A program made the translations under genes and the position numbers. A DNA stretch of 64,000 bases. Origin: Candidatus Kerfeldbacteria bacterium. GTDB lineage: Bacteria; Patescibacteriota; Patescibacteriia; UBA10025; JAHIVO01. Of the stretch, positions 1 to 64,000 are shown one piece after another; positions within the stretch are counted from its first letter, which is position 1; each line of letters starts with the position of its first letter. The notes beneath the pieces were generated by a model. That model was not told the origin of the DNA. It did no database searches and saw nothing but the letters and a program-made list of their open reading frames with translations. The stretch is taken from assembly GCA_047946875.1 (NCBI GenBank), contig CP181398.1, positions 1,169,329 to 1,233,328 of the forward strand, in the 5' to 3' direction.

Positions 1-1249
1 TGATAAGGATTTTATTTTATTCATTAATAATGAACCGTTTAATAAAAATCCAGCCGCAGTAGAACGTAACATTTGTTCATCATCTTCTTGCATAACTTCT
101 TTTAGTGCGTCAAAGGCCGTTTGTTCACCATCTAGATTTTCAAAATTTTGTTGATAATACCCCACCTTAATTTCTTCGGGGATAATTATATGTTCTGATT
201 TATTTTCGATAATCATATTTAATAATGTGCTTTTCCCAATACCATTAGGTCCGGAAACTAAAGCATGCATATCTTTTCGTAATAAAATATCAATTTTCTT
301 TTCTACAACCTTATTTTTTTTCATGGCTGTAATGGAGGTAATGTGTAATATTTTTCCATGGAAATGATCATCAAATTCTTGCATTGGAATTGTAAATGGG
401 CGAATTGTTTTATCTCCTTGTCGAACATCAACAAGATTTTCTTTTGCTTCAGCTGCTGATTCTCTCATGCGTTTTGCTACACCACGTAGTTTACCGCCTT
501 TGTGTGCGAACACTTCTGCTTGAGCTGTTTTTTCTTTTATTTGTCTTTGCATGCGTGCATTTAAAAGATTTTCTCTTTCTATACGTGCCTCAATTTCTTC
601 TACTACGTCGTTATAGTTTCCAGTGTATTGTTCAACTTTTTTTGTATGTACGTCAAGGTATAGAACACCATCAGAAAAAGTATTTAGAAATTCTGCATCA
701 TGTGATATTACTAAGACAGTTTTTTCATACATTATTAAGAAGGTAGTCAGATGGTCTATGCCATCTTGATCAAGATTGTTTGTTGGTTCATCTAATAGAA
801 GTAGGTCAGGTTCTTGGATCAAAGCATGAGCTAAAAGGAGTCTGGCATGTTGACCACCAGATAGTTCTTTAATATATTTTGTGATTGGTACTGATAAATT
901 CACTACTTCTAAAACGTCGTTAATCATTTTATCCAATGAGTATTGCTTATCTTCGAAGGCAGTAGCAAAATATTCTTGGATGGTTAGATCTAACATTTCT
1001 TTTGGCATTACTTGTCTTGCAATGGCGACTGTAGCATCTTGCGGTGAACGTGATACTTGTCCCTCGATAGGTTTGAGCTCTCCTGTGATTAATTTCAACA
1101 TAGAACTTTTACCAGCGCCATTTTGACCCATCAGAGTTATTCTATTTCCTGAGCGAACTGAAAAATTTACTTCATCAAGTAATTTTTTACCGTGTTCATA
1201 TTCAAATGTTACGTCTGAGAATCTAAGGACGACGTTGTTGTCTGCCATA
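1..1249 (-). CDS. ABC-F family ATPase with two ABC domains and no transmembrane domain; partial, runs off the window start
   Basis: Minus-strand translation begins MADNNVVLRFSDVTFEYEHGKK. It has two Walker A motifs (GQNGAGKSS, GPNGIGKST), the LSGGQ signature and LLLDEPTN. No stop codon before the window edge. Confidence 0.85.
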
Positions 1250-1379
1250 TTATTAATATTTTATGAAATTTATTCTATCATCTAGCTGATAATAATACAA
1301 GTATTATAATTATATATACTAGTAAAAAGGGTAAAAAAAAAGGGGCTTGAAGTATTAAATTATATACTTCTAACATTGT

Positions 1380-1600
1380 GCCCCATACAACGCCTGAGTG
1401 TTGGTGTGCTCAGGTGAGTAAATTTTATGTTTTGAGTATGACCACCTGGGTGGTCACCATAAAATCTTTAGCTTAATCTACTAGATTGGCTTACTTTGAG
1501 GGGTAAATACACCCAGATCAGAGATACCACCTCTGCTCAAAGCTGTTTCAATCAAGTGACTAAACCTTACGAGGGACTCATCAGCACCCCGGTTTATCTT
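1380..1600. ncRNA. candidate structured small RNA; strand and identity unresolved, possibly SRP-RNA-like
   Basis: Intergenic. Nested perfect hairpins (gaccacc-tgg-ggtggtc; cctgag..ctcagg). A long helix closes with GGGGUGCUGAU...UACCCC on the minus strand. Confidence 0.3.
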
Positions 1601-1605
1601 ATGTA

Positions 1606-1842
1606 TTACAAGTTAGAGTAAAAATGGTAGCGGTCACCAAATATATCAGTTAAACCTTGGTGATGTATTATCTTGAATAGACATATCAAGACCGCTTTAT
1701 CTGTCTTGTTAGTAGGGTTATCGCCTGGGATGTTTATCGGTTTGCCTTTTATCACTGTGGCATACGAATAACATCCATAACGGAAATTAACCTCTACCAA
1801 GCGACCACGAAAACGTACCGTTTCTTTATCATACCAAGCCAT
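1606..1842 (-). CDS. hypothetical small protein (78 aa); its C-terminal part overlaps a structured GC-containing region
   Basis: ORF MAWYDKETVRFRGRLVEVNFRYG... with a weak AGAGGG SD 8 nt upstream. No recognisable family. Confidence 0.25.
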   Translation of the reverse strand: MAWYDKETVRFRGRLVEVNFRYGCYSYATVIKGKPINIPGDNPTNKTDKAVLICLFKIIHHQGLTDIFGDRYHFYSNL

Positions 1843-2056
1843 ATTAGACCCTCTTGTAATGCGTTAAATTAAAAATGAGCGATTGATCAACTTACATCAA
1901 AACAAAAATATTGTCAAGGGGGGGCTAAAGAAATATCTAAAGTTTCTGCAAGAAACTCCATGTCATAGGCACTATCTAATTTGTGGTAAGTCATTTTTTT
2001 GACAAAAAATATATACCTGATATATTATATAATTAGAATAAGTAAATAAATATCAT

Positions 2057-3847
2057 ATGAGATTAAGAATAATTTTATCAACATTAGTCATTATCTTATT
2101 TATAGGTTGGCCGTTGACCGCTTTTTTGCGTTCAGCGCCTAATCAACCAATAAAACAAAACCTTTTGGACTCAGAGGTTAGTATTGAAAAATATATACAG
2201 ACGATGTTATATCCAAACACGCCATTCAAGGATTTTAATTCTGATGCTCCTTGGGTACATAGAGGAGGTTTGGATGAACAAATACCAATAATTTCATTTA
2301 TCAAGGATGCACATCTTGATAGTATAGGTTTGGATTATGTGGCTTTTTATAGATTGAATCCAGAGCAATTAGTAGCTGTTTATAATCCATCTGGTCTGGT
2401 AACTATAGATTCCCCTTTTTGGTATATAAGTCTCAATAACTTGACTCCGAATGATTTGGGATTAAATTACGGAGATGATCTGCAAATACGAATTAATATT
2501 AGGTTTAGGGATCAACTAATTTATCATACTTATAAATATTATCTTTCAATAGCTATACGTGGATCATTACCACAGCAGGATGGATGGTATCGTGGAGATA
2601 TCCATCATCATACTTTTTTTACTTCCGATATTTTTGAATACGGAGGATTTCCGGAATTTGACGTGAAAGCTGCAAAAGACATCGGTATGGATTGGATTGC
2701 TTTCACTGATCACTCTTATGATGTATCGGCTTCGGAGTGGGAAAATTTGAAAACTACTGCTCAAGAAAATTCAACCGACGATTTTATTGTACTTCCGGGT
2801 ATGGAATTTTCAGTTGATAATAACAATTCAAATGATTTGGTGGATGATAGAGTTCATTTGTTAGGATTGGGATTTGACAGTTGGATATCAGGACCTGATA
2901 TTGTTCCGGGATTTGATGTTTTTGGTTCACAACCAAGGGTTATGACAGATATTTTGGATGATATAGAAACACAAGGAGGAGTTTCATATGCAGCTCATCC
3001 ATTATCAGAAATTACAGCATTGTCAAACTGGGGATTTATTAAGCCTTGGTCATCTACTAATTATACCGAAGCATTCGATTATGAATCTTTTGTAGGAATG
3101 GAAATTTTTAACAGACGTCAGACGTCATTTAATAACACGGGAATTACAACTGACAATGTAAATCCATTCCCATGGAGTTTGAATTCCAATTGGGATACGG
3201 AATGGCAGGATGGAATTACTAAGTTCAATCAATTAGTAGGAGATAATTTGGACAGGAAAATATTTTTTTCCGGTGGTGCTGATGCACATGGAGATGCGAA
3301 TTTTGAAACAAGTAATAATTATGGATTGGTGGATGTTGCTGCAAATAACAATGCATTAGGTAAGGTTCATACAGTAGCTTATTTACCGAACGGTTTGAGC
3401 CAAGAAAACTTGTTATATGCATTAAAAAACGGCCATTCTATAGTAAGTGACGGGCCGTTAGTAAATATGAGTGTCAGAAGATCAGGGGGGTGTAGTAGCT
3501 GGACAGTAGGAAATATTGGAGATCGTATTAATTATAGTGGTAGTGACAAGTTATTAATTAGTGGGAAATCATCAGATGAATTCGGAGGATTGGAAACTGC
3601 TACAGTGCATATAATCAATTCGCTCGGACATAGTACGGAAAATTTTTCTTTCTCTGGAAATTATGATTTCCAAACATTATTATTATTTTCATTAAACCAA
3701 ACTGACACTTTCGCAGTTTGGACAGAAGTGGAAACCTCTTTAGGTTATAGGAGTTTTTCAAATCCTATTTGGTTTAATTTACCGGATTCCGCATTTAATT
3801 ATGATATTGTGGATCCATATCCGGTTGTTAATCAAAATTGTTATTAA
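2057..3847 (+). CDS. secreted or membrane-anchored PHP-domain metal-dependent phosphoesterase
   Basis: N-terminal hydrophobic segment. PHP motifs GDIHHHT..SD, FTDHS and LPGMEF..HLLGLG. 596 aa. Confidence 0.65.
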   Translation: MRLRIILSTLVIILFIGWPLTAFLRSAPNQPIKQNLLDSEVSIEKYIQTMLYPNTPFKDFNSDAPWVHRGGLDEQIPIISFIKDAHLDSIGLDYVAFYRLNPEQLVAVYNPSGLVTIDSPFWYISLNNLTPNDLGLNYGDDLQIRINIRFRDQLIYHTYKYYLSIAIRGSLPQQDGWYRGDIHHHTFFTSDIFEYGGFPEFDVKAAKDIGMDWIAFTDHSYDVSASEWENLKTTAQENSTDDFIVLPGMEFSVDNNNSNDLVDDRVHLLGLGFDSWISGPDIVPGFDVFGSQPRVMTDILDDIETQGGVSYAAHPLSEITALSNWGFIKPWSSTNYTEAFDYESFVGMEIFNRRQTSFNNTGITTDNVNPFPWSLNSNWDTEWQDGITKFNQLVGDNLDRKIFFSGGADAHGDANFETSNNYGLVDVAANNNALGKVHTVAYLPNGLSQENLLYALKNGHSIVSDGPLVNMSVRRSGGCSSWTVGNIGDRINYSGSDKLLISGKSSDEFGGLETATVHIINSLGHSTENFSFSGNYDFQTLLLFSLNQTDTFAVWTEVETSLGYRSFSNPIWFNLPDSAFNYDIVDPYPVVNQNCY

Positions 3848-3922
3848 AAATAGTAACTTTACGATATAAATTAAATATGATAAACTATTTTAAAACCAAA
3901 GAGTTTTTATAACGGAGGTATT

Positions 3923-4098
3923 ATGAAGTGTGGCAATTGTAGTGGGACGGGTAGAACATATTGGGGTACATGCAATAAGTGCCATGGAAAAGGAAGATGC
4001 GGAGGGAAAAGAAAAAGTAAATCCCGACGTGTTTTACGGGGAAAGGCCCGTAGACATCCGCTTTCAGTAGCTAAGAGGAAACGCCGTTGGGCGTTATA
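3923..4098 (+). CDS. small Cys-rich zinc-ribbon protein with a highly basic tail (58 aa)
   Basis: Translation MKCGNCSGTGRTYWGTCNKCHGKGRCGG... has two CxxCxGxG motifs. GGAGG SD 6 nt upstream and a terminator hairpin immediately downstream. Not in the ORF track because it is under 60 aa. Confidence 0.5.
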
Positions 4099-4104
4099 AA
4101 TTAT

Positions 4105-4138
4105 CAAGCCCTGTCTATTGATAGGGCTTTTATTTATT
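4105..4138 (+). terminator. rho-independent terminator
   Basis: Stem aagccct / agggctt followed by a T-run. Confidence 0.6.
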
Positions 4139-4328
4139 TATATTTGTTTTTTAAATTTTACGCTTCTGGAGCAATAAAATTACGAGCAATCCATTTGCAT
4201 GCTAGTCAGGTATATACTAGAGCACGAGTTGGTGAACATGGAGAAAAAGCATCCAGGCAATTTTTTACACAGGAGACTTTTACTCAGATATATCCTAAAA
4301 TAAATAAAATGATTAATTTGTAATAATT

Positions 4329-4454
4329 TTAGATTTTACCTTTTCTCTTTTTTGCCTTCTCTTCAAGCATAATCCTCTTTGCTTCGAGTCTTTTTGCTGT
4401 TTTGTGAGACTTAGTCTTTTTTTTCTTACCTACTCCCGTAGCTCTTTTTGCCAT
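4329..4454 (-). CDS. small lysine-rich basic protein (41 aa), possibly ribosomal-protein-like
   Basis: Minus-strand ORF MAKRATGVGKKKKTKSHKTAKRLEAKRIMLEEKAKKRKGKI, convergent with the Cys-rich gene. Confidence 0.35.
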   Translation of the reverse strand: MAKRATGVGKKKKTKSHKTAKRLEAKRIMLEEKAKKRKGKI

Positions 4455-4581
4455 ATATATTTTATTTAATAATATTACTTATCGTATATCATTGGGTGAA
4501 ATAATGCAATAAAAAAGTTTTATTAGATTATAGGTATATGATAAACTTAATGTAGGAGGTTAAGTTATTAATAGTATAAAT

Positions 4582-4902
4582 ATGGAAGAACAAAACCAAA
4601 AACAACCAACTCAGCAGCAATCAGTACTGCAGTCCGAGGAACACAGAAAAGGAAAAATTAATTTTTCACAAGCATTCTCCAAGTTAAGTAAATATTCTAA
4701 AAGATTTTTTATTGTTTGTGAATTATTACTTGCTATAGTTGTAATATTATACTTAATGTATGAATATACCCCCTCCTGGTCTGGTTGGGTTGAATTTGTT
4801 CTGCTGTCGTATTTTTTATTTATTGTAAATATTATATATTTAATAGCAATTATTATTTTTCTCTTAACACATAAAAATTATAATGGATTGTGTGTGTGGT
4901 AG
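4582..4902 (+). CDS. small membrane protein; paralog of the 5520 gene (shared MEEQNQK N-terminus)
   Basis: Two predicted TM segments. Shares an upstream sequence motif with the 5207 gene. Confidence 0.5.
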   Translation: MEEQNQKQPTQQQSVLQSEEHRKGKINFSQAFSKLSKYSKRFFIVCELLLAIVVILYLMYEYTPSWSGWVEFVLLSYFLFIVNIIYLIAIIIFLLTHKNYNGLCVW

Positions 4903-5070
4903 GTTTTATATACTATTTGTTAATACCTATTATTCTAATTACATCAGTGGTATTTTTTAACTGGTACTGGAACTATTTTTAAAGAATTATTTTTTTATAA
5001 AAAAATAAAAACACCTCACGAGAGAATAAGATGTTTTTTCTTGGAGAGACATCTAAATACTCAGTTATTT

Positions 5071-5110
5071 TCCCAGGTGGCTATCGTAAGATTATTCGAA
5101 CCCCACATTC
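5071..5110 (-). pseudogene. tRNA-His-like 3' fragment (degenerate)
   Basis: ggtggcta...gattattcgaacccc parallels the tRNA-His 3' half ggtggctagagggaatcgaaccc. Confidence 0.35.
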
Positions 5111-5206
5111 TGCGGGACAAGCCAATCTCAAAATCATTGAGGTTTTATTGGATTTTGGGTATATGGTAGACTTAATATAGGAATTTAAGTTATTAATAGT
5201 ATAAAT

Positions 5207-5509
5207 ATGAATTTAGGTACAACAAACATAATTTTTATAATTATATTATCATTACTTTCGATAGTTTTGGTTATATATATAGCATATTTATTTTTTAGAG
5301 TTAAAAAAGATGATAATAATAATCAAAAGACACTATATAGGTTTTTGAATTATAAACAAGTTATTACAATTGTTGTAATAGTATTGTTGGCCTTCACAAT
5401 AACAAAGGTGTCTAAAAGTTGGGAAAATTTTATATTACCATTTTATCTTCTTATTATTTTAATAATATTAGGAGTAATAGTAATTCCAAAATTATCAAAT
5501 AAAAAATAA
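5207..5509 (+). CDS. small membrane protein (100 aa)
   Basis: Two hydrophobic helices. Conserved upstream motif gattttgggtatatggtagactta. Confidence 0.5.
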   Translation: MNLGTTNIIFIIILSLLSIVLVIYIAYLFFRVKKDDNNNQKTLYRFLNYKQVITIVVIVLLAFTITKVSKSWENFILPFYLLIILIILGVIVIPKLSNKK

Positions 5510-5519
5510 AGGTGTAAAT

Positions 5520-5951
5520 ATGGAAGAACAAAATCAAAAACATACAACATTTCAGCCAGAAGAACCTAAGAATAAAACTTTTAAAAAAATAAAAATCTTT
5601 AGTAGATGTGTATGGGGATTATTTTCAGTTCTAATTGTTTTAAGGAATCTATTTGGCATCGAAATTCCTTTTATAATATTTCAATTTATTGCTTCTATTT
5701 TTTTTATAAGCGGGGTTTTTTCTTTTTGGGTGTTTGCTAACCGTGGAATTAAAGATGTTCGTTTACTTGTTAAATTTCAACTTTGGCAATATTTTTATAT
5801 TGCCTCTGTAGTATTACTAGGTATTTTTACTGCAAATCCTGATGTTAATCAGATGGATGTATTAATATTTTCTATGATTTTTGTTACGTATCTATTGGGA
5901 GAAGCGGCTAATTATTACGAAAAAAAGACTGAGGCTTCAGAAAAAAAATAA
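5520..5951 (+). CDS. membrane protein (143 aa); MEEQNQK paralog
   Basis: N-terminus MEEQNQKHTTFQ is similar to the 4582 ORF. 3-4 TM helices. Confidence 0.5.
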   Translation: MEEQNQKHTTFQPEEPKNKTFKKIKIFSRCVWGLFSVLIVLRNLFGIEIPFIIFQFIASIFFISGVFSFWVFANRGIKDVRLLVKFQLWQYFYIASVVLLGIFTANPDVNQMDVLIFSMIFVTYLLGEAANYYEKKTEASEKK

Positions 5952-6128
5952 AACAAAACTTTTTAAAGATTGGAAATTTTGGGTGTGGGTAATAATTGTC
6001 CTATTGGTTGCTGCTTTTATTATATATAGTAGTTGATAATTATAATGCCACAAAAGGATTTAATTAAAGTATATTAAAAAATTCTGCTTATCGGCAGGCA
6101 GGCACCTTAAGAGGCGGGATTTTTTGAT

Positions 6129-6236
6129 TGGGGTCGGATAGCCCGTCCGCCACAGCTTCGCCGTAGGCGTGCCGGGCGGGCTGTTTACCCCGTCCTTCAT
6201 GGAAGGCGGGGTAAATTTTAGAACTTATTTATTAAG
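6129..6236 (-). pseudogene. tRNA-His-derived repeat copy carrying two GC-rich hairpin insertions
   Basis: tggggtcggatagc..ctgtttacc..ttagaacttattta matches the uninterrupted copy at 11281-11322. This copy has extra 38-nt (6143-6180) and 22-nt (6190-6211) GC hairpins. Confidence 0.6.
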
Positions 6237-6250
6237 AGGTGTTTTATTAT

Positions 6251-7048
6251 TTATTTTTTCAATTCAACTACATCAAGTGTGCGATTATAAATCGATGCTG
6301 TCTGGCCGGCATCAACATTCCAGCCAACCTGAAAAGTATGTGATCCAGCAGTAACATCTACCAAGGCATTGAAGGCCATGTTAAATGGACCGCCGGAAGA
6401 AGCGGCAGTTCCTCTTCTAATGGTGTGATCAACTATTGTCCCATCAACAATTAAAAAAGTCCTGGCTGAAACAAAGTCATTATTAATACTAAATACCCCA
6501 CTGAAATTAATTAATACGGTGCTGGCGCCAGTTGTAACAACAATAGTTTCATCTAAAATATCATAATTTGGGGAATTTTGTGTTGTTGTATCCGTAGTTG
6601 TTCCATAAGCTTCACTCGTTTGAGTTATGGCGCCGGCTGCAATATTGGTAGATGTTACTATCCCTGTCCCCATCAAACTTCCCACCGTCAATGATCCGAT
6701 TACTTCCATATTATCATTTACGATAAATGGCATGGTATCACTTGTCCCAGCTGTAGCACCACGCCAAACACGACCGTCTATTCTTACATTATCTCCAAAG
6801 GTCACAGGGTTATCAACACTATTGGTTGTTGTATCGTTTACAATAGAGCCGTTAAAGTAAGTTACTCCTCCAATATCCTGTTCCCCGATCATAATTGAAC
6901 GCATTTTCATAGTTCCATCAACTTGATAAATATCTCCTTCCGGTCCAAATTGGGAGGTGACATTGTGTGTGGCCGCAGCATTTACAATCCCCACCGTTAA
7001 TGCGATGGAAATGATCACTACCAACGATGTTATTAGTTTTTTGTTCAT
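6251..7048 (-). CDS. secreted surface protein, family member A (shares its N-terminal module with the 15173 and 16160 genes)
   Basis: Signal peptide MNKKLITSLVVIISIALTVGIVNA. About 130 aa are near-identical to paralogs B and C (HNVTSQFGPEGDI.QVDGTMKMRS...). The C-terminus is unique. Confidence 0.7.
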   Translation of the reverse strand: MNKKLITSLVVIISIALTVGIVNAAATHNVTSQFGPEGDIYQVDGTMKMRSIMIGEQDIGGVTYFNGSIVNDTTTNSVDNPVTFGDNVRIDGRVWRGATAGTSDTMPFIVNDNMEVIGSLTVGSLMGTGIVTSTNIAAGAITQTSEAYGTTTDTTTQNSPNYDILDETIVVTTGASTVLINFSGVFSINNDFVSARTFLIVDGTIVDHTIRRGTAASSGGPFNMAFNALVDVTAGSHTFQVGWNVDAGQTASIYNRTLDVVELKK

Positions 7049-7066
7049 AAATTTTATGTTTAATGA

Positions 7067-7294
7067 TTATTTATCTTTACACTCTTTGAATATTGTGTCA
7101 CTAGTGCAATCAATATTAGTGCATGGCACCAGTACGCTTAAGCAACTGTCGTCCATTTTGCATTCTTGTTCATTTAATTCAGAGCAAGTTTTACTTCCGG
7201 TAAACAGTATCACGGCGCCAATGATTAATATGATTATGACAATTATTATAATTATATTTTTATTCATATTTTTTCTTATAAATCTAAAATCCAT
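7067..7294 (-). CDS. small membrane-anchored Cys-rich protein (75 aa)
   Basis: Ile-rich TM helix followed by a Cys-rich tail CSELNEQECKMDDSCLSVLVPCTNIDC. Confidence 0.4.
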   Translation of the reverse strand: MDFRFIRKNMNKNIIIIIVIIILIIGAVILFTGSKTCSELNEQECKMDDSCLSVLVPCTNIDCTSDTIFKECKDK

Positions 7295-7479
7295 TCCAGC
7301 AGTTCAATTTGTTTTTCCAGTAATTTTTTCTTATATTTCATTTTAATTTTCCAATCTTTTTCGAAAGAATGGCTATCTTCATCAACTTCCTCTTCCATTT
7401 CTTCTACTTCCTCGTTAATTTCTTCCAGTTCTAATTCCAATTCATCTAATTTGTCTGTAATTTGTTCTTGATTTTTCAT
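7276..7479 (-). CDS. small acidic coiled-coil protein (67 aa)
   Basis: ELELELEEINEEVEEMEEEVDE heptad-like sequence. Overlaps the next gene's start. Confidence 0.35.
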   Translation of the reverse strand: MKNQEQITDKLDELELELEEINEEVEEMEEEVDEDSHSFEKDWKIKMKYKKKLLEKQIELLEWILDL

Positions 7480-7491
7480 ATTTTTTAAAAA

Positions 7492-8376
7492 TTAAAGCTC
7501 TGTAATATAGGTAACAAATATTTCATTATTATCAACTGGATTTATAATTCCTTGCACTATTACAGTTGAGTCTTCATCGAAGAGGTTATTAGTCATGGCA
7601 TCTGTACATTTTGGACGGCTGAAACCTTTTATACATGTACTAATAAAGTCCATAGTATCAAATGTCAATTTTTTATTTAAGGCTGGGCTACCTGGTTCAT
7701 CCCATACTAAGTTCCAATAATTTTCACCGGCTGGTTGAGATAGGTTTCCGCTTTGTTCAAAATCAGTTACCAAAGGATTAATAAATTCAAAATTATTAAG
7801 CATATTTTCTTGAATGTTTGAGTTAGTAGTATTAAGTTCTTGGGTAGTTGAACCCCAAGAAATGCGGTACATATAATTATTATTTGTGACATAGACTGTG
7901 GCACCTGTATCATTCTCATGAGTGTTTCTGGTTAATTTTATGCCATTTTCACCATCAACTTTAATATTTGTTTTTTGATAACCGTCTTGTTCTAACAATC
8001 CAATCTCTGACCAGGTTTCCAATGTTTCACCTGATAGGTCGGCTACATAAATAAAAAAACTGGAATATTTGTAGTCAGATATATCAGCTACACTGGCAAA
8101 TGAGTTGGTGGCGGGTGGAGGAGGACCAGTTACTGCGTCCGGTATATAAAACCAACTGGTTGGATAATCAACTGTGAAATGATAGTTATTGTTGATGAAA
8201 GTTTTCCATTCTGTAACTTTATTTGTATTATTATTGGATATAGGGGAAATGTTTAGATTGGTATTGTCTTCCACATTTTGATCTTGGTTTACTAGATACC
8301 AGGTGAGTCCCCCGCCTAGAATTAAGATTACGAGTATTATAATGAAAATACTACTAACCCCATTTTGATGTTTCAT
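7492..8376 (-). CDS. membrane-anchored secreted protein with an N/T-rich linker
   Basis: N-terminal TM anchor, low-complexity NT linker, then a globular domain. Confidence 0.6.
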   Translation of the reverse strand: MKHQNGVSSIFIIILVILILGGGLTWYLVNQDQNVEDNTNLNISPISNNNTNKVTEWKTFINNNYHFTVDYPTSWFYIPDAVTGPPPPATNSFASVADISDYKYSSFFIYVADLSGETLETWSEIGLLEQDGYQKTNIKVDGENGIKLTRNTHENDTGATVYVTNNNYMYRISWGSTTQELNTTNSNIQENMLNNFEFINPLVTDFEQSGNLSQPAGENYWNLVWDEPGSPALNKKLTFDTMDFISTCIKGFSRPKCTDAMTNNLFDEDSTVIVQGIINPVDNNEIFVTYITEL

Positions 8377-8384
8377 ATTTTTAA

Positions 8385-8954
8385 TTAATTTAATAAATTA
8401 TCTAAGTTTGTACAGTCTAGATATTCATCGTCCGTACAGCAACTTACATTATCATAGGTGCCGTCGGCTCTGTTGCACCAAGGTTGGTCAGAAGAACACT
8501 TTATTATTACTTTTTTTGTATCTTTATAAATAATTTTTTGTGGCCAAGACCACTCACAATAAAATTCTGCAGTTTGATCAATTTCACTATTAATGTTTGT
8601 TGTAACGGTATTAGTGTTGATTGTAGTATTTACATTTATTATAGCCTTATTAACATTAGTAGTGGTATTAATATTTATTACTTTTTCATCATCCTCTTTC
8701 TCTATTTCAATATTTGTTATATCTGCGATGATTTCATCTAATTCTTTTTGGGTTGGATCAAATCCTGTATCATTAGTACATTGTTCTGGACAATAGGTTT
8801 TGGATGAATCCATTATTAGTAAGTCATAACAAACCTCCATACATTTGGAGAATTGTCCTTTTTTTGTTACTCCACCTTGGGACCAGATCAATAACAAAAT
8901 CACACCAGCTATAATCACAATACCTAGGCTGATGAATATTTTCTTTTTATTCAT
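8385..8954 (-). CDS. membrane-anchored Cys-rich secreted protein with an N/T-rich repeat linker
   Basis: TM anchor, NTTTNVN repeats, multiple Cys pairs. Confidence 0.55.
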   Translation of the reverse strand: MNKKKIFISLGIVIIAGVILLLIWSQGGVTKKGQFSKCMEVCYDLLIMDSSKTYCPEQCTNDTGFDPTQKELDEIIADITNIEIEKEDDEKVININTTTNVNKAIINVNTTINTNTVTTNINSEIDQTAEFYCEWSWPQKIIYKDTKKVIIKCSSDQPWCNRADGTYDNVSCCTDDEYLDCTNLDNLLN

Positions 8955-9099
8955 AGTATTATATGAAAATTATTAGATATCCAATGTTCACTTATTATTA
9001 TAGCTAATATTAGTAGATACTTAAAGGGGCTGAAATTTTATTAGATTTTGGGTATATGGTAGACTTACTTTGGTAGGTTATATTATTAAGATATTTATT

Positions 9100-10212
9100 A
9101 TGAAAAATAAAACAATATTTATTGGATTTATAATAGGTGTAGGTATTTTACTATTGGCTGTGATTGGGAATTATTTTAGTAAGGATAATATGACGAAGGA
9201 TGAAGGTATTTTTTCAAATGTTGTCCAAGATAACATAATACAAAGTAACATTAATATATTAGAGGTATCAGATGTGCCAGAAGACTGTGATGTTGTTTTT
9301 ACCCATCGGTTTACAGATATTACAAAAATCAATGCTATCCAGCCAATTGGCTCTATCACCGGCGCTTCTCCTGGTCGTAGTTATTTGGATATTAAAGAAG
9401 GAGAAACTGTCCCGGTATACGCCCCAATGGATGCCACATTAAAATTTATTGCATATTCATATCGTGGCCCAGAGGCGCCTTACCCAGAATATGGTTTTAG
9501 TTTTGATACTGGTTGTGGGGTAACTTTTATGTTAGATCATTTGGACACAATATCGGATGAATTAAAGCAATATGCGCCTATTGAGCCTTCACTAGCAACT
9601 GACGGTACTAATAATCTTTCGGTTGAGGTTGAGGCGGGAACACTTCTGGGATATACTGATGGAACAGAACAGGCTAAAACTTTTGACTTTTTGGTAATAG
9701 ATAAAAATACTGACGTTTTTCATATTAATCCGGAACGATGGGACTGGGATCAAGCGTTGCATGCTGTCTGTCCGTATGATCTATATACAGATGATTTGAA
9801 AAGTGAGTATTATGAAAAAATTGGGACATATTATTACACAGGATTTGTAAAAGCAGAGAGCTGTGGTAATCCATCATACGATATTGTTGGAACAATTTCC
9901 GGTGGGTGGTTTTTGGGAGAAAACGATACGATGATGACTGGTGAGTTTATGACAATTGGCGAGGAGGGTGGTAATGTGTACACAATTGTCAAAAATAATC
10001 TGGAAGATGTAATAATACGCGTGGATGATTACTGGACAGAAGTCATGCCAAAAGATGTTAAGGTTGGGAGTTCAGCATGCTATTTTGACAACAACACAGA
10101 TACTTGGATGTTTTTGAATTTAGTAAGTGAAGAAACCATCCAGCTTGCAAATGGAAATGGGAATTGTCCTGTAGAGTTTCCAGATTCTAATATAAAGATT
10201 TATTCGAGATAG
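9100..10212 (+). CDS. membrane-anchored secreted protein
   Basis: ATG at 9100 (the ORF track's 9070 is a TTG). N-terminal TM segment. No family recognised. Confidence 0.55.
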   Translation: MKNKTIFIGFIIGVGILLLAVIGNYFSKDNMTKDEGIFSNVVQDNIIQSNINILEVSDVPEDCDVVFTHRFTDITKINAIQPIGSITGASPGRSYLDIKEGETVPVYAPMDATLKFIAYSYRGPEAPYPEYGFSFDTGCGVTFMLDHLDTISDELKQYAPIEPSLATDGTNNLSVEVEAGTLLGYTDGTEQAKTFDFLVIDKNTDVFHINPERWDWDQALHAVCPYDLYTDDLKSEYYEKIGTYYYTGFVKAESCGNPSYDIVGTISGGWFLGENDTMMTGEFMTIGEEGGNVYTIVKNNLEDVIIRVDDYWTEVMPKDVKVGSSACYFDNNTDTWMFLNLVSEETIQLANGNGNCPVEFPDSNIKIYSR

Positions 10213-10313
10213 TCTTTATTGGGGTCCCTATCGGTCGGTTAATTTAACTAACCTGATGAAGGTTTTGGGTGATTTTAGGTATATGGTAGGAATATTAAAG
10301 CAAGCCTCAGTAT

Positions 10314-11099
10314 TTATCTAAGGGACTCAATGCATCCTTCATCTGTTTCAATTGAACAAGATTCGCTTAATGTTGTTCCTCCACTAGTGATATCATATAA
10401 ATGTGTCCACACTGTACCGACGCCTGCATCACCAGCTGCGCACATATAGGTAATTACGTTAGTAGTAGACCAGTTTTTTATTGTGCTACATCCCTCATAG
10501 AATGATAAGCTGTGTTCTTCTGCTTTTGTGAAAGTATTTTCACTAATATTGTAAATTCCAAGTTGACTTGTACCGTATGAGTCCTTGTCAGGGTCGTAGC
10601 GATAGGGACTATCTTTTTGTGATTTTAAGTATATAGTTTTATTAAGCTCTTCATTAAAACATACAATATCAAGACCCCACCCTTCAATTATTTGGTCTGA
10701 GAATGTTTGATACCACAAATATTGATTAGTAAGTTCTCCTGGTTGTCTTGAACAACTAAGTTGATATGATGCTTCAGTAGCTTCAATAGAAAAGATGTTT
10801 GTTTCTGAAGTCGCATTTGTGTTTGTCGTTATCGGAGTAGTATTAGTATTTATTTCAGTATTTAAGTTAGTTGTGATATTTGCATTTGCTGTCGTATTAG
10901 TATTCAAATTTAGTGAGGTGTTTGTAACCGTATTTGTATTTGTTGTAGTAGTGGTAGTTGGTGTATTTGCTTCTTCCCTATTCTCCTCATAATACCAAGT
11001 AGCACCAACCAATCCTACGGCCATAACTGAGATTAGTATTACCACCACCCAACGCACATAACCTTTTTGATTTTTCATAGTTATAAATTTAATATTCAA
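10314..11099 (-). CDS. membrane-anchored surface protein with a TN-repeat linker
   Basis: TM anchor, TNTNTVTNTSLNLNTNTT low-complexity linker, Cys-containing C-terminal domain. Confidence 0.55.
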   Translation of the reverse strand: MNIKFITMKNQKGYVRWVVVILISVMAVGLVGATWYYEENREEANTPTTTTTTNTNTVTNTSLNLNTNTTANANITTNLNTEINTNTTPITTNTNATSETNIFSIEATEASYQLSCSRQPGELTNQYLWYQTFSDQIIEGWGLDIVCFNEELNKTIYLKSQKDSPYRYDPDKDSYGTSQLGIYNISENTFTKAEEHSLSFYEGCSTIKNWSTTNVITYMCAAGDAGVGTVWTHLYDITSGGTTLSESCSIETDEGCIESLR

Positions 11100-11165
11100 T
11101 AATTTAAGTATACCAAAAACGACCCTAATAACATATCTATAGGGTAACTTTTATAAAATGGGTGG

Positions 11166-11300
11166 TTAGACCTGCCTACCGGCAGGCAGGGGGAATTACG
11201 CGTCGCCTATTGGCTCGCTTCTACCCGTCCGATTCCCATTTTATCCCATATCAAAAAAAGTTCCACCATATAAATATGATAAAACTTTTTCTGGGGTCGG
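11166..11300. repeat. GC-containing repeat copy X1 (paired with 11735-11892), ending in a degenerate tRNA-His 3' end
   Basis: Shares gcaggcagg..cgcgtcgcc..ctcgcttcta.ccgt.cgattcc.attttr.cccatatcaaaaaaa..tttttctggggt with X2. Confidence 0.6.
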
Positions 11301-11425
11301 ATAGCTGTTTATCTTAGAACTTATTTAATGGATGGATTGGAGGTATATGGAGTGGTTAATAACATAGTTTAGTAGTTTGTGATATAATTAATACATAAAA
11401 AAGAATTAATATTAATTTTATTTAT

Positions 11426-11656
11426 ATGGGCGATCACGTAATTTTAAGATTTCCATTCGACGACCCTGACAATCCAGAGGTAGTTGATGTTCTGGCTAAT
11501 GTACCGGTTCATTGGAAAAAATATCTTAAAGAAATCGCACATAAGACAAAAAAACCAGGAAGATATATTGCGTCTAACATTCTTTATGATGACGAGTATT
11601 ACTATCCCGAGTCAATGGAAAAAAATCATAAAAAAATTGAAAAGGAATCAGAGTAA
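11426..11656 (+). CDS. hypothetical protein (76 aa) lying between the X1 and X2 repeats
   Basis: ORF MGDHVILRFPFDDPDNPEVVDVL... No SD and no family recognised. Confidence 0.35.
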   Translation: MGDHVILRFPFDDPDNPEVVDVLANVPVHWKKYLKEIAHKTKKPGRYIASNILYDDEYYYPESMEKNHKKIEKESE

Positions 11657-11734
11657 TTTTTGAATGATTCAAGACCAAATTATAGATAGTTACCAAAAAT
11701 ACCTCTTAATATTAAAGGCGTTTTTAGAAAAGCC

Positions 11735-11892
11735 GGCAGGGAGAATTTCGCGTCGCCAAAGGCTCCTTGTCCTGGGTAGCGACCCCGCGGTGCGGGGTCG
11801 ACTCTTGCCTTCGTCTCGCTTCTATCCGTTCGATTCCTATTTTGCCCCATATCAAAAAAATTTCATCATCTACAAGGGATAATAAAATTTTT
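11735..11892. repeat. repeat copy X2 directly abutting the tRNA-His 3' end
   Basis: Homologous to 11166-11300. Carries an extra GC hairpin segment (gggtagcgaccccgcggtgcggggtcgac). Confidence 0.6.
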
Positions 11893-11968
11893 CTGGGGTG
11901 GCTAGAGGGAATCGAACCCTCATAGCTGGTTCCACAAACCAGTGCACTAACCGTTGTGCTATAGCCAC
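11893..11968 (-). tRNA. tRNA-His (GUG), with G-1 and 3' CCA encoded
   Basis: Cloverleaf by eye. Anticodon loop TTGTGGA. G-1 is present. Confidence 0.85.
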
Positions 11969-12085
11969 CACGTTGATTTTACATTCCAGGTTACGTATCT
12001 CCGCATTCGCGAATTTACTCCACCTTTCATGTAAATCTGCCTTTCCTCACACATCTGTGCTCATTTTATTGCGCTCCTGATGTGT
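11969..12085 (-). promoter_or_regulatory. divergent member of the conserved tRNA-upstream element family
   Basis: Resembles the tRNA leader repeats at 18922, 19362, 46160, 47269 and 48647. Confidence 0.35.
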
Positions 12086-12112
12086 TCGGGATGTTTAATG
12101 TAAAAAATCAGT

Positions 12113-12199
12113 TGGTGCGGACGGAGGGACTTGAACCCTCACGCACAAAAGTGCCTAGGCCCTCAACCTAGTGCGTATACCAATTCCGCCACGTCCGCC
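12113..12199 (-). tRNA. tRNA-Leu (GAG), long variable arm, CCA encoded
   Basis: Anticodon loop TTGAGGG. 87 nt with an extra arm. Confidence 0.85.
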
Positions 12200-12216
12200 G
12201 GCCATTTATGTTAAAA

Positions 12217-12561
12217 CTATTTTTTAACTTTAGTCTCTTTTAGTCGTTTCTTATAATCTTTTAAGAAGTATAGTTTTGCTCGACGTACTTTAGCTTTTTT
12301 AACAATCTCAATTTTTGAGATTGAAGGAGAATTCAAAGGAAATATTTTCTCTACACCAATACCTTCGGAAATCTTTCTTACAGTAATAGTGGAAGTTAGA
12401 CCTTTACCACCGCGTCGTGATAGGACCATTCCTTCAAATTTTTGGATACGCTCTTTTTCACCTTCTTTAATTTTTTGATGAACAATAACGGTGTTACCAG
12501 CACTGATATCTGGCAAATCTTGTTTTACTTTTGATGTATTCAGTGAATATGCAGTTACCAT
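12217..12561 (-). CDS. rplS: ribosomal protein L19
   Basis: The sequence is L19-like (MVTAYSLNTSKVKQDLPDISAGNTVIVHQKIKEGEKERIQKFEGMVLSRRGGKG...). Confidence 0.9.
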   Translation of the reverse strand: MVTAYSLNTSKVKQDLPDISAGNTVIVHQKIKEGEKERIQKFEGMVLSRRGGKGLTSTITVRKISEGIGVEKIFPLNSPSISKIEIVKKAKVRRAKLYFLKDYKKRLKETKVKK

Positions 12562-12626
12562 AGTTTCTATTTATCTAATAATTATAATTTAAGTAGTTAT
12601 AATAATAGCGATTACAAGCTTTATTG

Positions 12627-13610
12627 TCAAGACTTTTTGAGGTTATTTAGAATATTTTGAAGTTTTTCTGGTAAAGGGAGGGTAAATTCTACCCATTTAC
12701 CATCCAAATCTGTAAAACCTAAGTATTGGGCATGAAGAAAAATTCTACTCATCTTTATTTTGGTTTTAAGTTTTTTTGGTTTATAAACTAGATCCCCAAC
12801 TATTGGTAGGCCATAAGCATTAAGGTGAACGCGGATTTGATGAGTTCGACCGGTTTTTGGCATAATCCTTAATAATGTATAGTTGCCAATATTTTCCAAT
12901 ACTTCAAATCCAGTAATTGATTTACGTCCCCTCTCTTCATGTTCTGGGACAGCTGCCATTTTGAAATCTTTTGTTTCACTACGACTAATATTAAAATTAA
13001 TTTCATCTTCATTCTTTTGAGGTGTGCCATATACTAATGTGATATATTCTTTTTTTATAGTTCTTTCTTTGAATTGGGATTTCAGATGGTCGAACATGTC
13101 TTGTGTCTTTGCTACTACTATCAAGCCAGATACTTCCCGATCAAGCCTATGTACGATACCGGGGCGGATTGGGTTCTCTCCAACTTTTTTTATTTTGGGA
13201 TATTTTTTTACTAGTTGATCAGCAAGAGTTATTTCATTGGTACCATCTGCTTCATGTATCAATAGTCCAGCTGGTTTGTTTACTATTAAATAGTTTTCCG
13301 TTTCAGTAATGATATTTAATTTATGTTGAGCAGGTTTAAATATATTAGTTATTTTTTTTAAAGAGGAAGTAACAAAATTTTCTTGGGAAGTTGTGTTAAT
13401 ATCATTTGTTGTCGTAACTGGTTTATTATCTGTGATAATAATATCACCTTCTTTTAAGAATTTATGGACTACTGCTGACTTATTATTAACCAGGATTGTT
13501 TCATTTTTGATAAGTTTTTGAATTTGGGATCTTGTGATGTCTAATTTTCCTGTCAAAAATTTATCAAGTCTTTTGCCAGCATCATCTTTTGTGATTGAAT
13601 ATCTATTCAT
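12627..13610 (-). CDS. RluA-family pseudouridine synthase (RluD/RluC-like) with an N-terminal S4 domain
   Basis: The catalytic motif HRLDREVSGLIVVAKT is present. The N-terminus has an S4-like segment. Confidence 0.85.
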   Translation of the reverse strand: MNRYSITKDDAGKRLDKFLTGKLDITRSQIQKLIKNETILVNNKSAVVHKFLKEGDIIITDNKPVTTTNDINTTSQENFVTSSLKKITNIFKPAQHKLNIITETENYLIVNKPAGLLIHEADGTNEITLADQLVKKYPKIKKVGENPIRPGIVHRLDREVSGLIVVAKTQDMFDHLKSQFKERTIKKEYITLVYGTPQKNEDEINFNISRSETKDFKMAAVPEHEERGRKSITGFEVLENIGNYTLLRIMPKTGRTHQIRVHLNAYGLPIVGDLVYKPKKLKTKIKMSRIFLHAQYLGFTDLDGKWVEFTLPLPEKLQNILNNLKKS

Positions 13611-15057
13611 ATTTTTTTATATAATCAAAGGATTGTTTTTTAGTTTTAATATTACCTTTGAGTTGTTCTTCTCTTAGAGCATTTTTAATCTTACCAATTT
13701 TGGCTCCAGGTTTTATTTTGAGTGCTTTCATTATTTCATTACCGTTAATTAATTCTTTTGGTAGTACTTTTTTGTTTCTAGAAATTTTTTCTAATGCTTC
13801 TACTTGTTTAACAATTTTGTTGAAATCTTTAAAATTTGGTTGGCCATCTTTTGGTATAGTAGCTTGTATATCAGCGAAAGTTAGTTTGAGTAAATTATGT
13901 CCAGGAACATTCTCATTAAAAAAGTATTTTTCGAGTGTAGTTTTTTTCATGGGAGATTTTTTTGTGTGGGTAGAGATCATATGTTTGCTACATAGCCACA
14001 CAATATTTTCTGCTTTGATTCCAGCGCTGGATAATTTTAATCTTTTTATAATTTCGTCGGTTATTTTTGCACCAACTGTATCGTGATTATTAAATCTAAG
14101 TCTATCAGACCTCTCTATAGTATAGGGTTTACCAATATCATGAAAAAGGGTAGCAAATACTAATTCAGCATCAAGTTTTTCATTTTTATATTTTGTAGTA
14201 AATTTTTTTGAACTTAGATTTTGTAAACATAATAAAGTGTGTTTCCATACATCACCTTCAGAATGGAAATTCCTTGGTTGGGGACATTTCTTCATTTTTA
14301 ACAATTCTGGCATTAGCGCTTTGGTTAAACCGCTCTTGTCATAAAGTTCAAAAGCTAAGGCAGGATTAGCGACGAAAGCTTTAGTCATTTCTTTTGCAAT
14401 AGTTTCTCTAGGAACTAAAAATTCTCCTTTTACTTTTTTATTAATTTGAGGAGTTAATTTTTTTATTGCTGACCAAGTAGCATTATCGATTTTGAAATTT
14501 AGTTGGCAAGCAAAACGAATAGCTCTTAATATTCTTGAGTAGTCTTCTTTGAACCGTTCAGTTGCTAATCCAACAGTTTTAATGTTTTTCTTTTTTAAAT
14601 CTTTGAGCCCATTAAATAAATCAATAATTTCTTTTTTATTAATGTCGTAAGCTAAAGCATTGATCGTGAAGTCACGCCTTTTTAAATCTTCTTCGATTGG
14701 CAGATTTGGATCTGATTGGATATCAAAATCTTTATAGCCACCAGTTAGGAAAGCGTGTTCAGTACGAGGTAGGGCAATGTCGAGAGGTTCTTTTAGAGTA
14801 GAGTTTTTGGGCATAAATTTAAGTACGCCGAATTTTTTACCTACTATATCTACCCAGCCAAGAGTTTTAAGAAATTTAAGAAGTTTATTGACTGATACAT
14901 TACGTATAACAAAATCATAGTCTTTTGATTCTCGCCCAATAAGACTATCGCGAACAATCCCCCCAATTAAAAAAATTTCGGCTTGTGGAATTTTTTTTTG
15001 AAGATGTTTAATAGAAGAAAGTTCTTTTTTTTGCAATAAAGATGTAATTTGTTTCAT
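13603..15057 (-). CDS. cca: CCA-adding tRNA nucleotidyltransferase with an HD domain
   Basis: GGIVRD nucleotidyltransferase motif and HD motif LFHDIGKP. Confidence 0.8.
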   Translation of the reverse strand: MKQITSLLQKKELSSIKHLQKKIPQAEIFLIGGIVRDSLIGRESKDYDFVIRNVSVNKLLKFLKTLGWVDIVGKKFGVLKFMPKNSTLKEPLDIALPRTEHAFLTGGYKDFDIQSDPNLPIEEDLKRRDFTINALAYDINKKEIIDLFNGLKDLKKKNIKTVGLATERFKEDYSRILRAIRFACQLNFKIDNATWSAIKKLTPQINKKVKGEFLVPRETIAKEMTKAFVANPALAFELYDKSGLTKALMPELLKMKKCPQPRNFHSEGDVWKHTLLCLQNLSSKKFTTKYKNEKLDAELVFATLFHDIGKPYTIERSDRLRFNNHDTVGAKITDEIIKRLKLSSAGIKAENIVWLCSKHMISTHTKKSPMKKTTLEKYFFNENVPGHNLLKLTFADIQATIPKDGQPNFKDFNKIVKQVEALEKISRNKKVLPKELINGNEIMKALKIKPGAKIGKIKNALREEQLKGNIKTKKQSFDYIKKYE

Positions 15058-15172
15058 ATAGGTTAAACATAGCTAAATTCATCTTTAAATACAAGTTTTT
15101 TATTATTTAATAGGTATAAAAAATCACCCCATATTACAGAGGTGATTTTTTGAGTTTCTATATATCTAAATT

Positions 15173-16045
15173 TTAGTATATTGCCAGCATAAATACACCA
15201 TCGGCAGGATTTTCATCTTTATCATGTTCCCAAACTAAAACGGTATTTGGATCAGATGCATGAGGAGCAGCGCCAATTAATCTAATAGCAACAGCACCGC
15301 CTGTACCACTTGGAGTAGCGATGTAAGCTCTAGTTGGTGTACCTGAACCATTATTTACAGCAAAATTGAAAGTTACTTCATATCTACCATTGCCAGTATT
15401 TGTGGCAGCAGTAGCATTATATCCACTAGTTAACGTACCTCCTGAACTAACATAGGCCCATCCTTTTAATGCTCCTTCAGCAGATACGGCCTGGGTGATG
15501 TTACCAGTAGTAGTGACTGTGTCAATACTAAGATCGGCAGTTGAGGATATATCGCTTCCAGTGATGGTTCCATCGACAATTTTAGCTGAGGTAATTGCAT
15601 TATCAGCAATGTCAGCGGTGGCAATTGTAGCATCAGTAATATTGTCAGATGTTACTATCCCAGTACCAAGTAAACTTGCTACTGTTAATGATCCAGTAAC
15701 TTCCATATTGTCATTGACAATAAATGGCATTGAATCTGCAGTACCAGCTGTTGCTCCGCGAAAAACACGTCCATCTATACGGACGTTATCACCAAAAGTA
15801 ACGGGATTGTCTACTCCGGCGTTTGTTGTGGTATTGATTATAGATCCATTGAAGTAGGTTACTCCACCTACACCCTGTTCACCGATCATCGTTGATCTCA
15901 TTTTCATTGTCCCATCTACTTGAAATATGTCTCCTTCTGGTCCAAATTGTGAAGTGACATTGTGACTAGTTGCAGCATTGACTATCCCAGCTGTCAAAGC
16001 AATAGAAGCAACTACCACTACGAGGGTTAAAAGCTTTTTTTTCAT
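15173..16045 (-). CDS. secreted surface protein, family member B
   Basis: The N-terminal 150 aa are near-identical to the 16160 and 6251 genes. ITDATIATADIADNAITSAKIVDGTITGSDI repeats. Unique C-terminus. Confidence 0.7.
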   Translation of the reverse strand: MKKKLLTLVVVVASIALTAGIVNAATSHNVTSQFGPEGDIFQVDGTMKMRSTMIGEQGVGGVTYFNGSIINTTTNAGVDNPVTFGDNVRIDGRVFRGATAGTADSMPFIVNDNMEVTGSLTVASLLGTGIVTSDNITDATIATADIADNAITSAKIVDGTITGSDISSTADLSIDTVTTTGNITQAVSAEGALKGWAYVSSGGTLTSGYNATAATNTGNGRYEVTFNFAVNNGSGTPTRAYIATPSGTGGAVAIRLIGAAPHASDPNTVLVWEHDKDENPADGVFMLAIY

Positions 16046-16117
16046 AGGCCTTTTCCTTGTTTAGTTGTTAAATTGATAAATAATCACGATTTTATTATAC
16101 CCTTTTTTTGATAAACA

Positions 16118-16152
16118 AAAAACCGCCCTAGTTGATAGAGGCGGTTTTTTCA
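16118..16152. terminator. bidirectional rho-independent terminator
   Basis: aaaaaaccgccc...gaggcggtttttt. Confidence 0.6.
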
Positions 16153-16159
16153 AAAGTTT

Positions 16160-17077
16160 TTACATTTCGTAAATTATAAAACTAAATGAAGTTTGGCCAG
16201 CTGACCCGGTAGATTCGTCTACAAAATCAACAGTAAAATGATCATTTACGCTATTTGTAGCCGGAATAAATCCAGAATTTATCGGTGTAACAACCGCTAC
16301 ATGAGTAAGATAAGAATAAGTTACCCCAGTAATAGTAATTTCATATTGATTACTACCACCGTCCCAGGAACAAGCTATGTTACTGGTACCACCTCTATCA
16401 GAGCCATCTGAATTACAATAACCATAGGCAATAGGCAGATTGGCACCGCCCGTACCATTGATCTTGTCAGGTGTTATAGCGTCATCAGCTACATCTGCTG
16501 TAGCAATAGTTCCGTCTGTAATTTTTGAACTAATTATTGAGTTACTGGCTAAATCTCCAGATACAATAGTTCCGTCTGTAATTTTAGCTGAGGTAATAGC
16601 ATCATCATCAATTTTTGCAGTTGTAATTACGCTATCAGCTATGTCTGCTGTAGCTATAGTAGCGTCAGTAATATTGTCAGATGTTACTATCCCGGTACCA
16701 AGTAAACTTGCTACTGTTAATGATCCAGTAACTTCCATATTGTCGTTGACGATAAAAGGTTGAGTGTCTCCTGTTCCGGCAGTTGCTCCGCGAAAAACAC
16801 GTCCGTCAATACGAACATTATCACCAAAAGTTACGGGATTGTCTACACCGGAGTTTGTAGTGGCATTGATTATAGATCCATTGAAGTAAGTTACTCCACC
16901 AACACCTTGTTCACCGATCATAACTGATCTCATGTTCATTGTTCCATCTACTTGAAATATGTCTCCTTCTGGTCCAAATTGTGAAGTGACATTGTGACTA
17001 GTTGCTGCGTTGACTATCCCAGCTGTCAAAGCAATAGAAGCAACTACCACTACGAGGGTTAAAAGCTTTTTTTTCAT
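16160..17077 (-). CDS. secreted surface protein, family member C
   Basis: The 5' ~390 nt are nearly identical at DNA level to the 15173 gene. More ITxAKIxDGTI repeats. Distinct Cys-containing C-terminal domain. Confidence 0.7.
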   Translation of the reverse strand: MKKKLLTLVVVVASIALTAGIVNAATSHNVTSQFGPEGDIFQVDGTMNMRSVMIGEQGVGGVTYFNGSIINATTNSGVDNPVTFGDNVRIDGRVFRGATAGTGDTQPFIVNDNMEVTGSLTVASLLGTGIVTSDNITDATIATADIADSVITTAKIDDDAITSAKITDGTIVSGDLASNSIISSKITDGTIATADVADDAITPDKINGTGGANLPIAYGYCNSDGSDRGGTSNIACSWDGGSNQYEITITGVTYSYLTHVAVVTPINSGFIPATNSVNDHFTVDFVDESTGSAGQTSFSFIIYEM

Positions 17078-17108
17078 AAATTTTATTCTTTCATTATTAA
17101 TATATTAT

Positions 17109-18332
17109 TTAAATAGTTGAGAATGAATTAACTACGGCTTCAAAATCTATAGAATCAGAACTACCTTCATCATATGGCCAATGAGAAAAATCAAAGTAAG
17201 TATTGCCGTTGAAATAATAATAGTTTAGAGTAGTGCCATCAGCTCCTGCCGCACTCATAGTAAAACGTGTCATATTCAATCCATTTCTAACAACATTTTG
17301 TTGAATAATCGGAACGTCATAGACATCTACGTCTTCTATCATAGCATTGAGAAATTCTTCAGCCGTGGTAGCGCCGGCATCTTCAGTAATATCACCACAG
17401 CGGATAAAAAATTGATGACCTAAGGCATATACTTCAGTTGCACCTATACTAGGAAGTGTGGCTGTTTTTAAGAAAAATATACTGGAAGTCATATCATGAG
17501 CGTACCATCCAGTAGGAAGATTTATATTATAACCACAGTCAGTATTCTCATATATTGAGCTCACTTCAACTTCATCAATTACTATCCATTCAAAAGTCGA
17601 AAGGATTGTTTTAGACGTATCAAATTCGGAAACTCCATCAAGTCCGGCCACATCATCTGGATCATCAAAAGCCGCATATATATCATGTCCATTAATTATG
17701 TTTGGAGATAAGCCAGTACTTAGATAAAAGATGTCTTGAATAATTCCATCATAAGTTATGTAGGTAATAGGTATTGATGTATCTCCTAGCATAGTACTGC
17801 CTTCATCAGTTATGTCCCCGGCTCCAATTCCACTGCGCCAAAAAGCGCCAACTTCTTCTCCTGTTATTCGGACGCCAAAATAAGTTATATATTCCCCGCC
17901 AGGTGAGATAAATTTAATATAACGATTTTGCCATCCACCAACCGAGTCTTCAGCTGAGATGTCGACTTCTTCAATCGTCCAGTCTGGTGGGTACATCATC
18001 TGATAGTTATACCAATCATTAGTATAAGTTAACCATCCAGAAGTATTATCGACGGCTGAATTTACGTTTGTTGTTGCATTTATATTAGTTGCCGGTTCGA
18101 GATTAGTATTAATAATATCAGTAGCCTCATTAGTTCCTACCGTTGTATTAATATTTAAAGCAGTGTTCGTGTTAATATTGCTAAATGTAACATTTGCCAG
18201 TGGAGCGGTATTGGTATTTATTGATTCATCATTATTGGCATAAAAATACCAAGCAACTCCCACTAATAAAATAGCAATAGCCAATATAGTAATGATTATT
18301 GTTGTATTAATAATCCCCCTTTGATTATTCAT
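17109..18332 (-). CDS. membrane-anchored secreted protein (407 aa) with an N/T linker
   Basis: TM anchor, NTNTA linker, large globular domain. Confidence 0.6.
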   Translation of the reverse strand: MNNQRGIINTTIIITILAIAILLVGVAWYFYANNDESINTNTAPLANVTFSNINTNTALNINTTVGTNEATDIINTNLEPATNINATTNVNSAVDNTSGWLTYTNDWYNYQMMYPPDWTIEEVDISAEDSVGGWQNRYIKFISPGGEYITYFGVRITGEEVGAFWRSGIGAGDITDEGSTMLGDTSIPITYITYDGIIQDIFYLSTGLSPNIINGHDIYAAFDDPDDVAGLDGVSEFDTSKTILSTFEWIVIDEVEVSSIYENTDCGYNINLPTGWYAHDMTSSIFFLKTATLPSIGATEVYALGHQFFIRCGDITEDAGATTAEEFLNAMIEDVDVYDVPIIQQNVVRNGLNMTRFTMSAAGADGTTLNYYYFNGNTYFDFSHWPYDEGSSDSIDFEAVVNSFSTI

Positions 18333-18431
18333 ATTTTTTTATATAAATAGTTATTTATATTATGTTTTTATTATACTATTTTATGGAAATAAAAACACCC
18401 CATTTCATTAGTGTTAAGGAAATTGGTTGTT

Positions 18432-18575
18432 TGGTGGGACGTAGAGGATTTGAACCTCTGACCGTTTGCTTCCCGCCTTTCGGACGGGACAAGTAAGAGG
18501 CAACTTTATCCCGCTAAGAATTGGCGGGATGCTCTACTTTACCCCGCCTATTAAAGGCGGGGCGAGCTGAGCTAA
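18432..18575 (-). pseudogene. 5'-truncated tRNA-Lys copy interrupted by three GC-rich hairpin insertions
   Basis: Matches tRNA-Lys positions 9-76 exactly except for three inserts. One sits in the D-loop (18537-18565), one after the D-stem (18505-18529) and one between anticodon-loop positions 37 and 38 (18472-18493). Confidence 0.7.
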
Positions 18576-18803
18576 TTTATTTTTATATTGATGATTTTTC
18601 TTTTTTAGCCACAATTCGTGCCTCCTTGCCTCTTTATAAGAATGGTGTTTTTTAAAATATACAAGTTTAAATAGTTTATATTTTGAACTGCTGTTGAGTT
18701 TTCCTTGGTTGTGTTCGTGAATACGTTTCCAAGGTTGTATAGAAATACCACAATAATATTTATTAAACTTATTACTATATATTAAGTACGTATAAACATT
18801 CAT
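18534..18803 (-). CDS. small GIY-YIG nuclease (YazA/YhbQ-like)
   Basis: Translation MNVYTYLIYSNKFNKYYCGISIQPWKRIHEHNQG has the GIY-YIG motifs. The C-terminal 14 codons read through the tRNA-Lys pseudo-copy. Confidence 0.65.
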   Translation of the reverse strand: MNVYTYLIYSNKFNKYYCGISIQPWKRIHEHNQGKLNSSSKYKLFKLVYFKKHHSYKEARRHELWLKKKNHQYKNKLAQLAPPLIGGVK

Positions 18804-18842
18804 AAAATTTCCCTTTTATTATTTATTAGAAGGGAAGGTTTT

Positions 18843-18921
18843 TGGTGGGACGTAGAGGATTTGAACCTCTGACCGTTTGCTTAAGAGGCAACTGCTCTAC
18901 CAAGCTGAGCTAACGTCCCGC
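18843..18921 (-). tRNA. tRNA-Lys (CUU), CCA encoded
   Basis: Anticodon loop CTCTTAA. Clean cloverleaf. Confidence 0.85.
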
Positions 18922-19020
18922 GTCGATATAATATTTTTGGTTACGTTTTCAGCTTTCGCTGCTAATTCCACCGCTCATATCATTTCTCCTTTCCTCGCAG
19001 AACGGTATCGTTCAGCTCGG
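18922..19020 (-). promoter_or_regulatory. conserved tRNA-upstream element (copy L1)
   Basis: Near-identical to 19362-19470 and homologous to 46160, 47269 and 48647 (cgtcga.ata.t.tttt.ggtt.cgttt...atttctcct..c). Confidence 0.5.
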
Positions 19021-19038
19021 TATTATTTATTATAGGAA

Positions 19039-19204
19039 TGGTACCCTCGAGAGCCCCGCTTTGAGCGGGATCTTCGAGAATCTCCGCCCAAGGCGGATGC
19101 GCCTATGGCGCAGAACCTTAAGTTTAAAAGATTGTTTATCCACGGCTCCCGCCCGCAACGCTAAAGCGTAGCTTTGGCGGGCGTGGTAGAAGGCCGTTGT
19201 TCCC
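19039..19204 (-). pseudogene. 5'-truncated tRNA-Arg copy with multiple GC-rich hairpin insertions; ends CGAGGGTACCA
   Basis: Segments GGAACAACGGCCTTCTA / AGCCGTGGATA / CTCTCGAGGGTACCA match tRNA-Arg. Inserts include a 39-nt hairpin exactly at position 37/38. Confidence 0.6.
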
Positions 19205-19220
19205 CGTCTGCCATCGCCAA

Positions 19221-19292
19221 TACCCTCGAGAGGAATCGAACCTCTATCCACGGCTTAGAAGGCCGTTGTTCTATCCGTTGAACTACAAGGGC
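19221..19292 (-). tRNA. tRNA-Arg (UCU), no CCA encoded, G1-U72 wobble
   Basis: Anticodon loop CTTCTAA. Its first 12 nt are duplicated upstream at 19346-19357 around a GC-rich element. Confidence 0.7.
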
Positions 19293-19345
19293 AATGGCAA
19301 TGGCGGGCAGGTATCCGTTGTCAGGCAGAGCCTGATCCGGCTTTG
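19293..19345. repeat. GC-rich palindromic element between the tRNA-Arg 5' end and an upstream duplicate of that end; member of the REP-like family CCGGCAKAGCCGGATCAGGCTCTRCCTG
   Basis: caggcagagcctgatccggctttgccgg is flanked by direct repeats (a)actacaagggc. Confidence 0.6.
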
Positions 19346-19361
19346 CCGGAAACTACAAGGG

Positions 19362-19470
19362 CGCGTCTAAATAATATTTTTGGTTACGTTTTCAGCTTTC
19401 GCTGCTAACTCCACCATTCATATCATTTCTCCTTTCCCCGCAGAACGGTATCGTTCAGCTCAATGTTATT
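19362..19470 (-). promoter_or_regulatory. conserved tRNA-upstream element (copy L2)
   Basis: About 95 percent identical to L1. Confidence 0.5.
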
Positions 19471-19515
19471 AAATAATATTTCGAATATTAGCAATAAAAA
19501 CTATTTAAGTCAATG

Positions 19516-20397
19516 CTAATTGCTGGTATATAGTTTGGTTGTGGTAATAAAGTTATGACCAAGTATTGATTGGATAGATTTGATGTCATAGCCCTGTTTT
19601 TTTAAATGAACTGCATATGCTTGGCGGAGTTTTTCGGGAGTAATATTATTACCTAGATTTGTTTTTTTTGAATATTTTTTTATGATTCTTTGGATGGTAC
19701 GTGGAGTTAGTTGATAAGTTTCTTTTTTAACAGTACTTAGTTGTCTTTTCTTAGCTTTATCATGCCTAATAAATAATGCATTAAATTTATCATTTCTTAT
19801 TTTTAGATATTCATGGACTGCATAACTAGCTTGATTTGATAAATTTAGAGAACGAGATTTTTTCTTACGTAAAATATTGATTGAGTTTGTACTGAAGTTT
19901 ATGTTTTCTTTTTTTAATGAAGCAAGCTCTGATACTTTGAGACCAGAGCATAACAGGAGTTCTAAGATTGCTTTGTCTCTTTTTTGGATAATCCCAGGAT
20001 TTTTTTCATGCAAGGGAGAAGATAATAGTAGATCGATATCTGATTCTTCGAGTGGTTTATAATGTTTTTTTATTTGCTTTTTAAGAACAATTTCCTTGAA
20101 TGGCAATGAATGAATATTTTTCTTCTTTAAATATTCCAAAAAGGATCTTAGGGCTATTAAATGATAGTTTTGTGTATTTATTTTTAATAACTCTTTTTTT
20201 TGATTACGTATAGTGCTTAAGTAGTTTTTGAATAAATCAATTTTTTCTTTGGTAATATCTGAAGCTTGCCTAATGTTGGATTGATTAAAAAAACGGTGAA
20301 GGTAGAAACTATAGTTATTTACAGTTTGTTTCGTAGTTTTTTTCTTTTGCTGAAGATATTCTAAGAAATTATTTAAATTTTTATTAATGTCATTCAT
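19516..20397 (-). CDS. tyrosine recombinase / phage-type integrase
   Basis: C-terminal catalytic region LRQAYAVHL...GYD..SIQSILGH....TTKLYT (R, H-x-x-R, Y). Confidence 0.8.
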   Translation of the reverse strand: MNDINKNLNNFLEYLQQKKKTTKQTVNNYSFYLHRFFNQSNIRQASDITKEKIDLFKNYLSTIRNQKKELLKINTQNYHLIALRSFLEYLKKKNIHSLPFKEIVLKKQIKKHYKPLEESDIDLLLSSPLHEKNPGIIQKRDKAILELLLCSGLKVSELASLKKENINFSTNSINILRKKKSRSLNLSNQASYAVHEYLKIRNDKFNALFIRHDKAKKRQLSTVKKETYQLTPRTIQRIIKKYSKKTNLGNNITPEKLRQAYAVHLKKQGYDIKSIQSILGHNFITTTKLYTSN

Positions 20398-20516
20398 AGA
20401 TTTATTTTACGACACTTATAAAATTTGGTCAAAGGTTGGTTGACTGATAATATTTTTATTGATAAGGTATTTTAATAAGAAAAATAGAACCTTTATATAT
20501 AATAAGGAGCGTAGAA

Positions 20517-20879
20517 ATGGTAGATCAAAAGTGTTCAAAGATTAAAAAAGGATTTTTGATTTTCCTTTTTGGCGTAGTAATGGTTATTGTAACAAATATT
20601 TTCCGGGCTGTGTCTGGTGATGTCCCGAGCTTCATAGTCGGTAACGAAGGGCTCACTTGGGCAATTCTATTATTTGCCTTTGGGGCTGGTTTCATTGGCT
20701 GGTTTACTTCTAACCCAGATCGTAAAATTTTTGGCTGGTTTGTATTTACCATGGGCTTCTTTGGTGATTTATTCGTTTTTTTTGGATATGATAAAAGTGG
20801 TTCTGTATTAATTACTTTTTTCATACTGATTTTAGTGAGTAGCTTAAGTATCAGGCTTGTTGAAACAAAAGCACCTTAG
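20517..20879 (+). CDS. small membrane protein (3-4 TM)
   Basis: Hydrophobic helices and a terminator downstream. Confidence 0.5.
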   Translation: MVDQKCSKIKKGFLIFLFGVVMVIVTNIFRAVSGDVPSFIVGNEGLTWAILLFAFGAGFIGWFTSNPDRKIFGWFVFTMGFFGDLFVFFGYDKSGSVLITFFILILVSSLSIRLVETKAP

Positions 20880-20940
20880 ATAACAGTAATGAAGAACTTA
20901 TTGAGAGAATTAATCATTTTCTTAATGATTGATCAAATTT

Positions 20941-20975
20941 CAGCCATTGTGTTTTTACGCGATGGCTTTTTTATT
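20941..20975 (+). terminator. rho-independent terminator
   Basis: agccat...atggct plus TTTTTT. Confidence 0.6.
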
Positions 20976-21003
20976 ATATTGAAATGCATTTTTTGGCTAA
21001 TCC

Positions 21004-21031
21004 TTGACAAATTATTAATAATACCTATAAT
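21004..21031 (+). promoter_or_regulatory. sigma70-type promoter for rpsO
   Basis: TTGACA-N16-TATAAT. Confidence 0.6.
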
Positions 21032-21118
21032 AAGTATACTAATTAAATAGCTTACGAATTCTTGGTATTTGGAGTAGTTGACCATTAACTCAGAATTCGC
21101 GAATAAAGGAATAAAACT

Positions 21119-21385
21119 ATGTTAACAAAAGGACAAAAAGACAAACTAATCGAGAAATATAAGACACATGATACTGATACTGGCTCTTCAGAAGTCCAGA
21201 TCGCTATTTTGACAAGCGAAATAAAGATGCTTACAAAACATCTTCAGGATCATAAGAAAGATTTTTCATCACGACGTGGTCTTCTTAAGAAGGTTGGTTT
21301 AAGACGTCGTTTATTAAAATATTTAAATAAAGATAATGAAAAGAGTTATCTAGATTTAATTCAGAAACTAAAATTGAAGAAATAA
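21119..21385 (+). CDS. rpsO: ribosomal protein S15
   Basis: The sequence is S15-like ([35 protein letters not shown]...). Confidence 0.95.
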
Positions 21386-21931
21386 ATGATAAATCGTAAC
21401 GATCAGAGAATTGGAGTATTTGTAGATGTTCAGAATCTATATTATTCTGCAAAGAATCTATATGGTCAAAAAGTAAATTTTGGAGAAGTTTTAAAAACCG
21501 TAGTTGGTAATAGAAAGCTAATACGAGCTTTTGCATATGTAGTAAAGGCTCAGAATGTTGATGAGCAGAAATTTTTTGAGGCTTTGGGTAGTCAGGGATT
21601 TGAAGTTAAGATGAAAGAGTTACAAATATTTTTTGGTGGTCATAAAAAAGGTGACTGGGATATTGGGATGGCGATGGACGCTATTCGCCTATCCCCTAAA
21701 CTTGATGCTGTGATTCTGGTAACGGGTGATGGAGATTTTATTCCCTTGGTAGAGTATCTTAGAAATCACGGTCAATATGTAGAAGCTGTGTCATTTGGCG
21801 AATCAACTTCAACACTATTAAAAGCAGAAGTGGATGAGTTTACTGATCTGAGTGCCAAGCGCAATAAATATTTAATGAAAAGTTCAATAAGAAGAAAGAA
21901 AATAATTAATAAGTCGAATCGGCCTGCTTAG
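21386..21931 (+). CDS. NYN/LabA-like (PIN-fold) domain protein
   Basis: IGVFVDVQNL..VILVTGDGDF motif. Confidence 0.7.
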   Translation: MINRNDQRIGVFVDVQNLYYSAKNLYGQKVNFGEVLKTVVGNRKLIRAFAYVVKAQNVDEQKFFEALGSQGFEVKMKELQIFFGGHKKGDWDIGMAMDAIRLSPKLDAVILVTGDGDFIPLVEYLRNHGQYVEAVSFGESTSTLLKAEVDEFTDLSAKRNKYLMKSSIRRKKIINKSNRPA

Positions 21932-22055
21932 ATATTTTTATAATGCTGGGGATTCGTAGACTTCTTGTTTAATAATAAATATTATTAAGAAACAAAAAGT
22001 TTATGAACTGGCAATGAGATATCCAACAAAGGAAGATTCGTTGAAAGGAAAAAAT

Positions 22056-24263
22056 ATGGAAAAAATCCAAAAGTTTACCACTGAAATAGATGGTAAAGAA
22101 TTAATTATCGAGACAGGAAGATATGCCGCTCAAGCTAGTGGTGCCTGCACAGTCCAATATGGCGGGACTGTTGTTTTAGCTACAACTGTAAAAAGTAATA
22201 CTATCAGAGATGGAATAGACTATTTCCCATTAATGGTTGACTACGAAGAGAAATTATATGCAGCTGGAAAAATAAAAGGATCTAGATTTATTAAACGTGA
22301 AGGCCGAGCTTCTGACGAAGCTGTTTTGGCTGGTCGTATGATTGATAGATCATTAAGACCATTGTTTGACCAAACAATTCGTAATGACGTTCAAGTTATT
22401 GCAACCGTTTTGTCTGTAGATATGGAGAATGGCGCAGACGTCGTTGCTTTATTAGCATCGTCAGTTGCATTGTTAATCTCTGATATTCCTTGGGCAGGAC
22501 CTATTGCTGGCGCTCGTGTTGGTAAGGTTGACGGTAAATTAATCTATAACCCTACCTACGAACAGAGAGAAGAAAGTAATCTAGATTTAGTAGTTGTAAA
22601 TTGTGGAGATAAAGTTACTATGCTTGAAGCTGGAGGTAAGCAAGTACCAGAAGAAGAAGTTTTGGAAGCTATTGAATTTTCACAAGATAAAATTTTAAAA
22701 ACTTTAGAATTTATCAATAAGATAAAAAGTAAAGTAGGAAAAGAAAAAGTACAAATCCAACCAGAGGAATTAACTGAAGAGGAAAAAGAAGGAATGGATA
22801 AAGTTGAAAGTAAAGTTAAGGATTTTGTTGGAGATAAAATAAACAAACTTTTTGAAATAAAAGGAAAAGCAGAACAGAAAGAAGCTATCTCACAACTACG
22901 TACTGATTTAGATAAAATGTTGAAAGATGATAATGAAGTAAGCAAAGAAGCTAGAGCAAAAGGAACATCTTTAGTTGAAGGAATGTTTCAAGATGCCGCT
23001 AGAAAATTAGTATTAGAGGATGATAAACGTGTTGATGGTCGTTCTCCAGATGAGATTAGAGAGATATCATGTGAGGTAGGTTTATTACCACGAACACACG
23101 GAAGTGGCTTATTTAATAGGGGTGAAACACAAGTATTGTCAGTAGTAACACTTGGTTCTCCTGGCGATGAACAGATAATGGATACTATGGAAGAGAGTGG
23201 AAAAAAACATTATTTACACCATTATAATTTTCCTGGTTTTTCAGTTGGTGAAGCAAAACCTTTGCGAGGTCCTGGCCGTCGTGATATTGGTCATGGTGCT
23301 TTAGCTGAAAAAGCATTGGAGCCAGTTTTACCTTCTAGAGAAGATTTTCCATATACTATTAGAGTAGTATCAGAAGTTATGTCTTCCAATGGTTCTAGTT
23401 CACAAGCTTCAATCTGTGGATCTTCCCTATCATTGATGAACGCTGGTGTACCTATAACTGCTCCAGTCGCTGGTATTGCTATCGGTTTAATTACTGATTA
23501 TGATAATCCAAAAAATTATAAAATATTATCTGATATTCAAGGGGTAGAAGATCATGATGGTGATATGGATTTCAAAGTAGCCGGCACTACTACAGGTATT
23601 ACAGCTATTCAAATGGATGTAAAGTTGGACGGTGTAAGTATAGATATTTTGAAAGATGCTTTTGTATCTGCTAAGAATGCTAGATTAAAAATTCTAGATG
23701 TTATGAAGGCTAAGATTGCAGAACCTAGTAAAGAGATGTCCCCTTACGCTCCTCGCATTACTTCTATCAAGATTGATCCAGAAAAAATCAGAGATGTTAT
23801 TGGTAAAGGTGGTGAAATGATCAATAAAATTATTGATGAGTGCGGTGGTCAAGATGTAACCAAGATTGATATCGATGACGATGGTCTGGTTATGATTACT
23901 TCTACCGACAATGTGCTAGGTAAAAAAGCTATTGAGTGGGTTGAAAATTTAACTCATCAAATTACTGTGGGAGAAGTTTATGAAGGTACGGTTTTAAAAA
24001 TTGTTGCAGATAGAAATAGCGGAACAGAGATTGGTGCTATTGTAGAATTATTACCCGGCCAAGATGGTATGGTTCATATTTCTCAATTTACTGCTGAGCG
24101 TATTGCTAAAGTATCTGATATAGTTAAAGAAGGTCAGAAACTGAAAGTAAAAGTAATGGGCGTAGATAAAGAAAGAGGAAGAATAGAATTATCTCATAAA
24201 ATTTTTAACGAGCCGACTGGTGCAACTAAGGGTAAAGATGATCGTCCACGACGTACCCGCTAA
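22056..24263 (+). CDS. pnp: polynucleotide phosphorylase
   Basis: Two RNase PH domains plus KH and S1 domains. ATG at 22056 with an AAAGGA SD (the ORF track's 22014 is upstream). Confidence 0.95.
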   Translation: MEKIQKFTTEIDGKELIIETGRYAAQASGACTVQYGGTVVLATTVKSNTIRDGIDYFPLMVDYEEKLYAAGKIKGSRFIKREGRASDEAVLAGRMIDRSLRPLFDQTIRNDVQVIATVLSVDMENGADVVALLASSVALLISDIPWAGPIAGARVGKVDGKLIYNPTYEQREESNLDLVVVNCGDKVTMLEAGGKQVPEEEVLEAIEFSQDKILKTLEFINKIKSKVGKEKVQIQPEELTEEEKEGMDKVESKVKDFVGDKINKLFEIKGKAEQKEAISQLRTDLDKMLKDDNEVSKEARAKGTSLVEGMFQDAARKLVLEDDKRVDGRSPDEIREISCEVGLLPRTHGSGLFNRGETQVLSVVTLGSPGDEQIMDTMEESGKKHYLHHYNFPGFSVGEAKPLRGPGRRDIGHGALAEKALEPVLPSREDFPYTIRVVSEVMSSNGSSSQASICGSSLSLMNAGVPITAPVAGIAIGLITDYDNPKNYKILSDIQGVEDHDGDMDFKVAGTTTGITAIQMDVKLDGVSIDILKDAFVSAKNARLKILDVMKAKIAEPSKEMSPYAPRITSIKIDPEKIRDVIGKGGEMINKIIDECGGQDVTKIDIDDDGLVMITSTDNVLGKKAIEWVENLTHQITVGEVYEGTVLKIVADRNSGTEIGAIVELLPGQDGMVHISQFTAERIAKVSDIVKEGQKLKVKVMGVDKERGRIELSHKIFNEPTGATKGKDDRPRRTR

Positions 24264-24289
24264 TAAATAATTAATTTTATTTTGTCAGT

Positions 24290-24856
24290 ATGATAATAAG
24301 TCTTAGTGGCAAGCCAGGATCAGGAAAAAGTACCGTAGCTAGAAAATTAGCTGCGGATCTTGGTTATGAGAGAATATATATTGGTGGTATGCGTCGAGAA
24401 GTTGCCAGAAAGAAAGGGATGACTTTAGCAGAGTTTAATAAGTGGGGAGAAGAAGGTAATGATGCTGACGCAGAGTTTGAGAGGTATGTTGAAGAACTTG
24501 GTAAGACAAAAGATAATTTCATTATTGAAAGTCGAACAGCTTTTCATTTCATTCCTCGCTCTTTAAAAATATTTATAGATGTTAGTCCAGAAGAAGGAGC
24601 AAAAAGAATTTGGGGGGCTATCGAAAAAAATAGTCAGCCTAACCGCAATGAAGATAGTAATCTACAAAGTCACGAAGATGTTTTACAAAGTATTAAGGAA
24701 AGAATGAAGAGTGATGATTTTCGATATAAGAAGTATTATGATATCGATATTTTTGAAGAGAAAAATTACGATTTATTTTTAGATACAACAAATTTGAATC
24801 CAGAAGAAGAATATCAAGCAGTTTATGATTTTGTAAAAGAGAAATTAGTGAAATAA
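24290..24856 (+). CDS. P-loop nucleotide kinase (cytidylate kinase-like)
   Basis: SGKPGSGKST Walker A. Confidence 0.55.
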   Translation: MIISLSGKPGSGKSTVARKLAADLGYERIYIGGMRREVARKKGMTLAEFNKWGEEGNDADAEFERYVEELGKTKDNFIIESRTAFHFIPRSLKIFIDVSPEEGAKRIWGAIEKNSQPNRNEDSNLQSHEDVLQSIKERMKSDDFRYKKYYDIDIFEEKNYDLFLDTTNLNPEEEYQAVYDFVKEKLVK

Positions 24857-25001
24857 AAACAAATGAGATGTCGAAACAAGTTCGGCATGAGGGGTAGTAT
24901 TTATACAATCTTCCTCATTCTGAATTTATTTCAGAATCTATAAGTAAAAAAACCGTTTATATTTATATAAACGGCAATTTTTTTAAATGGGCATGATTCT
25001 T

Positions 25002-25256
25002 TTACTCGCTTGTAGCTTTCGTATTGGAATTTTTTTCAAGCCACTCGACGATTGCACTCTCTGGTATTCGCCAGTCCTTACCTAGTTTGTAAGCTCGGAT
25101 TTCACCTCGTTGAACCTTGCGGGTGATGACCTGGACATTCATTTGAAGTCTACCGGCCAATTCTTTTGTCGTGAAAAACGTCTCTGCTGAGAAAGTTAAA
25201 GTGCTCACAATTTTTCCCTTCCATATTCTTCCAGTTAGCAAGTGAATTTGCTTCAT
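25002..25256 (-). CDS. helix-turn-helix DNA-binding protein (excisionase/MerR-like HTH)
   Basis: FTTKELAGRLQMNVQVITRKVQRGEIRAYKLGKDWRIPESAIVEWL. Confidence 0.6.
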   Translation of the reverse strand: MKQIHLLTGRIWKGKIVSTLTFSAETFFTTKELAGRLQMNVQVITRKVQRGEIRAYKLGKDWRIPESAIVEWLEKNSNTKATSE

Positions 25257-25650
25257 CCGTGATCAGTTAAACGGGTGTTAAAAAAGTGATTATCTCCTTT
25301 AAAGTACAATTCTCCTCCTCAAATAAGTATCATGATTAGATATTATAATACCTTAATACAATAGATATTTTCTGTCAATAAATTCATCACTAATTTTGAA
25401 TAAAGATATAATTATGTAGTTAACTAATCGTAACAAAATGATTTTTATTATCTAGTTAATTGTTAACACCTCCATAGGAGGTGTTATTGATAGGAATTAA
25501 CAGGAATTAACCCTTTATGGTTTTATTTAATAGCCTAAAGGTTGAATTCCTAAAAAAGTAAGTATATTTGCCTGTGGATAACTAAAATGGCATAATAATG
25601 GGCATTGTTGGAATTTTATAATTATTGCTAACTTTAGCATATATTTACTA

Positions 25651-25679
25651 TTGACAAGAGGCTAAATACGTGCTATACT
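25651..25679 (+). promoter_or_regulatory. consensus sigma70 promoter (TTGACA-N17-TATACT) with no coding gene immediately downstream
   Basis: Perfect -35 and near-perfect -10. The next CDS is 420 nt away, with a terminator-like hairpin in between. Confidence 0.6.
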
Positions 25680-26053
25680 GTTTTTATAAGGTATATTAAC
25701 ATTTTATCAACAGCAGGGAGTGATTTACTCTTAAATAAGGTTATTTAAGGCTAAATCGTTCTTTACTGCTAAATGGAGTGACTGGTACTCCGACTTCATT
25801 CTCTTGACGCGAGAGATATACGAAGTAATTTTGAAAAAATAATCAAAATAAAAAGGAAATATCCTAAATAATAAAATATTTGAGATGTTACCACGAAGTG
25901 GTGAAGAATTTAAAAGATTGCTTTTTGATCGCCAGTAACAAAAAGCTTAAAGATTATTCTTATAAATAATCTTGGCGCCTACCTATTTTATTAGGTGGAC
26001 ACCAGGTAATAGAATAATCCTAGGGTGGTTGACGCTCAATAAGTAATCTTTTA

Positions 26054-26080
26054 GGAGCGGTCAGACCGCCCTTTTTTTTA
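26054..26080 (+). terminator. terminator-like GC hairpin plus T8
   Basis: ggagcggtcagaccgccc followed by tttttttt. Confidence 0.45.
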
Positions 26081-26105
26081 CAGAAATTTCTTCTATACTA
26101 TAGTT

Positions 26106-26714
26106 ATGGAATATCCAACAAAAAGAGAAGAGAATAAATTATTTAAACAGGGATATAAATATGTTGCTGGTATTGATGAAGCAGGGCGTGGTGCCTGGGC
26201 TGGTCCTTTGGTTGCTGCAGCAGTAATATTACCCAAAGATTTTAAACTGAAAGGTTTAAATGATTCTAAGAAATTATCCGCAAAACAACGAGATGATTTT
26301 TTTACAATTATTACTAAAAATGCACTTGCCTATTATGCCTGCATAATACCATCGAAAGAAATTGATAAAGGTGGAGTTGGTAAAGCGAACTTGTTAGCTA
26401 TAAAAAAAAGCGCTGAAGGATTGAAGATTAAACCTGATTATATATTAATCGATAGTTTTAAGGTTACTTGGAATGATATCCCTGCAAAATCTATTACTAA
26501 AGGTGATACCAAAGTGATAGCTATTGCAGCAGCTTCAGTAATTGCCAAAGTTACGAGGGATCGTATTATGGTACAATATCATAATAAATTTCCTAAGTAC
26601 GGATTTGATAAGCACAAGGGATATGGTACCAAAGAACATCATAATAATTTGAAGAGTTACGGCATAACCCCAATACATAGACAATCTTACCAACCAATTA
26701 AAGAATTAATGTAA
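26106..26714 (+). CDS. rnhB: ribonuclease HII
   Basis: The active-site motif GIDEAGRGAWAGPLVAAAV is present. Confidence 0.9.
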   Translation: MEYPTKREENKLFKQGYKYVAGIDEAGRGAWAGPLVAAAVILPKDFKLKGLNDSKKLSAKQRDDFFTIITKNALAYYACIIPSKEIDKGGVGKANLLAIKKSAEGLKIKPDYILIDSFKVTWNDIPAKSITKGDTKVIAIAAASVIAKVTRDRIMVQYHNKFPKYGFDKHKGYGTKEHHNNLKSYGITPIHRQSYQPIKELM

Positions 26715-26761
26715 AAACCTAGTAAATTAGCAGTTATTTTAATATATGATATAATATAACC

Positions 26762-27322
26762 ATGAATCATAAGCAGCCAGCTGGCCATACATTTTTACAC
26801 CCAGAGAATATTCTAAAAGAAATAGGATTGTCTATTGGTGAAACAATAGCTGATTTTGGTTGTGGTGGTGGTTATTTTGTAATTCCAGCCGCAAAAATAA
26901 TTGGTGACGATGGTGTAGCTTATGGTGTTGATGTATTAAAAAATGCATTATCTTCATTGGATGTTAAATCGCGAATGTTTGGGCTAACCAATGTTAAACC
27001 TGTTTGGGCAAACGTAGAGATTTTTGGAGCTTCTCGTGGTATACATGACAATATATTGGATATGGTTTTTTTGGTTCAGATAATGTCTCAATCAAAAAAA
27101 AGAAGAGAAATTTTCAAAGAGGTTGATAGAGTCTTAAAGCATAATGGTGGTAAGATTATGGTTATCGATTGGAAAAGTGATAAATTAAGCTTTAGTCCTA
27201 ATCCAGCTTCGATGACAAAACCTGAAGAAATTAAAGAAATAGCTAAGTCGTTCGGATTAATTTTAGAAAAAGAATTTGAACCAAGTGATTATCATTTTGG
27301 TTTATTGTTAAAGCGAGCGTAA
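26762..27322 (+). CDS. class I SAM-dependent methyltransferase
   Basis: DFGCGGGYF motif I. Confidence 0.7.
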   Translation: MNHKQPAGHTFLHPENILKEIGLSIGETIADFGCGGGYFVIPAAKIIGDDGVAYGVDVLKNALSSLDVKSRMFGLTNVKPVWANVEIFGASRGIHDNILDMVFLVQIMSQSKKRREIFKEVDRVLKHNGGKIMVIDWKSDKLSFSPNPASMTKPEEIKEIAKSFGLILEKEFEPSDYHFGLLLKRA

Positions 27323-27354
27323 TAATTATTATAATTTAATAAAACCTTCCCTTA

Positions 27355-27735
27355 ATGAATAAGGGATTTTTTATTATGAATAATAACAAAAGCTTAGGTA
27401 ATTGGGGGGAGGATTTAGCCGTAAAATATTTATTACAAAAAAGTTATATAATAATGTATAGACATTGGCAAAAAAGAGAAGGTGAAATTGATATTGTTGC
27501 TTATGATAAAAATGATAGATATTTAGTTTTTGTAGAGGTTAAAACTAGAATAAGTTCTCAATTTGGTTCACCAGAAGAATCGCTAAGTTATAAAAAGAAA
27601 CAAAGCCTAGGTAATATCATTATGTTTTATTTACAGGAAGCTGGATATAAAAATAGATATAGATTTGATCTGATTACAATCAAAAAAACTGATCATGTTA
27701 AGATAACTCATTATAAAAATTTATCCTTAGAATAA
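27355..27735 (+). CDS. YraN-family (UPF0102) endonuclease
   Basis: GEIDIVA....VFVEVKTR motif. Confidence 0.7.
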   Translation: MNKGFFIMNNNKSLGNWGEDLAVKYLLQKSYIIMYRHWQKREGEIDIVAYDKNDRYLVFVEVKTRISSQFGSPEESLSYKKKQSLGNIIMFYLQEAGYKNRYRFDLITIKKTDHVKITHYKNLSLE

Positions 27736-27826
27736 ACTTGCCAAATTAAGTTATATAATATATACTCTAAATACTAAGACTAGTTTATCAAAACTGGTCT
27801 ATTTTATTAAATATTTAGACAATTAT

Positions 27827-29224
27827 ATGGCAAAAGAAAATGAGATAGTATTAGCAGTTAAGCAAATTTGTGAAGAAAAAAATATATCATTTGAATCAGT
27901 CATCGAAACAATTGAAGCTGCGTTGGCAGTGGCTTATCGTAAGGATTTTGGTGAAAAAAATCAAAATATTAAAGTTGAATTTGATATTGAAACTGCCGAT
28001 GCTAGTGTTTTTGATGTAAAAAAGGTAGTGACAGATGAAATATTTGAAGTATATGAAAAATTAAGAGAAGAAAAATTAGCAGAAGAAGCTAAAGAGGCTG
28101 CTGATGCTGAAAAAGGAATTGTTAAAAAGGAAAAAAAACCTACTAAAGTAGAAAAAAAAGAGGAAATAGATGATGAGGAAGAAGTAGAGAGATTTAATCC
28201 AAAAACTGATATTTCTTTATCAGAGGCCAAAAAAATTAAGAAAAGTATAAAGTTAGAGGGGGAAATCAAAACCGCTCTTACACCACCAGCTGCATATGGA
28301 AGAATGGCCGCTCAAACTGCTAAGCAAGTAATTGTTCAACGTTTACGTGAAGCAGAACGTGAGAATATTTATAAAGAGTTTAAAGATAAAGAAGGTGACG
28401 TAATAAACGGGACTATCCAGAGGGTAGAAGGAAGAATGGTGTTGGTTGATCTCGGTCCGACTACGGCATTATTACCTCCTCCAGAGCAAGTACCAATGGA
28501 AAGATATAATTCTGGTCAAAGATTTAAATTTTATGTAGTTGCAGTTAATGAGACTCCAAAAGGTCCAGAGATAATTTTGTCTAGATCTCATGTTGAAATG
28601 GTAAAAAAATTATTTATGTTGGAAGTACCAGAAATTGGTAACGGTTCAGTAGAAATAAAATCTATTGCAAGAGAAGCAGGCTCTCGTACTAAGTTGGCTG
28701 TTTTTACAACTCAGAAAAATATCGATCCAGTTGGTTCATGTGTTGGTCAACGTGGTGCAAGAGTACAAACTATAATTTCTGAGATTGGTGGGGAGAAAAT
28801 TGATATTGTTGAGTGGGATGAAGATCCTGTTAAATTTATTACAAATTCTCTATCCCCAGCTAAAGTATTAGGTGTTAATACAAATGAAGAAGAAAAAACT
28901 GCCAAAGTAGAAGTAAAAGAAGATCAATTATCTTTGGCTATTGGTAAAGCGGGTCAGAATGTAAGATTGTCTGCCAAATTGACTGGTTGGAAGATTGACA
29001 TAATTTCAGAAGCTGGTATACCGGCCATACCAAAGGAAGAATTAGATGATAAAGATGAAGATATTGAAAGTGAAGAAGAGATTGAAAAAAAAGAGGAGCC
29101 AAAAGATCTTGCAGCAAGCCTGCCTACCGGACAGGCAAGTTCAGAAGAAGTAAAAGAGGAAGAGAAGAAGGATGTTAAGGAAGAAGAGGTTGTAGAAGAA
29201 AAAAAGGAGGATAAAGAAAAATAA
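27827..29224 (+). CDS. nusA: transcription termination/antitermination factor NusA with an acidic C-terminal tail
   Basis: S1 plus two KH domains (VGSCVGQRGARVQ..). Glu/Lys-rich tail. Confidence 0.9.
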   Translation: MAKENEIVLAVKQICEEKNISFESVIETIEAALAVAYRKDFGEKNQNIKVEFDIETADASVFDVKKVVTDEIFEVYEKLREEKLAEEAKEAADAEKGIVKKEKKPTKVEKKEEIDDEEEVERFNPKTDISLSEAKKIKKSIKLEGEIKTALTPPAAYGRMAAQTAKQVIVQRLREAERENIYKEFKDKEGDVINGTIQRVEGRMVLVDLGPTTALLPPPEQVPMERYNSGQRFKFYVVAVNETPKGPEIILSRSHVEMVKKLFMLEVPEIGNGSVEIKSIAREAGSRTKLAVFTTQKNIDPVGSCVGQRGARVQTIISEIGGEKIDIVEWDEDPVKFITNSLSPAKVLGVNTNEEEKTAKVEVKEDQLSLAIGKAGQNVRLSAKLTGWKIDIISEAGIPAIPKEELDDKDEDIESEEEIEKKEEPKDLAASLPTGQASSEEVKEEEKKDVKEEEVVEEKKEDKEK

Positions 29225-29248
29225 TTTTAATAAGTAATAAAAATAATT

Positions 29249-29278
29249 TCCGGCAGAGCCGGATCAGGCTCTGCCTGA
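29249..29278. repeat. GC-rich palindromic REP-like element (family CCGGCAKAGCCGGATCAGGCTCTRCCTG)
   Basis: ggcagagcc-ggatca-ggctctgcc perfect 9-bp arms. Copies also at 34086-34118 (inverted) and 19318-19345. Confidence 0.65.
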
Positions 29279-29305
29279 AATTAATAACTAACTTTTTAAA
29301 AAACT

Positions 29306-31300
29306 ATGTCTACACCAATTATCATTGCGTTGGGATCAGCAGTAGTAGCTATTATTTATGGTGTGCTATTGAGCCGTTGGATTTTTAAATTACCTGCAGG
29401 TGATGAAAAGATGCAATCAATTGCAAAAGCAATTCAGGAGGGGGCAAAAGCTTATTTAAACAGACAAACAAAGACGGTTTCATTTATCGCTGTATTTGTT
29501 TTTTTGTTGTTAGGAATGTTAATAGATTGGACAACTGCAGCAGGATTTTTAGTAGGTGCATCTCTTTCAGCAATAGCAGGTTATATTGGTATGAATGTTT
29601 CGGTTAGAGCTAATGTTCGTACAGCAGAAGCTGCAAAAGAAAGTATGGCCAAAGCATTAAGTGTTTCATCAAAGGGTGGAGCAGTAACTGGTTTGTTAGT
29701 AGTTGGCCTTGGTTTATTAGGAGTCGCTGGGTTTTATGCTATCACTGGTGAGGTAAAACCGTTGATTGGTCTTGGTTTCGGTGGTAGTTTAATATCTATT
29801 TTTGCTAGATTAGGTGGTGGTATCTATACAAAAGCTGCTGATGTAGGAGCAGATTTAGTAGGTAAAGTTGAATCAAACATTCCTGAGGACGATCCTCGTA
29901 ATCCAGCTGTTATAGCGGATAATGTTGGTGATAATGTTGGTGATTGTGCTGGTATGGCAGCTGATTTGTATGAGACTTATGCTGTTACAGCTGTAGCGGT
30001 TATGTTATTAGCGCATTTAATATTTCCTGGTTTTGAGAATGCTTTAATGCTTCCTTTAATGATTGGCGCTCTAGCTATTATTAGTTCTGTTATTGGAGTC
30101 CTATTTATCAAATTGGGTAAAAATAAGAGTATTATGGGAGCTCTTTATAAAGGAATGATAGTAGCGGCGGTTTTATCTGCAGCTTCATTTTATCCAATCA
30201 CTAATTGGTTAATGGAGGGTAATGGAGTATATAGTATTAATAATTTATATTTAGCTTCTTTGGTTGGACTAGTAGTCACCGCTTTGATAGTAGTTATTAC
30301 AGAATATTATACCTCTACAAAATATGCTCCAGTCAGATCTATTGCAAAAAGTTCTGAGACTGGACATGGCACTAATGTAATTACTGGGTTAGCAGTTAGT
30401 ATGAAATCAACTGCCTTACCTGTATTAGTAATAGCTGGTGGTATTTTAGCTTCATATGCATTAGCTGATGTTTTTGGTGTAGCAATTGCAGCTATGAGTA
30501 TGCTTTCTTTGGCCGGTATTATTGTGACTATTGATTCTTATGGACCAATTACAGATAATGCAGGTGGTATTGCTGAGATGGCCAAATTACCAGAAGAAGT
30601 AAGAAAAACCACTGATGCTTTAGACGCTGTTGGGAATACAACTAAAGCTGTAACTAAAGGTTACGCTATTGGTTCAGCTGGACTTGCTGCTATAGTATTA
30701 TTTGCTTTTTATGTTCAAGAATTAGCTGATGCCGGTCAGGCTATCGTATTTATGTTAGATGATCCAAAAGTATTAGTCGGATTATTTATAGGTGGTTTAC
30801 TGCCGTATTTCTTTGGCGCACAAGCAATGCAAGCGGTTGGTAAAGTAGCTGGTTATGTTGTCGAAGAAGTAAGAAGACAGTTTAAAGAAAAACCAGGTAT
30901 TATGCAGGGTACTGAAAAACCAGACTACGCTAAAACAGTTGATATTGTAACTAAGGGAGCTATTAAGGAAATGGTTGTACCTGCCTTATTGCCAGTAGCT
31001 GCACCTATATTAGTTGGAGTTATCTTAGGTCCAGTTGCTTTAGGTGGTTTGTTAGTTGGCAGTATTATTACTGGAATATTTGTTGCTTTATCTATGACTA
31101 CTGGTGGTGCTGCATGGGATAATGCAAAGAAATATATTGAAGAAGGAAATCATGGCGGTAAAGGATCAATAGCGCATCAAGCAGCTGTCACTGGAGATAC
31201 AGTTGGTGATCCTTACAAAGATACTGCTGGTCCTGCTATCAATCCAATGATTAAGATTATCAATATTGTCGCATTGTTGATAATTGGATTAATTATTTAA
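29306..31300 (+). CDS. hppA: membrane-bound proton/sodium-translocating pyrophosphatase
   Basis: [11 protein letters not shown] and [17 protein letters not shown] motifs. About 15 TM helices. Confidence 0.95.
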
Positions 31301-31310
31301 AAGATTAAAT

Positions 31311-31958
31311 ATGGCCTACGAAGGGTTTCGTCAAATATTAGGCCCTCTGATGAGAAAAAAGCGGGGCAATGTAACTGGGATAGAGAATCTTCCTGAACAG
31401 CCCCCTTTTATTGTTGCTGTAAATCATGAAGGGTTTTTTGATCCATTGGTATTGTTAACAGTATTATATAATAAATATAAGAGACAAATATTTTTTTTAA
31501 CGGCACAAAATATTTGGGGTATCTGGGGAGAATATTTAGCAATACATTGGTTAGGTATGATACCTCTTCATGAGGATAATCAGGAAAAAAAAGGCGCAGC
31601 CGTAAATGAGGCAATTAGCTATCTAAATAAAGGAGAAATATTTGGAATTTTTCCAGAAGGTTCTAGGAATTCAGATAAGAAAAATTTGTTAAAAGGAAAA
31701 ACCGGAACAGTGCGTATAGCAATTGGTAGTAAGATGAAAGTGGTGCCGATTGGATTGATTAATAATACTGGCTATAGAATTGGTGAGGCTATCAAAAGTT
31801 TATTTAACAAAGATAAAAAAGTTGAAATAAACATTGGTCAACCAATAGATTTTTCAGAATATTACGGAAAAGAGATCGATAAAAGCCTTTTAGAAGATGC
31901 AACTAGAAAGTTGATGAAAGAAATTGGAAAATTGTCTAATAAAGAATATAATTATTGA
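31311..31958 (+). CDS. PlsC-family acyltransferase (lysophospholipid acyltransferase-like)
   Basis: NHEGFFD (HX4D) and FPEGSR motifs. Confidence 0.75.
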   Translation: MAYEGFRQILGPLMRKKRGNVTGIENLPEQPPFIVAVNHEGFFDPLVLLTVLYNKYKRQIFFLTAQNIWGIWGEYLAIHWLGMIPLHEDNQEKKGAAVNEAISYLNKGEIFGIFPEGSRNSDKKNLLKGKTGTVRIAIGSKMKVVPIGLINNTGYRIGEAIKSLFNKDKKVEINIGQPIDFSEYYGKEIDKSLLEDATRKLMKEIGKLSNKEYNY

Positions 31959-32598
31959 TATGGTATATCCAATAGCAAATAGAACATTTTTACCTTTTAT
32001 TAGGTTTTTTATAAGGAAATCAGAAGGTTTTGAAAATATTCCCAAAGAAGGTCCTTATATTGTAGCTTGTAAACATCTTGCTTCATTGGATGGTGTTTTT
32101 TTAGCGGCGATTATGATTCCGATAATAAAGCAAAAAATACATTTTGTATCTAACGTAGCTAGATGGGGATGGTTGTGGGAAAAAATAGTAGCTGAGCAAT
32201 GGGCTGGAGTTATTCCTTTTTATAGGAAGCATCCACATATATGTTTGGATATCGCAAAAGAATATTTGAAGCAAGGTAAAATTGTTGGAATATTTCCTGA
32301 AGGATTATTAGAAAGAGATAAAAGCCAAAAGAGGGCAAAAACCGGAGTGGCAAGATTGGCAATATCTTCTAAAGTACCAATATTACCTATAAGTTTGAAA
32401 TATAATAATATGACTAGAGACATGTACGGGAATAGACATGATAGATGGAGAGTCATATGGAATACGATTATAAATCCACATTCTTTAGAAATCAAAGTAA
32501 GAAAAACTTTTGAAATAGATGAATATTATGATGAAGAGGTTGATAAGGAAATGTTAGTAGAGGCTACTAACAAAATCATGGATAAGATCGAGTTTTAA
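31959..32598 (+). CDS. PlsC-family acyltransferase, second copy
   Basis: CKHLASLDG (HX4D) and FPEGL motifs. The start overlaps the previous stop. Confidence 0.65.
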
Positions 32599-32632
32599 AA
32601 TAAGTTTTTAATTTATTAATAATGATTAATAT

Positions 32633-34084
32633 ATGAAATGGTCTGAAATATCAAAAATGTCAAAAGAAGAAATAAAAAATCTTCAAAATAAACAATTAGA
32701 AAAAATGATCAGACATCAAATTCCTTATTCTCCATATTATAGTAAGATGTTCAAAGATAATAATATTAGTTTTAAAGATATTAAAAATGTTGACGATTTA
32801 CAGAAATTACCATTTACTTCAAAAGAAGATTTGTTAGCTACTAAAGAAGATCCTGCTAAGGCAAAGAAATTTATTTTACAACCGGATGAAAAACTAATTA
32901 AAAAACATGCTCCAAAAAGTAAGTTAGCAAAAATAATATGGGGCAAGCTAACAAAACAAGATGTAAAACGTGACCTTGAGTTAGAATATAAACCAATCCA
33001 TATTCACTTTACTACTGGACGTAGCACAGATCCTATTGCTTTTACTTATTCAGCAAGAGATATATATTATTTACGCGAAGCTGGAGAAAGAATGCTTGAT
33101 GTAGCTGGTGTTCCAAGAGATATCACAGCTATGAATGCATTCCCCTATGCTCCACATTTAGGATTTTGGCAGGTATATAATGCTTGTACCAAAATAGGAT
33201 TAACATCTATTCAAAGTGGAGGTGGTAAGATTATGGGAACTCAGAAGATAATTGATGCAATGGAAAGAATGAAGATTGGATTCATTGCTTTCATACCTGG
33301 ATATGGATATCACTTAATTCGTCAGGCAGTAAAGCAGAAAAGAGATTTTTCAGGTTTAAAAATATTAGCAAGTGGTGGTGAGAGAGCAAGTATGGGTATG
33401 AAAACAAAGACTAAAGAGTTGTTGAAGGAAATTGGAGCTGATGATGTTAGATTTGTATCAACTTACGCGTTTACAGAAGGAAAAGTAGCTTGGATCCAAT
33501 GTCATGAAAGTTCTGGTTATCACTTATATCCAGATTTAGAATATTTTGAGGTAATTGATAAGGAGGGCAATAGAGTCCCAGAAGGTGAACCAGGTGAATT
33601 AGTATATACTTCTTTAAATTGGCGCGGTACAGTCGTTCTACGTTATAGAACGGGTGATATGACTGAAGGTATAGAATATGAACCATGTACACATTGTGGC
33701 AAAACTGTACCAAGAATTAAAATGGATATTCAAAGAACTTCAGAAATTAAAGAATTTCATTTAACTAAAGTAAAAGGTGAATTTGTAAATTTGAATGATT
33801 TTTATCCCCTACTTACATCTATTGATGATGTAGAAGAATGGCAGGTAGAAATTAGAAAGAAGAATAATGATCCATTTGATGTTGATGAAATAGTATTGTA
33901 TATTGCCTCAAAAGAGGGTGTTAATTTTGAACAATTAGAGGCAAAATTAAATCACGAGCTTCATAGTCAAATGTTTATCAGAGCAAACATTATTCAAAAA
34001 CCATTACAGCAGATGTTGCAAATGCTAGGCATGGAAACTGAATTAAAGGAAAAAAGATTAGTTGATAGTAGACCAAAAAAATAA
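32633..34084 (+). CDS. adenylate-forming enzyme of the phenylacetate-CoA ligase (PaaK/F390 synthetase) family
   Basis: LPFTSKEDL N-terminus and TTGRSTDP AMP-binding motif. Confidence 0.65.
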   Translation: MKWSEISKMSKEEIKNLQNKQLEKMIRHQIPYSPYYSKMFKDNNISFKDIKNVDDLQKLPFTSKEDLLATKEDPAKAKKFILQPDEKLIKKHAPKSKLAKIIWGKLTKQDVKRDLELEYKPIHIHFTTGRSTDPIAFTYSARDIYYLREAGERMLDVAGVPRDITAMNAFPYAPHLGFWQVYNACTKIGLTSIQSGGGKIMGTQKIIDAMERMKIGFIAFIPGYGYHLIRQAVKQKRDFSGLKILASGGERASMGMKTKTKELLKEIGADDVRFVSTYAFTEGKVAWIQCHESSGYHLYPDLEYFEVIDKEGNRVPEGEPGELVYTSLNWRGTVVLRYRTGDMTEGIEYEPCTHCGKTVPRIKMDIQRTSEIKEFHLTKVKGEFVNLNDFYPLLTSIDDVEEWQVEIRKKNNDPFDVDEIVLYIASKEGVNFEQLEAKLNHELHSQMFIRANIIQKPLQQMLQMLGMETELKEKRLVDSRPKK

Positions 34085-34085
34085 T

Positions 34086-34118
34086 TTCAGGTAGAGCCTG
34101 ATCCGGCTATGCCGGAAA
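34086..34118. repeat. REP-like GC-rich element (inverted copy of the 29249 family)
   Basis: caggtagagcctgatccggctatgccgg. Confidence 0.6.
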
Positions 34119-34140
34119 TTAACAAATAAAATATAATAAA

Positions 34141-35427
34141 ATGAATGTAAAAGTAAATAAATTACCGAAAAGCGAAGTAGAATTGGTAATTGAACTAAGT
34201 CAGGACGAATTAAAGCCGTTTATCGAAAAAGCTGTTAAAGATATATCTAAAAAAACAGAGATTAAAGGATTTCGTCCAGGTATGGCGCCATACGAAGTGC
34301 TAGAAAAGCAGGTTGGTGCGATGCAAATTTATCAAGAAGCTGGAGAGAATGCTATTAGAGATACATATCCAAAAGCGGTTATAGATAATAAATTATTAAC
34401 TATTGGTCAACCAAAAATTGATTTAGAAAAAATTGCTCCAGAGAATCCATTTATCTATAAGGCAAGAGTATCTTTGGTGCCAGAAGTGACTTTAGGTGAG
34501 TATAAAACTATTAAGGTTGAAAAAAAAGAAGTAAAAGTTGAAGATAAAGATATTGAAGGAACAATAAAAAATATTCAGAAAATGTTTGCAAAAGAGACTA
34601 AGTCGGATAAACCTGTAACCATGGGCAATAAGATTGAAGTCGACATGGATACTTATGTAGATAAGGTTGCTATTGATGGTGGGCAAAGTAAAGGACAGCA
34701 AGTAATGGTCGGTGAGGGTCAATATATTCCCGGCTTTGAGGATAATTTAGTTGGCATGACTATAGGGCAGGAAAAAGAATTTCAACTTAAATTTCCAAAA
34801 GAGTATCATAAAAAAGATTTGGCAGGTAAGCCAGTAGATTTTAAAGTGAAAGTTAATTCAATATTTATAATGGAAGAACCGCCTGTTGATGACGCATTGG
34901 CGAAACAAGCAGGACAGTTTGAAACACTTGCTGATATGAAAAAACAATTAGAGAAAAACATTCTTCAAGAAAAAAATAACAAAGAGAAACAACGTTGGGA
35001 ATTGGGAGTGATTGAAAAGCTAATTTCTATTTCAAAATTTGGAGAGATTCCAGAAGTATTATTAGGTTATGAACTTAATAAAATGATACATGAGCTAGAA
35101 CATGAGGTTACTACTCAAGGGATGAAGTTTGAAGATTATTTAGCAAGTATCAAAAAATCAGCAGAGGACCTTAAAAAAGAATTCGTACCTCAAGCAGAGA
35201 AAAGAATAAAAACATCTCTCTCATTACGAAATATCGCGAGTAAAGAAAAGGTGGTTGTAGATGATAGTGAGGTAGCAAAAGAGATTGAAGCTGCAAAGGT
35301 ACAATATCAAAGTCAACCTGATATGTTGAAGCAATTTGAGACAGATGAATATAAAGAATACATCCGGAACATATTAAGAAGTCAGAAAGTGTTTAAGTTT
35401 TTAGAAAAACAGAGTTCAGTAAAATAA
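34141..35427 (+). CDS. tig: trigger factor
   Basis: N-terminal ribosome-binding GFRPG motif, PPIase domain, C-terminal arm. Confidence 0.9.
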   Translation: MNVKVNKLPKSEVELVIELSQDELKPFIEKAVKDISKKTEIKGFRPGMAPYEVLEKQVGAMQIYQEAGENAIRDTYPKAVIDNKLLTIGQPKIDLEKIAPENPFIYKARVSLVPEVTLGEYKTIKVEKKEVKVEDKDIEGTIKNIQKMFAKETKSDKPVTMGNKIEVDMDTYVDKVAIDGGQSKGQQVMVGEGQYIPGFEDNLVGMTIGQEKEFQLKFPKEYHKKDLAGKPVDFKVKVNSIFIMEEPPVDDALAKQAGQFETLADMKKQLEKNILQEKNNKEKQRWELGVIEKLISISKFGEIPEVLLGYELNKMIHELEHEVTTQGMKFEDYLASIKKSAEDLKKEFVPQAEKRIKTSLSLRNIASKEKVVVDDSEVAKEIEAAKVQYQSQPDMLKQFETDEYKEYIRNILRSQKVFKFLEKQSSVK

Positions 35428-35479
35428 ATTAGAGATTAGAAAAAGCGTCGATAATAATTCGGCGCTTTTTGTATATGTA

Positions 35480-35827
35480 TTATTCCCAAAAAAAATTCTT
35501 TAGCCAATTGACTATAGTTATAAGGAACGCACCCCCAACTAAAGCCCAAAAACCATTTATATCACAACCATCTACCCAGGCTGCTACCAAATATAGAACA
35601 ACGACATTGGCAAATAAAATTGCCAAACTCCAGCAGAAAATCCATAACGGTAGAGTTGCAATAAACAATAATGGTCTCACTACCCAATTGAGAATGGTCA
35701 GTATTATAACGCAGCAAATTGCTGTCCATAAGCCATCAACTTCAAACCCAGGGATCAGGTGTGCAATAAACATGAATATTAATGCATTGATGAACAATCT
35801 TATAATTAGTCCCACTTTTTCCTCCAA
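35480..35827 (-). CDS. DUF360/YvlD-like 4-TM membrane protein (holin-like family)
   Basis: Four TM helices. The sequence is YvlD-like. Confidence 0.55.
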   Translation of the reverse strand: MEEKVGLIIRLFINALIFMFIAHLIPGFEVDGLWTAICCVIILTILNWVVRPLLFIATLPLWIFCWSLAILFANVVVLYLVAAWVDGCDINGFWALVGGAFLITIVNWLKNFFWE

Positions 35828-35905
35828 AAGATTTTAAACGAGCATCTTGATTCAATTAAATTATCTCAAATACCTTTCTTTGTCAATGAATAAAAAAACC
35901 GTATG

Positions 35906-35935
35906 TTTAAGTACGGTTTTATAATAATTTGGTTT
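35906..35935 (-). terminator. rho-independent terminator
   Basis: accgta..tacggt plus a T-run on the minus strand. Confidence 0.6.
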
Positions 35936-35942
35936 GAATTAG

Positions 35943-36182
35943 CTACACTTCTGAATAACTAGAAATCATTGACTTTGAAGCAGCTCCAGCTGGTCCAACA
36001 AATTTGTCATTATCATATATGATTGTTTCTGTCCGGATATTTCCAGCAACAGATGATTCGCCTTTGATATTAGGATCACAGACTGCCATAAGCATTATTG
36101 TGCTACGAAATGCTGCCTCAAGTTTTGCGTCGTGGAGACGAGTAGTCACTTTTATAGTACGAGCAACTGTTTTCTTGTCCAT
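35943..36182 (-). CDS. hypothetical small protein (79 aa)
   Basis: Own promoter TTGACA-N17-TAATTT and a terminator. Weak SpoVS-like resemblance only. Confidence 0.4.
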   Translation of the reverse strand: MDKKTVARTIKVTTRLHDAKLEAAFRSTIMLMAVCDPNIKGESSVAGNIRTETIIYDNDKFVGPAGAASKSMISSYSEV

Positions 36183-36357
36183 GATTTTTCCTCCTAGAAA
36201 AATTATTGAATGTGCTTCTTAATTAAGTCAAATTACATTAAATACCTTTTTATGTCAATAAATAACTTAACATCAATTTTATTGACTAATCTACAATAAA
36301 AGTCTAAGATAATCAAACAAACATAGTTCTTTTCATAATATAGGGAGGTATAAATTA

Positions 36358-36987
36358 ATGTTTTTTTACAGTATTGCTTGGATATTATTCAGGATTATAG
36401 GTTTAATTTGCGGAATGAAAAGTAATGGTGCTAATAACATCCCAAAAACAGGGACTTATATTCTGGCATCCAACCATCAATTTAGTCTTGATCCATTTTT
36501 CCTTGGAGCATGGATTTGGCGGCCGGTACATTTCTTTGCCAAAAAAGAATTATGGAACAATAAGATTCAGGGATGGCTGATTTCAAGAATGCACGCTTTT
36601 CCTGTGAATCGTAACGCCGTGGACCGGAAGGTTTTCAGATTGATTTTCAAAGTATTTGATTCCGGACAAGGTTTGGTATTTTTCCCCGAGGGAACTCGAG
36701 GATCAGGAGACACTCTTCTACCTGGCAAACCGGGATTGGGATTGATTATTAAGTTGTACTGCACTAAGCCGAACGGCACACCGATGCCTATAGTTCCGGT
36801 TTATCTCCAAAATTCACATCAGCTTTCTGCTTGTTTTTGGAGAAAGGAAAAATTGGCATTAAGAATTGGTAACCCGATTCCCGCAGATGTGGTAGCTAGA
36901 TATCTTACCACCGGAAAAGATGGCTATCAAAAACTTGCAGATCTTATAATGCAAGAAATATTGAAACTTAAACAATTAGACGGATGA
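36358..36987 (+). CDS. PlsC-family acyltransferase, third copy
   Basis: NHQFSLDP (HX4D) and FPEGTRG motifs. Terminator overlaps the stop. Confidence 0.7.
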   Translation: MFFYSIAWILFRIIGLICGMKSNGANNIPKTGTYILASNHQFSLDPFFLGAWIWRPVHFFAKKELWNNKIQGWLISRMHAFPVNRNAVDRKVFRLIFKVFDSGQGLVFFPEGTRGSGDTLLPGKPGLGLIIKLYCTKPNGTPMPIVPVYLQNSHQLSACFWRKEKLALRIGNPIPADVVARYLTTGKDGYQKLADLIMQEILKLKQLDG

Positions 36988-37067
36988 CCCATCCGTCTTT
37001 TTTTACACAAATAAAAAAACCTTGCCTGATGTGGCAAGATTTATCAAAAAATTAAAAAGACGTCTGA

Positions 37068-37220
37068 TTAAAGAACGTCTTTAAATATAACTGGAGCATT
37101 TTCATCATCTTCTGTCTCTGCGTCGATCACTAGCCTTGGTGTTGTGTCAATGTGACTGTATGCTTCTAGAATCTCTTCCTCTTTTGTTTGGGTTGGATTC
37201 TTGATTGTTAAGAAAGGCAT
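37068..37220 (-). CDS. small acidic protein (51 aa)
   Basis: GGAGG SD 8 nt upstream of the ATG. Terminator hairpin aaagacgtc..gacgtcttt after the stop. Not in the ORF track because it is under 60 aa. Confidence 0.4.
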   Translation of the reverse strand: MPFLTIKNPTQTKEEEILEAYSHIDTTPRLVIDAETEDDENAPVIFKDVL

Positions 37221-37557
37221 AAAAGCCTCCTTTTTTATTATGAATTGTACATTAATATTATTTTTGTTTTGTTGATGATCCAGACAAATTAATATACTAA
37301 ATTTTAGCTTATTTTAGCAATTTGGTCAATATAATTTTAACATAGTTAGAAGATATTGATGTTGTTTATGAATATTATATACTCTATTGTAAATATAAAG
37401 TTCTTTAATAATTTAAAACAATTAGACTTTAAACACAAGAGAGCAATAATAGTGAGCACAGTAAATTATTAATATGATTACTCAATTCTCGTTATGAGTA
37501 TAAATATACGGAATTTTTTATTAAACAAATTACAATCTATGCTATAATTAGCTTATT

Positions 37558-38400
37558 ATGAGTAAAATAGGAGCACATGTATCAATTGCCGGAGGTATTA
37601 TTAATGCCCCGCTAAACGCCGCAGAACGACAATGTGAGTCTTTCCAGATGTTTACTAGATCGCCTCGAGGAGGTAAAGCTCAGTTACTTACAAAAAATAT
37701 TATTAAAGATTTTTTGGATAATTGTGATAAGAATGAAATAAGTAATTATTATATACATACACCTTATTACATTAATTATGCCTCTGCTAAACAAAGAATA
37801 TATAAAGGCTCTATAGAGGTGGTCAGGCAAGAATTAGAGCGAGGCACCAAAATAAAAGCAAAAGCTTTAATGACACACCTAGGATCTTCAAAAGATTTTG
37901 GCAAATCAAAAGGTTTAAAAAAAGTAATCCAAGGAATCAGAGAAACAATGAAGGGATATACAGGCACTACGCAATTTTTATTAGAAAACTCTGCTGGAGC
38001 CGGAGGCACAATCATTGGTAGTACTTTCGAAGAGTTGGGTAAAATAATCAAAGCTCTGCCGAAATATAATCTGGGAGTTTGCCTAGATACATGTCATGCT
38101 TTTTCCTCTGGTTATGATATTAGGGATAAAGTGAGTGTTAATAAAACTTTGAAAGAATTTAATAAACATATTGGATTATCAAAATTAGTTTTGATACATG
38201 CAAATGATTCTAAAACAGAATTTGGATCAAATAAAGATAGACATGAGCACATAGGAAAAGGTAAAATAGGAATTAAGGGTTTTACTGCCCTGATGAGCCA
38301 TCCTGCTCTAAAAAAAGTAGACTTTATTCTGGAAACTCCGGATGATAACTTAGGAAAAATTGATTTAAATAAACTTAAAAAAATAAGAAACAACAGATGA
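37558..38400 (+). CDS. nfo: endonuclease IV (AP endonuclease)
   Basis: TIM-barrel motifs: HxxYxIN, LENSAGAG, HANDS. Confidence 0.9.
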   Translation: MSKIGAHVSIAGGIINAPLNAAERQCESFQMFTRSPRGGKAQLLTKNIIKDFLDNCDKNEISNYYIHTPYYINYASAKQRIYKGSIEVVRQELERGTKIKAKALMTHLGSSKDFGKSKGLKKVIQGIRETMKGYTGTTQFLLENSAGAGGTIIGSTFEELGKIIKALPKYNLGVCLDTCHAFSSGYDIRDKVSVNKTLKEFNKHIGLSKLVLIHANDSKTEFGSNKDRHEHIGKGKIGIKGFTALMSHPALKKVDFILETPDDNLGKIDLNKLKKIRNNR

Positions 38401-39041
38401 TTATAAATGATAGCTCAACTAAATATGCAACAATAGGCTTATGGACAATGTTTGGCTTATCTGTTGTTTTAGCAATTTTTGTATTTACTGGTATTAATAA
38501 TTTATTTGTTATGCCTTTAGAAAGATCTGAGGATCCACAGTCCGCAGATGTAATTATTGTGTTAGGTGGAGGAGTGGTAAAAGAAACTAGGTCTTTACCT
38601 TGGAGTGTTCAAGAAAGAATGAGGCAAGGTATAGTACTTTATCGACAGGGCTATGCTACTAATATGATTTTAGCGGGCGGAACTGTATCAGGGGAATCAT
38701 ATACTGAAAGTGAAATTATGAAAGCATATGCTCAACTTTTAGGTATAGCACCAGGAGACTTATTTGAAGAAAAATCTTCCACAAGTACTTATGAGAATGC
38801 CACAAATAGTTTAGAAATTATGAATGATAAAAATTGGAAGTCAGCGCTGGTAGTAACTTCTGATTATCATACTAAGCGAGCTTGCAAGGTATTTGAAAAA
38901 TTAGATATAGAAATTATTTGTATATCAGCTTCACTGGATTCTATTTTTGAAAAAGATGGATTTAGACGCTTGATAGATGCTCGATCAATTTTTAGAGAAT
39001 ATATAGCTACAGTTTATTATTATTTAAGAGGATATTTGTAA
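38397..39041 (+). CDS. DUF218 (YdcF/SanA-like) protein
   Basis: DVIIVLGGG...MILAGG. Confidence 0.7.
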   Translation: MIINDSSTKYATIGLWTMFGLSVVLAIFVFTGINNLFVMPLERSEDPQSADVIIVLGGGVVKETRSLPWSVQERMRQGIVLYRQGYATNMILAGGTVSGESYTESEIMKAYAQLLGIAPGDLFEEKSSTSTYENATNSLEIMNDKNWKSALVVTSDYHTKRACKVFEKLDIEIICISASLDSIFEKDGFRRLIDARSIFREYIATVYYYLRGYL

Positions 39042-39042
39042 T

Positions 39043-39780
39043 ATGAAATTAACAATTTTAGGTTCTGGGACATGTGTTCCTTCAGTGAAAAGAGCGAGTC
39101 CCTCAATTTATTTGGAGATTAAAGATAAAAAAATATTATTAGATATTGGTCCAGGATCACTCCGACAACTTGCAAAAGTTAGTCCTCAGGCATATCAGAA
39201 ATTAGATATTGTATTTATTAGTCATCGCCATACGGATCATATTTCTGATTTACGACCACTTGTTCAGGCACTTAATTGGACTCCAGGTTTCACTCGAAGA
39301 AAAAAATTAAATATTGTTGCGCATCAAAAAACTAAACCATTTATTAATAGTACATTAAAGGAGTCAATTTATTTTAAATCAGTTTTTTATTCAATGAAAA
39401 AAACAAAACAAATAATTAATGGTATTAAGTTTGAAACAATACAAGGTAATCATAATGAAACAAGTTTAATTGTAAAAATTACATATAATAAAAAAACAAT
39501 TGTATATACTGCTGATACGGATTATAATCCGGATTTAAGTTTAATTGCTAATAAGTGTGATTTACTTATTACAGAGAACTCATTTCCGGCTCCAATGCAA
39601 GCGGAAGGACATTTAAATTCATTTCAGGCTGCGGAAATGGCAACATTAGTTGAGGCAAAAAAATTATTACTAACTCATTTTTATCCCCCTGCTGATACTG
39701 TTGACATTAGGAAACAAGTACAGTCAATTTATAAAGGACCTATTATCCTGGCAAAAGATTTATTGATAATTAAATTATGA
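39043..39780 (+). CDS. metallo-beta-lactamase-fold hydrolase
   Basis: HRHTDH motif. Confidence 0.75.
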   Translation: MKLTILGSGTCVPSVKRASPSIYLEIKDKKILLDIGPGSLRQLAKVSPQAYQKLDIVFISHRHTDHISDLRPLVQALNWTPGFTRRKKLNIVAHQKTKPFINSTLKESIYFKSVFYSMKKTKQIINGIKFETIQGNHNETSLIVKITYNKKTIVYTADTDYNPDLSLIANKCDLLITENSFPAPMQAEGHLNSFQAAEMATLVEAKKLLLTHFYPPADTVDIRKQVQSIYKGPIILAKDLLIIKL

Positions 39781-40277
39781 AGATTGGAATAATATCAGAC
39801 TCACATGACAATGTGCCAAATATGGAGAAAGCAATATCTTGGATGAACGAAAATAATATAGAAGAAATTATTCATTGCGGTGACTTATGTGCGCCATCAA
39901 TATTGACTGCAATTTTAGCACCTCAATTTACTGGCCCCATACATATGGTATTTGGTAATGTAGAAGATAGGGATTTATTATCACAAAAAGTTTTAAATAT
40001 CAAACACGTTAATCATTACGGAGATTTGGGAAAAATTGAGTTAGATAAAAAAAAGATTGCATTTATCCATTATCCAGATAAAGCAAAAAAATTAGCTAGT
40101 TCTGGTATGTATGATCTAGTTTTTTATGGACATAGTCATAAGCCATGGGAGGAAAAAATTGGTAAGACTCGTGTAGTTAATCCTGGAACATTGGCAGGAT
40201 TGTTTTACAAAGCGACGTTTGCAGTTTATAATACAACAACAGAAAAATTAGAATTAAAAATATTAGAACAAATATGA
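39777..40277 (+). CDS. YfcE/MJ0936-family metallophosphoesterase
   Basis: GIISDSHDN...CGDL...GHSH. Confidence 0.8.
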   Translation: MKIGIISDSHDNVPNMEKAISWMNENNIEEIIHCGDLCAPSILTAILAPQFTGPIHMVFGNVEDRDLLSQKVLNIKHVNHYGDLGKIELDKKKIAFIHYPDKAKKLASSGMYDLVFYGHSHKPWEEKIGKTRVVNPGTLAGLFYKATFAVYNTTTEKLELKILEQI

Positions 40278-41062
40278 AAAAATTTAAAAAAGTAGCCATT
40301 CAGGCAGCCAAAGAAGCTGGAAAAATTATAACAAAGCATTATAGTAATCTTAAACCGAGTGATATCAAGAAAAAATCAGCTCATGACATAGTCACCAAGG
40401 TAGACATGCAAGCGAATAAGGTTATTAAATCACTTATACATAAAAACTTTCCTACTCATGATATTTTGAGTGAAGAAACTGGTTTGGAGGATAATGATTC
40501 TAGAGATTATTTTTGGACTATAGATCCGCTAGATGGGACTACTAATTTTTCAATTAATAATCCCCTTCATTGTACAGCAATTTCTCTATCAAAAGGAAAG
40601 AAAATATTATTAAGTATAATTTATTCACCCATATTAAGAGAAATGTATTATGCAGAAAGTGGTAAAGGGGCATATCTTAATGGAAAGAAAATTAGTGTTA
40701 ATAAAATTAATAAATTATCGGATGCAATAGTATTATTAGGAAGAACACATAATATTAAATCAAGACAAATATTTTTTTCAATGCAGAGTAAATTACAAAA
40801 GGAAGTTATGAATATGCGCTGGATAGGAAGTGGTTCTCTTGATCTAGCATATGTAGCTGCTGGTCGAGTAAGTGGATGTATTTTTATGCCACCAGAGTTG
40901 TCGAAGTGGGATTTATTGCCTGGAATATTATTAGTAAGAGAAGCTGGTGGTAAAGTATTGAATTTTAAAGGTGAAGAAGATAATTATTTTAATGGTGGTT
41001 TGATTGCAGGCAACACGGTTATTACAAAGAAACTTCAGAATAAAATAAAAAAATGGAAATAA
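40274..41062 (+). CDS. inositol monophosphatase family protein
   Basis: WTIDPLDGTTNF and WDLLPG..REAGG. Confidence 0.85.
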   Translation: MKKFKKVAIQAAKEAGKIITKHYSNLKPSDIKKKSAHDIVTKVDMQANKVIKSLIHKNFPTHDILSEETGLEDNDSRDYFWTIDPLDGTTNFSINNPLHCTAISLSKGKKILLSIIYSPILREMYYAESGKGAYLNGKKISVNKINKLSDAIVLLGRTHNIKSRQIFFSMQSKLQKEVMNMRWIGSGSLDLAYVAAGRVSGCIFMPPELSKWDLLPGILLVREAGGKVLNFKGEEDNYFNGGLIAGNTVITKKLQNKIKKWK

Positions 41063-41430
41063 TAAAAGGTAAAGTTATTCATGGAGAGCATCTAGGTAGG
41101 AAGCAGGGTTACCCAACTGCAAATTTATCAGACAGCGTCCTGGAAGGTACTAATATAGCTAAAGGTGTTTATGTAGCAGAGGTTTTATTGAAAGGTAAAA
41201 AATACCAGTCCGTTTTGATTATTGGTGTACCTGGAGTTAATATACAGAAAGAAGGAAAGGTAGAAGTATATTTATTATATTATCGAGGAAATATATATGG
41301 TAAAGAAATATCTATTACACCAATAAAAAAAATAAGACCTTTAATTATTATTAAGGACAATAAGGAGCTTATTAGTAGAATTAAGCAAGATTTAGAGGTA
41401 GTAAAAAATTATTTTGTTTCAGCTAAATAA
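41053..41430 (+). CDS. riboflavin kinase domain protein
   Basis: GKVIHGEHLGRKQGYPTANL. Confidence 0.65.
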   Translation: MEIIKGKVIHGEHLGRKQGYPTANLSDSVLEGTNIAKGVYVAEVLLKGKKYQSVLIIGVPGVNIQKEGKVEVYLLYYRGNIYGKEISITPIKKIRPLIIIKDNKELISRIKQDLEVVKNYFVSAK

Positions 41431-43754
41431 GGAGGAAGGAATTTAATGGGCCATTGTTTTTCGTTACCGAGGTATTTTAGATCCATTATACCTATCTTAC
41501 CAACGTATAGCTTTTTTATTTCATTTTCGCCCTTGTCTTTAATAAGCTGAAGGATCATTCGTTGACCGTTGAAATATGCTAGGTCTTTTGTTAGTGCTCC
41601 GTGTTGGTTAGTATTTTGTAATCCCCTTTTTACTCGTAAACATACCCACCAAGCCTTTTCTTCTGGTATGTTCATATTCTTGATTAGGTAATGAAATAAT
41701 TCAACAAATGACATGCTGTTGGCGTGATGAATGGCAATAACATTTAGAGCTGGTCTAAGATATTTATTGCCAAGTGGAAGGCCAAGTTTGTTTTGATTAT
41801 AGATTGCCAAACCTTCTTCAGTGGTAAGGTAATTAGCAGTTCCTTGTTCAAATAATTTATATTTTTGTAATCTTCCATTCTCTAGACGGTATATATGAGT
41901 TTCAATTTCATGTGCTAATAATGCTTGAAATCTAAAGGCGGTTATTTTAGATTTTTTACTGATGAAAATTGTATTTTTTTTATTTATTTGCATACCAGAT
42001 GTAGAAGTTTCCAGTACTTTTATTTTCCATCTTGAAAGCTTCTTATCTATCAAAAATTTCTCAGTTTTTTTAACAATGTCATCAATTTTTAGTCTTTTGC
42101 TTGTATCTGGTGAGAATTCTGATTCTTTAATAAATTTAATGGCTTGCTCATATTGATGCTCATTAACTTCACCAAAAACTTTATGGCTATATTCTATAAG
42201 TTCAGGTTCGCCAACATGTTTTACAAGTAGTAATTTATTTTTTATTTCTTCAATCTTTTTTAGATAAAGAGGCATTAACGGGTGGTTTATAAGGCGAGGT
42301 ATTTTCTTTAACTCATTTAAATAATAGTTAATATCTAGGTCGTGTTTTTTATAAATAAATTTTGGTGAATGAGCAGGATTTTTTAGAAAGGTTTTTTGTT
42401 CATCTTCAATATTTATGGGTTTAATACGTGATAAAATTCCAATTTGTTCATTGATAGAACATATTTTTTTATCGATATTTAAAATAATTTTCTCTTCTCT
42501 AGTTTCCGAAGATGCAGCCGCTCTGTACTCAGGAACAGTTTTTGAAACATCTACCAAAAAATCAGATAAATATTTTCCTGATATTATAATTTTATAACTA
42601 TGATCACTAAGGTCTTCCCTAATAAAGGGTATTTTAATTTTTTTATTTCTTACAAGCAGAGTTAATAATTTTTTTTCTTCAGGGATAGATATTTTACTAT
42701 TTATGATATTTTTGGAACTATGCGGATCTATTTTTGCTTTAATTGGTCCACTATTAGTAGTAATAATGTTTACATATTCATAAAGGCCAATAACTGGCTT
42801 ACTAGTAGAAACAACTTTGGTATTTTCTTTTTTTATAATTTTTGTAAATAATGTTTTTCCTAATTTTACACCTTCTATAGGAGATAATACTTTTAAGTCA
42901 GAAATTTTATTTAATCTATTTCTTAACATGACATGATTTGAAATTTGAATTGCCAAGCCAGCACGAGCATTAATTTCTAATATTTTGATACCACTTTTTG
43001 CTAAGGCAATATCAACTGCAAGATAGCCTACTTGTGTCATATATTGTGTACGAGAAGCAGCTAGCAGTATTTCGTCCCAATGTGGTATTACTATACTGTT
43101 TACCATTAAGCCATTTGGAAGTTTTTTTATTATTTTATTATATTGAACACCATATGTAGTTTTACCTGTGCCAATATCTATACCTATACCAACAGCTCCT
43201 AGGTGAAGATTTGCTTTACCATGTGATTCCATTGTTGGTAATCGAAGCATAGCAATAACAGGTACGTATTTAAAAACGATAATTCTTATGTCAGGCAAAC
43301 CAGCTTCAATGTATTTATTAAAATATTCATTTGATATTAGTAGTTCTTCAAATAATACTTTGTCACGTAATCCTGATATAGCAAATTTACCATCTAAGAT
43401 GGAGATACAGTGTTGTACTAAATCATCCCATTTATATTTTTTGTCATTAACATCAGTATATGTACTACCTTGTGTTTTTTGGATGGCAATAATTCCCTCT
43501 CCACCATAACCACGATTTGGTTTGATAACAAAACTTTTTGGTAATGCTTTAGGATTGAAGTTTCTTAGCTCTGGTAATGATTTTAAACTAGCATAAAGCT
43601 TAGCCACGCCTAAACCACGGGCTTGTAAAAAATGCTTAGTCCCTATTTTATCATCAGCTAATTTCTTTTTTGTTTTAGAATTATATCGAGATAGGTATTG
43701 TAAATTTCTAGAGTTGATCCCGAGTATTCCAGCAGATTTTGCGAAAAATGACAT
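41409..43754 (-). CDS. ATP-grasp (RimK/alpha-L-glutamate-ligase-like) enzyme fused to a C-terminal QEGLA-motif (DUF1704-like) domain
   Basis: N-terminal ATP-grasp-like region (KPNRGYGGEGI, ILEINARAG). The C-terminal region has HEIETH and TEEGLA resembling the QEGLA/DUF1704 family. Confidence 0.65.
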   Translation of the reverse strand: MSFFAKSAGILGINSRNLQYLSRYNSKTKKKLADDKIGTKHFLQARGLGVAKLYASLKSLPELRNFNPKALPKSFVIKPNRGYGGEGIIAIQKTQGSTYTDVNDKKYKWDDLVQHCISILDGKFAISGLRDKVLFEELLISNEYFNKYIEAGLPDIRIIVFKYVPVIAMLRLPTMESHGKANLHLGAVGIGIDIGTGKTTYGVQYNKIIKKLPNGLMVNSIVIPHWDEILLAASRTQYMTQVGYLAVDIALAKSGIKILEINARAGLAIQISNHVMLRNRLNKISDLKVLSPIEGVKLGKTLFTKIIKKENTKVVSTSKPVIGLYEYVNIITTNSGPIKAKIDPHSSKNIINSKISIPEEKKLLTLLVRNKKIKIPFIREDLSDHSYKIIISGKYLSDFLVDVSKTVPEYRAAASSETREEKIILNIDKKICSINEQIGILSRIKPINIEDEQKTFLKNPAHSPKFIYKKHDLDINYYLNELKKIPRLINHPLMPLYLKKIEEIKNKLLLVKHVGEPELIEYSHKVFGEVNEHQYEQAIKFIKESEFSPDTSKRLKIDDIVKKTEKFLIDKKLSRWKIKVLETSTSGMQINKKNTIFISKKSKITAFRFQALLAHEIETHIYRLENGRLQKYKLFEQGTANYLTTEEGLAIYNQNKLGLPLGNKYLRPALNVIAIHHANSMSFVELFHYLIKNMNIPEEKAWWVCLRVKRGLQNTNQHGALTKDLAYFNGQRMILQLIKDKGENEIKKLYVGKIGIMDLKYLGNEKQWPIKFLPPYLAETK

Positions 43755-43760
43755 ATTAAA

Positions 43761-45287
43761 TTATTCTTCAATATTTTTATCTTGAAAAAGACTGCGGAAT
43801 CTAAAAAATTCTGTTAATCGTAGTCCAGTGAATTTACCTAAAATAACTAGTCCAATAATTGGTAGAATAATCAACTCAGGCCATGACATAATAAGACTAT
43901 TGAAGGTATTCCATACAATTAGGTAATAAGCTACTATAGAGACAATAACGGTGGATAGTGCGCTCCAGAGAGCTTCTTTTAGCCCTGCTTCGCTTTGTGC
44001 TGATAGAAACTTCTCAGATAGTGTAGACATAACCAGCATGGGGAAAATCGCAATAGATATTGCAAGAGAAATTTGGTAATAAGATAAAAACCAGACAAAC
44101 CCTAAAAATGATAGTCCAATCAGCGATAAGACGATGCCGGTTTTTGGGATATATAATAATTTGAATTTGTTTAATAATTTACGTAATAAATAACTAACAA
44201 CTACAATGATTAATAGTATACCAATCCCAAATACAATTCCTAATATATAAAGTGAAAGTGAGATTACGAGTGGAGTAAAAATACCAAATGTAGACATGCC
44301 TACGAATTGTCTGGCTAGAGTAATAACAAAGGCAATAAAAGGAAATACTAATAACATATAGATAGTATTGGATGGGATTCCTTTTGTAATAAAATTTGTA
44401 ATTGCGTGTGATAGAAAAAAGATGGGAGATTTCTCACTTCTAGAATCAATAATTCTATATTCTATTGCTCTGTTTGTTAAATTAGTTGATAGAAGGTTAT
44501 AATCTTTTGTTTCAAATATTGGATTTAGTGATTCAGGTCTGGTAAGTAGAATAAAATTAGGTTGTATTACTTGAAATGATTGCTGAGTAAGTTTTGAGGT
44601 TATTCCAATATTTTGATCTGTAATTTTTATAAATAATTTATTGTCTGAGGTAATTTTTTTATCTTCTTCTTGATTTTGCCAATATCGACTAAATGCTTGA
44701 AGCCCAATTGATGCGTTAGTATAAAAAATTAATGAATCAGCATTTTTTATGAATTCACTTTCCTCAGTGATTAGAGGTAATAATTTTTCTTCTGTTAAAA
44801 AGCCCGTATCTTCTTCAACAGCAGATATTACTTTTAATTGAACTCCATTATTAGCAGCTTGATCTTCAATTAGACTAAATTCTTCGAAAATATTTTTATC
44901 TGTAATTAATAATACTTGTTTGTCATAAACAAATATATCTTTTTTTATTAATTCTTTTTGTTCTCGTTGTTGGATAGTAAGAGTAACATTATGTAATCCA
45001 TAACTATCAAATTCGTGAATTACTTCTTGTCCAAACTGAGCTGTGTTGGTATCAGAAAAATCCCAACGGTAGATTGGTGTGCCGGCATCTTTAATAGTTA
45101 TAGAGTCTGATGCATCGAACAATGATTTTTTGCCAAATTCAATATAATCTTCGGAAATAATTATTGGTTGGATTGTATTTATATCAATGTTTTCTTCAAT
45201 CAAAAACTCCTGAGCATTTGATTGTCCAGGTATAAAAATAAATATTATCAGTAGAGGGATTATAGCAAGAATTAACTTTTTCTTCAT
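43761..45287 (-). CDS. signal peptide, ~300-aa extracytoplasmic domain and C-terminal 7-TM domain (7TM-transglutaminase-like partner of the ATP-grasp gene)
   Basis: Signal peptide, large extracellular N-domain, then seven hydrophobic helices. It sits immediately upstream of, and co-oriented with, the ATP-grasp gene. Confidence 0.55.
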   Translation of the reverse strand: MKKKLILAIIPLLIIFIFIPGQSNAQEFLIEENIDINTIQPIIISEDYIEFGKKSLFDASDSITIKDAGTPIYRWDFSDTNTAQFGQEVIHEFDSYGLHNVTLTIQQREQKELIKKDIFVYDKQVLLITDKNIFEEFSLIEDQAANNGVQLKVISAVEEDTGFLTEEKLLPLITEESEFIKNADSLIFYTNASIGLQAFSRYWQNQEEDKKITSDNKLFIKITDQNIGITSKLTQQSFQVIQPNFILLTRPESLNPIFETKDYNLLSTNLTNRAIEYRIIDSRSEKSPIFFLSHAITNFITKGIPSNTIYMLLVFPFIAFVITLARQFVGMSTFGIFTPLVISLSLYILGIVFGIGILLIIVVVSYLLRKLLNKFKLLYIPKTGIVLSLIGLSFLGFVWFLSYYQISLAISIAIFPMLVMSTLSEKFLSAQSEAGLKEALWSALSTVIVSIVAYYLIVWNTFNSLIMSWPELIILPIIGLVILGKFTGLRLTEFFRFRSLFQDKNIEE

Positions 45288-45318
45288 ATGCAGTTACAGT
45301 AATTAATTTTTTTTAAAT

Positions 45319-45362
45319 TGCCGCGAGCGGCCCCGCCTTGGCGGGATTTCGTCACTCCGTGT
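45319..45362 (-). pseudogene. degenerate 3' fragment of tRNA-Leu(UAA) carrying a GC hairpin
   Basis: CCGCTCGCGGCA versus the tRNA 3' end CCCGCGGCA. Adjacent hairpin ccccgccttggcgggg. Confidence 0.45.
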
Positions 45363-45432
45363 CTCAAGACTCTTAATATTTTAATATAATTAATCTTGAG
45401 TATTGTAATAGTTATTGTTTAAAAATATAAGT

Positions 45433-45516
45433 TGCCGCGGGTGGGACTTGAACCCACAAGGTCTTGCAACCACTGGATTTTAAGTCCAGCGCGTATACCA
45501 GTTCCGCCACCGCGGC
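45433..45516 (-). tRNA. tRNA-Leu (UAA), long variable arm, no CCA encoded
   Basis: Anticodon loop CTTAAAA. Confidence 0.85.
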
Positions 45517-45975
45517 CTATTTGTTTATAATGTTAAAGACAGTAATACCTAGAGCGACTGATACATTGAGAGATTCTTTTTTTCCATGCATTGGTATGTC
45601 AATTATAGTATGACAATTTTTTAGTATAGAGCTATCTAATCCCTTTACTTCATTGCCAACTACTAAGGCAATTGGATACTTTGGTTTTAATTTTGTATAA
45701 TCAATACTTTTTTTTGATTGTTCTAAGGCAATTATTTGAAATCCTTGCTTTGCCAGTTTTTTTAATAAATGATTCGTTTGAGTAATTTTTTCAAAAGGAA
45801 TATTTTTTTCTGCTCCTAAAGCTACTTTGTCTATTTTTGGATGTGGAGGAGCAGGAGTTATTCCAGTAAGGAATATTTTATCAATACCAGCAGCGTCAGC
45901 TGTACGAAATATCGATCCAACGTTGAATCGACTCCTGATATTTGGAAGGATTAAATAAAATATTTTATTATTCAT
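45517..45975 (-). CDS. trmL: SpoU/TrmH-family tRNA 2'-O-methyltransferase (TrmL-like)
   Basis: VGSIFRTADAAG, LVVGNEVKGL and IPMHG..ESLNVSVA motifs. 152 aa. Confidence 0.8.
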   Translation of the reverse strand: MNNKIFYLILPNIRSRFNVGSIFRTADAAGIDKIFLTGITPAPPHPKIDKVALGAEKNIPFEKITQTNHLLKKLAKQGFQIIALEQSKKSIDYTKLKPKYPIALVVGNEVKGLDSSILKNCHTIIDIPMHGKKESLNVSVALGITVFNIINK

Positions 45976-45989
45976 CTGTTGAATGTAAA

Positions 45990-46021
45990 TGGAGCGGCAA
46001 ATTCCGCTGAGCGGGATGAGC
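45990..46021 (-). pseudogene. degenerate 3' fragment of tRNA-Gly(GCC) with a GC hairpin
   Basis: tggagcggcaaa is identical to the tRNA 3' end, then attccgctgagcggga hairpin. Confidence 0.5.
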
Positions 46022-46082
46022 TTTTAGTATTAAGTGAGATTAATTAATAATCTTAGAATAAAATTTATAAGTTAATTTGTAA

Positions 46083-46159
46083 TGGAGCGGCAAACCGGAC
46101 TCGAACCGGCGACCTTTTCCTTGGCAAGGAAACGCTCTAGCCAACTGAGCTACTGCCGC
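46083..46159 (-). tRNA. tRNA-Gly (GCC), CCA encoded
   Basis: Anticodon loop TTGCCAA. Confidence 0.85.
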
Positions 46160-46262
46160 GCGTCGAAATAGTTTTTCTGGCTCCGTTTCCAATCAAGATT
46201 GAAAACTGCACCATTTACACTATTTCTCCTTCTCCTCGTCCCGAACTGCGGGACTCGGTAAA
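46160..46262 (-). promoter_or_regulatory. conserved tRNA-upstream element (copy L3)
   Basis: gcgtcgaaatagtttttctggctccgtttccaatcaagattgaaaactgcacc...ctcgtcccgaactgcgggactcgg. About 90 percent identical to 47269-47372. Confidence 0.55.
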
Positions 46263-46272
46263 GATTAATTTA

Positions 46273-46348
<76 letters not shown>

Positions 46349-46474
46349 ACAGCCAGATTAATAATATCTTATGTGCTGCTACGTAAAAATATAATACCAG
46401 AAAAATCATAATTTATCAAGAAGAATAGGTAATAAATATATGATTAAAAGTAAGTATTTAAGTAGTTAATTAAA

Positions 46475-46987
46475 TTATAATATTTCAATAGTGACATGTC
46501 TTATGCCCCATTGCTTTGCCTCTTCACGTGTTTCCATCCAGATGTCGGCTTTGTGCCAATATCTAGCAGCCATACGATCTTCTACAACAAATATTTTATT
46601 GCCAAAGTATTCAGGAAATCTAACACGAGTTCCAATTTTTAGGAAGTTAGCAGCGATAATACCATCTCTTACATGTGCTCCTGAGGCAGTTATAAATGGA
46701 TTACCCGATGTTTGGTCAGGTGTTGAAGAATATGCGGTCACAGGTATCACCATTGTTCTTATTGTTACTGGTTGAGGTCTATCTTCATTAATAGGTAGAC
46801 GGTTTAATGTATCAAATACATTAATTTCCCATTGTTTCGTAAATCTTGATTGGATTTCAGGATATTCAATCTCTATTAGGCTTGTTTGAGCTACTACCTG
46901 TTGAGGGAAGGAATATTGCCAAAATATGATAGTTAATACAGCAAAGATAAGTGCTTTAGTTTTTACTGAATTGAATTTTAATTTCAT
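46475..46987 (-). CDS. secreted 3D-domain protein (MltA/YuiC-like cell-wall-binding domain)
   Basis: TAYSS.PDQTSG...TASG..V..GIIAAN...GT.V.....F.V.DR 3D-domain signature. N-terminal signal/TM segment. Confidence 0.75.
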   Translation of the reverse strand: MKLKFNSVKTKALIFAVLTIIFWQYSFPQQVVAQTSLIEIEYPEIQSRFTKQWEINVFDTLNRLPINEDRPQPVTIRTMVIPVTAYSSTPDQTSGNPFITASGAHVRDGIIAANFLKIGTRVRFPEYFGNKIFVVEDRMAARYWHKADIWMETREEAKQWGIRHVTIEIL

Positions 46988-47077
46988 AGTTAATTTAGTG
47001 GTAATTTAAGCTAATTTTAGCCTAAATGTATATAATTAGACCTATTTAATATTTATTGTTTATTAATAAATAGGTAT

Positions 47078-47101
47078 CAAAAAACACCCTAACATAGGGT
47101 G
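47078..47101 (-). terminator. rho-independent terminator downstream of tRNA-Gly(UCC)
   Basis: caccctatgttagggtg plus T6 on the minus strand. Confidence 0.6.
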
Positions 47102-47193
47102 CGTTTGATGGATCATCTTAGCATATAGGTTTATTGTGTCAAGGGGTATAGAAACATTAATAAAAAAACCTAACATATAGTTAGATTCTTTTG

Positions 47194-47268
47194 TGGAGCG
47201 GGTAAGGGGAATCGAACCCCTGTTTTCAGGTTGGAAACCTGACATAATAGCCATTATACGATACCCGC
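47194..47268 (-). tRNA. tRNA-Gly (UCC), CCA encoded
   Basis: Anticodon loop TTTCCAA. Confidence 0.85.
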
Positions 47269-47372
47269 GCGCGTCGAAATAGTATTTCTGGTTCCGTTTC
47301 CAATTAAGATTGAAAACTGCACCCTATGCACTATTTCTCCTTTTCTCGTCCCGCACTGCGGGACTCGGTTGA
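47269..47372 (-). promoter_or_regulatory. conserved tRNA-upstream element (copy L4)
   Basis: See L3. Confidence 0.55.
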
Positions 47373-47374
47373 GA

Positions 47375-47950
47375 CTAAGTTATTAAAGTTATTCCTTTTG
47401 AAGCAAGAATGGTTACCAATAAAGTGAATGACATATCTCCTAGAGTGATTATGATCAGCATCTTTTTAGGAGGATATTTTATAGCTGCAAGGAATAGTAT
47501 TAGAATGTCATTTGGTAGAGGTGTAAATCCAATATAAATATATGATATTAAAGGAATTGCTTTTTCTAACCATTTTCTTTTTTTAAAGAAGTGCGCAACT
47601 TTATCAATTCTTTCTGTCCACTTTTCATTTATTAGTTCTCGTCCTTTAGAACCTGCATAAAACATTATCATATCGCCAATTGCAAGTCCAATGCCAGATA
47701 CTAATCCCAAGTAAATTGGATCCATGCCTCCGACTACAAGTGTAATAATAAGACTAATGAAGGAGATTGATCCACCAGCAGAAAAACCACCAAACAATGA
47801 AACAAAGAATGCAAGGATGTATCCATTTTGTACACCTATTTTATCTACTATCTCTTCTGGACTGATAAAATATAAAAGGGCGGTCAGTAATATCAAAAAT
47901 ATGACTAGGATTGAAAAAATTATTATTTTTTTTCTATAATTTTCTATCAT
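47375..47950 (-). CDS. DedA/VTT-domain (YqaA-like) membrane protein
   Basis: Multi-TM sequence that is YqaA/DedA-like. Confidence 0.65.
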   Translation of the reverse strand: MIENYRKKIIIFSILVIFLILLTALLYFISPEEIVDKIGVQNGYILAFFVSLFGGFSAGGSISFISLIITLVVGGMDPIYLGLVSGIGLAIGDMIMFYAGSKGRELINEKWTERIDKVAHFFKKRKWLEKAIPLISYIYIGFTPLPNDILILFLAAIKYPPKKMLIIITLGDMSFTLLVTILASKGITLIT

Positions 47951-47966
47951 ATTTTAATTAACATTG

Positions 47967-48293
47967 CTATGGTTGCCAGAGATACTTATTAAGATCTATA
48001 AAATAACTCTCCTCTTTCTTAATAACTTTTACATTTTCTTTTCTTAGAAGTGTTGCTTGTACATTAGCTGAATGTTCTCTACAAGTTGTACTGATTCTTC
48101 CTTCACGATTAATAATTCTTTGCCAAGGTGTTTCTTTTAGTAAATTGTCCGGTAATATATGTAGGGCCCAGCCAACTTGCCTGGCAGCGCGTGGAGAACC
48201 AATCAACGCAGCAATTTGTCCATAAGTAGCAACTTTGCCTCGTGGTACTTTTTTGGTTAGTCTGTAAACTTTTTGAAAGAAATTTAAGGACAT
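47967..48293 (-). CDS. alkyltransferase-like (ATL) protein: MGMT DNA-binding domain with the active-site Cys replaced by Trp
   Basis: VATYGQIAALIG...PWQRIIN (PWxR instead of PCHR). ATG MSLNFF at 48293. The ORF-track N-terminal extension across the tRNA-Pro fragment is rejected. Confidence 0.65.
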   Translation of the reverse strand: MSLNFFQKVYRLTKKVPRGKVATYGQIAALIGSPRAARQVGWALHILPDNLLKETPWQRIINREGRISTTCREHSANVQATLLRKENVKVIKKEESYFIDLNKYLWQP

Positions 48294-48321
48294 AGATATT
48301 GTTTCTAAACAGTGTTGGGAT

Positions 48322-48363
48322 GGCGAGACTCGAACTCGCGACCCCTCGCTCCCAAAGCGAGTG
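48322..48363 (-). pseudogene. partial duplicate of the tRNA-Pro 3' half
   Basis: 42 nt identical to 48397-48438 of tRNA-Pro. Confidence 0.7.
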
Positions 48364-48387
48364 ATAGTTAGTATTAATACATCTAAG

Positions 48388-48461
48388 TCGGGGTGGCGAG
48401 ACTCGAACTCGCGACCCCTCGCTCCCAAAGCGAGTGCGCTAGCCAACTGCGCTACACCCCG
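48388..48461 (-). tRNA. tRNA-Pro (UGG), no CCA encoded
   Basis: Anticodon loop TTTGGGA. Confidence 0.85.
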
Positions 48462-48519
48462 ACACAGATGTATTACTAACTATTTTATTTTCAAGGTAAT
48501 GATTTTATTGGAAACTGCG

Positions 48520-48549
48520 CCTGCCTGCCGGTAGGCAGGCTACACCCCG
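48520..48549. repeat. GC-rich palindrome (cctgcctgccggtaggcagg) followed by a 10-nt duplicate of the tRNA-Pro 5' end
   Basis: Same palindrome family as 11171-11190 and 6087-6103. Confidence 0.55.
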
Positions 48550-48574
48550 TAACTATATAGAAAGTTTGGTAAAA

Positions 48575-48646
48575 TGCCGCGGGGCGGAATCGAACCACCG
48601 ACGCAAGGATTTTCAGTCCTTCGCTCTACCCCTGAGCTACCGCGGC
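48575..48646 (-). tRNA. tRNA-Phe (GAA), no CCA encoded
   Basis: Anticodon loop CTGAAAA. Confidence 0.85.
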
Positions 48647-48745
48647 GCGTCGAAATGATACTTCAGGTTCCGTTTCCAACTGAAGTTGAAAACTGCACTC
48701 TTTATATCATTTCTCCTCTCCTCAATGAAGCTACGCTTCCTTTCG
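48647..48745 (-). promoter_or_regulatory. conserved tRNA-upstream element (copy L5)
   Basis: gcgtcgaaatgatacttcaggttccgtttccaactgaagttgaaaactgcac...atttctcct. Confidence 0.5.
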
Positions 48746-48758
48746 GTATAATTCTTAA

Positions 48759-48835
48759 TGGTGGGCGATCCAGGAGTTGAACCTGGGACCTCGTCATTAT
48801 CAGTGACGCGCTCTAACCAACTGAGCTAATCGCCC
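48759..48835 (-). tRNA. tRNA-Ile (GAU), CCA encoded
   Basis: Anticodon loop CTGATAA. Lies downstream of the 16S gene. Confidence 0.85.
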
Positions 48836-48899
48836 ATAAATTGTTAATTGTTATTTGTAAATGTTTTAAATATATCTGTATTCTAGGAGTTGATCAAAT

Positions 48900-48989
48900 G
48901 TCGCGCTCCCCGCCCGTACCGAACGGGTACGTTCGGGCGGGTAACTTCATCCCGCCTGTTCTAGGCGGGGCAAGCTGAGCTAATCGCCC
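48900..48989 (-). pseudogene. degenerate 5' copy of tRNA-Ile carrying two GC-rich hairpin insertions
   Basis: GGGCGATTAGCTCAGC [hairpin] ATGAAGTTA [hairpin] AGCGCGAC. The first insert is homologous to insert 1 of the tRNA-Lys pseudo-copy. Confidence 0.55.
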
Positions 48990-49100
48990 TTATTTAGAAT
49001 AAATAATAAATAAAAAAACTACAGTATATATTCAGTAATTCTAGCTATAATAATATCAATTATGCTAAAAAAATCAAGTTGACTGTAGTAATTACATTGA

Positions 49101-49133
49101 TTGACAACCAAAAAGTAATAAGAAAGAAATACC
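49101..49133 (-). other. 16S trailer half of the rRNA processing stem (complementary to 50763-50794)
   Basis: The two 32-nt segments are inverted complements that flank the 16S gene. Confidence 0.6.
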
Positions 49134-49203
49134 GATTCTTAGCTTGTATAAAAATACAAACTACCGACCATTTTTAAGAGTAGAACTCTTAAAATGTATC
49201 TCC

Positions 49204-50699
<1,496 letters not shown>

Positions 50700-50762
50700 A
50701 TGTGTAAGTACTGTTTTCATAAATGAACCACAGTACTAAAAATTGTAAAAAATTTTGGAATT

Positions 50763-50794
50763 GATATTTCTTCTTATCACTTTTTGGTTGTCAA
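50763..50794 (-). other. 16S leader half of the processing stem
   Basis: See 49101-49133. Confidence 0.6.
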
Positions 50795-50950
50795 AGTTCG
50801 TTAATTGGTCTAAAAAATCCCGCAGCCAGCAGGATGTAAAAAACAAGTAAAGTATTAAATATTTTAGTTGTATTACATCGTTAGGCAAATTTCCTTTCGA
50901 ATTTTTTATGTTAACTTAGCTGAATATCTACCAATTATTTGGTATAGTGT

Positions 50951-50980
50951 ATTTTATAGGTATTTTAAATATATGTCAAG
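50951..50980 (-). promoter_or_regulatory. candidate 16S promoter (TTGACA-N18-TAAAAT)
   Basis: Read on the minus strand. Overlaps the trmD stop. Confidence 0.5.
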
Positions 50981-51659
50981 CTTTTTTACGTATTCTAGAA
51001 TTATTAGTTTTCCAGGCCAAAATATCATTATGATTGCCACTTAATAGTACTTTTGGCACTTTTTGGCCATTAAAATTTTCAGGTCTGGTGTATTGTGGAT
51101 ATTCAATATATTTTTCGTCTTTTGTAAATGTTTCATCTTTTGAAGATTGGTCATCTCCAAGTACTCCAGGTAATAATCTAGTCGTTGCATCAATAATTGT
51201 CATGGCTGGTAATTCTCCTCCGGTCAAAACATAATCTCCTATGGAAATTTCTTCATCAATGTATTTTTTTATTCTTGCATCGTAACCTTCATAACGTCCA
51301 GCAATCAAAATTAGCTGATCATACTTTGTTAATGACTTTGCTTTTTTTTGATCAAACTTTTTTCCTTTAGGAGTTAGTAAGATGATTCTAGATTTCCCGC
51401 CAGAGGCGGGTCCGCCTTTGGAGGATTTTAATCGTTTAATTGACTTTAAACATTTGTATAGAGGTTCTATTTTTAATAACATTCCTGGACCACCACCATA
51501 AGGTTTGTCATCAACAGACTTATGCTTGTCAGTAGCGAAGTTTCTGAAATTATGGATGATAATGTTTATCTTTTTATTTTTTATTGCACGCTTAATAATA
51601 CTTTCTTTAAAGTATGATTCAAAAATATCTGGAAAAATTGTGAGAATGTCGAATTGCAT
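50976..51659 (-). CDS. trmD: tRNA (guanine37-N1)-methyltransferase
   Basis: The sequence is TrmD-like (MQFDILTIFPDIF...PYGGGPGML). Confidence 0.95.
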   Translation of the reverse strand: MQFDILTIFPDIFESYFKESIIKRAIKNKKINIIIHNFRNFATDKHKSVDDKPYGGGPGMLLKIEPLYKCLKSIKRLKSSKGGPASGGKSRIILLTPKGKKFDQKKAKSLTKYDQLILIAGRYEGYDARIKKYIDEEISIGDYVLTGGELPAMTIIDATTRLLPGVLGDDQSSKDETFTKDEKYIEYPQYTRPENFNGQKVPKVLLSGNHNDILAWKTNNSRIRKKA

Positions 51660-51980
51660 GTCTTTATAATAGCAAAAAGAGTTGGATAAGGGTAATTTCT
51701 GTCACTTTTTTGACATCAAAAAAGTAACTGAAAAAAGTGTTGGGGGTTTCAATGCGCTTTATCATAATTCGAATATTTTTAGACTATAAGGGCTTAAAGA
51801 AACCCCCAAACCCTAAAGTTACAGCAAACTATAAATTTGTTTAATTTTTTATATGTATGAGTATTTTTTATCTTCGAGTGTATCCTTCTCTGGGTATGCG
51901 ACATTATAATATATATTTATTTAAACTAAAAACCGCATAATATATTATAGCGGCTTTTAGGTATTTTATTTTAAAAATTT

Positions 51981-52334
51981 TTAGATTTTGAGGTCGTCTA
52001 CAGCTGAGGTATCAGCTTCTTCCTCTCTAGGAGCGCCAGGAGCTTTTGGACCGCCTTTGCGGAAACCTTCTGGCTCATAAATCTTCAAGTTTACTCGAGC
52101 GTGATTTTTTGCACCAACCACTCTTAGTAAAGTTCTGATAGCCTTAGCGGTTTGACCTTGTCGGCCGATAACCTGACCTAAGTCAGCAGGATTTACTTTT
52201 AAAGTGATTAAAACGCCCATTTCGTCAACCGTTCTCTCTGAGGAAACGTCCTCTGGTCGGTCAACTAGACCTTTTACTACGTACTCGACAAACTCTTTAT
52301 CTCTTGTATCGTTTGTATTTGCTTCTTCTGTCAT
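51981..52334 (-). CDS. KH-domain RNA-binding protein (YlqC/UPF0109-like) with a C-terminal extension
   Basis: GQVIGRQGQTAKAIRTL KH motif. Confidence 0.8.
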   Translation of the reverse strand: MTEEANTNDTRDKEFVEYVVKGLVDRPEDVSSERTVDEMGVLITLKVNPADLGQVIGRQGQTAKAIRTLLRVVGAKNHARVNLKIYEPEGFRKGGPKAPGAPREEEADTSAVDDLKI

Positions 52335-52461
52335 ATAGAAATCTTTCTGTTAGTTCATCTGTTTTACTTATTAATGTACCAGCACTGTCGACCTAAAATT
52401 ACAGACTGGATATTACTATTTTCAAAGATATCATATTGGTAGTTGAGTGTCAATCAATTTT

Positions 52462-54531
52462 TTAGTAACAATTAACTGGAATATAATAGCTGCTACAAAT
52501 CATTTCGCCCCATTTATTAATTTGACATGTATTTGCTACATTTATACTAACTGATTGACTAATCTCGTGGATACCATCAGTGACTGTAGCATTAACAATA
52601 TATGATCCCGCGCTATATTTATTTGTTACCCAGCGAAAGGCATGTGAATCTGGCCAACAACCTTCCATAGATAAGAAGTTAGTATTATCAACACTATATG
52701 TAAGTTCGTCTCCTTGAGGATCAGCTGCTATTATGTTAATAATAGCATTATTTAATTCGTTGATAGAAATATTTTCAATAGGCTCTAAGGTTGGTGCACC
52801 AGTAAGTGGGTAGTTATCAATATTACCACCAGTCCCATCGATTGCAGTATAAGGTAAATCACACTTTCCATCTTGATTTATATCATTACATCCTTCATTT
52901 AGTTCATCAAAATCACTCCAGAAGTTCCCATTAATTCCATCATTATACGTACTAGAGCTTTCGTCTGTTACTTGAGTAACATTATTTACAAAATTATTCA
53001 AAGTAAAAGTTGTTGAGTCGTTATCAGATCCGATGATGACACCAGCGTTAGTTCTATTTTTGATATGGTTACCTTCAATATTAGAATTAATTGATGAATA
53101 GGTCGCTAATTCAATTCCTATAGGCCCTGTCCCAATAATTTTGTTATTGAGTATTTGATTATTTTCTGCGGGAACATTAGTTGGTGTACCATCACTCCAT
53201 AACCATATTGCTCTATCAGTAGTATCTGTAAAAGTATTATTTGAGATTTCATGATTGTTTATGCCGGGTCCAATAACAATATCATGATCACTATTTGAAA
53301 AAATATTATTAGTAATTGTATTGTTATCTGGGTAGTTTGTGCCATTTGACCAAATTAGTAATCCGTTATAAATCGCACCATTAATACTATTTTCATAAAT
53401 TTCGTTATTGGATGTAATATCTGTTAAATTTATACTTATATAATTATTTGAGATGGTATTATTGTAAATTTTATTATTAATCGTATTTCCATATGTTGTA
53501 TTAGTATCACCATAGATTATAGTTCCATATAAACCAGTGCTTGAATTTTCAATTATTTCATTATCATAAAATTCATTATTATTAGCTCCTGCTCCTAGAT
53601 AAAAAGAAGCTGGGTAATCCTCATCACCATACTCTTCAGCATATGGTAAATAGCCTAACGAATTATCATGAACCATATTGAACGAAGAGCTGTACGAAAG
53701 ATTAATTCCAAAACTATGGTAAATATTATTATCATAAATATTGTTATAGTGAGAATTTGTTAGATGCAGACTTGCTATGTCGTTACTTCCGTCACTATCA
53801 ATCGGTTTGTTTAGATAGCTAAAATCACCATTATCAGAATTAAATATTACAATAGAGCCATAGTTATAAGTAATGTTTGATAGAGTGGCATAATCAGTAT
53901 TATTTATTTGGATTGGAAAGACAAATTCATTTATAACACAATTTTTTATTGTTACATTGTTCAAATCAGCCCCGCTATCACCTTCTACTACAATTGCCGG
54001 CCATCCGCCGACCTCATTGCCAGTAGTAGAAAGAATAGCGTCATCACAATCCAAAGTTACATTATTGGCTGTGATTTTAATAAATTGATAGGTTTCACCT
54101 GGGGTATAAATATGCTCACCTACACAAAAAGTTGTATTTTCAGTAATTTCCATTCCTGCAGTCGGTGTTACACAATCCTTAAGACTGTTTGTAGTATTGT
54201 TAATAGAAAATTTTTCATTAAATAATTTATCGATGGACAAATCAATAGGGATAATTATTATTGGTTTTATAGTAGGGAATTCAACGTGAGGCGCTTTACC
54301 AATAGGTATAAATCCAGGAGTTTTTATTGGTTTAATCTCCTTTATAATTATAGGCTCTTCTAATGTATGAGGTGTAAAGCTCAATGCTTGAACTGTATTA
54401 GCACTAATCGCGAAACATACTACTAATATAGTAATAATGATTACTTGATATTTTTTTTGATTAAGGATTGTTTTCATAGATTTGTTTATTATCGTTAAAA
54501 TATAAAAAATCTTCAATGTAAATTTATACAC
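52462..54531 (-). CDS. secreted right-handed parallel beta-helix repeat protein
   Basis: Signal/TM N-terminus. Many NNIYDNNI / NNEIYEN repeat units typical of pectate-lyase/NosD-type beta-helices. Confidence 0.7.
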   Translation of the reverse strand: MYKFTLKIFYILTIINKSMKTILNQKKYQVIIITILVVCFAISANTVQALSFTPHTLEEPIIIKEIKPIKTPGFIPIGKAPHVEFPTIKPIIIIPIDLSIDKLFNEKFSINNTTNSLKDCVTPTAGMEITENTTFCVGEHIYTPGETYQFIKITANNVTLDCDDAILSTTGNEVGGWPAIVVEGDSGADLNNVTIKNCVINEFVFPIQINNTDYATLSNITYNYGSIVIFNSDNGDFSYLNKPIDSDGSNDIASLHLTNSHYNNIYDNNIYHSFGINLSYSSSFNMVHDNSLGYLPYAEEYGDEDYPASFYLGAGANNNEFYDNEIIENSSTGLYGTIIYGDTNTTYGNTINNKIYNNTISNNYISINLTDITSNNEIYENSINGAIYNGLLIWSNGTNYPDNNTITNNIFSNSDHDIVIGPGINNHEISNNTFTDTTDRAIWLWSDGTPTNVPAENNQILNNKIIGTGPIGIELATYSSINSNIEGNHIKNRTNAGVIIGSDNDSTTFTLNNFVNNVTQVTDESSSTYNDGINGNFWSDFDELNEGCNDINQDGKCDLPYTAIDGTGGNIDNYPLTGAPTLEPIENISINELNNAIINIIAADPQGDELTYSVDNTNFLSMEGCWPDSHAFRWVTNKYSAGSYIVNATVTDGIHEISQSVSINVANTCQINKWGEMICSSYYIPVNCY

Positions 54532-54617
54532 TCAAGTTTAAAATAAAGTTAGACCCTCCAATCAAACGTTTATACATATAATATATTTAGTGAAGGAATC
54601 TTTTTTATTATTTGGTT

Positions 54618-55049
54618 TTATTTTTTGTCGTCTTCTTCTGAACTTGTTTTAGGATCTATTATCTTTTCAGCTGGCTGTTCTTTTTTTTCTTCTGCTTTTG
54701 GAGTTTCTTTTACTTCAGGTTTTTTTTCGGAAGTTTCTGCAGCTGGTTTTGCTTCACCTTCTGCTTTATCGTCTTCTTTCTTCTTTTTAATGTTAGCGAC
54801 TTTAATTTTTTCTGCAGAAATAATTTTTTTATCTACCAAAAGATTATGAACAGTTCCAGATGTTTGTGCACCTTTACTAATCCAATATTTAATACGTTCT
54901 TCGTTCAATTCGGACGTATCTGTATGTGGGTTATATTGACCGAGTAATTCTAAATAGTTTCCGACTGTATCTTTTTGATGTTCGGAAATTACTACTCTAT
55001 AAACCGGATGTTTTTTCTTGCCGAAGCGAGATAATCTTATTGTTAACAT
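54618..55049 (-). CDS. rpsP: ribosomal protein S16 with a Lys/Glu-rich C-terminal extension
   Basis: The sequence is S16-like (MLTIRLSRFGKKKHPVYRVV...). Confidence 0.9.
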   Translation of the reverse strand: MLTIRLSRFGKKKHPVYRVVISEHQKDTVGNYLELLGQYNPHTDTSELNEERIKYWISKGAQTSGTVHNLLVDKKIISAEKIKVANIKKKKEDDKAEGEAKPAAETSEKKPEVKETPKAEEKKEQPAEKIIDPKTSSEEDDKK

Positions 55050-55156
55050 AGTATTTTTGTATCTTGTATCTTAATTGATTCTTATTAGCTTGTCAACTTG
55101 TCTATAGCAGACAACCCTCTTTATTGATATATAATAGAGGTTTTTTAATAAATAGT

Positions 55157-57826
55157 CTAATTATTAGCTATTACTTGTTCTGCTTCTTGCATATTGATAG
55201 AAAGAAGCTTAGAAACGCCATCATCACCCATCGTAACTCCATAAAGAGTATGGGCTTCTTCCATCGTAGCTCGGTTATGAGTAATAACTATGAATTGTGA
55301 TTTTGTTGATAATTTTTTAACGATTGAAGCAAATCTGATTGAATTTGATTCATCCAAAGCAGCATCAACTTCATCTAAGACAACAAATGGTGAAGGATTG
55401 TTATGGATAATTGCACAAATTAGAGCAATGGACGTTAAAGCTCTTTCACCTCCTGACAACATGCTGATTCCTTGCATTTTTTTGCCCGGTGGAGTGGCTT
55501 TCATATCTATACCTGTAATTACTTTTTCTCCTCTTGATTGTTGTGGTACTTCTTTTTTGATTTCTTCTTCAGAATTTTCGGAATCATCATCTTCGTCTTC
55601 ATTATCATCTTCAGAAGATTCTTCCATTACTATTTGTTTATATTCTTTAATCAAATTGAGACTAGCGGCCCCACCATTAAATAATATCTTGAAGTATTCT
55701 GAAAATTGTTTGTTAATGTTTTCAAAAGCTATGCTAAATTGTTTTTTAATGGTTTCATCTAGACTATCTATTACTTGTTCCAAATCTTCTATCGCTTTAT
55801 TCAAATCTTCTGTTTGGTCTGATAGAAAATCAAATCGTTCTTTGGTTTCTTTGTATTCTTGGCTTACTTGAGGATCAATCCCACCAATTAGTTCTAATGT
55901 TTTTTTTAATTTTTGTATTTCAGAAAAAAGTTCCGTATTAACCGGAGGAGGGGTTTTTACTTTATAAATAACATTTCTTTCTTCATCATTTAGCTCATCA
56001 ATCATTTCTTTTTCTAGGTCTTCCAATCTTGTTTCCAGCTTAGCTAGTTCAATTTTAATATTATTAATGTCAGCAATAATCTTATTTAGCTCTTCTTGTT
56101 TTGATGAATATGTGTTTTGCAGTGAAAAAACCTTTTCTTTTTTATCTTGTTCAGCTTGATTAAAATTACCGAGCTGATTATTGATTTTTTGTAAACTAGC
56201 TTCAGTATTTTTTATCTTTTCATTTAGTTCTTGATCTTCTTTGGCTAGGTCAGTAGCAATTTCCTGAGGTGTTTTGTTTGATTTAGCCAAATCTAATTCT
56301 TTTGTAATTTTGTTTAATTCATCTTCTTGTTCAGAAATTGTATTTGTACTTAACAATTTCTTTTCCTTAGAAATTTGTAGAGCTACTTGTTTTTCATTAA
56401 TAATTGATACATAATCATTTTTTGAATTAAGTAGTTTGGTGATTTGATCTTGTAGGGAAATAATTTCATGAGGATCGCCAATGCCTGAGTCACTCAATTT
56501 ATGATTAAGTTGTGCTAACTTGCTGGTAATAATTTTCGCTTCTGCAATTATGGTTTGTAAATCATCAATATTTTGAGCAGCTTCAATTTTTTCTAAAATT
56601 ATTTTTTGTTCAAAGTAAATGCTTGCAATATTTTCAGCAACTTCGGGTATGGCAATAGTTTTATTGTTGGCTAATTTATTTTTTGCAACTGCCAACTTAT
56701 CTTCAATATCTTTGTATTGATTATCTAATTTATCTTGCTCACCTTCTGACTCGCTTAGTTCTTTATTTAATTTATTTATTTTATGATCTAAATTTTGATT
56801 GTCTTGTTTTGATTTATCAATTTCAGATTTTATTTGTTCTTGTTTTTTTTCTAGCCAAACTAGATCAAAATCACCTGCTTTTTTTCTGTCAATTTCTGTT
56901 CTACCTTTTACCACAGTCTGTTCGCGCAATAATTTATTTTTTTCTTCAATAATTTGATCATATTTCTTTTGTAGATTTTCAAAATCTTCTTGACGAGAAG
57001 TCCCCATAGCTAACTGTTGCATTTTTTTTTGAATTTCATTTAGTTCATTGTCTGTTTGTTTTCTTGTTTCTTCAATTTTTGAAAATTTTTCTTCTTCAAG
57101 TTTATGATTTTTTTTATGGTCATGCCATAGTCCCGCATAATATTTATGTTGAATTTCTTTGAGTTGCTTAGTAACTTCCTCTCTTTTTTCCAAACGGTTG
57201 ACTTGCCTAGTCAAAGATCGTAACCGTGGTTCAATCTCTTGCATTAACATATCTCCTTGTTTGAGATTTTCTTTGGTTTGTCGTAGTTTATTAATTGCTT
57301 GGTCTTTTTTTATTTGGAATTGTCGGACACCAGCCGCTTCATCAAAGTATTCTTTTCTTTGGGCAGGTGTGGCCGAGAGAAATAGATCTACTGTCCCTTG
57401 GCTAATAATACTGTAACTACGCTGTCCAAAGTTAGATTTAGCCAAAAGCATAAGGATGTCTTGTAATCGAACTTTATTTTTGTTAATAAAATATTCGCCA
57501 TTACCATCACGATAAATTCGTCGAGAAATTATAATTTCTGGGTAGTCAATTGGAGCTTGATGGTCTTGGTTGTCCAAATGCAAATCAACTTGGCAATAGC
57601 CAAGTCTAGTTTTTTTGTCTGAGCCAGCAAAAATGACATCACCTGATTTTTTACCACGTAATGTTTTTAGACTTTGTTCGCCAAGCACCCATCTGATTGC
57701 GTCAGCCGCATTTGATTTACCTGATCCATTAGGACCGACAATAGCAGTGATACCTGGGGTAAATTCAAGTGATGTTTTATTGGCAAATGATTTGAAACCT
57801 TGAATTACAAGTTTTTGGAGATGCAT
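55157..57826 (-). CDS. smc: SMC-family chromosome segregation ATPase (short, 889 aa)
   Basis: N-terminal Walker A GPNGSGKSN, long coiled coil, C-terminal LSGGERALTSIAL and VLDEVDAALD. Confidence 0.85.
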   Translation of the reverse strand: MHLQKLVIQGFKSFANKTSLEFTPGITAIVGPNGSGKSNAADAIRWVLGEQSLKTLRGKKSGDVIFAGSDKKTRLGYCQVDLHLDNQDHQAPIDYPEIIISRRIYRDGNGEYFINKNKVRLQDILMLLAKSNFGQRSYSIISQGTVDLFLSATPAQRKEYFDEAAGVRQFQIKKDQAINKLRQTKENLKQGDMLMQEIEPRLRSLTRQVNRLEKREEVTKQLKEIQHKYYAGLWHDHKKNHKLEEEKFSKIEETRKQTDNELNEIQKKMQQLAMGTSRQEDFENLQKKYDQIIEEKNKLLREQTVVKGRTEIDRKKAGDFDLVWLEKKQEQIKSEIDKSKQDNQNLDHKINKLNKELSESEGEQDKLDNQYKDIEDKLAVAKNKLANNKTIAIPEVAENIASIYFEQKIILEKIEAAQNIDDLQTIIAEAKIITSKLAQLNHKLSDSGIGDPHEIISLQDQITKLLNSKNDYVSIINEKQVALQISKEKKLLSTNTISEQEDELNKITKELDLAKSNKTPQEIATDLAKEDQELNEKIKNTEASLQKINNQLGNFNQAEQDKKEKVFSLQNTYSSKQEELNKIIADINNIKIELAKLETRLEDLEKEMIDELNDEERNVIYKVKTPPPVNTELFSEIQKLKKTLELIGGIDPQVSQEYKETKERFDFLSDQTEDLNKAIEDLEQVIDSLDETIKKQFSIAFENINKQFSEYFKILFNGGAASLNLIKEYKQIVMEESSEDDNEDEDDDSENSEEEIKKEVPQQSRGEKVITGIDMKATPPGKKMQGISMLSGGERALTSIALICAIIHNNPSPFVVLDEVDAALDESNSIRFASIVKKLSTKSQFIVITHNRATMEEAHTLYGVTMGDDGVSKLLSINMQEAEQVIANN

Positions 57827-58058
57827 TTTATTTTTTAGATTTATTCTATCTTCGAGTATAAGAGAGTGTAATAAATATCTATGAGACCCTTCGCTTAATA
57901 CTCAGGGTTTTTCAGTAAATTTATTAATTTACTGAAAAAGATTTAAAGAGGTTTAACCCCTCATATTGCAAGATAATAACATAATTTAGACCTTTTTGCA
58001 AATAAAAAAACCGCCGAAATATTGCTTTCGACGGTAATAGTTGAGAAGTTTATTCGAA

Positions 58059-59540
58059 TTATGTAGCTGAGTGTGGAACTAAGCTTTCATGATTGAATAC
58101 CCTTTCACAGTAGTGACAACGACATGGACTAGTAGGATTATCCCGGTCATTGACAATAAAAATAGTATTGGCTTCTGGGTCATTATTGGTGATACAGTCT
58201 TCATTAGGACATCCGAAGACATTTTTGATATGAGATGGAGTTTTAAAGCTCTTCTTAATCTTCATATCATTACCCGGTAAAATATTGATTGATATTTCAG
58301 GATAAATGAATTGAGCAGTAGCCGCGACAATGTCGTCCATTGTTACTTCAGGTAATAGTAAGACATCTTTTTGGCCTTCATATTTACGTGAATTAACATA
58401 TTGAACTAATTGACGAGGATGTTCTCCTGTTATGCATGAGGTTGATTCAAGTAAATGAATTAGTTTGACCACTTCACCAGGAGGAATATGATCTATAACT
58501 GTACCCCGTTTAATGGGTTGAAAATACCTAACTGGTTTTTGAGAATCACCGACAGGTATTTCTTTTTCATTTTTTAGTAAGTCTACATCGATCACTAAGT
58601 CACCTAAGCCAAAGAATGGTTCCATTAATGATCGTACGCTTAGACTCATTCTGGCAGGGACGCCATTTTCTGCTTGCTCCCAAGCAACTAGACGAGGATC
58701 TGATTTTATATCAGGAGCAATTTCCTCGACCGAAGGAAGTGGGTGCATGACAATAACATCTTTTTTCCAGGAATCCAAGACCGCTTTGTTGATAATGAAT
58801 TGACCCTGGCAAGCTTTACGCAAGATTGGATCGATAATGCGTTCGAGTTGTGAGCGCTGGACATAAACAACATCACAAGATGCTAAGTCGTCCATTGAAT
58901 CACTTTCTGAAATAATATGGAGACCCACTTTCGCGTGATTTGGCATTTCCGCGCCTTTTGGTGATACCAAAACCGTTTCAATTCCTGAAAAATTACTTAG
59001 AGCTCTACTGAGAGAGGTACCAGTGCGCCCATTACCCAAATCTCCTAAGTAACCAATGCGGAAATTATTTAAACGACCCAATTTTCGTTTAATAGTAAGT
59101 AGATCAAGAAGAGTTTGTGTTGGGTGTTGATTACGTCCATCACCTCCGTTGATAACACACATATTTCTGCCATACTTTTCAACAATTTCGGCTATCCAAC
59201 GAGGACCGCCTTCAAGTGTAGTTCTGAGGACACAGATGTCAGCACCTTGTCCGGCAATCATTCTGGCGGTGTCGGCCAAACTCTCTTTTTTCATTAATGA
59301 CGTGCCTTCTGCACCTGAGAATTCATCAATTCGTAAACCCAAATTGAGAAAAGCTTGTTTAAACGATTTGTGAGTTCTGGTGCTTGGTTCAAAGAAAGCG
59401 AGAACGCCTTTTTTTTCAGGAAATTTTGCAGTATAGGTTCTATCCCTAGCGAATTGAACCATTTCATTAGCCTGTCTTACTAGAGCTAATATTTCGTCTG
59501 CATTTTTGAAATCATTAGTACTCAAAATATGCGAATTCAT
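58059..59540 (-). CDS. pyrB: aspartate carbamoyltransferase with the catalytic (PyrB) and regulatory (PyrI) chains fused in one ORF
   Basis: PyrB motifs STRT, HPTQ and HPLP in the first ~330 aa. C-terminal PyrI-like allosteric and Zn domains (VIDHIPPG; CPNEDC...CRCHYC). Confidence 0.8.
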   Translation of the reverse strand: MNSHILSTNDFKNADEILALVRQANEMVQFARDRTYTAKFPEKKGVLAFFEPSTRTHKSFKQAFLNLGLRIDEFSGAEGTSLMKKESLADTARMIAGQGADICVLRTTLEGGPRWIAEIVEKYGRNMCVINGGDGRNQHPTQTLLDLLTIKRKLGRLNNFRIGYLGDLGNGRTGTSLSRALSNFSGIETVLVSPKGAEMPNHAKVGLHIISESDSMDDLASCDVVYVQRSQLERIIDPILRKACQGQFIINKAVLDSWKKDVIVMHPLPSVEEIAPDIKSDPRLVAWEQAENGVPARMSLSVRSLMEPFFGLGDLVIDVDLLKNEKEIPVGDSQKPVRYFQPIKRGTVIDHIPPGEVVKLIHLLESTSCITGEHPRQLVQYVNSRKYEGQKDVLLLPEVTMDDIVAATAQFIYPEISINILPGNDMKIKKSFKTPSHIKNVFGCPNEDCITNNDPEANTIFIVNDRDNPTSPCRCHYCERVFNHESLVPHSAT

Positions 59541-60134
59541 AAAATACTCCTCCCTCCATATGGGGGTGGTTAAGTTGTTAATATTCTTTCTTTATTTTTG
59601 TATTATTTTTTGAATTCAAGCTTTATATCAGCTCAAATTATTAAAACATTACCATAAGCAATAACTATGGTCAAGGTTTTAGGTGTATTGAGGTTTATTT
59701 CATGATTTTTTTGCTAATATTAGCAATAATACTAAATAATAAAAAACCCGTTGTATTAAATACAAACGGGTATAATTTTTTGGTAAGTATTAATCAAAAA
59801 ATACTTCAGTTCCTCCACCAAAGGAGTGCAATTTTCCACTAACAGTTGTGTGGATATAATTTTGTTGTTTGTGCTTTGTGATGAGTTGAGGACTGTCTAC
59901 CGCACTATTGTTTAAGAAGCCACTGTCTCTGACCACAACTCGTAACGTTTTGTTGGTATTAGTTGAAAGTTTGTCAGGTGTAAGCTAATTTACTTTTTCC
60001 ATTTTACTATCCTTGTTTTTTTAAGGTTCAATTTGATTTTATATAAATTAGCATTAACTAAGTATATAGTCAAATATTTAGGTATAAAAAAACGAGGTTT
60101 AGAATATAAACCTCGTTATAGAACTGTAATGTAT

Positions 60135-60803
60135 TTAGTGCTGATTATCCGCGATGAATTTTTTTACATCTTCTAATTCATCTGCTGATATCATACCCTC
60201 GTTAAAGAACATATCCGCTACTTTCAAAATTGGAAAAAGCGATTCAGTTTGATAACCATCATTACTTAAAGATTTAAGGCCTCCTTGTTGCCTGTCAAAA
60301 GCAACTAGGGTAATGATTGATTCGGGTGGGAAACCACTGACTTCCAAACGACGAATAGCATCTCGTTTACTATCCGATGTAGTAATTACATCGTCTAGGA
60401 GATAGACCAGATCGCCAGGCTGATAACCTCCGATCACGAAGGTTTTACTGTCACCAGATCCATAAGCTTTTGGTTGATGACGTAACGCGATAAGTTGCCA
60501 GTCCCAACCGGATTCATGTGCCAACATAACTGTGGCAGTTCCTAATGGGTTTGCCGCTTCTGGAATTCCACAGATGAGCACGCGCCCGCTGTGGTCTTTT
60601 GGAATTAAGGATAGTATTTTATCCATAAATAATTTTCCAAAGCCATTCAGTAGTCCGGGAATAGCCCACATCTTGTCACGTAGATCTACGTAGATTGGTG
60701 ACATGCTACCATCTTTTAACTTAGTTAAGGTGCCAACCTTAATAAGGTTATCTTCTCGGAGTATTTTTAAAAACTCCAAATGTTGGGTAATGTCAAATGA
60801 CAT
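60135..60803 (-). CDS. pyrE: orotate phosphoribosyltransferase
   Basis: PRPP-binding motif LVYLLDDVITTSDS. Confidence 0.8.
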   Translation of the reverse strand: MSFDITQHLEFLKILREDNLIKVGTLTKLKDGSMSPIYVDLRDKMWAIPGLLNGFGKLFMDKILSLIPKDHSGRVLICGIPEAANPLGTATVMLAHESGWDWQLIALRHQPKAYGSGDSKTFVIGGYQPGDLVYLLDDVITTSDSKRDAIRRLEVSGFPPESIITLVAFDRQQGGLKSLSNDGYQTESLFPILKVADMFFNEGMISADELEDVKKFIADNQH

Positions 60804-60821
60804 AATTAAAGAACTCTCTTT

Positions 60822-61745
60822 CTATACCGATGGAGTGCGGTATTTGTTAATTTCGTTTTTGGTTTTTTCAGCTTCTGCGGCAGCGGCGGTGGCATAATCT
60901 TCACCGTTAGATGCGTAGAGGACTGAACGTGAGACGTTGATCATAGCGAGACCATCACCATTGTTTTCGACAGTTGCCTTTAGATTACCTTCTTGTTTAC
61001 CGATACCTGGTATTAGCAAGACAACTTCATTACCGACCAACTGTCTTACTTCGCCGAGTTCTTTGGGGTGAGTAGCACCAGTTACCAAACCTAGTTGGCC
61101 TTCCCATATTTCAGTACGTTTGAATTCGTAACCGAAGAAATTAATCCCTTTGGTCAGAACTTCGGCAACCCATAGGTAATAGGGAATTTTACGGTCGGCA
61201 CAATCACCCACTGAATCAGGAAGTAGAACTGATACGTTTTGAAAAATCGTCGCATCTTTATTTGAAGTGACACAAAGCGCAATTATACCTAGCCCAGCCT
61301 TCAGAAATGGTTCTAGGGTATGTGGACCGAGATACGGATTGACCGTAACCACATCGGCGCCTAACTCTTTTAGAGATAGGGCATAGTGATCGGCAGTGTT
61401 ACCGATATCACCACGTTTCCCATCAAGTACTAGGACGTGATCAGGATAGTTTTCTTTGATGTAAGCACAAAGTTTTGTGAGTACATCTGCCCCGGCCATA
61501 CCGAAGCTTTCGAAGAATCCCATATTAGGTTTGAAAGCACAACAGTGTTGAGCAGTGGCATCTACGATGTCGACACAGAATCTGTAGACTACCGAGAAGT
61601 CACGCCATTCTTCATTCTTGGCATATTTTTCAGGATACATATCCCAAAGGCAAGTCGGGATTTGTTTTCTGTTAGGATCTATTCCTACACAGACAAGGCT
61701 ATTATATTTTTCAATAGCCAGTTTCAGTTTTTCCGAAAAAGTCAT
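60822..61745 (-). CDS. pyrF: orotidine-5'-phosphate decarboxylase (long, type 2 form)
   Basis: VCVGIDP...DGKRGDIGNT...NPYLG. Confidence 0.8.
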   Translation of the reverse strand: MTFSEKLKLAIEKYNSLVCVGIDPNRKQIPTCLWDMYPEKYAKNEEWRDFSVVYRFCVDIVDATAQHCCAFKPNMGFFESFGMAGADVLTKLCAYIKENYPDHVLVLDGKRGDIGNTADHYALSLKELGADVVTVNPYLGPHTLEPFLKAGLGIIALCVTSNKDATIFQNVSVLLPDSVGDCADRKIPYYLWVAEVLTKGINFFGYEFKRTEIWEGQLGLVTGATHPKELGEVRQLVGNEVVLLIPGIGKQEGNLKATVENNGDGLAMINVSRSVLYASNGEDYATAAAAEAEKTKNEINKYRTPSV

Positions 61746-61882
61746 TAGAACCTCCGTATAAATTGTTAATGTTGCAGTTTTTTTATTTATTTAATTTAAA
61801 ATAACTTAACATTTTTTAAATTAATAGTCAATAAAGAATCCTACTAAATTAATTTAGTAGGATTAAATTTTCTCTCCCAATA

Positions 61883-62356
61883 TTACTCAGGAAGAACAAT
61901 CTTATTATCTTGTAAGATCTGTTCAATTTTTTGAAAATCATTTTCGGACAAGGTATTATCTTTCGTATGAATTTCTCTTCTATCCAAGAGAATGCGGGGA
62001 GTTTCTTCTCCTTCAAAGAGGACAACGTGCAGAATTTCCCTGCGAAGGGATTCCGCATCGATATGAATAATAAAGGCACTTGCCTTTATCTGATAATGAT
62101 GCCAATGTCCTTGTTTTCGGAAATCACTACCTTCTTCCATATCAGGAATATAAGGAAGATTTTTTGAAGGAATATCAACACCAAACATCAAAAAGATTTG
62201 TTCGGCTTTCTTTTCCCCGTCTGGCAATGGAATCATGCGTGCATTATCATTATTGCTGACACCGCGGAAACCAAGGCTTTCTGTTGGTGCACAGTAGTTA
62301 ATACCGGCTACTATGTTCATTGCAATATCTGCTGACATTATTAACTCCTTTTTCAA
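61883..62356 (-). CDS. hypothetical protein flanked by ~33-bp direct repeats
   Basis: No family recognised. Flanking repeats tcaataaaRARTCCTACTAAaTTAAyTTAGTA at 61836-61869 and 62449-62478. Confidence 0.4.
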   Translation of the reverse strand: MKKELIMSADIAMNIVAGINYCAPTESLGFRGVSNNDNARMIPLPDGEKKAEQIFLMFGVDIPSKNLPYIPDMEEGSDFRKQGHWHHYQIKASAFIIHIDAESLRREILHVVLFEGEETPRILLDRREIHTKDNTLSENDFQKIEQILQDNKIVLPE

Positions 62357-62507
62357 AAGAACATATTACTCAATATTCTTCTTACGTAAAAATGGTTTAT
62401 AAGGTTTAATCTCAAGTTTATTATCTTATCATAGGATTTTGGTTTGTCAATAAAAAGTCCTACTAATTAACTTAGTATCTCTTTCATATATTGTTAATTA
62501 TTTTATT

Positions 62508-63197
62508 TTACCAGTCTTTTGCTTTTAGTCCTGCCTCTGCTGCATCCATTTGTGCTTCTTGTTTTGAAGTGCCTTCTCCTTTTGCAATCAAATTGTTATT
62601 TAAGTAGACACCAATAACAAAAAGTTTGTTATGATCCGGACCATCTTCTGATATTACTTTATAGGCAGGAGTTGCTCCTTGTTTTTCTTGACTTAGTTCT
62701 TGGAAGCGACTTTTTGGATCAAGATATAATTGGTTATCTAGAATATTTTTTAATTTACTTATAATATGTTTATGGATAAATTTCTCTACTACATCATATC
62801 CTTGATCTAAATAAATAGCACCGATTAATGCTTCTGTCGCGTTAGCTAAAATATATTGTCTTGCCTTACTGTTTGTATCTTTAGACTCTCCTTTTGATAG
62901 AAATAAAAATTCATCTAGTCCTGTCTCATCAGCGATAGTGGCTAACATTTTTGAGTTAACTAGACTAGCGCGCCAGTTAGTGAGGTCGCCTTCTGGATTC
63001 TCAAATTTTTTGTAAAGATGATCAGTAACAATTAATTCTAAAACGGCGTCACCAAGAAATTCTAGGCGTTCATTATGATCCAATTTAAAATCAGAGTGTT
63101 CGTTTAAATATGAACGATGCACCATGGCTTGTTTAAGAAGATCTAGATTATCAAATTTTATATCTAGTTTGTCTCCCAGTTTTTTTATGTTATCCAT
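62508..63197 (-). CDS. rnc: ribonuclease III
   Basis: ERLEFLGDAVLEL catalytic signature plus dsRBD. Confidence 0.9.
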   Translation of the reverse strand: MDNIKKLGDKLDIKFDNLDLLKQAMVHRSYLNEHSDFKLDHNERLEFLGDAVLELIVTDHLYKKFENPEGDLTNWRASLVNSKMLATIADETGLDEFLFLSKGESKDTNSKARQYILANATEALIGAIYLDQGYDVVEKFIHKHIISKLKNILDNQLYLDPKSRFQELSQEKQGATPAYKVISEDGPDHNKLFVIGVYLNNNLIAKGEGTSKQEAQMDAAEAGLKAKDW

Positions 63198-63271
63198 AGG
63201 ATGATGTATTGATTACATCAGCTTGACTGAACACTTTCCTAAAATAGGCTTGCCTTCATTTAAGCTGATAA

Positions 63272-63757
63272 TTATTTAGTTGTTGAAGCTGCTTTTATTT
63301 CTTTTTTTGTATCAGACTCAGTAATTGGAGCATCGCCTATTTTTACCATGTCTTTGTAGATAGTCCCAAGGACTCCATTGATAAATTTACCTGATGATTC
63401 ACCACCAAATGTTTTGGCAAGTTCGATTGCTTCATTGATGGCTACTTTTGGAGGAATCTCACCTTTTGAAAATTTTAATTCATAAATACCGATACGCAGA
63501 ACGTTTCGATCTACCACCGTTATTTGATCAAGAGGCCATTCAGGAGCGTACTTAGTAATTAAGTCGTTAATCTCAACGATATTATTCGTAACACCTTTAA
63601 TTACATGAGTAACAAAACCGTTGTCCAGAAATTCTGGAGCAAATTCTTTAAGATTTTTTTCAGCAATTTTTTCTAATTTACTTTTATCAAGCTGATTAAA
63701 ATCCCATTCGTATAAAGATTGCATGGCAATAGTACGCGAAAGATGTCGATTAGACAT
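63272..63757 (-). CDS. nusB: transcription antitermination factor NusB
   Basis: Length and sequence are NusB-like. Confidence 0.8.
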
Positions 63758-63783
63758 AAGATTTTAAGGTTTATTTATTTTTT

Positions 63784-64000
63784 GCTTTATCTTCTTTCTT
63801 TTTTGTTTTCTTCTTTTTACGAGTTTCTTTGACATCCAACATCAAAATATCTCGTCCTTTGTAGTAGCCACATGATTTGCAGATACGATGAGTAAGAATT
63901 GGTTTTTTACATTTTGGACAGACAGAAAGCTGTTTTTTATCTAAAGCAAAATGTGATGCTCTTTCTCTTTTCTGTTGTTTAGTTCTTCTTTTTACTTGTA
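63784..64000 (-). CDS. rpmF: ribosomal protein L32 (partial; N-terminus beyond the window end)
   Basis: CPKCKKPILTHRICKSCGYYKGRDI matches the L32 Zn-ribbon core. Basic C-tail. Confidence 0.75.

Follow-up and report, generated by a model that had tools for sequence, protein, structure and literature searches.

A probable flexible genomic island of cell-surface genes downstream of tRNA-His in a Kerfeldbacteria chromosome

Results

The window, a 64,000-nucleotide stretch of a chromosome of Candidatus Kerfeldbacteria (Patescibacteria), a tiny-celled groundwater bacterium of the CPR, contains a tRNA-His gene (GTG, CCA encoded; 11894-11968, minus strand; ARAGORN, Rfam 68.9 bits), and variable DNA begins at 11893, one base past its CCA. 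On the right lie tRNA-Leu (GAG; 12113-12198, minus; ARAGORN and Rfam) and a conserved core flank of three minus-strand genes identified with Pfam (12217-15057), namely rplS (12217-12561), a rluD-like pseudouridine synthase gene (12627-13610) and the CCA-adding enzyme gene cca (13603-15057), which are colinear in L001-L013 and L292. Going left from the island, the first gene having a counterpart in a relative encodes a very basic 41-aa protein (4329-4454, minus), and the left flank is shared with relatives only through this gene, of which a copy with 95% amino acid and 85% nucleotide identity lies in L003, 4.4 kb past tRNA-His; a copy of about 65% identity lies in L289 beside a homolog of the gene at 9100-10212. 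A reading of this DNA made from its sequence only had recognized an accessory island ending at tRNA-His, which holds, the island being variable between lineages, and had set its left border at 5071; that border is better placed at about 4455, and the ORF at 4582-4902, outside the earlier border, has the same 5′ module as those at 5207 and 9100. Between the left border and the conserved right flank the interior is different in each relative, and the island has four strand switches.

The cargo consists almost entirely of genes for membrane-anchored or secreted proteins, in agreement with the sequence-only reading: ten ORFs in 4582-11099 encode products with a signal peptide, a hydrophobic anchor at the N terminus or multiple TM segments, and the other 44 kb contain only about three N-terminally anchored proteins. 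Three genes, on the plus strand, are preceded by a shared 5′ module. These modules, at 4511-4588, 5132-5212 and 9024-9106, stand before a 106-aa protein with C-terminal TM segments (unit 4511-4902), two small multi-TM proteins (5207-5509 and 5520-5951; unit 5132-5951) and a 370-aa anchored protein whose true start is ATG 9100 (unit 9024-10212). A solo copy of this promoter/5′ module (10251-10320, plus) has no gene after it, and 4511-4902 and 5520-5951 are alike over the module plus codons 1-7 and nowhere else. The minus strand encodes a 265-aa secreted, fibre-like protein with a signal peptide (6251-7048); a pair of small ORFs (7067-7479), already noticed in the earlier reading, of which one is an anchored, Cys-rich ORF of 75 aa (7067-7294; 8% Cys) with a similar ORF in L002 and the other an acidic, coiled-coil-like ORF of 67 aa (7276-7479); a 294-aa anchored protein with an N-rich linker and a weak PsbP_2 match (7492-8376; 39% homolog in L164); a 189-aa anchored, Cys-rich protein with an N/T-rich linker (8385-8954; 5.3% Cys), whose 46% homolog in L164 adjoins that of 7492; and a protein of 261 aa (10314-11099), anchored by an N-terminal TM segment, with a linker rich in T and N (27% N+T) and a C-terminal domain that contains Cys; the N-terminal part of this protein resembles genes in L002 and L164. 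N+T amounts to 20-27% in 6251-7048, 7492-8376, 8385-8954 and 10314-11099.

Neither 6251-7048 nor 9100-10212 has a Pfam or NCBIfam match, and fold comparison lends support to the earlier proposal of a role at the cell surface or in host interaction. The C-terminal domain of 6251-7048 forms a TNF-like/phage-tail-fibre receptor-binding jelly roll, Foldseek matching it to tail-fibre receptor-binding domains, the BC2L-C and PLTL lectins and Pgp3 (E 1e-6 to 1e-4, prob 1.0); its N-terminal stalk is conserved and common to the paralogs 15173-16045 and 16160-17077, and the family counts more than 230 members over Patescibacteria chromosomes, often several per genome. ORF 9100-10212 has a LytM/M23-like domain behind its membrane anchor and a C-terminal beta-sandwich, with fold matches to Csd1/Csd2, lysostaphin, SpoIIQ and LytM (prob 1.0, E ~1e-3). 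For both proteins the likeness to phage receptor-binding proteins and TNF-like lectins or to LytM/M23 proteins is one of fold, at 10-19% sequence identity. The 9100 family has one invariant His only, and catalytic M23 activity is therefore doubtful. A gene with 82% identity to this one stands in another context, genes of DPANN archaea reach 55-57%, and the distribution is patchy.

A GC-rich module of 190 nt abuts tRNA-His, and further copies of it lie inside the island, which has 11 genes and only 3 copies. The module is conserved and normally follows tRNA genes in this family; it has two helices with an asymmetric internal loop between them and a variable distal hairpin and, unexpectedly, repeats the T-loop of the adjacent tRNA in inverted form. 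Seven loci with good copies gave no Rfam match at gathering score, and a search of two copies at E<=10, like one of window positions 3800-12300, returned nothing meaningful. Copy C (11720-11893, minus; nhmmer 161.7 bits, and alignments) contains the tRNA-His terminator hairpin, the anti-T-loop segment GGAATCGAAC and a GGATAG...CTACCC helix round a GC hairpin, and continues to about 11701 with a direct but degenerate repeat of the tRNA 3′ end. Copy B (11155-11310, minus; nhmmer 99.9 bits) is made up of a degenerate tRNA-His 3′ end CTATCCGACCCCAG, a terminator, the anti-T-loop GGGAATCGGAC, an internal deletion and a direct copy composed of AATTCCC, a 20-nt palindrome (11171-11190) and TCTAACCACCCA; the sole ORF between copies C and B is an acidic one of 76 aa with no family match (11426-11656, plus). 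The decayed copy A, recognized from alignments (6084-6215, minus), comprises a palindrome remnant with GCTATCCGACCCCA (6084-6143) and two GC hairpins (6144-6215). Copies A and B have in common 14-nt blocks and a left flank ..AAGTTCTAA..AAACAG.CTATCCGACCCCA.

The outermost att-like copy (5076-5102, minus, the same orientation as tRNA-His) is a remnant of the tRNA-His 3′ half that keeps the T-loop and 8 nt of the acceptor 3′ strand in direct orientation, interrupted by about 5 extra nt. It fits a two-block pattern of acceptor 3′ strand and T-loop (GGTGGCTA..WTCGAACC) otherwise found only in the real tRNA-His; this pattern, which was designed post hoc, had 0 chance matches in 100 shuffles. The His-like fragments reported earlier at 5071 and 6129 are not called as tRNAs by ARAGORN or by Rfam (E<=5), and plain local alignment to tRNA-His scores them 14-16 against a random-window 90th percentile of 15. 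Since the former matches the pattern and the latter falls in decayed copy A of the module abutting tRNA-His (6130-6142 is identical to 11293-11305), both are nevertheless real remnants in context, though not demonstrable alone. The copies of the module and of the tRNA 3′ end are all direct repeats, suggesting that insertions at the tRNA 3′ end took place step by step; their damage is not monotonic with distance from tRNA-His. GC hairpins cluster chiefly around the module copies and beside tRNA-Arg and tRNA-Lys, and not island-wide as had been thought.

A comparison with relatives, which the sequence-only reading had proposed and which upheld it, showed that the order cca-rluD-rplS-tRNA-Leu-tRNA-His is kept in all of them (colinear in L001-L011 and L292) and that the order past tRNA-His is conserved in none. 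In L292, the closest relative (82.3% nucleotide identity across 2.7 kb), homology with the window runs up to 11894, where tRNA-His has its last base, and no further; a large gene for a serine recombinase (Recombinase 6e-17, Zn_ribbon_recom 2.5e-11) abuts and overlaps the tRNA-His end; at the 82% nucleotide identity of this nearest genome compared, presence and absence of a window cassette is not seen. Unrelated sequence follows tRNA-His in L003, L005, L006, L009 and L010, and in L002 and L164 the sequence is only partly related and rearranged. L003 has tRNA-His, two genes, a module, two genes and a module, and L004 has tRNA-His, a module and then the first L003 cassette. This cassette is 88% identical in nucleotides and 92-95% in amino acids between the two, whereas their core genes are 67-76% and 56-80% identical, respectively; within L003 the module copies are about 93% identical and the adjoining cassette proteins 37%. 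Four cargo families of the window (6251, 7492, 8385 and 10314) also occur after tRNA-His in L164 and L002, inverted or reordered, at 39-63% identity, a level about that of core proteins or somewhat lower; as they recur at the same locus, much of the cargo must be old in this lineage. Independent assemblies stop here: L001, L007, L008 and L090 end 0-200 nt past tRNA-His, the L081 contig ends at tRNA-Leu, and L164 begins at the tRNA-His 3′ end.

Searches of Pfam, NCBIfam and PHROGs identified no integrase, transposase, excisionase or phage gene among the island ORFs, the only PHROG match being that of paralog 16160, outside the island, via tail-fibre repeats; blastn found no match of the island to phage (50,697 records) or plasmid DNA. 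The nearest recombinase, a Xer-like tyrosine recombinase (19516-20397, minus; Pfam), is encoded beside tRNA-Arg and tRNA-Lys, 7.5 kb from the island. Its NCBIfam matches to XerD, XerA and XerC are all under the cut-offs, it has syntenic homologs in L163 (63%) and L003 (42%), and it is the nearest candidate for a trans-acting recombinase, linked to the island by proximity only. Composition and codon use of the island are native: its tetranucleotide deviation (z = 0.5-1.2) equals that of other window parts and its codon chi2/df (0.7-1.9) is as in core genes, with GC3 only slightly raised. The expected compositional deviation was thus not found, and composition does not support recent lateral acquisition.

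Between the island and this recombinase lies a second variable stretch (15173-18919, minus) with the two 6251 paralogs (15173-16045 and 16160-17077), an anchored 407-aa protein (17109-18332), a pseudo-tRNA-Lys split by GC hairpins (18430-18590), a GIY-YIG ORF (18534-18803) and tRNA-Lys (18843-18919). The tRNA-Lys copies pointed out earlier are borne out here, 18430-18471 matching the 3′ part of tRNA-Lys exactly over 42 nt.

Discussion

We suggest that the 7.4 kb at about 4455-11893 is probably a flexible genomic island of the additive type; its anchor is the tRNA-His 3′ end, which would serve as its attB-like site. The island is real, yet it cannot be put down simply to foreign DNA, and it belongs to an ordinary kind; the tRNA-derived boundary repeats are its unusual part. 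In the mechanism that we propose, the tRNA segment from T-loop to CCA would be the attachment site for site-specific recombination, and each insertion would deliver a gene cassette and, along with it, a separate copy of the tRNA 3′ end, a terminator and the module. Newer insertions would push older copies inward, where they decay, so that C (11720-11893), B (11155-11310), A (6084-6143) and the remnant at 5076-5102 would be successive copies. The recombinase would act in trans and could be the Xer-like protein or one carried by transient elements, for which the serine recombinase element at this exact site in L292 may be an example. Later deletion, inversion and recombination among the repeated 5′ modules would shuffle the cassettes. 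Counting against this model, the att-like copies are short and degenerate, and two do not reach significance individually; recombinase, transposase and excisionase genes are absent from the island, and its composition and codon use are native; and the cargo families recurring at 39-63% also fit vertical descent with local rearrangement. Of the lateral acquisition suggested earlier, what stands is evidence of a piecemeal exchange, in the patchy 9100 gene and in the L003/L004 cassette that is closer than the core; mobility genes and phage or plasmid matches did not turn up, and much of the cargo is old.

The native composition and the inverted or reordered families in L164 and L002 would also suit a resident, fast-evolving surface-protein locus that changes by duplication, deletion, inversion and homologous recombination, without site-specific insertion, and in which local tandem duplication of the tRNA-His trailer left the tRNA-like pieces and module copies behind. 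The 6251 paralogs at 15173-17077, the repeated 5′ modules as substrates for homologous recombination, and the match of copies A and B in the flank beyond the repeat all speak for such a locus, which we consider unlikely but deserving of serious attention. It leaves unexplained why homology with L292 breaks off exactly where tRNA-His ends and a serine recombinase gene is found, why L003 and L004 share a cassette at 88% identity when their core genes stand at 67-76%, and why the L003 module copies are so alike beside cassette proteins that are so different.

It is distinctly improbable that the island is what remains of one integrative element or prophage, inserted at tRNA-His on a single occasion and since degraded, with loss of the integrase and structural genes. 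Such an element would account for tRNA-His and a direct 3′-half remnant bounding the island, for the serine-recombinase element at the same site in L292, and for the tail-fibre-like head and repeats of the 6251 family, but the internal att-like copies B and A split the island into several units, PHROG matches to island ORFs and DNA matches to phages and plasmids are lacking, and the 6251 family is spread over Patescibacteria chromosomes. Hardly credible is an assembly artefact in which strain variants were wrongly joined when the genome was put together from a metagenome: contigs from short reads of one metagenome do break at 12198, 15051 and about 4309, but these breaks coincide with repeats, as expected for short reads, the same proteins are recorded on four contigs, one of them of 1,309,938 bp, and many independent assemblies have a like architecture.

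The island that we favour has likenesses to several known systems. Coleman et al. are said to have described, in 2006, tRNA-flanked islands with repeated tRNA 3′ ends in Prochlorococcus. Like tRNA-anchored and additive islands, the Kerfeldbacteria island is located at a tRNA 3′ end between conserved flanks, varies cassette-wise between relatives, has partial direct copies of the tRNA 3′ end inside and, probably, at its far end, and has a cargo biased to the cell surface; unlike them, it is without an internal integrase or transposase and native in composition, its cassettes share a promoter/5′ module, and its repeats sit in a conserved, structured, GC-rich module that is not described for tRNA-anchored islands. 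Set beside the definition of 'additive' flexible genomic islands in PMC4033161, cassette-like units are set off, both in the window and in L003/L004, by copies of the module or of the att-like site, with no flanking integrase or transposase genes.

Integron arrays likewise have small cassettes separated by structured, imperfectly palindromic recombination-site-like elements and a tyrosine recombinase encoded nearby, and the R and L boxes and variable terminal structure of attC recall the module's two helices, asymmetric internal loop and variable distal hairpin. Unlike in an integron, the recombinase is 7.5 kb off rather than adjoining the array, the cassettes lie in both orientations and bring 5′ modules of their own, insertion is at a tRNA gene, and the module sequence is unrelated to the attC consensus boxes. 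An integron proper does not fit, as there is no IntI, and the integron-integrase model TIGR02249 gives 19516-20397 76.5 bits against a cut-off of 265. Some elements exploit host Xer recombinases via folded or mimicked sites, among them IMEX such as CTX phage and the pdif modules of Acinetobacter plasmids. The units described here are similarly ORF-less or recombinase-less and would owe their movement to a Xer-family enzyme whose gene lies elsewhere, and, as in IMEX, a hairpin would recreate a double-stranded copy of the target; that target, however, would be the tRNA T-loop/3′ end and not dif. Phage structural, replication and lysis genes, which would mark a prophage, were likewise not found in the island by PHROG and blastn searches.

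The cargo is likely to be variable cell-surface equipment of an episymbiotic cell, in which the likely candidate roles are those of an adhesin or lectin that resembles a trimeric fibre and bears a TNF-like head, a LytM-fold wall-binding or wall-cutting protein, and small Cys-rich anchored proteins.

Integration at the 3' end of tRNA-His

The region belongs to a Patescibacteria (CPR) chromosome; its proteins carry the locus tags ACNFW9_057xx of the MAG Candidatus Kerfeldbacteria bacterium, its GC content is about 33%, and 11 tRNA genes are scattered along it. Behind the bacterial 16S rRNA gene (49208-50698, minus strand) come tRNA-Ile, tRNA-Phe and tRNA-Pro (48387-50698). The 64 kb window has no 23S rRNA gene; the rRNA genes are therefore not linked. 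The tRNA-His (11894-11968, minus strand, CCA encoded) at which the sequence-only reading had bounded an accessory island is a genuine gene, as is tRNA-Leu (12113-12198). To their right lie the housekeeping genes for rplS, an RluD-type pseudouridine synthase and the CCA-adding enzyme, and the order cca-rluD-rplS-tRNA-Leu-tRNA-His is colinear in all relatives recovered by an L19 scan of one genome per GTDB species, whose L19 identity to the window was at most 77-78%. L19 scans of genomes and metagenomes gave no relative closer than 80% identity; the closest relative, contig L292, was reached only by an RluD protein search (87% identity). (L-numbers denote relatives' loci or contigs, and single numbers denote ORFs by start coordinate.)

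The L292 contig is colinear with window 14630-11894 at 82.3% nucleotide identity, and the homology stops at the final base of tRNA-His. Immediately past that base, the other strand encodes the C-terminal portion of a large serine recombinase (Pfam domains Recombinase and Zn_ribbon_recom), which overlaps the end of the tRNA. The end of homology and the recombinase at this one point establish the 3' end of tRNA-His as an integration site in use in this lineage.

Past tRNA-His, the relatives L003, L005, L006, L009 and L010 are without a detectable homolog of the window island. In L002, genes resembling 10314, 6251 and 7067 lie 4-7 kb beyond the tRNA in a different order. The L164 contig starts at the 3' end of tRNA-His. 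It encodes homologs of 6251 at 63% and of the 10314 N-terminus, together with counterparts of 8385 (46%) and 7492 (39%), which are side by side and inverted with respect to the tRNA. Gene order past tRNA-His thus varies among relatives, and the synteny comparison that the sequence-only reading had proposed as a check leaves its claim of an accessory island unrefuted.

The sole left-hand anchor is the gene for a 41-amino-acid basic protein (4329-4454), which is 95% identical in protein and 85% in nucleotide sequence to an L003 gene located 4.4 kb beyond tRNA-His. This border has two very small, strongly basic proteins: the Lys/Arg-rich product of the anchor gene (minus strand) and a 58-amino-acid CxxC-type zinc-ribbon protein (3923-4099, plus strand), after whose gene comes a clean terminator hairpin (4106-4129). 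No family match was obtained for either. Window 700-1240, considered as a left anchor in L005 and L006, was rejected: it encodes an ABC-F ATPase, and its 26-30% matches are generic to ABC proteins. A 596-amino-acid protein with an N-terminal transmembrane segment and a CehA/McbA metallohydrolase (PHP-type) match (2057-3847, plus strand; NCBIfam 84 bits, cut-off 80) has no homolog in the relatives' loci compared, so the variable zone may reach left of the 41-amino-acid gene.

Four contigs from independent metagenome assemblies (L001, L007, L008, L090) end 0-200 nt past tRNA-His, L081, which is 100% identical to window 12198-15051, stops at tRNA-Leu, and L162 ends near 4309. The ends at tRNA-His and tRNA-Leu suggest strain heterogeneity or repeats there in many populations. 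In L090 (950-1210), two consecutive tRNA-Leu(GAG)-like genes precede tRNA-His, with a long GC hairpin before the second, which again points to rearrangement at this clade's tRNA genes.

A GC-rich module behind the tRNA genes

The roughly 190 nt past tRNA-His (11720-11893, copy C) are GC-rich and recur with an internal deletion at 11155-11310 (copy B). Searches with nhmmer place the same module after tRNA-His in L001, L004, L005, L010, L090 and L164, after tRNA-Lys in L002, L006, L009 and L163, after tRNA-Leu in L008, L089 and L094, and after tRNA-Arg in L094. Read in the tRNA direction, the module consists of the tRNA 3' end; in the His type, a terminator hairpin with a T-run; an exact complement, 7-14 nt long, of the T-loop and T-stem of its own tRNA; GGGCAG, a variable GC hairpin and CTGCCC, the two hexamers forming an invariant helix; AGGAC(C); and a direct tRNA copy of 13-70 nt running from T-loop to acceptor end, which in L002 and L094 takes in downstream flank. 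The T-loop/T-stem complement is present in 11 of 13 modules, spanning five different T-loop sequences, and the inverted copy matches whichever tRNA stands ahead of the module, be it His, Lys, Leu or Arg.

Across the seven Lys, Leu and Arg modules, 94% of alignment cells pair in the helices, against 26-46% when the partner strand is slid; the outer helix shows compensatory changes in five cells (two pairs), and the inner helix a CG to UA exchange in the window copy and L005. In every copy found in close relatives, the module lies on the strand of its tRNA. It may also act as RNA, forming a structured trailer at the 3' side of the tRNA. No Rfam family matched the window or the good module copies, and the literature on CPR islands, integrons and tRNA-targeting miniature elements yielded nothing specific. 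In IMG/VR, a first pattern, which was too loose, gave 120 high-GC chance matches with none confirmed by nhmmer, and a stricter one gave three chance matches, leaving room for viral copies.

A 20-nt palindrome, CCTGCCTGCCGGCAGGCAGG, recurs in perfect or near-perfect form across Patescibacteria loci (window 11171-11190, 6084-6102 and 48520-48539; L163 3147-3166; L070, L080, L106, L123 and L157). In copy B (His) and in L163 (Lys) it interrupts the direct tRNA 3'-end copy at an equivalent point, different as the two tRNAs are.

Relics and units within the island

The two His-like fragments near 5071 and 6129 that the sequence-only reading had used to delimit the island are invisible to ARAGORN and Rfam (E<=5), and their Smith-Waterman scores against tRNA-His (14-16) are at chance level, the 90th percentile of random windows being 15. 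They can be interpreted only through alignment of the module with relatives; so read, they are real relics of tRNA-His-derived repeats in direct orientation. Copy C adjoins tRNA-His and has a degenerate direct copy on its distal side. The start of copy B, CTATCCGACCCCAG, is a damaged CTAGCCACCCCAG, and the copy ends in AATTCCC, the palindrome in perfect form and TCTAACCACCCA. Copy A (6084-6143) retains GCTATCCGACCCCA, an A-run and a palindrome remnant, and the sequence to its left is shared with copy B. The last relic, of the tRNA-His 3' end (5076-5102), retains GGGTTCGAAT...TAGCCACC, corresponding to T-loop and acceptor strand; a two-block pattern, written after the site had been seen, matches only this relic and the true tRNA-His, and has no match in 100 shuffles.

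The relics, all in direct orientation, split the island into units of one small ORF (11701-11311), seven genes (11154-6144) and two genes (6083-5103). ORF 4582-4902 lies beyond the last relic, yet it shares with 5207 and 9100 a 70-nt 5' module. This separate repeat has four copies in the window, all in the island and one of them solo (10251-10320), and further copies in L005 and L289. Its position would suggest a promoter; a sigma-70 promoter scan did no better than shuffles. Paralogy of 4582 and 5520 was rejected, as they have only the 5' module and seven codons in common.

Evidence for cassette movement and a proposed explanation

Evidence for movement comes from two relatives. In L003, tRNA-His is followed by two genes, a module, two genes and a second module; in L004, it is followed by a module and then by the first two genes of L003. 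This common cassette is 88% identical in nucleotide and 92-95% in protein sequence, and the core genes of the same two loci (cca, rluD, rplS and a fourth) are 56-80% identical in protein sequence. Within L003, the two internal modules share about 93% identity and the paralogous cassette proteins beside them 37%.

We suggest that the T-loop-to-CCA segment of tRNA-His would be the site of stepwise site-specific insertion, in which each arriving unit would restore the tRNA end and terminator, and older copies would be displaced and then decay, with rearrangement afterwards. The island holds no recombinase. The nearest is a Xer-like tyrosine recombinase (19516-20397; about 150 bits to XerD, XerA and XerC models, under their cut-offs), with syntenic homologs in L163 (63%) and L003 (42%) and none at this position in L005, L006 and L009; it is conceivable that this enzyme takes part in insertion. 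A static locus that never underwent site-specific insertion retains about a quarter of the probability, since the comparison included no same-species genome. What does hold is that tRNA-His anchors a genuine flexible island with surface proteins as cargo, which is a feature of a known kind; it departs from that kind in lacking a cis-encoded integrase and in having an undescribed module that mimics tRNA as its delimiter.

A bolder proposal, which we consider unlikely though worth stating, is that the module represents an ORF-less element, or a recombination site, of a kind not described before, whose targets are the tRNA genes of this Patescibacteria family. Folded as single-stranded DNA, it would form a double-stranded mimic of its own target, on which a tyrosine recombinase supplied in trans could act, and arrays of such sites would nucleate islands of surface-protein cassettes. 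Integron attC sites and the CTX phage attP are alike in that a folded single strand mimics a double-stranded target.

Related scars at tRNA-Lys and tRNA-Arg

Behind each of the intact tRNA-Lys and tRNA-Arg genes lies a second copy in fragments, with CCCGCC...GGCGGG hairpins between the pieces. At tRNA-Lys, the second copy is a nearly full-length pseudo-tRNA-Lys (about 18430-18590, within the region 18430-18919), and a GIY-YIG ORF (18534-18803) sits between the two, its last codons entering the pseudo-copy; the latter is interrupted by three such hairpins, and its final 42 nt are identical to tRNA-Lys. Within window 19030-19293, tRNA-Arg (19220-19293, without CCA) is separated by an 18-nt linker from a partial second copy, comprising its 3' two-thirds, which is split by three GC-rich hairpins and terminates in CCA, and the same layout with a similar linker is found in L163 (2380-2760) and L006 (2604-2960). 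The stretch from the tRNA-Lys region to cca (15173-18332) ranges from 0.5 to 4.5 kb among relatives. These scars are related to those of the tRNA-His site.

Upstream of both tRNA-Lys and tRNA-Arg is a 114-nt sequence (18919-19032 and 19362-19475; 90-94% identical), with shorter copies before tRNA-Gly and near tRNA-Phe/Ile (47270-47299, 48704-48723), which is probably a common tRNA promoter or leader.

Surface proteins of the island and their origin

Ten ORFs between 4582 and 11099 encode an N-terminal hydrophobic anchor, a signal peptide or several transmembrane segments, against roughly three proteins with an N-terminal anchor in the other 44 kb. Asn and Thr together make up 20-27% of four of the ten, in agreement with the anchored or secreted cargo with N/T-rich linkers that had been read from the sequence, and the small Cys-rich and acidic pair described there is ORF 7067-7294 (8% Cys) with an overlapping acidic 67-amino-acid ORF. 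Pfam, NCBIfam and PHROGs gave almost no matches for the island's anchored proteins, and blastn of the island against phages and plasmids gave none.

The 9100-10212 protein is modelled by AlphaFold (pLDDT 85.6) as a LytM/M23-like domain followed by a beta-sandwich, with Foldseek matches that include Csd1/Csd2, lysostaphin and SpoIIQ (probability 1.0). As its family has a single invariant His, the predicted domain may bind rather than cut. In the 6251-7048 model, the N-terminal half, which is the part conserved among paralogs, has low confidence, and the C-terminal domain is a confidently modelled jelly roll, with matches to receptor-binding domains of phage tail fibres, to TNF-like lectins and to Pgp3 (E 1e-6 to 1e-4); repeats of the paralog 16160 match tail-fibre PHROGs. 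From these models we infer that the 6251 family may be a secreted fibre-like adhesin or lectin with exchangeable heads. The family has more than 230 members, all in Patescibacteria and often several per genome, including two more paralogs at 15173-17077. A proposed relationship of 7492 to 17109 was dropped, the similarity not being significant.

Of the earlier claim of lateral acquisition, only a part stands. Island tetranucleotide distance from the window mean (z = 0.5-1.2) is like that of several other segments, and codon usage is indistinguishable from that of core genes, with slightly raised GC3; composition is thus native, but part of the cargo, the 9100 family, has been exchanged laterally. 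A homolog of 9100-10212 on L289 is 82% identical in protein (82.7% in nucleotide) sequence among otherwise different neighbours, and others in DPANN archaea (Nanoarchaeota and Woesearchaeota; L290/L291) are 55-57% identical. One of the latter shares its contig with STT3, aEF1A and ribosomal S10 and is therefore truly archaeal. The family indicates cross-domain gene sharing between two groups of episymbionts. Given the shuffled resident families and the L289 and DPANN homologs, the cargo is in part long resident and shuffled, and in part laterally exchanged, even across domains.

CPR bacteria are thought to live attached to host cells, and to our knowledge the proteins that mediate this contact, and how they diversify, are largely unknown. 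The locus offers a testable case: a conserved chromosomal hotspot at tRNA-His, and a second at tRNA-Lys, at which lineages exchange putative fibre-like adhesins, a predicted LytM-fold protein and small anchored proteins rich in Cys. One of the exchanged genes also occurs in DPANN archaea living in this kind of habitat. If the module is not a recombination site, this is an ordinary flexible island in an under-studied phylum; if it is, it would represent a new type of folded or guided attachment site, and would explain the frequent breaks of CPR assemblies at tRNA genes.

Follow-up and report, generated by a model that had tools for sequence, protein, structure and literature searches.

Short GC-rich palindromes and interrupted tRNA genes are known from several systems. 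REP elements and BIMEs (PMC3733652) are imperfect GC-rich palindromes of 20-40 nt that occur in multiple copies and in both orientations, are often paired, and show no target-site duplication. The units reported here share these properties. They differ in that they carry no terminal tag (CGTC occurs only inside a stem, as CCCGTCC, and GTAG only in the apical part of HP1, the first of the two inserts described below), lie mostly in tRNA-derived DNA and sometimes in genes, have a low copy number per kb, and are not accompanied by a RAYT in the window, by which we mean the whole 64-kb stretch of DNA that was analysed. The Rickettsia palindromic elements (RPEs; see also PMC3733652) resemble our units in that they are inserted in frame in protein genes, and also in RNA genes, of a genome that is reduced and AT-rich. 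Their length is about 100-150 bp, and that of the units described here about 15-40 nt. Mitochondrial GC clusters, double-hairpin elements and repetitive hairpin-forming elements (PMC2800124, PMC4478555) are likewise families of GC hairpins in an AT-rich genome; like our units, they may come in pairs or be nested, and no transposase is known for them. Those elements are organellar, whereas the units reside in bacterial chromosomes and are strongly tied to tRNA copies and GIY-YIG open reading frames (ORFs).

Disruption of tRNA genes is best compared with that in archaea (PMC4090602), in which, as here, one short sequence is found at various non-canonical positions (D-arm, anticodon loop, T-loop) of several tRNA genes within an ultrasmall symbiont lineage. 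The archaeal cases include multiple non-canonical introns, split tRNAs and intron transposition. Unlike archaeal introns with a bulge-helix-bulge motif, the inserts described here are, upon inspection, hairpins complete in themselves that abut the exons directly and form no helix between exon and intron, and their host is bacterial. In addition, an intact uninterrupted copy always adjoins the interrupted one, and there is no evidence of splicing. The group I introns of Patescibacteria tRNAs (bioRxiv 10.1101/2025.07.03.662931) rest on a ribozyme of about 200 nt or more, in contrast to inserts of about 15-40 nt. MITEs, which have terminal inverted repeats and a target-site duplication and typically measure 50-500 bp, also differ, since no duplication was seen at any insert with an empty reference. 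Finally, SegB of phage T4 is a free-standing GIY-YIG homing endonuclease that lies in a tRNA cluster and recognises a T-psi-C stem-loop motif (PMC2330249). The parallel is that Patescibacteria also carry GIY-YIG genes among their tRNA genes, and that the T-loop is the commonest boundary of duplication or insertion in their tRNA copies. Unlike SegB, however, the Patescibacteria proteins have only 80-100 aa and consist of the catalytic domain alone; site-specific cleavage of an allele without the endonuclease, followed by gene conversion, would apply to them only by analogy. The literature that we searched covers REP/CGTC repeats, mitochondrial hairpin elements, archaeal disrupted tRNAs, and the rRNA insertions and tRNA group I introns of the Patescibacteria (CPR), and holds no description of hairpin-riddled tRNA copies in this phylum.

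The window has a GC content of 34% and contains a 16S rRNA gene, 11 tRNA genes and ribosomal protein genes; searches anchored on L19 assign it to the Patescibacteria (CPR). At 6129-6231, a repeat that we refer to as the host repeat is split by two inserts. Along the plus strand, its left block (6129-6142; TGGGGTCGGATAGC) is followed by a GC-rich palindromic insert of 39 nt (HP1; 6143-6181; CCGTCC...GGGCGGGC), by the middle block TGTTTA (6182-6187), by an insert of 28 nt (HP2; 6188-6215; CCCCGTCCTTCATGGAAGGCGGGGTAAA) with the form CCCCGTCC-loop-GGCGGGG-TAAA, and by the right block (6216-6231; TTTTAGAACTTATTTA). Both inserts are assigned to the plus strand and the three blocks to the minus strand, on which the left block reads GCTATCCGACCCCA and resembles the acceptor 3' strand of tRNA-His, while the right block reads TAAATAAGTTCTAAAA and is a decayed T-arm. 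An empty copy, contiguous over its 36 nt (TGGGGTCGGATAGCTGTTTATCTTAGAACTTATTTA), is found at 11292-11327 on the minus strand; HP1 is missing from it at 11305/11306 and HP2 at 11311/11312. Outside the inserts the filled and empty copies are identical at 35 of 36 positions, the sole difference being T/C. The placement of HP1 is ambiguous by 1 nt (C), and neither insert is bordered by a target-site duplication. HP1 and HP2 are thus clean insertions relative to the empty copy. A preliminary description of this locus had claimed that the same repeat occurs with and without GC hairpins, a claim that holds; it would have been refuted had the copies not been homologous outside the inserts, which is not the case. 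Its details needed correction: the empty copy had been placed at 11281-11322, the inserts had been given 38 and 22 nt, and the repeat, treated as anonymous, is a tRNA relic.

The pairing of these two copies is not expected by chance. The 13-mer GGGGTCGGATAGC occurs just twice in the window, in the filled and in the empty host repeat. Collinear pairs of exact 13-mers on different diagonals and less than 130 nt apart are expected 0.085 times per window (200 block shuffles), against eight in the real window, all of which are true repeats and one of which is the filled/empty pair. The homology extends upstream of both copies in two collinear blocks: TAATT(A/T)AAGTATA, at 6061-6073 and 11100-11112, and the palindrome CTGCyTAyCGGCAGGCAGG, at 6084-6102 and 11171-11190. 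The latter corresponds to a 20-bp palindrome that we call hairpin A, present in a degenerate copy at 6084-6102 (unstranded), as a member of the same duplicated module, and as CCTGCCTACCGGCAGGCAGG at 11171-11190 (unstranded), where it closes a second copy of the tRNA-His trailer. HP1 and HP2 each fold into a stable hairpin (-13.1 kcal/mol as DNA and z -6.4 for HP2), and the empty site has no fold.

The origin of the host repeat was traced to tRNA-His. The intact tRNA-His(GTG) gene lies at 11894-11968 (minus strand) and is followed by a conserved trailer element (11735-11893, minus strand), which has homologues in the trailers of L005, L010 and further members of our comparison set of Patescibacteria loci (L numbers). 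At the end of this trailer, the 3' end of the tRNA is repeated in degenerate form. Alignment on the minus strand revealed that the empty copy, together with about 100 nt after it, duplicates the tRNA-His 3' end and its downstream sequence. This second copy of the downstream sequence (11191-11291, minus strand) is internally deleted and comprises a long AT hairpin together with the 5' portion of the conserved trailer. In L003 and L005, too, this downstream hairpin comes after the 3' end of tRNA-His or after a duplicate of that end. In the alignment of the host repeat with tRNA-His, AAGTTCTAAGATAAACAGCTATCCGACCCCAGAAAAAG is aligned with GGGTTCGATTCCCTCTAGCCACCCCAGAAAAAT. The host repeat is, therefore, the decayed T-arm and acceptor strand of tRNA-His, with HP2 located in the former T-loop region and HP1 at the junction of T-stem and acceptor strand. 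Since the intact tRNA-His, which serves as outgroup, lacks hairpins at the corresponding sites, their absence is the ancestral state, and HP1 and HP2 were gained. Not all GC hairpins are inserts: the one at 11780-11800 belongs to the conserved trailer element.

Some further observations concern this neighbourhood. An ORF of 72 aa (11664-11882, plus strand) is probably spurious; it runs opposite to the conserved tRNA-His trailer and overlaps it. We considered the host-repeat copies as att sites of a 5-kb island located 3' of tRNA-His; this idea was weakened by the lack of an integrase there, and further by L003, which carries homologues of the intervening genes in the same neighbourhood. A hammerhead ribozyme in the tRNA-His leader of L003 was dropped as a candidate, its motif not being conserved in the window.

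Paralogues of both inserts occur elsewhere in the window, in either orientation. HP1 matches a 39-mer at 19148-19186 at 31 of about 40 positions (78% identical), compared with 24.5 +/- 2.2 matches under a null that preserves the palindrome (P ~0.001). An nhmmer profile of these two sequences retrieved only the same two from the window. HP2 clusters with four CCCCGCC-loop-GGCGGGG-TAAA units that split dead copies of tRNA-Lys and tRNA-Ile, and shares the TAAA tail with the inserts in those copies. We distinguish several families of units, present in this genome and across the Patescibacteria, with 2-5 copies per family in 64 kb and lengths of about 15-40 nt: the 39-mers, the CCCCGCC-loop-GGCGGGG-TAAA units, hairpin A (CCTGCCTGCCGGCAGGCAGG), and 15-nt mini-hairpins of the form T-SSSSS-NNN-SSSSS-A (for example TCCGCC-NNN-GGCGGA), which are usually paired. 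The window holds 25 perfect GC-rich hairpins, compared with about 3 in shuffled sequence, and by manual classification about 15 of the 25 fall in tRNA-derived modules. Rfam recognised no family for the hairpins or for the tRNA trailers and leaders, at gathering or at permissive thresholds; in the window it matched only tRNAs and 16S rRNA, with no match to a group I intron.

The mini-hairpins also reach protein genes and ordinary spacers. A 30-nt twin mini-hairpin at 51396-51425 (minus strand) lies in frame within trmD (50976-51659, minus strand) and encodes SSKGGPASGG, at which point six trmD homologues are shorter by 6-10 residues. Another 30-nt twin mini-hairpin, Family C, was found in the spacer between nusA and the H+-PPase gene (29249-29278, unstranded) and in the spacer upstream of tig (34087-34116, unstranded). 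In these two housekeeping-gene spacers its flanks are AAAAATAATTTC and GAAATTAA, and Family C also splits an outer copy of tRNA-Arg.

Several tRNA genes of the window are accompanied by interrupted copies of themselves. The intact tRNA-Lys(CTT) (18843-18919, minus strand) has a partial copy at 18432-18576 (minus strand) that is 100% identical to it over positions 8-76 apart from three hairpin inserts of 25, 25 and 23 nt (18538-18562, 18506-18530 and 18472-18494), located in the D-loop, at 26/27 and at 37/38. The outer, dead copy of tRNA-Arg(TCT) (19040-19364, minus strand) is split at six or more places. Inside it, the intact tRNA-Arg (19220-19293) sits between the stems 19294-19311 and 19203-19219; the remaining inserts are Family C at 19321-19350, the 39-mer 19148-19186 in the anticodon loop (37/38), twin mini-hairpins at 19083-19112 in the T-loop, and a 24-mer at 19054-19077. 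A partial 5' copy of tRNA-Ile (48881-48989, minus strand) has an internal deletion and D-loop hairpin inserts at 48951-48970 and 48908-48943; a 45-nt stretch of it that includes the latter, 36-nt hairpin is 95% identical to L157 6284-6328. Hairpin A (48520-48539) splits a partial 5' copy of tRNA-Pro (48511-48549, minus strand). Downstream of tRNA-Leu(TAA) and of tRNA-Gly(GCC), a GC hairpin is followed by a copy of the respective acceptor 3' strand (45318-45352 and 45990-46017, both minus strand). In silico removal of the inserts yielded an ARAGORN-valid tRNA for the outer tRNA-Arg copy and for the outer copies of L106 and L157. No valid tRNA was restored in this way from the tRNA-Lys copy, which is truncated at its 5' end. 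Separately, an exact 43-nt duplicate of the 3' part of tRNA-Pro, without a hairpin insert, lies 23 nt downstream of that gene (48321-48363).

The comparison set comprised about 160 Patescibacteria loci (1.75 Mb). According to genome and metagenome scans, the nearest public relatives have an L19 identity of 74-80%, the closest reaching 77-80%, and a GC content of 40-51%. Exact-protein look-ups for close relatives returned one short contig only. Many tRNAs in the comparison set have partial copies of themselves alongside, and GC palindromes often split these copies. Hairpin A (CCTGCCTGCCGGCAGGCAGG) had 13 matches in the 1.75 Mb, with 0.00 expected, and TCCGCCnnnGGCGGA occurred 18 times, with 0.2 expected. 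In the five hairpin A insertions for which an intact tRNA serves as comparator, the insert measures exactly 19-20 nt, is free of duplication, and occupies differing positions and tRNA copies. The tRNA-Arg nest is conserved in L004 and L007, including the twin hairpins in the T-loop, and L106 and L157 harbour complete outer tRNA-Val genes of perfect structure, split by hairpins and by a nested inner tRNA-Val. In-frame insertion recurs as well: TCCGCCTCTGGCGGA units encode SASGG in a P-loop kinase-like gene (L078 6990-7004) and SAQGGSASGG in an S1-domain gene (L136 6334-6363). The spread of these units across the phylum, their organisation in multi-copy families and their in-frame presence in genes are direct observations, as are the clean insertion and polarity of HP1 and HP2.

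As a note on their form, the nests (window 19040-19364, minus strand; L004 3400-3835; L007 2490-2935; L106 9228-9471; L157 10742-11000) consist of a GC stem that encloses a complete tRNA and interrupts another, outer copy of that tRNA at 21/22, 38/39 or 56/57. This layout is kept across genera, and some of the outer copies form perfect cloverleaves that include an acceptor stem of their own. We also counted 32 cases in which a tRNA has its own 3' end repeated after it as an exact copy of 13-24 nt, usually past a trailer of 90-230 nt (L003 10527-10709 and 10907-11076, and others in L005, L007, L010, L026, L047, L055, L136 and further loci). These trailers belong to at least four conserved structured sequence families, have no Rfam match, and are complementary in their 5' part to the duplicated T-loop segment.

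Hairpin A calls for caution. A search of IMG/VR returned 48 matches, mostly on contigs of 60-70% GC without tRNAs, and only the low-GC L179 and L204 repeat the arrangement of tRNA copy, hairpin A and GIY-YIG. This low-complexity (CCTG)2CC/GG(CAGG)2 palindrome is not diagnostic alone, and its recurrence could be partly convergent. In L187 (977) and L188 (332 and 4512; IMG/VR 2848964341_000001, a viral contig of 45% GC), hairpin A was seen nested in another palindromic repeat, at the same internal position: CCCCTCTCCTTGGGAGAGGG | GTTGGGGGTGAGG.

Pfam searches detected no RAYT (Y1 / IS200-IS605-type) or other transposase among the about 60 ORFs of the window, a result that concerns the window and not the whole genome. 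What was found is a GIY-YIG nuclease ORF of 89 aa (18534-18803, minus strand; PF01541, E 8e-10) between tRNA-Lys and its interrupted copy. Its frame extends into the tRNA-Lys copy, and the conserved catalytic Glu aligns with Lys. Judging from sequence alone, this gene may be decaying and its product inactive. Homologous ORFs encode 80-100 aa with the catalytic domain only, without a DNA-binding domain, and are UPF0213-like (PDB 1ZG2). Of 18 GIY-YIG ORFs, 15 are no farther than 100 nt from a tRNA and typically separate it from its partial copy, which establishes the linkage between GIY-YIG genes, tRNAs and partial copies. A Xer-like tyrosine recombinase (19516-20397, minus strand) adjoins the tRNA-Arg nest and has a homologue at the same place in L004; its role is not established.

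We propose, as a reading that we favour without regarding it as secure, that HP1 and HP2 are short GC-rich palindromic insertion units and that the spare tRNA copies derive from GIY-YIG cassettes. The units would resemble REP and RPE elements and would be copied, in either orientation, into foldable DNA, with the arms of tRNAs, loop-stem junctions and loops within other palindromes as preferred targets. They would survive only where harmless, that is, in redundant partial tRNA copies, in spacers and in tolerant protein loops, in which TCCGCCNNNGGCGGA translates to Ser-Ala-X-Gly-Gly. The spare copies would flank intact tRNA genes as by-products of tRNA-targeted cassettes, a complete cassette comprising a nuclease ORF of 80-100 aa with a GIY-YIG domain and in some cases an entire replacement tRNA inside the stem of a hairpin. 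Copying would proceed by a break-induced or single-strand hairpin mechanism and not by a RAYT-type transposase; this is inferred, and neither the mobilising step nor the enzyme has been shown. The GIY-YIG nuclease may initiate copying, which is again inferred, its activity and target being untested. Some points speak against this reading. In the absence of a closely related genome, no empty/filled polymorphism was seen at orthologous sites. Hairpin A is of low complexity, and the GIY-YIG proteins have the catalytic domain only. Several hairpins occupy identical positions of outer tRNA copies in different genera; since these positions are shared between genera, such hairpins are old and could be selected structures. 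Furthermore, some outer tRNA copies are structurally perfect and show compensatory differences from the inner tRNA. The preliminary description had regarded the hairpins as discrete insertions of a mobile or templated mini-element. The core of that claim is supported by the polarity, the paralogues, the filled and empty tRNA pairs and the sites in other Patescibacteria. Its remark that the element is only 22-40 nt long, far shorter than classical MITEs, needs the qualification that 20-40 nt has precedent in REP elements of equal size, and the transposase search that it proposed gave, on the window, the negative result reported above.

Other explanations must be weighed against this one. The polarity could be the reverse, with the hairpins predating the duplication of the module and the copy at 11292 having lost both by precise slippage deletion. 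Palindromes are readily deleted in bacteria, and HP1 is flanked by a repeat of 1-2 nt (C/GC). Nevertheless, with a hairpin-free tRNA-His as outgroup, loss demands four events against two for gain, and the flanks of HP2 contain no direct repeat able to produce the observed empty sequence, so we consider this scenario unlikely. Less likely still is that the inserts are classical REP elements moved by a RAYT (TnpA-REP, IS200/IS605-type) encoded elsewhere in the genome. Their size, palindromy, multiple copies, occurrence in both orientations and pairing do resemble REPs and BIMEs (PMC3733652), but the terminal GTAG or CGTC tag is absent, the window ORFs include no RAYT or Y1 transposase, and a position within genes and tRNA copies is atypical for REPs. 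We give equally little credence to the idea that the hairpins arose where they now stand, between convergent genes, as intrinsic terminators or regulatory hairpins. Convergent genes do flank the locus, and HP2 is followed by TAAATTTT. Against this, a terminator scan called neither HP1 nor HP2, canonical terminators with A/T tracts elsewhere in the window look different, paralogous units lie inside dead tRNA copies and trmD, and the sequence-family relationships of both inserts oppose an origin in place.

A more substantial challenge is that the hairpins are selected modules of functional tRNA-like "shell" RNAs, such as processing scaffolds or hairpin-type introns, gained and lost under selection. 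Several facts favour this explanation. Hairpins recur at conserved positions (T-loop, 65/66, 21/22, anticodon loop) in different genera and classes; the outer tRNA-Val genes of L106 and L157 retain a perfect cloverleaf and differ from the inner tRNA in a compensatory manner; the exons of interrupted copies are identical to the adjoining intact tRNA even though tRNAs vary between genomes; and junk is rarely retained in streamlined genomes. However, an intact copy adjoins every interrupted copy that we saw, and ARAGORN in intron mode reported no stand-alone interrupted tRNA, its predictions being only artefacts that overlap intact tRNAs. The copies in the window are also defective: that of tRNA-Lys lacks the 5' acceptor strand, that of tRNA-Arg has mismatches in the T-stem, and that of tRNA-Ile has an internal deletion. 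These units are also present in protein genes and in ordinary spacers, the stems carry G.T and C.A mispairs alike, which by inspection indicates no RNA-strand bias, and the junctions form no bulge-helix-bulge motif. On balance, shell RNAs seem improbable. A bolder version holds that the outer tRNA genes are functional and that the hairpins, even the inner tRNAs, are removed by an unknown bacterial processing or ligation pathway. We find this version hard to credit; if true, it would amount to a hairpin-type class of tRNA mini-introns, with an analogue in the disrupted tRNA genes that ultrasmall archaea possess. That the hairpins serve as structures or act like introns remains possible and is not excluded, given that some hairpins are ancient and conserved in position and that some outer tRNAs look intact.

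Returning to palindromic insertion units as the favoured reading, these findings bear on how such genomes are understood. The units account for the GC islands of an AT-rich, streamlined genome, and phylum-wide, Patescibacteria surround their tRNA genes with partial or nested copies that bear conserved mini-palindromes and are linked to tiny GIY-YIG nucleases. If mobile, the units, at sizes down to 15 nt, would rank with the smallest known insertion units and would offer a tractable system for the spread of palindromes without a dedicated transposase. If the link to the nuclease is causal, it would represent a cellular counterpart of the SegB-type homing in phage tRNA clusters. In annotation, the inserts can also mask tRNA genes or break them into fragments, and they extend proteins by Ser-Ala-X-Gly-Gly peptides.

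Some repeated sequences of the window were recorded apart from the hairpins. A conserved leader of 78-114 nt lies directly 5' of five tRNA genes (18917-19032, 19360-19475, 46157-46234, 47268-47345 and 48644-48721); it has no Rfam match, is preceded in two of the five by a GTCCCGCAGTGCGGGAC hairpin, and is possibly a promoter or leader RNA. A repeated region of about 68 nt (GTTTTATTAGATTTTGGGTATATGGTAGACTT...) was found upstream of several small membrane-protein genes (4515-4584, 5140-5209, 9033-9102 and 10260-10303) and is likely a shared promoter and leader. Lastly, three paralogous secreted or membrane proteins (6251-7048, 15173-16045 and 16160-17077, minus strand), without a Pfam match, are 66-85% identical to each other in pairwise comparison over their aligned parts and have homologues in L003 and L012.

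Follow-up and report, generated by a model that had tools for sequence, protein, structure and literature searches.

Three paralogous genes of a Candidatus Kerfeldbacteria bacterium encode probable adhesin fibres with a common N-terminal module and different tips

The 64,000 nucleotides analysed here (GCA_047946875.1 CP181398.1:1169329-1233328; hereafter 'the window') are part of the 1.31-Mb genome of a Candidatus Kerfeldbacteria bacterium. They carry three genes, termed A, B and C, whose products begin alike and end differently, which raises the question of what such proteins are for and whether their differing ends are exchanged by a programmed device. The reading that we favour, at a probability of roughly 60%, is that the three products are adhesin fibres, exported by the Sec route and probably trimeric, whose tips bind ligands and are interchangeable, and that they belong to an undescribed family restricted to the Patescibacteria. 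Such a family may help these bacteria to attach to other cells.

Three genes and their common N-terminal module

ORF calls and alignment identify A, B and C as true paralogs. B and C stand in tandem, separated by a gap of 114 nt, and A lies about 8 kb away with housekeeping genes in between. The genes and their parts are as follows.

6184-6215, minus strand: hairpin downstream of A, without a U-run after it (RNA fold -25.8 kcal/mol, z -3.3)
6251-7048, minus strand: gene A, 265 aa (ACNFW9_05735, 'hypothetical protein'; ORF, exact database match P0059); signal peptide, N-module, short linker, TNF-like tip
6254-6628, minus strand: A tip ('A-type'), aa 141-265; predicted TNF-like jelly-roll β-sandwich (AF2, Foldseek)
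6641-6976, minus strand: A N-module, aa 25-136 (alignments; core HMM E 3e-43)
6977-7048, minus strand: A signal peptide, aa 1-24, MNKKLITSLVVIISIALTVGIVNA, with cleavage before the A that follows
15118-15151, minus strand: terminator-like hairpin and U-run after B (-16.1 kcal/mol, z -3.1)
15173-16045, minus strand: gene B, 290 aa (ACNFW9_05795; ORF, P0101); signal peptide, N-module, 3-4 decapeptide repeats, B-type tip
15176-15475, minus strand: B tip ('B-type'), aa 191-290; distant homolog of the C tip (hhalign)
15476-15637, minus strand: B shaft, aa 137-190; decapeptide repeats and neck (alignment, PHROG tail-fibre profiles)
15638-15973, minus strand: B N-module, aa 25-136 (alignments, core HMM)
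15974-16045, minus strand: B signal peptide, aa 1-24; identical at the protein level to that of C
16118-16149, minus strand: terminator-like hairpin and U-run between C and B (-18 kcal/mol, z -3.6)
16160-17077, minus strand: gene C, 305 aa (ACNFW9_05800; ORF, P0091, AF2); signal peptide, N-module, about 7 decapeptide repeats, C-type tip
16163-16462, minus strand: C tip ('C-type'), aa 206-305; predicted 8-stranded β-sandwich (AF2, pLDDT 92-95)
16463-16669, minus strand: C shaft, aa 137-205; decapeptide repeats (xITxAKIxDG), copy number varying between assemblies
16670-17005, minus strand: C N-module, aa 25-136 (alignments, core HMM)
17006-17077, minus strand: C signal peptide, aa 1-24 (sequence; AF2 helix 2-27)

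A preliminary description of this DNA had noted three genes with a common signal peptide and N-terminal part, and both the ORFs and the alignments over residues 1-136 (signal peptide plus module) bear this out: protein identity is 95% between B and C, and A is 81% identical to each. No further copy of the module was found in the 64-kb window by tblastn. Read from the sequence, the signal peptide of A has a basic n-region, a hydrophobic core and a V-x-A cleavage motif, and AF2 places a helix spanning it at residues 3-27 (mean pLDDT of the whole A model, 86.8). A Sec-type signal peptide can likewise be read at the N-terminus of all aligned family members, with an A-x-A cleavage motif in which the alanine at -1 (A24) is invariant in 86 members. 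Export and cleavage of the A, B and C proteins are predicted from the sequence.

The N-module, of about 112 aa, is strongly conserved and under purifying selection (dN/dS about 0.1, B vs C). It defines an undescribed and unannotated family that is restricted to the Patescibacteria: its relatives in reference genomes number 134, nearly all of them Patescibacteria, no Pfam or NCBIfam model exists for it, and all members are named 'hypothetical'. Among 1.84 billion proteins the module forms 453 representative clusters and is always N-terminal. Genomes often hold several family genes, in tandem arrays of up to five. No sequence or structural relative of the module was found, including by Foldseek of the A model, and in the AF2 monomers of A and C it is without regular secondary structure; that it forms the common proximal end, trimerising the fibre and/or docking it to a shared partner on the cell surface, is thus something that we purely infer. 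Across the family loci no candidate partner gene is consistently adjacent. Reading of the A, B and C sequences for an LPXTG motif, a lipobox, an SLH domain or a C-terminal transmembrane segment gave no recognisable anchor, and they may be released instead of being displayed.

Shafts and tips

Beyond the N-module the three proteins diverge, initially in the length of the shaft. The ITxAKIxDGx repeats are decapeptides in a 10-residue register, with about 7.4 units in C, about 3-4 in B and at most one vestigial unit in A, where the N-module runs nearly straight into the tip; repeats of the type ITDATIATADIADNAITSAKIxDGTI had been ascribed to all three genes, which holds for B and C and not for A. 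The AF2 pattern along the C shaft is periodic, and P0088/L079 has 4 more shaft units than C. Residues 90-218 of C match PHROG tail-fibre profiles (phrog_892, E 2.7e-13; phrog_28766, E 3.6e-10; phrog_21412, E 6e-9), as do residues 91-216 of B. Collagen-like GXY shafts occur in a few distant family members (L045, L053 and L059); GXY repeats are lacking from A, B and C.

The tip of A is predicted with confidence to be a TNF-like jelly roll (9 strands, pLDDT about 97), as found in phage receptor-binding tips and trimeric lectins. Foldseek against the PDB returned 112 matches at E<=1e-3, including the CBD of the cyanophage A-1(L) short tail fibre, lambda gpJ, the lectins PLTL and BC2L-C-Nt, Pgp3, BxpB and ExsFA, with 8ke9, 8xcj and 9k09 among the phage receptor-binding structures. 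Against PLTL and BC2L-C-Nt the match covers 132-134 columns (TMt 0.67-0.71, rmsd 3.0-3.4 Å). The predicted C tip has a different fold. It has no PDB match at E<=1e-3, and its 19 BFVD matches at that threshold are phage tail fibres and tailspikes (E 1e-4 to 2e-6), all of them predicted and not experimental structures; several are compact, at 93-123 columns and rmsd 2.5-5 Å.

The C-terminal domains had been described as three unrelated ones, and this is correct only in part. The A tip has a different fold, whereas the B and C tips are, by profile comparison, divergent homologs of each other: BLASTP detected nothing between them, and hhalign aligned the two tip types along their entire domain at E 1e-4 and, with deeper alignments, at E 6.4e-6 (probability 85%, 81 columns). 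Homology of the distal domains, which the preliminary description took to indicate simple divergence, thus exists for B vs C and not for A vs B/C. Of the lectin, Ig and tail-fibre tip folds that it proposed to look for, the first and the last appear in the models, in which A resembles TNF-like lectins and phage receptor-binding proteins and C resembles predicted tail fibres and tailspikes. Its general picture of a constant N-terminal module with different distal modules, as in phage receptor-binding proteins, is also upheld by the alignments and the predicted tip folds. Across the family, at least 39 clusters of tip sequences occur behind one N-module, with several different tips per genome and discrete tip types reused across genomes; the related loci include 26 A-type and 8 B-type tips.

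Recombination without a recognisable switch

The 5' ~390 nt of B and C had been called almost identical and attributed to recent duplication or conversion. The two are clearly related, but identity is 91.6% across the first 405 nt and 89.7% when 477 nt are compared; 34 positions differ within the first 413 nt (dN 0.032), and the dS of 0.30 between the N-modules means that exchange is rare or old, not recent or frequent. Past recombination is nonetheless apparent. Core N-module identity is 92% between B and C and 73-81% against tip-orthologs in other genomes, so that N-modules resemble each other more within one genome than they do among tip-orthologs, and B and C differ in a significantly mosaic pattern (P about 2e-4); together these point to gene conversion or module swapping over evolutionary time. 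Recombination as proposed earlier is therefore supported by the N-module identities and the mosaic differences, and an active built-in exchange system is not. The B and C sequences recur in an independent metagenome contig, with the same tips on the same genes, 9 mismatches and a different number of C repeats.

It remains to ask whether the distal modules are exchanged frequently within a population, as programmed variation of antigens or host range on the model of pilE/pilS, a shufflon or a diversity-generating retroelement (DGR). The constant 5' modules would provide B and C with about 400 nt of homologous sequence, the mosaic differences indicate past conversion tracts, the C shaft differs in repeat number between assemblies, and a tyrosine recombinase, the only recombinase in the window, is encoded at 19516-20397, 2.4 kb upstream of C. 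The R64 shufflon (Rci/PilV) and Neisseria pilE/pilS likewise concern an adhesin with a constant N-terminus and alternative C-termini, in which homologous 5' segments could support recombination. Unlike those systems, however, A, B and C are each complete and separately terminated, with their own start codon, signal peptide and downstream hairpin, and their copies are substantially diverged. The 64-kb window contains no silent, partial or promoterless cassettes (tblastn, sensitive blastn), and the inverted matches near the recombinase are short, AT-rich and at chance level, so that neither a shufflon nor pilE/pilS-type conversion, for which there are three complete copies and no others in the window, was retained as a candidate. 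A DGR target was also rejected, as no reverse transcriptase is present among the ORFs scanned in the window and sensitive blastn found no repeat of tip-coding DNA there that could act as a template, in agreement with the earlier remark on both points. With the dS of 0.30 and the constancy of the B and C tips in the independent contig, programmed variation is improbable, and the claim of a built-in substrate for cassette exchange finds no support in this window.

A cellular fibre family and its possible role

The layout of the three proteins is that of phage tail fibres and receptor-binding proteins (the lambda gpJ C-terminal domain, the A-1(L) short tail fibre, T-even, P2 and R-pyocin fibres), which have the same conserved proximal N-terminus, repetitive shaft and exchangeable tip, and which evolve as mosaics by recombination between constant and variable parts. 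The PHROG matches of the shaft, the tip folds held in common with phage receptor-binding proteins and the integrase-family and tRNA genes nearby could accordingly be taken to mean that A, B and C are strictly phage-derived, as tail fibres of a resident prophage, a tailocin or a contractile-injection particle. This is very unlikely: virion fibres lack the Sec-type signal peptide that every aligned member has, and the N-module has no relationship to any virion-attachment domain found and does not occur in 2.9 million viral contigs (IMG/VR). Searches at the sequence level returned no phage relatives, with no tblastn match in 50,697 phage genomes. There are no capsid, tail, baseplate or lysis genes near A, B or C; their neighbours are housekeeping genes (rplS, pseudouridine synthase, CCA-adding enzyme, tRNAs, PNPase, NusA) and genes for membrane proteins, and housekeeping genes also lie in the ~8 kb that separate A from B and C. 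The A/B/C family is cellular, not viral. In outline, a constant N-terminus, variable C-termini of many types and tandem arrays also recall polymorphic toxin loci such as Rhs, CDI and LXG, in which a constant trafficking module precedes variable killing or targeting domains, and lectin-like bacteriocins exist. That the proteins are toxin- or bacteriocin-like effectors is nevertheless hardly more probable than a phage origin, for the modelled tips are small binding-type β-sandwiches and not nuclease, deaminase, pore or peptidase folds, each gene is followed by a hairpin and then a paralog or housekeeping gene in place of a small immunity-type gene, and no Pfam toxin or trafficking domains are present.

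Under the favoured reading of adhesin fibres, a cleavable signal peptide would direct Sec export, the N-module would form the proximal end, and a shaft of variable length, built from decapeptide repeats of the tail-fibre type, would carry a globular β-sandwich tip with affinity for a ligand, in all likelihood a glycan or some structure on the surface of another cell. That the proteins form trimers, stay on the surface by way of the N-module and bind ligands is in each case presumed. The TNF-like trimeric lectins (the N-terminal domain of Burkholderia BC2L-C, 2wq4, and Photorhabdus PLTL, 9ib7) give the closest comparison for A, whose modelled tip superposes on them over essentially the whole length of the lectins; identity is only 11-17%, and in A the domain is placed distally on a fibre whose N-module is novel. 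B and C would bear two divergent versions of another tip, resembling distal domains of phage tail fibres and tailspikes, and the different tips of A, B and C imply several binding specificities on one common chassis in the genome. Over evolutionary time, diversity would have arisen as genes duplicated, tips were exchanged, shafts gained or lost repeats and gene conversion kept the N-modules of a genome alike, and not through a programmed switching device. The fibres may serve to attach the cell to hosts or substrates, in keeping with the episymbiosis known from Patescibacteria in cultivation. In one cultivated patescibacterium, epibiotic growth needs multiple adhesins, some with lectin-like domains (PMC10633639).

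A bolder version, which we offer tentatively and consider doubtful, is that in this family the modularity of phage tail fibres has a cellular counterpart. A docking module specific to the Patescibacteria would plug tips like those of phage receptor-binding proteins into a common surface socket, the tip set of each genome would encode the hosts or surfaces to which the cell can attach, homogenisation of the N-modules would reflect co-evolution with the socket, and tips and shaft may have come from phages and been put under Sec export.

The strongest competitor, albeit with a small share of the probability, is that A, B and C are structural envelope proteins (nap or S-layer-associated fibrils, cf. 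BclA) without specific recognition, whose tip diversity reflects drift or escape from phages or grazers. BclA-type exosporium nap proteins and Chlamydia Pgp3 are built on the same three-part outline, in which a TNF/C1q-like tip is carried by a fibrous shaft on an anchoring N-terminus; in them the shaft is a trimeric fibrous or coiled spacer and the tip a trimer. Folds matched by A include those of BxpB and ExsFA, both exosporium proteins, and of the C-terminal domain of Pgp3, and the collagen-like shafts of some family members are as in BclA. Unlike BclA and Pgp3, A, B and C have no collagen repeats or sequence similarity to them and a different N-terminal module, and the organism is not a spore former. 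The 39 tip clusters reused across genomes, with several tips in each, are more typical of modules of binding specificity, and lectins and phage receptor-binding domains are among the best structural matches. The envelope explanation overlaps with that of adhesin fibres, and the two differ only in the role of the tip.

Genes A, B and C and the N-module family

The three paralogous genes recognised in the preliminary description were all confirmed as open reading frames (ORFs), with the following positions in the window:

6251-7048, minus strand: gene A (ACNFW9_05735)
15173-16045, minus strand: gene B (ACNFW9_05795)
16160-17077, minus strand: gene C (ACNFW9_05800)

They lie on a 1.31 Mb contig of chromosomal DNA from a Candidatus Kerfeldbacteria (Patescibacteria/CPR) MAG, where each is named 'hypothetical protein'; tblastn found no additional copy of the family in the 64 kb window, and an exact-sequence look-up of the B protein (P0101) returned no record. 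Residues 1-136 of the three products can be aligned without gaps, with a protein identity of 95% between B and C and of 81% between A and each of the others. The DNA identity of B and C is 91.6% across the first 405 nt and 89.7% across 477 nt, with a dS of 0.30 and a dN of 0.032 over codons 1-135 (Nei-Gojobori); the DNA identity of A to B or C is ~73%, and dS for these pairs is saturated by the same method. Judged from these identities and the dS and dN values, the 5' ends of B and C share clear homology and evolve under strong purifying selection; the homology proposed earlier is thus upheld, whilst 'almost identical' was too strong a term for it. The likeness begins at the ATG and fades within the repeat region (~nt 450-480), and in the upstream and downstream flanks it is no greater than in shuffled controls. 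Repeats had been described in all three genes. They are decapeptides, xITxAKIxDG, present in ~7.4 units in C and 3-4 in B, while in A no more than a single vestigial unit precedes the tip. TRF reported no shaft repeats at the DNA level, the units being too diverged.

The constant module that follows the signal peptide (N-module) has no meaningful relative in Pfam, NCBIfam or the PDB: sequence searches of these with A, B, C and an N-module profile returned only noise from pentapeptide repeats and one marginal match to a left-handed β-helix (E 0.04), and no publication on the family was found. When one genome per species was scanned by pattern and tblastn, 134 relatives were identified, nearly all in MAGs of Patescibacteria (Kerfeldbacteria, WWE3 and unclassified) and often several per genome; a scan of ORFs from the window and 78 fetched loci with an HMM yielded 100 members, typically of 230-370 aa. 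The genes frequently stand in tandem arrays: L052 has five, L027, L065 and L071 have three each, and no fewer than six further loci have pairs. Among 1.84 billion representative proteins searched exhaustively by HMM, only 453 clusters reached E<=1e-3, and in these the module is always found at the N-terminus; an A-x-A site is conserved in the signal peptide, with Ala at -1 invariant across 86 aligned members. No universal partner gene was found beside family members, and the top neighbouring 'family' in that search was rejected as an artefact, being an antisense ORF of the N-module. Long antisense ORFs of this kind overlie the N-module and shaft coding regions at 15495-15857, 16440-16763 and 6627-6860 (all plus strand) and are found again in 34 related loci; as their conservation results only from that of the sense strand, it is almost certain that they are not genes. 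Some MAG records label member contigs as Gammaproteobacteria, Pirellulales, Ignavibacteria or 'archaeon' (L013, L016, L020, L022, L025, L029, L044, L045, L067 and others). Because these contigs are mostly short and their proteins 55-65% identical to the Kerfeldbacteria versions, mis-binning of CPR sequence seems likelier than a genuine presence in other phyla.

Shafts and tips

PHROG tail-fibre profiles cover residues 90-218 of C, with E down to 2.7e-13. AlphaFold2 modelled the shaft, with low confidence, as a pattern that repeats regularly every 10 residues, and the N-module of A with a pLDDT of ~80-88 yet almost no DSSP secondary structure; we infer that both results are as expected for an obligate intertwined oligomer modelled as a monomer. 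P0130, a partial C-type relative of 220 aa, has an extra segment, 'STYSLGAPTNQFKDAFFNGTVWLSG', between N-module and shaft, which we take to resemble motifs of phage tail-fibre proteins. Collagen-like GXY repeats replace the decapeptide shaft in the members at L045:6001-6627, L053:5923-6501 and L059:5911-6636, where they are followed by Cys-rich 'GWECV' modules, and the short members P0001 and P0004-P0006 have the Cys-rich module alone.

When the last 100-115 residues of members were clustered, the tip types were found to be discrete and recurrent across the family. The 265 distinct tips (from 356 members collected) form 39 BLAST clusters; the three genes of the window are thus local examples of a design, one N-module with many tips, that runs through the family.

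Tip types and their members in the fetched loci
A-type: 26
'WFEYTAxQ'-ending: 17
'YKIVIxY'-ending: 12
B-type: 8
'ITYTYTEPY'-ending: 8
C-type: 6
Smaller groups: include collagen-like plus Cys-rich tails

The three C-terminal domains had initially been regarded as unrelated. Pairwise BLASTP among the tips of A, B and C gave nothing significant, and profiles were needed for detection: all-against-all hhalign of the tip-type profiles singled out a sole pair, B-type and C-type (E 1e-4, 84 columns), which with deeper alignments reached E 6.4e-6 and a probability of 85% over 81 columns, the whole domain. A-type against B-type or C-type gave a probability below 1%, so that A remains distinct, whereas B and C are homologous. 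A large homolog search with a tip-only mixed B/C profile gave no match at E<=0.1, the profile probably being too diluted. The suggested structure prediction was carried out on A and C only, using AlphaFold2 with family alignments: the A tip (aa 141-263) is predicted to be a nine-stranded sandwich (pLDDT ~97) and the C tip (aa 215-305) an eight-stranded one (pLDDT 92-95). In Foldseek searches of the PDB, the A model had 112 matches at E<=1e-3, all of them TNF-like jelly rolls; the A tip matches the cell-binding domain in the short tail fibre of cyanophage A-1(L) and the receptor-binding domain of lambda gpJ, PLTL and BC2L-C-Nt, which are trimeric lectins (TMt 0.67-0.71, rmsd ~3 Å), and also the C-terminal domain of Chlamydia Pgp3 and Bacillus BxpB and ExsFA. 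The C model had no PDB match at E<=1e-3, and the targets of A were absent from its list; against predicted viral structures it had 19 matches at E<=1e-3, mostly annotated as tail fibres or tailspikes, several of which are compact and tip-sized (93-123 columns, rmsd 2.5-5 Å). On the models of A and C and the sequence of B, there are two predicted folds, a TNF-like fold in A and a fibre-tip-like sandwich of which B and C are divergent homologs.

Exchange between paralogs

Cassette exchange of the distal modules, as put forward in the preliminary description, can be judged on the premise that the tips predate the species splits, which holds because B-type and C-type tips each occur in several genomes (L052, for example, has both). 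Had recombination been absent, B and C should then have N-modules at most as alike as those of tip-orthologs; the N-core pattern observed is the opposite.

N-core and tip identities of paralogs and closest tip-orthologs
B vs C: N-core 92%; tip not significant
A vs B: N-core 83%; tip not significant
A vs C: N-core 82%; tip not significant
B vs L022 (closest tip-ortholog): N-core 73%; tip 62%
C vs L017 (closest tip-ortholog): N-core 81%; tip 65%
A vs L025 (closest tip-ortholog): N-core 78%; tip 73%

The same within-genome likeness is seen in another MAG, where the N-cores of L020, L022 and L029 are 88-94% identical. Family-wide, however, the nearest neighbour of an N-module still more often has the same tip type in another genome (39 of 83 cases) than a different tip in the same genome (10 of 83). 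The 34 differences that separate B from C within nt 1-413 cluster in nt 135-333, which has 31 of them, against 2 in nt 1-134 and 1 in nt 334-413; such gaps have P ~2e-4 to 4e-4 in a permutation respecting codon position. Taken together, the N-core identities and the clustered differences therefore show, at the level of sequence comparison, that gene conversion and/or tip replacement occurred, with an evolutionary rather than a physiological frequency.

Past exchange thus stands, whereas the window offers no switching device. Sensitive blastn of A, B and C against the 64 kb matched only the paralogs and the internal repeats of C, revealing neither silent cassettes nor a template repeat, and a silent-cassette reading was rejected on this basis; since no reverse transcriptase was found among the ORFs scanned in the window either, the initial exclusion of a DGR was borne out. 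The sole recombinase is a XerC/D-like tyrosine recombinase (19516-20397, minus strand; Phage_integrase plus SAM-like N domain), which may be a housekeeping Xer or a mobile-element remnant, and a shufflon was rejected because no convincing inverted repeats were found around it or in the B/C locus. A prophage was likewise rejected, there being no phage structural genes within the window and no N-module in 2.9 million viral contigs, and a polymorphic-toxin reading of A, B and C was rejected on membership tests.

The recombinase gene lies 2.4 kb upstream of C, is flanked by a weak 26-nt inverted repeat (77%; 19488-19513 and 20440-20465), and neighbours tRNA-Arg (19220-19293), tRNA-Lys (18843-18919) and a small GIY-YIG nuclease gene (18534-18803). 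An independent metagenome contig of the same locus (L079), from what is essentially the same organism, is 100% identical over the B part and 99.2% over the C part, with one structural difference: its C (862-1899; P0088) has four more decapeptide repeats in the shaft (window 16463-16669), giving 345 aa vs 305 aa. That P0088 is C with a longer called start was rejected in favour of these extra repeats, which are either a real shaft-length polymorphism or the product of repeat collapse in one assembly.

A candidate attachment fibre and its genomic setting

The best-supported reading of the sequences and models is that the products of A, B and C would be Sec-exported, probably trimeric fibres used for attachment, composed of a module conserved at the proximal end, a shaft resembling that of tail fibres and exchangeable, putatively ligand-binding tips. 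Such fibres would work like phage tail fibres and BclA-type nap proteins but fall outside both families. Attachment in CPR bacteria is known from Saccharibacteria and Southlakia, where type IV pili and several other adhesins are implicated, and knowledge of host recognition and attachment by ultrasmall Patescibacteria comes mostly from a few cultivated Saccharibacteria (PMC11623550, PMC10633639). The multi-copy N-module family would be a concrete, sequence-defined candidate for a determinant of host specificity in another lineage of CPR that is uncultivated, with members easily found through their conserved handle, the N-module. Its discrete tip types form a catalogue that lends itself to correlation of their distribution with co-occurring hosts and to expression of the tips for binding tests; the family would also exemplify the use by cells, under Sec export, of an architecture like that of tail fibres. 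Were these merely structural envelope fibrils, they would be a new but ordinary surface-protein family.

A is separated from B by rplS, a pseudouridine synthase, the CCA-adding enzyme and tRNA genes, and the window also encodes 16S rRNA, PNPase, NusA, H+-PPase, trigger factor, SMC and ATCase. Each of A, B and C is followed by a stable hairpin (z -3.1 to -3.6), trailed by U-runs in B and C; a separate hairpin after each gene therefore suggests independent transcription units. Homology of the B and C terminators was rejected, as their 63% similarity falls in the shuffle range (up to 67%). The window also encodes a cluster of proteins predicted to be membrane-anchored or secreted:

7492-8376, minus strand
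8385-8954, minus strand
9070-10212, plus strand
10314-11099, minus strand
17109-18332, minus strand: 32 nt upstream of C and kept alongside it in L079

Its proteins have an N-terminal hydrophobic helix, in several followed by Asn/Thr-rich low-complexity linkers (NTNT...), and a weak PsbP_2 match is the sole family assignment. The full-length 16S rRNA gene (49208-50698, minus strand) is followed by tRNA-Ile, tRNA-Phe and tRNA-Pro (48387-48835), and Rfam detected neither 23S nor 5S rRNA in the whole window; the rRNA genes appear to be unlinked. A fusion of ATP-grasp (ATPgrasp_ST) and MATCAP-like peptidase (41409-43754, minus strand) adjoins a PKD plus 7TM_transglut membrane protein (43761-45287, minus strand), which is a known gene pairing. 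A 689-aa protein with a right-handed β-helix and NosD repeats (52462-54531, minus strand) is possibly another surface or glycan-active protein.

Follow-up and report, generated by a model that had tools for sequence, protein, structure and literature searches.

The locus lies in a low-GC (~33%) window of a Candidatus Kerfeldbacteria (CPR) genome, by which we mean the whole 64-kb stretch of DNA that was analysed; its minus strand carries a 16S rRNA gene as well as all 11 tRNA genes. The window ORFs that were scanned against Pfam, which make up most of those of at least 100 aa, encode core functions, e.g., PNPase, NusA, H+-PPase, trigger factor, TrmD, SMC and the CCA-adding enzyme. In minus-strand order the locus consists of a promoter-like site, a 116-nt leader, nt 1-12 of an outer tRNA-Arg gene, a double hairpin, outer nt 13-21, an arm, an intact tRNA-Arg, the opposite arm, outer nt 22-72 with their inserts and CCA, a second copy of the leader and tRNA-Lys, with the coordinates collected in Table 1. 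Directly upstream of the locus is the gene of an Xer-type tyrosine recombinase, which is conserved and syntenic, and a scan of genome contigs with the recombinase protein gave only distant homologues from other phyla.

Table 1. Features of the tRNA-Arg locus and of related elements in the window
Feature	Position	Strand	Basis or remark
Sigma-70-like promoter, TTGACT-17-TAATAT with TG, upstream of leader	19485..19513	-	consensus match only
Structured ~116-nt leader, copy 1, ending directly at outer tRNA-Arg nt 1	19363..19478	-	alignment, consensus structure; covariance model 107 bits
Outer block nt 1-12, GCCCTTGTAGTT	19351..19362	-	putative ancestral tRNA-Arg
30-nt double hairpin at 12/13, TCCGGCAAAGCCGGA TCAGGCTCTGCCTGA	19321..19350	-	
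Outer block nt 13-21, CAACGGATA	19312..19320	-	
Left arm of palindrome enclosing intact tRNA, CCTGCCCGCCATTGCCATT	19293..19311	-	
Intact inner tRNA-Arg(UCU), no encoded CCA	19221..19292	-	ARAGORN; Rfam tRNA 69.5 bits
Right arm of palindrome enclosing intact tRNA, TTGGCGATGGCAGACGGG	19203..19220	-	
Outer block nt 22-37, GAACAACGGCCTTCTA	19187..19202	-	
39-nt nested palindrome (hairpin within hairpin) at 37/38	19148..19186	-	
Outer block nt 38-48, AGCCGTGGATA	19137..19147	-	
18-nt AT-rich non-palindromic insert	19119..19136	-	G49 missing here
Outer block nt 50-55, AGGTTC	19113..19118	-	
30-nt double hairpin (two adjacent 15-nt) in T-loop, Sprinzl 56/57, TGCGCCATAGGCGCA TCCGCCTTGGGCGGA	19083..19112	-	
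Outer block nt 56-60, GATTC	19078..19082	-	
24-nt insert at 61/62 with hairpin CCCGCT-CAA-AGCGGG	19054..19077	-	
Outer 3' end nt 61-72, CTCTCGAGGGTA, and encoded CCA	19039..19053	-	putative ancestral 3' end
Leader, copy 2, directly upstream of tRNA-Lys(CUU)	18920..19035	-	
Sister case: tRNA-Lys copy, nt 7-76 and CCA, three palindromic inserts (D-loop, 26/27, 37/38)	18432..18575	-	
Paralogous double-hairpin element, 25 nt after nusA	29249..29278	.	
Paralogous double-hairpin element, inverted order, 2 nt past a stop codon	34087..34116	.	
Double-hairpin element in frame in trmD, +10 aa	51396..51425	.	related doublet

The outer gene and the tRNA nested in it

The region 19039-19204 on the minus strand contains nt 22-72 of tRNA-Arg(UCU) and an encoded CCA, arranged in five blocks with four inserts between them. 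The tRNA blocks, the hairpins, the junction at 37/38 and the encoded CCA of the original prediction are all present, the decomposition being exact base for base. The original prediction is also right that the broken copy ends in CCA and the intact gene does not, the latter being followed directly by TTGG. By contrast, the copy is not 5'-truncated as had been proposed, with its nt 1-12 and 13-21 lying upstream of the intact gene. When the seven outer blocks are joined, 71 of 72 positions are identical to the intact inner gene, the missing G49 being the sole difference, and ARAGORN reads the joined blocks as tRNA-Arg(tct) with CCA. Within the 166 nt the collinear chain to the tRNA amounts to 50 nt, far more than chance provides, as 1000 shuffles gave 16.6 nt on average and never more than 35. 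The outer copy is a complete gene enclosing an intact, CCA-less tRNA-Arg. Moreover, its 5' end abuts the leader just as five other tRNAs (Lys, Phe, Gly-GCC, Gly-TCC and His) do, and thus the outer copy holds the native gene position.

The enclosed tRNA-Arg(UCU), presumably the functional gene, is carried by a 109-nt insertion that splits the outer gene between nt 21 and 22 with no base lost and none duplicated. This insertion forms a palindrome that is rich in GC and has the complete tRNA in its loop (arms CCTGCCCGCC.../...GGCAGACGGG), and just 17-19 nt separate the inner from the outer sequences. In the RNA fold the arms form a 10-bp helix and further interrupted pairs, while ~17 bp are obtained by manual pairing. 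The 326-nt RNA of the locus has a fold of -149.4 kcal/mol (z = -6.1) that is closed by the outer acceptor stem, and the region 19039-19204 folded as ssDNA gives -41.6 kcal/mol (z = -4.8).

The inserts and the dispersed palindromes

Most of the inserts in the outer gene are short GC-rich palindromes, typically built of 15-nt hairpin units as 30-nt doublets. The inserts fold on themselves and do not pair with the exons; at 37/38 the fold runs from the anticodon stem through a 9 x 3-nt internal loop to the insert's own 7-bp helix. Such palindromes are also found elsewhere, the window containing 26 GC-rich hairpins with perfect stems of at least 6 bp versus ~3 in shuffles, with 22 of the 26 being intergenic. 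The doublet at 12/13, TCCGGC-AAA-GCCGGA TCAGGC-TCT-GCCTGA, has near-identical 30-mers (1-2 differences) at the two other sites listed in Table 1, after nusA and past a stop codon, which answers in the affirmative the proposed check of whether the GC hairpins form sequence families. The nusA-hppA spacers of the relatives L011, L013 and L014 are without the element, and the spacer of the window is equal to that of L013 plus 34 nt (the 30-nt element and AATT), which demonstrates a true insertion. In trmD, the 10 inserted residues align with a gap of exactly 10 in PDB 3ky7 and the remaining alignment is intact, and a nested palindrome sits in the linker of rluD in L013. As regards the target-site duplication that, together with TIRs, marks each copy of a MITE, the insertions in tRNA-derived DNA are clean and show none, and the filled nusA site differs from the empty one by the 34 nt given above. 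The hairpins are members of dispersed palindrome families that are mobile and not specific to tRNAs, and these families have been active recently.

Their distribution is nevertheless uneven. The survey covered the 64-kb window and ~150 kb of relatives. Manual counting gave ~19 insertion events in ~0.3 kb of tRNA-derived relic DNA; the other intergenic sequence, ~12 kb, had ~8, and the coding sequence, 48 kb, had 1-2. In the 20-kb loci of the relatives hardly any 15-nt hairpins lie outside tRNA relics. The preference for tRNA-like contexts that had been supposed is seen as a strong concentration in tRNA-derived DNA, but it is not restricted to position 37/38. This position had been singled out as special, and it is one among many, the sites occupied in tRNA relics being 12/13, 17/18, 21-24, 26/27, 35/36, 37/38, 48-50, 56/57, 61/62 and 65/66. 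Position 37/38 is used by three relics (Arg and Lys of the window and Lys of L002), with the two Lys inserts homologous to each other. None of the Arg relics in the unbiased loci (window, L002 and L011) lacks an insert at 56/57, a site that is also filled in L063. The relics from metagenomes, having been selected for the T-loop insert, were excluded from this estimate of 56/57 use. At 12/13 the window and L002/L115 have inserts of different variants, and the closer relative L001 has none. This site pattern suggests either repeated site-preferring insertions or an ancient insertion followed by loss, and the recurrence of 12/13, 56/57 and 37/38 could reflect shared ancestry instead of target preference. 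It is noted that further relics are present in the window, with tRNA-Ile having a decayed palindrome-bearing copy upstream and tRNA-His, tRNA-Leu(UAA) and tRNA-Gly(GCC) having 3' relics.

The locus in relatives

Syntenic loci of relatives (referred to by L numbers) were retrieved via homologues of the adjacent Xer-type recombinase. The syntenic site beside the recombinase gene is occupied in L013, L014 and L114 by a single plain tRNA-Arg with a CCA end, which is taken as the ancestral state; CCA is also encoded in L115. As it is these more distant relatives that have the single plain tRNA-Arg with CCA, the outer copy of the window is taken to represent the ancestral gene, and its CCA would be a matter of ancestry, the single tRNA-Arg of the relatives encoding it as well.

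The nested arrangement was seen in at least 7 independent assemblies. L001 has the same palindrome arms as the window and the same insertion at 21/22, is without the 12/13 hairpins and without the whole 3' relic, and has a GIY-YIG ORF in place of the latter. In L002 and L113 the nesting involves different arms and an insertion at 35/36, in the anticodon loop, and the outer copies have substitutions and lost blocks; L035 and L063 are nested too. The relics are thus dispensable, decaying in L002 and L113 and being lost at the 3' side in L001. L011 contains displaced 3' copies of both types in series. In L115/L116 an outer 5' block with hairpins is followed by an AT spacer and an intact gene with CCA, and directly at the CCA end of the tRNA-Arg there is a large element with a serine recombinase and 24-bp inverted repeats. 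The tRNA-Arg locus is an integration hot spot. A pattern scan of metagenomes gave 63 matches, of which five (L035, L041, L057, identical with L011, L063 and L075) are genuine low-GC tRNA-Arg relics and the remainder are due to chance. Beside every broken copy seen, an intact tRNA of the same isotype is present within ~300 nt.

The outer 5' block of L001 is identical to the inner copy at 19 of 21 positions, and the inner and outer Arg copies of L002 at 59 of 77. For Lys of L002, the inner copy matches the allele of the window (71/74) and the outer copy that of L011 (71/74), with 62/75 between inner and outer. As inner and outer alleles are in most cases not the same, the inner genes are mostly incoming (foreign) copies, taken to have replaced the resident genes. 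The alleles are distributed among the genomes in a non-tree-like manner. The 10-nt arms CCTGCCCGCC and GGCAG(A/G)CGGG flank the Arg cassettes of the window, L001 and L063 and the Lys cassette of L002, and rluD of L013 contains them too, there as a 33-nt palindrome that is empty and in frame. In addition, short tRNA-derived blocks (GGTTC, GATTC and CTCTCGRGGGTA) and hairpin stems are intact between genomes whose AT-rich inserts are unalignable; between the window, L002, L011 and L063 the stems have compensatory double substitutions and the short tRNA blocks are identical.

No phage or viral carrier was found when viral contigs were scanned for the cassette junctions, arms and hairpins, the scans giving either nothing or chance matches in unrelated, mostly GC-rich contigs with no tRNA context, and blastn of the locus against phage records gave generic tRNA-Lys matches only. 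In the literature searched we found no description of a tRNA in a palindrome nested in its own gene.

Discussion

We propose that at this locus a nested replacement copy split the tRNA gene and left a pseudogene relic that REP/RPE-like palindromes then colonised, and to this reading we assign a probability of roughly 0.6. Based on this proposal, the segment 19039-19204 would be the displaced 3' two-thirds of an ancestral leader-linked, CCA-encoding tRNA-Arg(UCU) gene. In the first step, which the sequence shows, the gene was cut cleanly between nt 21 and 22 by the 109-nt insertion with the palindrome-borne tRNA-Arg. After this, the inner copy would supply the tRNA and the outer gene would be free to degenerate. 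At least five more clean insertions, all of them present in the sequence, would then have interrupted the outer gene, the order of events being the one that we consider probable. Finally, it is expected that the palindromes preferentially enter stem-loop DNA of the tRNA type or palindromic DNA, as the hairpin-within-hairpin nesting also suggests. Fixation would be limited to redundant copies, since an insertion into the sole functional gene would kill the host, and this would explain the pile-up in relics. The hairpins would be selfish REP/RPE-like DNA, with no mobilising enzyme found in the scanned window ORFs; in particular, no transposase or HUH/Y1 gene is among those of at least 100 aa scanned against Pfam, which were most of them.

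The palindrome-enclosed tRNA itself allows a further step to be considered, which we put forward as a tentative possibility. It may be a self-complementing selfish cassette of a kind not described before, a short inverted-repeat element with a working tRNA that inserts cleanly into the cognate gene and swaps tRNA alleles between Kerfeldbacteria lineages, with the solo hairpins being cargo-less members of the same mobile system. Such a cassette would compensate for the gene that it destroys and would become indispensable to the host, and the system would target stem-loop DNA. Note also that for a cognate tRNA in the loop of a palindrome the candidate routes are a self-complementing cassette, repair of breaks at palindrome centres with a homologous tRNA as template, and recombinase-mediated capture. 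The nested replacement cassette is the more novel part of the locus.

Several known systems resemble the hairpins. REP/REPIN sequences are 20-40-nt imperfect GC-rich palindromes, often paired, that are mobilised by RAYT (Y1/HUH) transposases. The window likewise has many short imperfect palindromes in sequence families, mostly extragenic and lying just after stop codons, with genome-specific variants and apparently little or no target duplication. By contrast, no RAYT or IS200-like gene was seen among the window ORFs and no conserved flanking tetranucleotide could be established for the hairpins, and REPs are not known to accumulate in tRNA pseudogenes or to have a tRNA in the loop. The Rickettsia palindromic elements (RPE), which Ogata et al. 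reportedly described in 2000, are said to be ~100-150 nt long. The likeness to them, which is one of description, is that in a bacterium with a reduced, AT-rich genome short selfish palindromes enter protein genes in frame without destroying them, here trmD (10 aa) and the rluD linker of L013; the difference is that the present elements are 15-39 nt long, form GC-rich islands and for the most part crowd into relics of tRNA genes. Double-hairpin elements of Allomyces/chytrid mitochondrial DNA, reportedly described by Paquin, Laforest and Lang in 2000, and the yeast mitochondrial GC clusters are said to be of a similar kind. Likened again by description, they are GC-rich two-hairpin mobile units of AT-rich genomes that occur in spacers, variable parts of RNA genes and protein genes and nest in one another; they are however organellar, the present ones being bacterial (CPR), and they are not known to be linked with tRNA replacement cassettes.

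An alternative is that the locus records serial site-specific integration, where tRNA-Arg-carrying elements entered via a tyrosine or serine recombinase and were later deleted, leaving the displaced segments as att remnants. We consider this alternative unlikely. Such events classically leave partial 3' tRNA copies downstream of intact genes, and copies of this sort are present here at His, Lys, Leu, Gly-GCC and Arg; the gene content downstream of tRNA-Lys differs between the relatives; and the Lys relic of L013 has the acceptor end of the allele of another genome. The tyrosine recombinase gene directly upstream and the large serine recombinase element at the tRNA-Arg 3' end of L115 are also in favour of it. 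However, the Xer-type recombinase is present, conserved and syntenic, in the genomes with a plain tRNA-Arg as well. Moreover, an att core predicts direct repeats on either side of an element and not nesting, whereas here the inner copy is a complete tRNA and is preceded by a 5' block of the outer gene; the junctions are clean with no duplicated core; the 17-19 nt between the inner and outer sequences leave no element body; and the same hairpins are also found well away from tRNAs. A direct repeat of the tRNA 3' end bounding an integrase-encoding element was not found at this locus, and it is found in part at L115 and at the tRNA-His relics of the window. In terms of integration, the GC hairpins would be parts of the element arms. 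Partial tRNA genes left by integrating genetic elements have been described (PMC9897764), with which the present case shares non-canonical fragments beside an intact gene at a locus where integration of mobile DNA is demonstrated (L115); it differs in that the intact gene is inside the broken one, with fragments on both sides, an inverted repeat and no element body.

It was also considered that the exploded copy, though derived from a tRNA, has a function as structured RNA or DNA and is maintained by selection. It could serve in processing or stability as a spacer of the Arg-Lys precursor, act as terminator or insulator, or divert nucleases or integrases that target tRNAs. This we regard as improbable. 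The copy lies within a likely transcription unit that runs from the promoter and leader to the next leader and tRNA-Lys, and the stability of the 326-nt RNA fold would be in line with a function. High fold stability is nevertheless automatic for palindromic inserts. The compensatory double substitutions in the hairpin stems, with the short tRNA blocks unchanged, could mean selection on RNA or DNA structure, in which case the relic would not be neutral junk. They could equally arise from self-correction of palindromes by template switching, from replacement by the genome's own element variant or from horizontal exchange of tRNA loci, the last of which is supported by the non-tree-like distribution of the alleles. 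Furthermore, the structure is absent from L013, L014 and L114, has lost its 3' half in L001, and has mutated or missing blocks in L002 and L113. A compensatory change in the outer acceptor stem was dropped as evidence of function, both allelic states being found in intact genes of the relatives (L013 vs L014).

Archaeal and eukaryal tRNA introns of the bulge-helix-bulge (BHB) type, in particular the multi-intron tRNAs of Thermoproteales, comprise several short GC-rich inserts at loop positions including 37/38. An intron-like reading was the one towards which the original prediction leaned, and in its full form the outer gene would be a multi-intron tRNA gene from which the hairpins and the inner tRNA are removed, the exons being ligated into a second functional tRNA-Arg. 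The inserts do lie in or beside loops, including 37/38 in window Arg, window Lys and L002 Lys, and the joined exons give a valid cloverleaf ending in CCA. Nevertheless, this reading is very improbable, and the hairpins are not supported as introns. There is no bulge-helix-bulge, in which the junctions would lie in two 3-nt bulges on either side of a 4-bp helix, the insert at 37/38 leaving an asymmetric internal loop and no 4-bp central helix. Group I introns have a conserved catalytic core of ~200 nt or more, and the inserts of 15-39 nt gave no match to Intron_gpI or any other Rfam family, whether the gathering threshold was applied or E-values up to 10 were allowed. Structure is lacking in the AT-rich insert, where G49 is missing as well. 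An intact gene with the same anticodon lies inside or beside every interrupted copy, whereas in a BHB-intron gene the interrupted gene is itself the functional one; the relics decay in relatives; and the same elements occur in protein genes and spacers, outside tRNAs. No splicing endonuclease (EndA) or ligase was seen among the scanned window ORFs of this bacterial host. It is true that introns are unusually common in Patescibacteria RNA genes, but the tRNA introns published for this group are group I introns, unrelated to these hairpins (PMC13011429).

The remaining candidates were discarded: an assembly artefact is ruled out by the same architecture in independent assemblies; no tmRNA or other known tRNA-like RNA was found by ARAGORN or Rfam; a CRISPR array would have a constant repeat with regular spacers, which is not present; and integron cassettes are not indicated because the recombinase is far under the integron-integrase cut-offs and an attC site would not enclose a gene.

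With the locus read as a palindrome-colonised relic, a false lead is removed, in that the presence of hairpins at 37/38 of a tRNA copy in a bacterium does not show that CPR have tRNA introns of the archaeal type. Palindromic selfish DNA is active in a streamlined Patescibacteria genome, including in-frame insertions in core genes such as trmD, and the tRNA loci are hot spots of turnover, where foreign alleles probably replace the resident tRNA genes. Automated annotation can be expected to meet tRNA fragments and exploded pseudogenes in large numbers in such genomes. If the self-complementing mobile cassette were true, it would be a new strategy for selfish DNA. Finally, we note that tRNA-Pro of the window is likewise nested, there within an 18-bp AT-rich inverted repeat.

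Structured leader upstream of the tRNA genes

Six tRNAs in the window are preceded by a leader some 116 nt long that is both conserved and structured, and its 3' end lies exactly at nt 1 of the tRNA in all six. Further copies are found in two loci from relatives, L011 and L014 (see the table). The conserved segments of the leader are GAGGAAAGGAGAAAT, GGTGSAGTT, GAAACGGAACC and TTCGACGC. The consensus structure calculated with RNAalifold has 21 pairs, with 10 of them showing compensatory changes, and under a covariance model the leader copies score 83-107 bits. No match to the leader was found in Rfam. The leader may act in processing or regulation, or be similar to a ribozyme.

Coordinates of the features in the window and in the loci from relatives (L numbers)
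Feature	Locus	Coordinates	Strand
Leader copies	window	19478-19363, 19035-18920, 48763-48647, 46273-46160, 47385-47271, 12103-11970	minus
Leader copy	L011	11445-11561	
Leader copy	L014	18365-18498	
Nested tRNA-Pro(UGG) locus	window	48549-48321	minus
Intact tRNA-Pro gene	window	48461-48387	minus
Decayed tRNA-Ile copy	window	48989-48890	minus
16S rRNA gene	window	49208-50698	
His/Lys-type 3' relics	window	11845-11735, 11245-11160	minus
His/Lys-type 3' relics	L002	14279-14790	
His/Lys-type 3' relics	L011	11700-11880	
His/Lys-type 3' relics	L014	11450-11745, 18637-18735	
tRNA-Leu(UAA), tRNA-Gly(GCC) 3' relics	window	45350-45315, 46015-45990	minus
Serine recombinase gene	L115	1247-3095	
GIY-YIG nuclease gene	L001	2703-2972	
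GIY-YIG nuclease gene	L014	17972-18223	
Relic downstream of tRNA-Lys	L013	11358-11500	
tRNA-Lys	L014	11306-11380	
trmD	window	50976-51659	minus
Double-hairpin element in trmD	window	51396-51425	
Double-hairpin element 3' of nusA	window	29249-29278	
Double-hairpin element 3' of AMP-binding enzyme gene	window	34087-34116	
GC palindrome in rluD linker	L013	14290-14345	
GC palindrome cluster	window	6215-6085	minus
ORF upstream of the cluster	window	6251-7048	

Broken tRNA copies and rRNA gene arrangement

The tRNA-Pro(UGG) locus has a nested arrangement like that of tRNA-Arg, with the order on the minus strand being outer nt 1-11, a palindrome, GCGCAGTT, the intact gene and then outer nt 26-68, where outer denotes the broken enclosing copy; the intact gene lies between the arms of an AT-rich inverted repeat of 18 bp. 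The spacer between the 16S gene and tRNA-Ile contains, upstream of the intact tRNA-Ile, a decayed copy of this tRNA that is interrupted by GC palindromes and has nt 1-15 intact and the remainder mutated or deleted. Next after the 16S rRNA gene are the tRNAs for Ile, Phe and Pro, with protein genes beyond them. Since no 23S rRNA gene is found anywhere in the window, which extends some 49 kb downstream from the 16S gene on its strand, the 16S and 23S rRNA genes appear to be unlinked.

The 3' relics (displaced broken segments) of tRNA-His and tRNA-Lys share a common design across the window, L002, L011 and L014: an inverted copy of the T-loop and T-stem (e.g. GAGGGATTCGAAC) comes before a GC-rich body of 30-130 nt, and after this body lie the 3' strand of the T-stem in direct orientation, in many cases a palindrome of the form CCTGCC..GGCAGG, and then the 3' strand of the acceptor stem. 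A body of about 75 nt, CGGTCACGAGCGAGACG...GGTGACCAGGACAACGA, is conserved between the Lys relics of L002 and one His relic of L014. For tRNA-Leu(UAA) and tRNA-Gly(GCC) the 3' relics are short: each consists of the acceptor 3' strand with a GC hairpin ahead of it, and the Gly relic has CCA.

Recombinase and nuclease genes and allele replacement in relatives

In L115, inverted repeats of about 24 bp, ACCAAAATCAAACTTTCCGAAAA, bound a gene for a large serine recombinase (Resolvase, Recombinase and Zn ribbon); because one of the repeats overlaps the CCA end of tRNA-Arg, a mobile element has integrated at the same locus in this relative. Small GIY-YIG nuclease genes adjoin tRNA genes in L001 and L014, with that of L001 occupying the place of the Arg 3' relic. 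The relic downstream of the L013 tRNA-Lys ends in CCTCTGCGCGCACCA, which fits the tRNA-Lys of L014 and not that of L013 itself, implying that the resident L013 gene has been replaced by a different allele.

Double-hairpin elements and GC palindromes outside tRNA DNA

A 30-nt double-hairpin element, a GC-rich doublet of 15-nt hairpin units, is present in frame in trmD, where it adds the residues SSKGGPASGG, and the gap of the PDB TrmD structure 3ky7 at this place is exactly 10 residues. Two other double-hairpin elements, near-identical to each other, lie shortly 3' of stop codons, one behind nusA and the other behind the gene of an AMP-binding enzyme. At the nusA-hppA site, the spacers of L011, L013 and L014 are without the element, the filled site being the empty one plus 34 nt (the element and AATT). 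The rluD linker of L013 contains an in-frame nested GC palindrome, with an empty CCTGCCCGCC...GGCAGACGGG unit. Finally, a GC palindrome cluster with no tRNA gene nearby lies downstream of an ORF in the window, and it has the motif CTATCCGACCCCA in common with the region near 11330.
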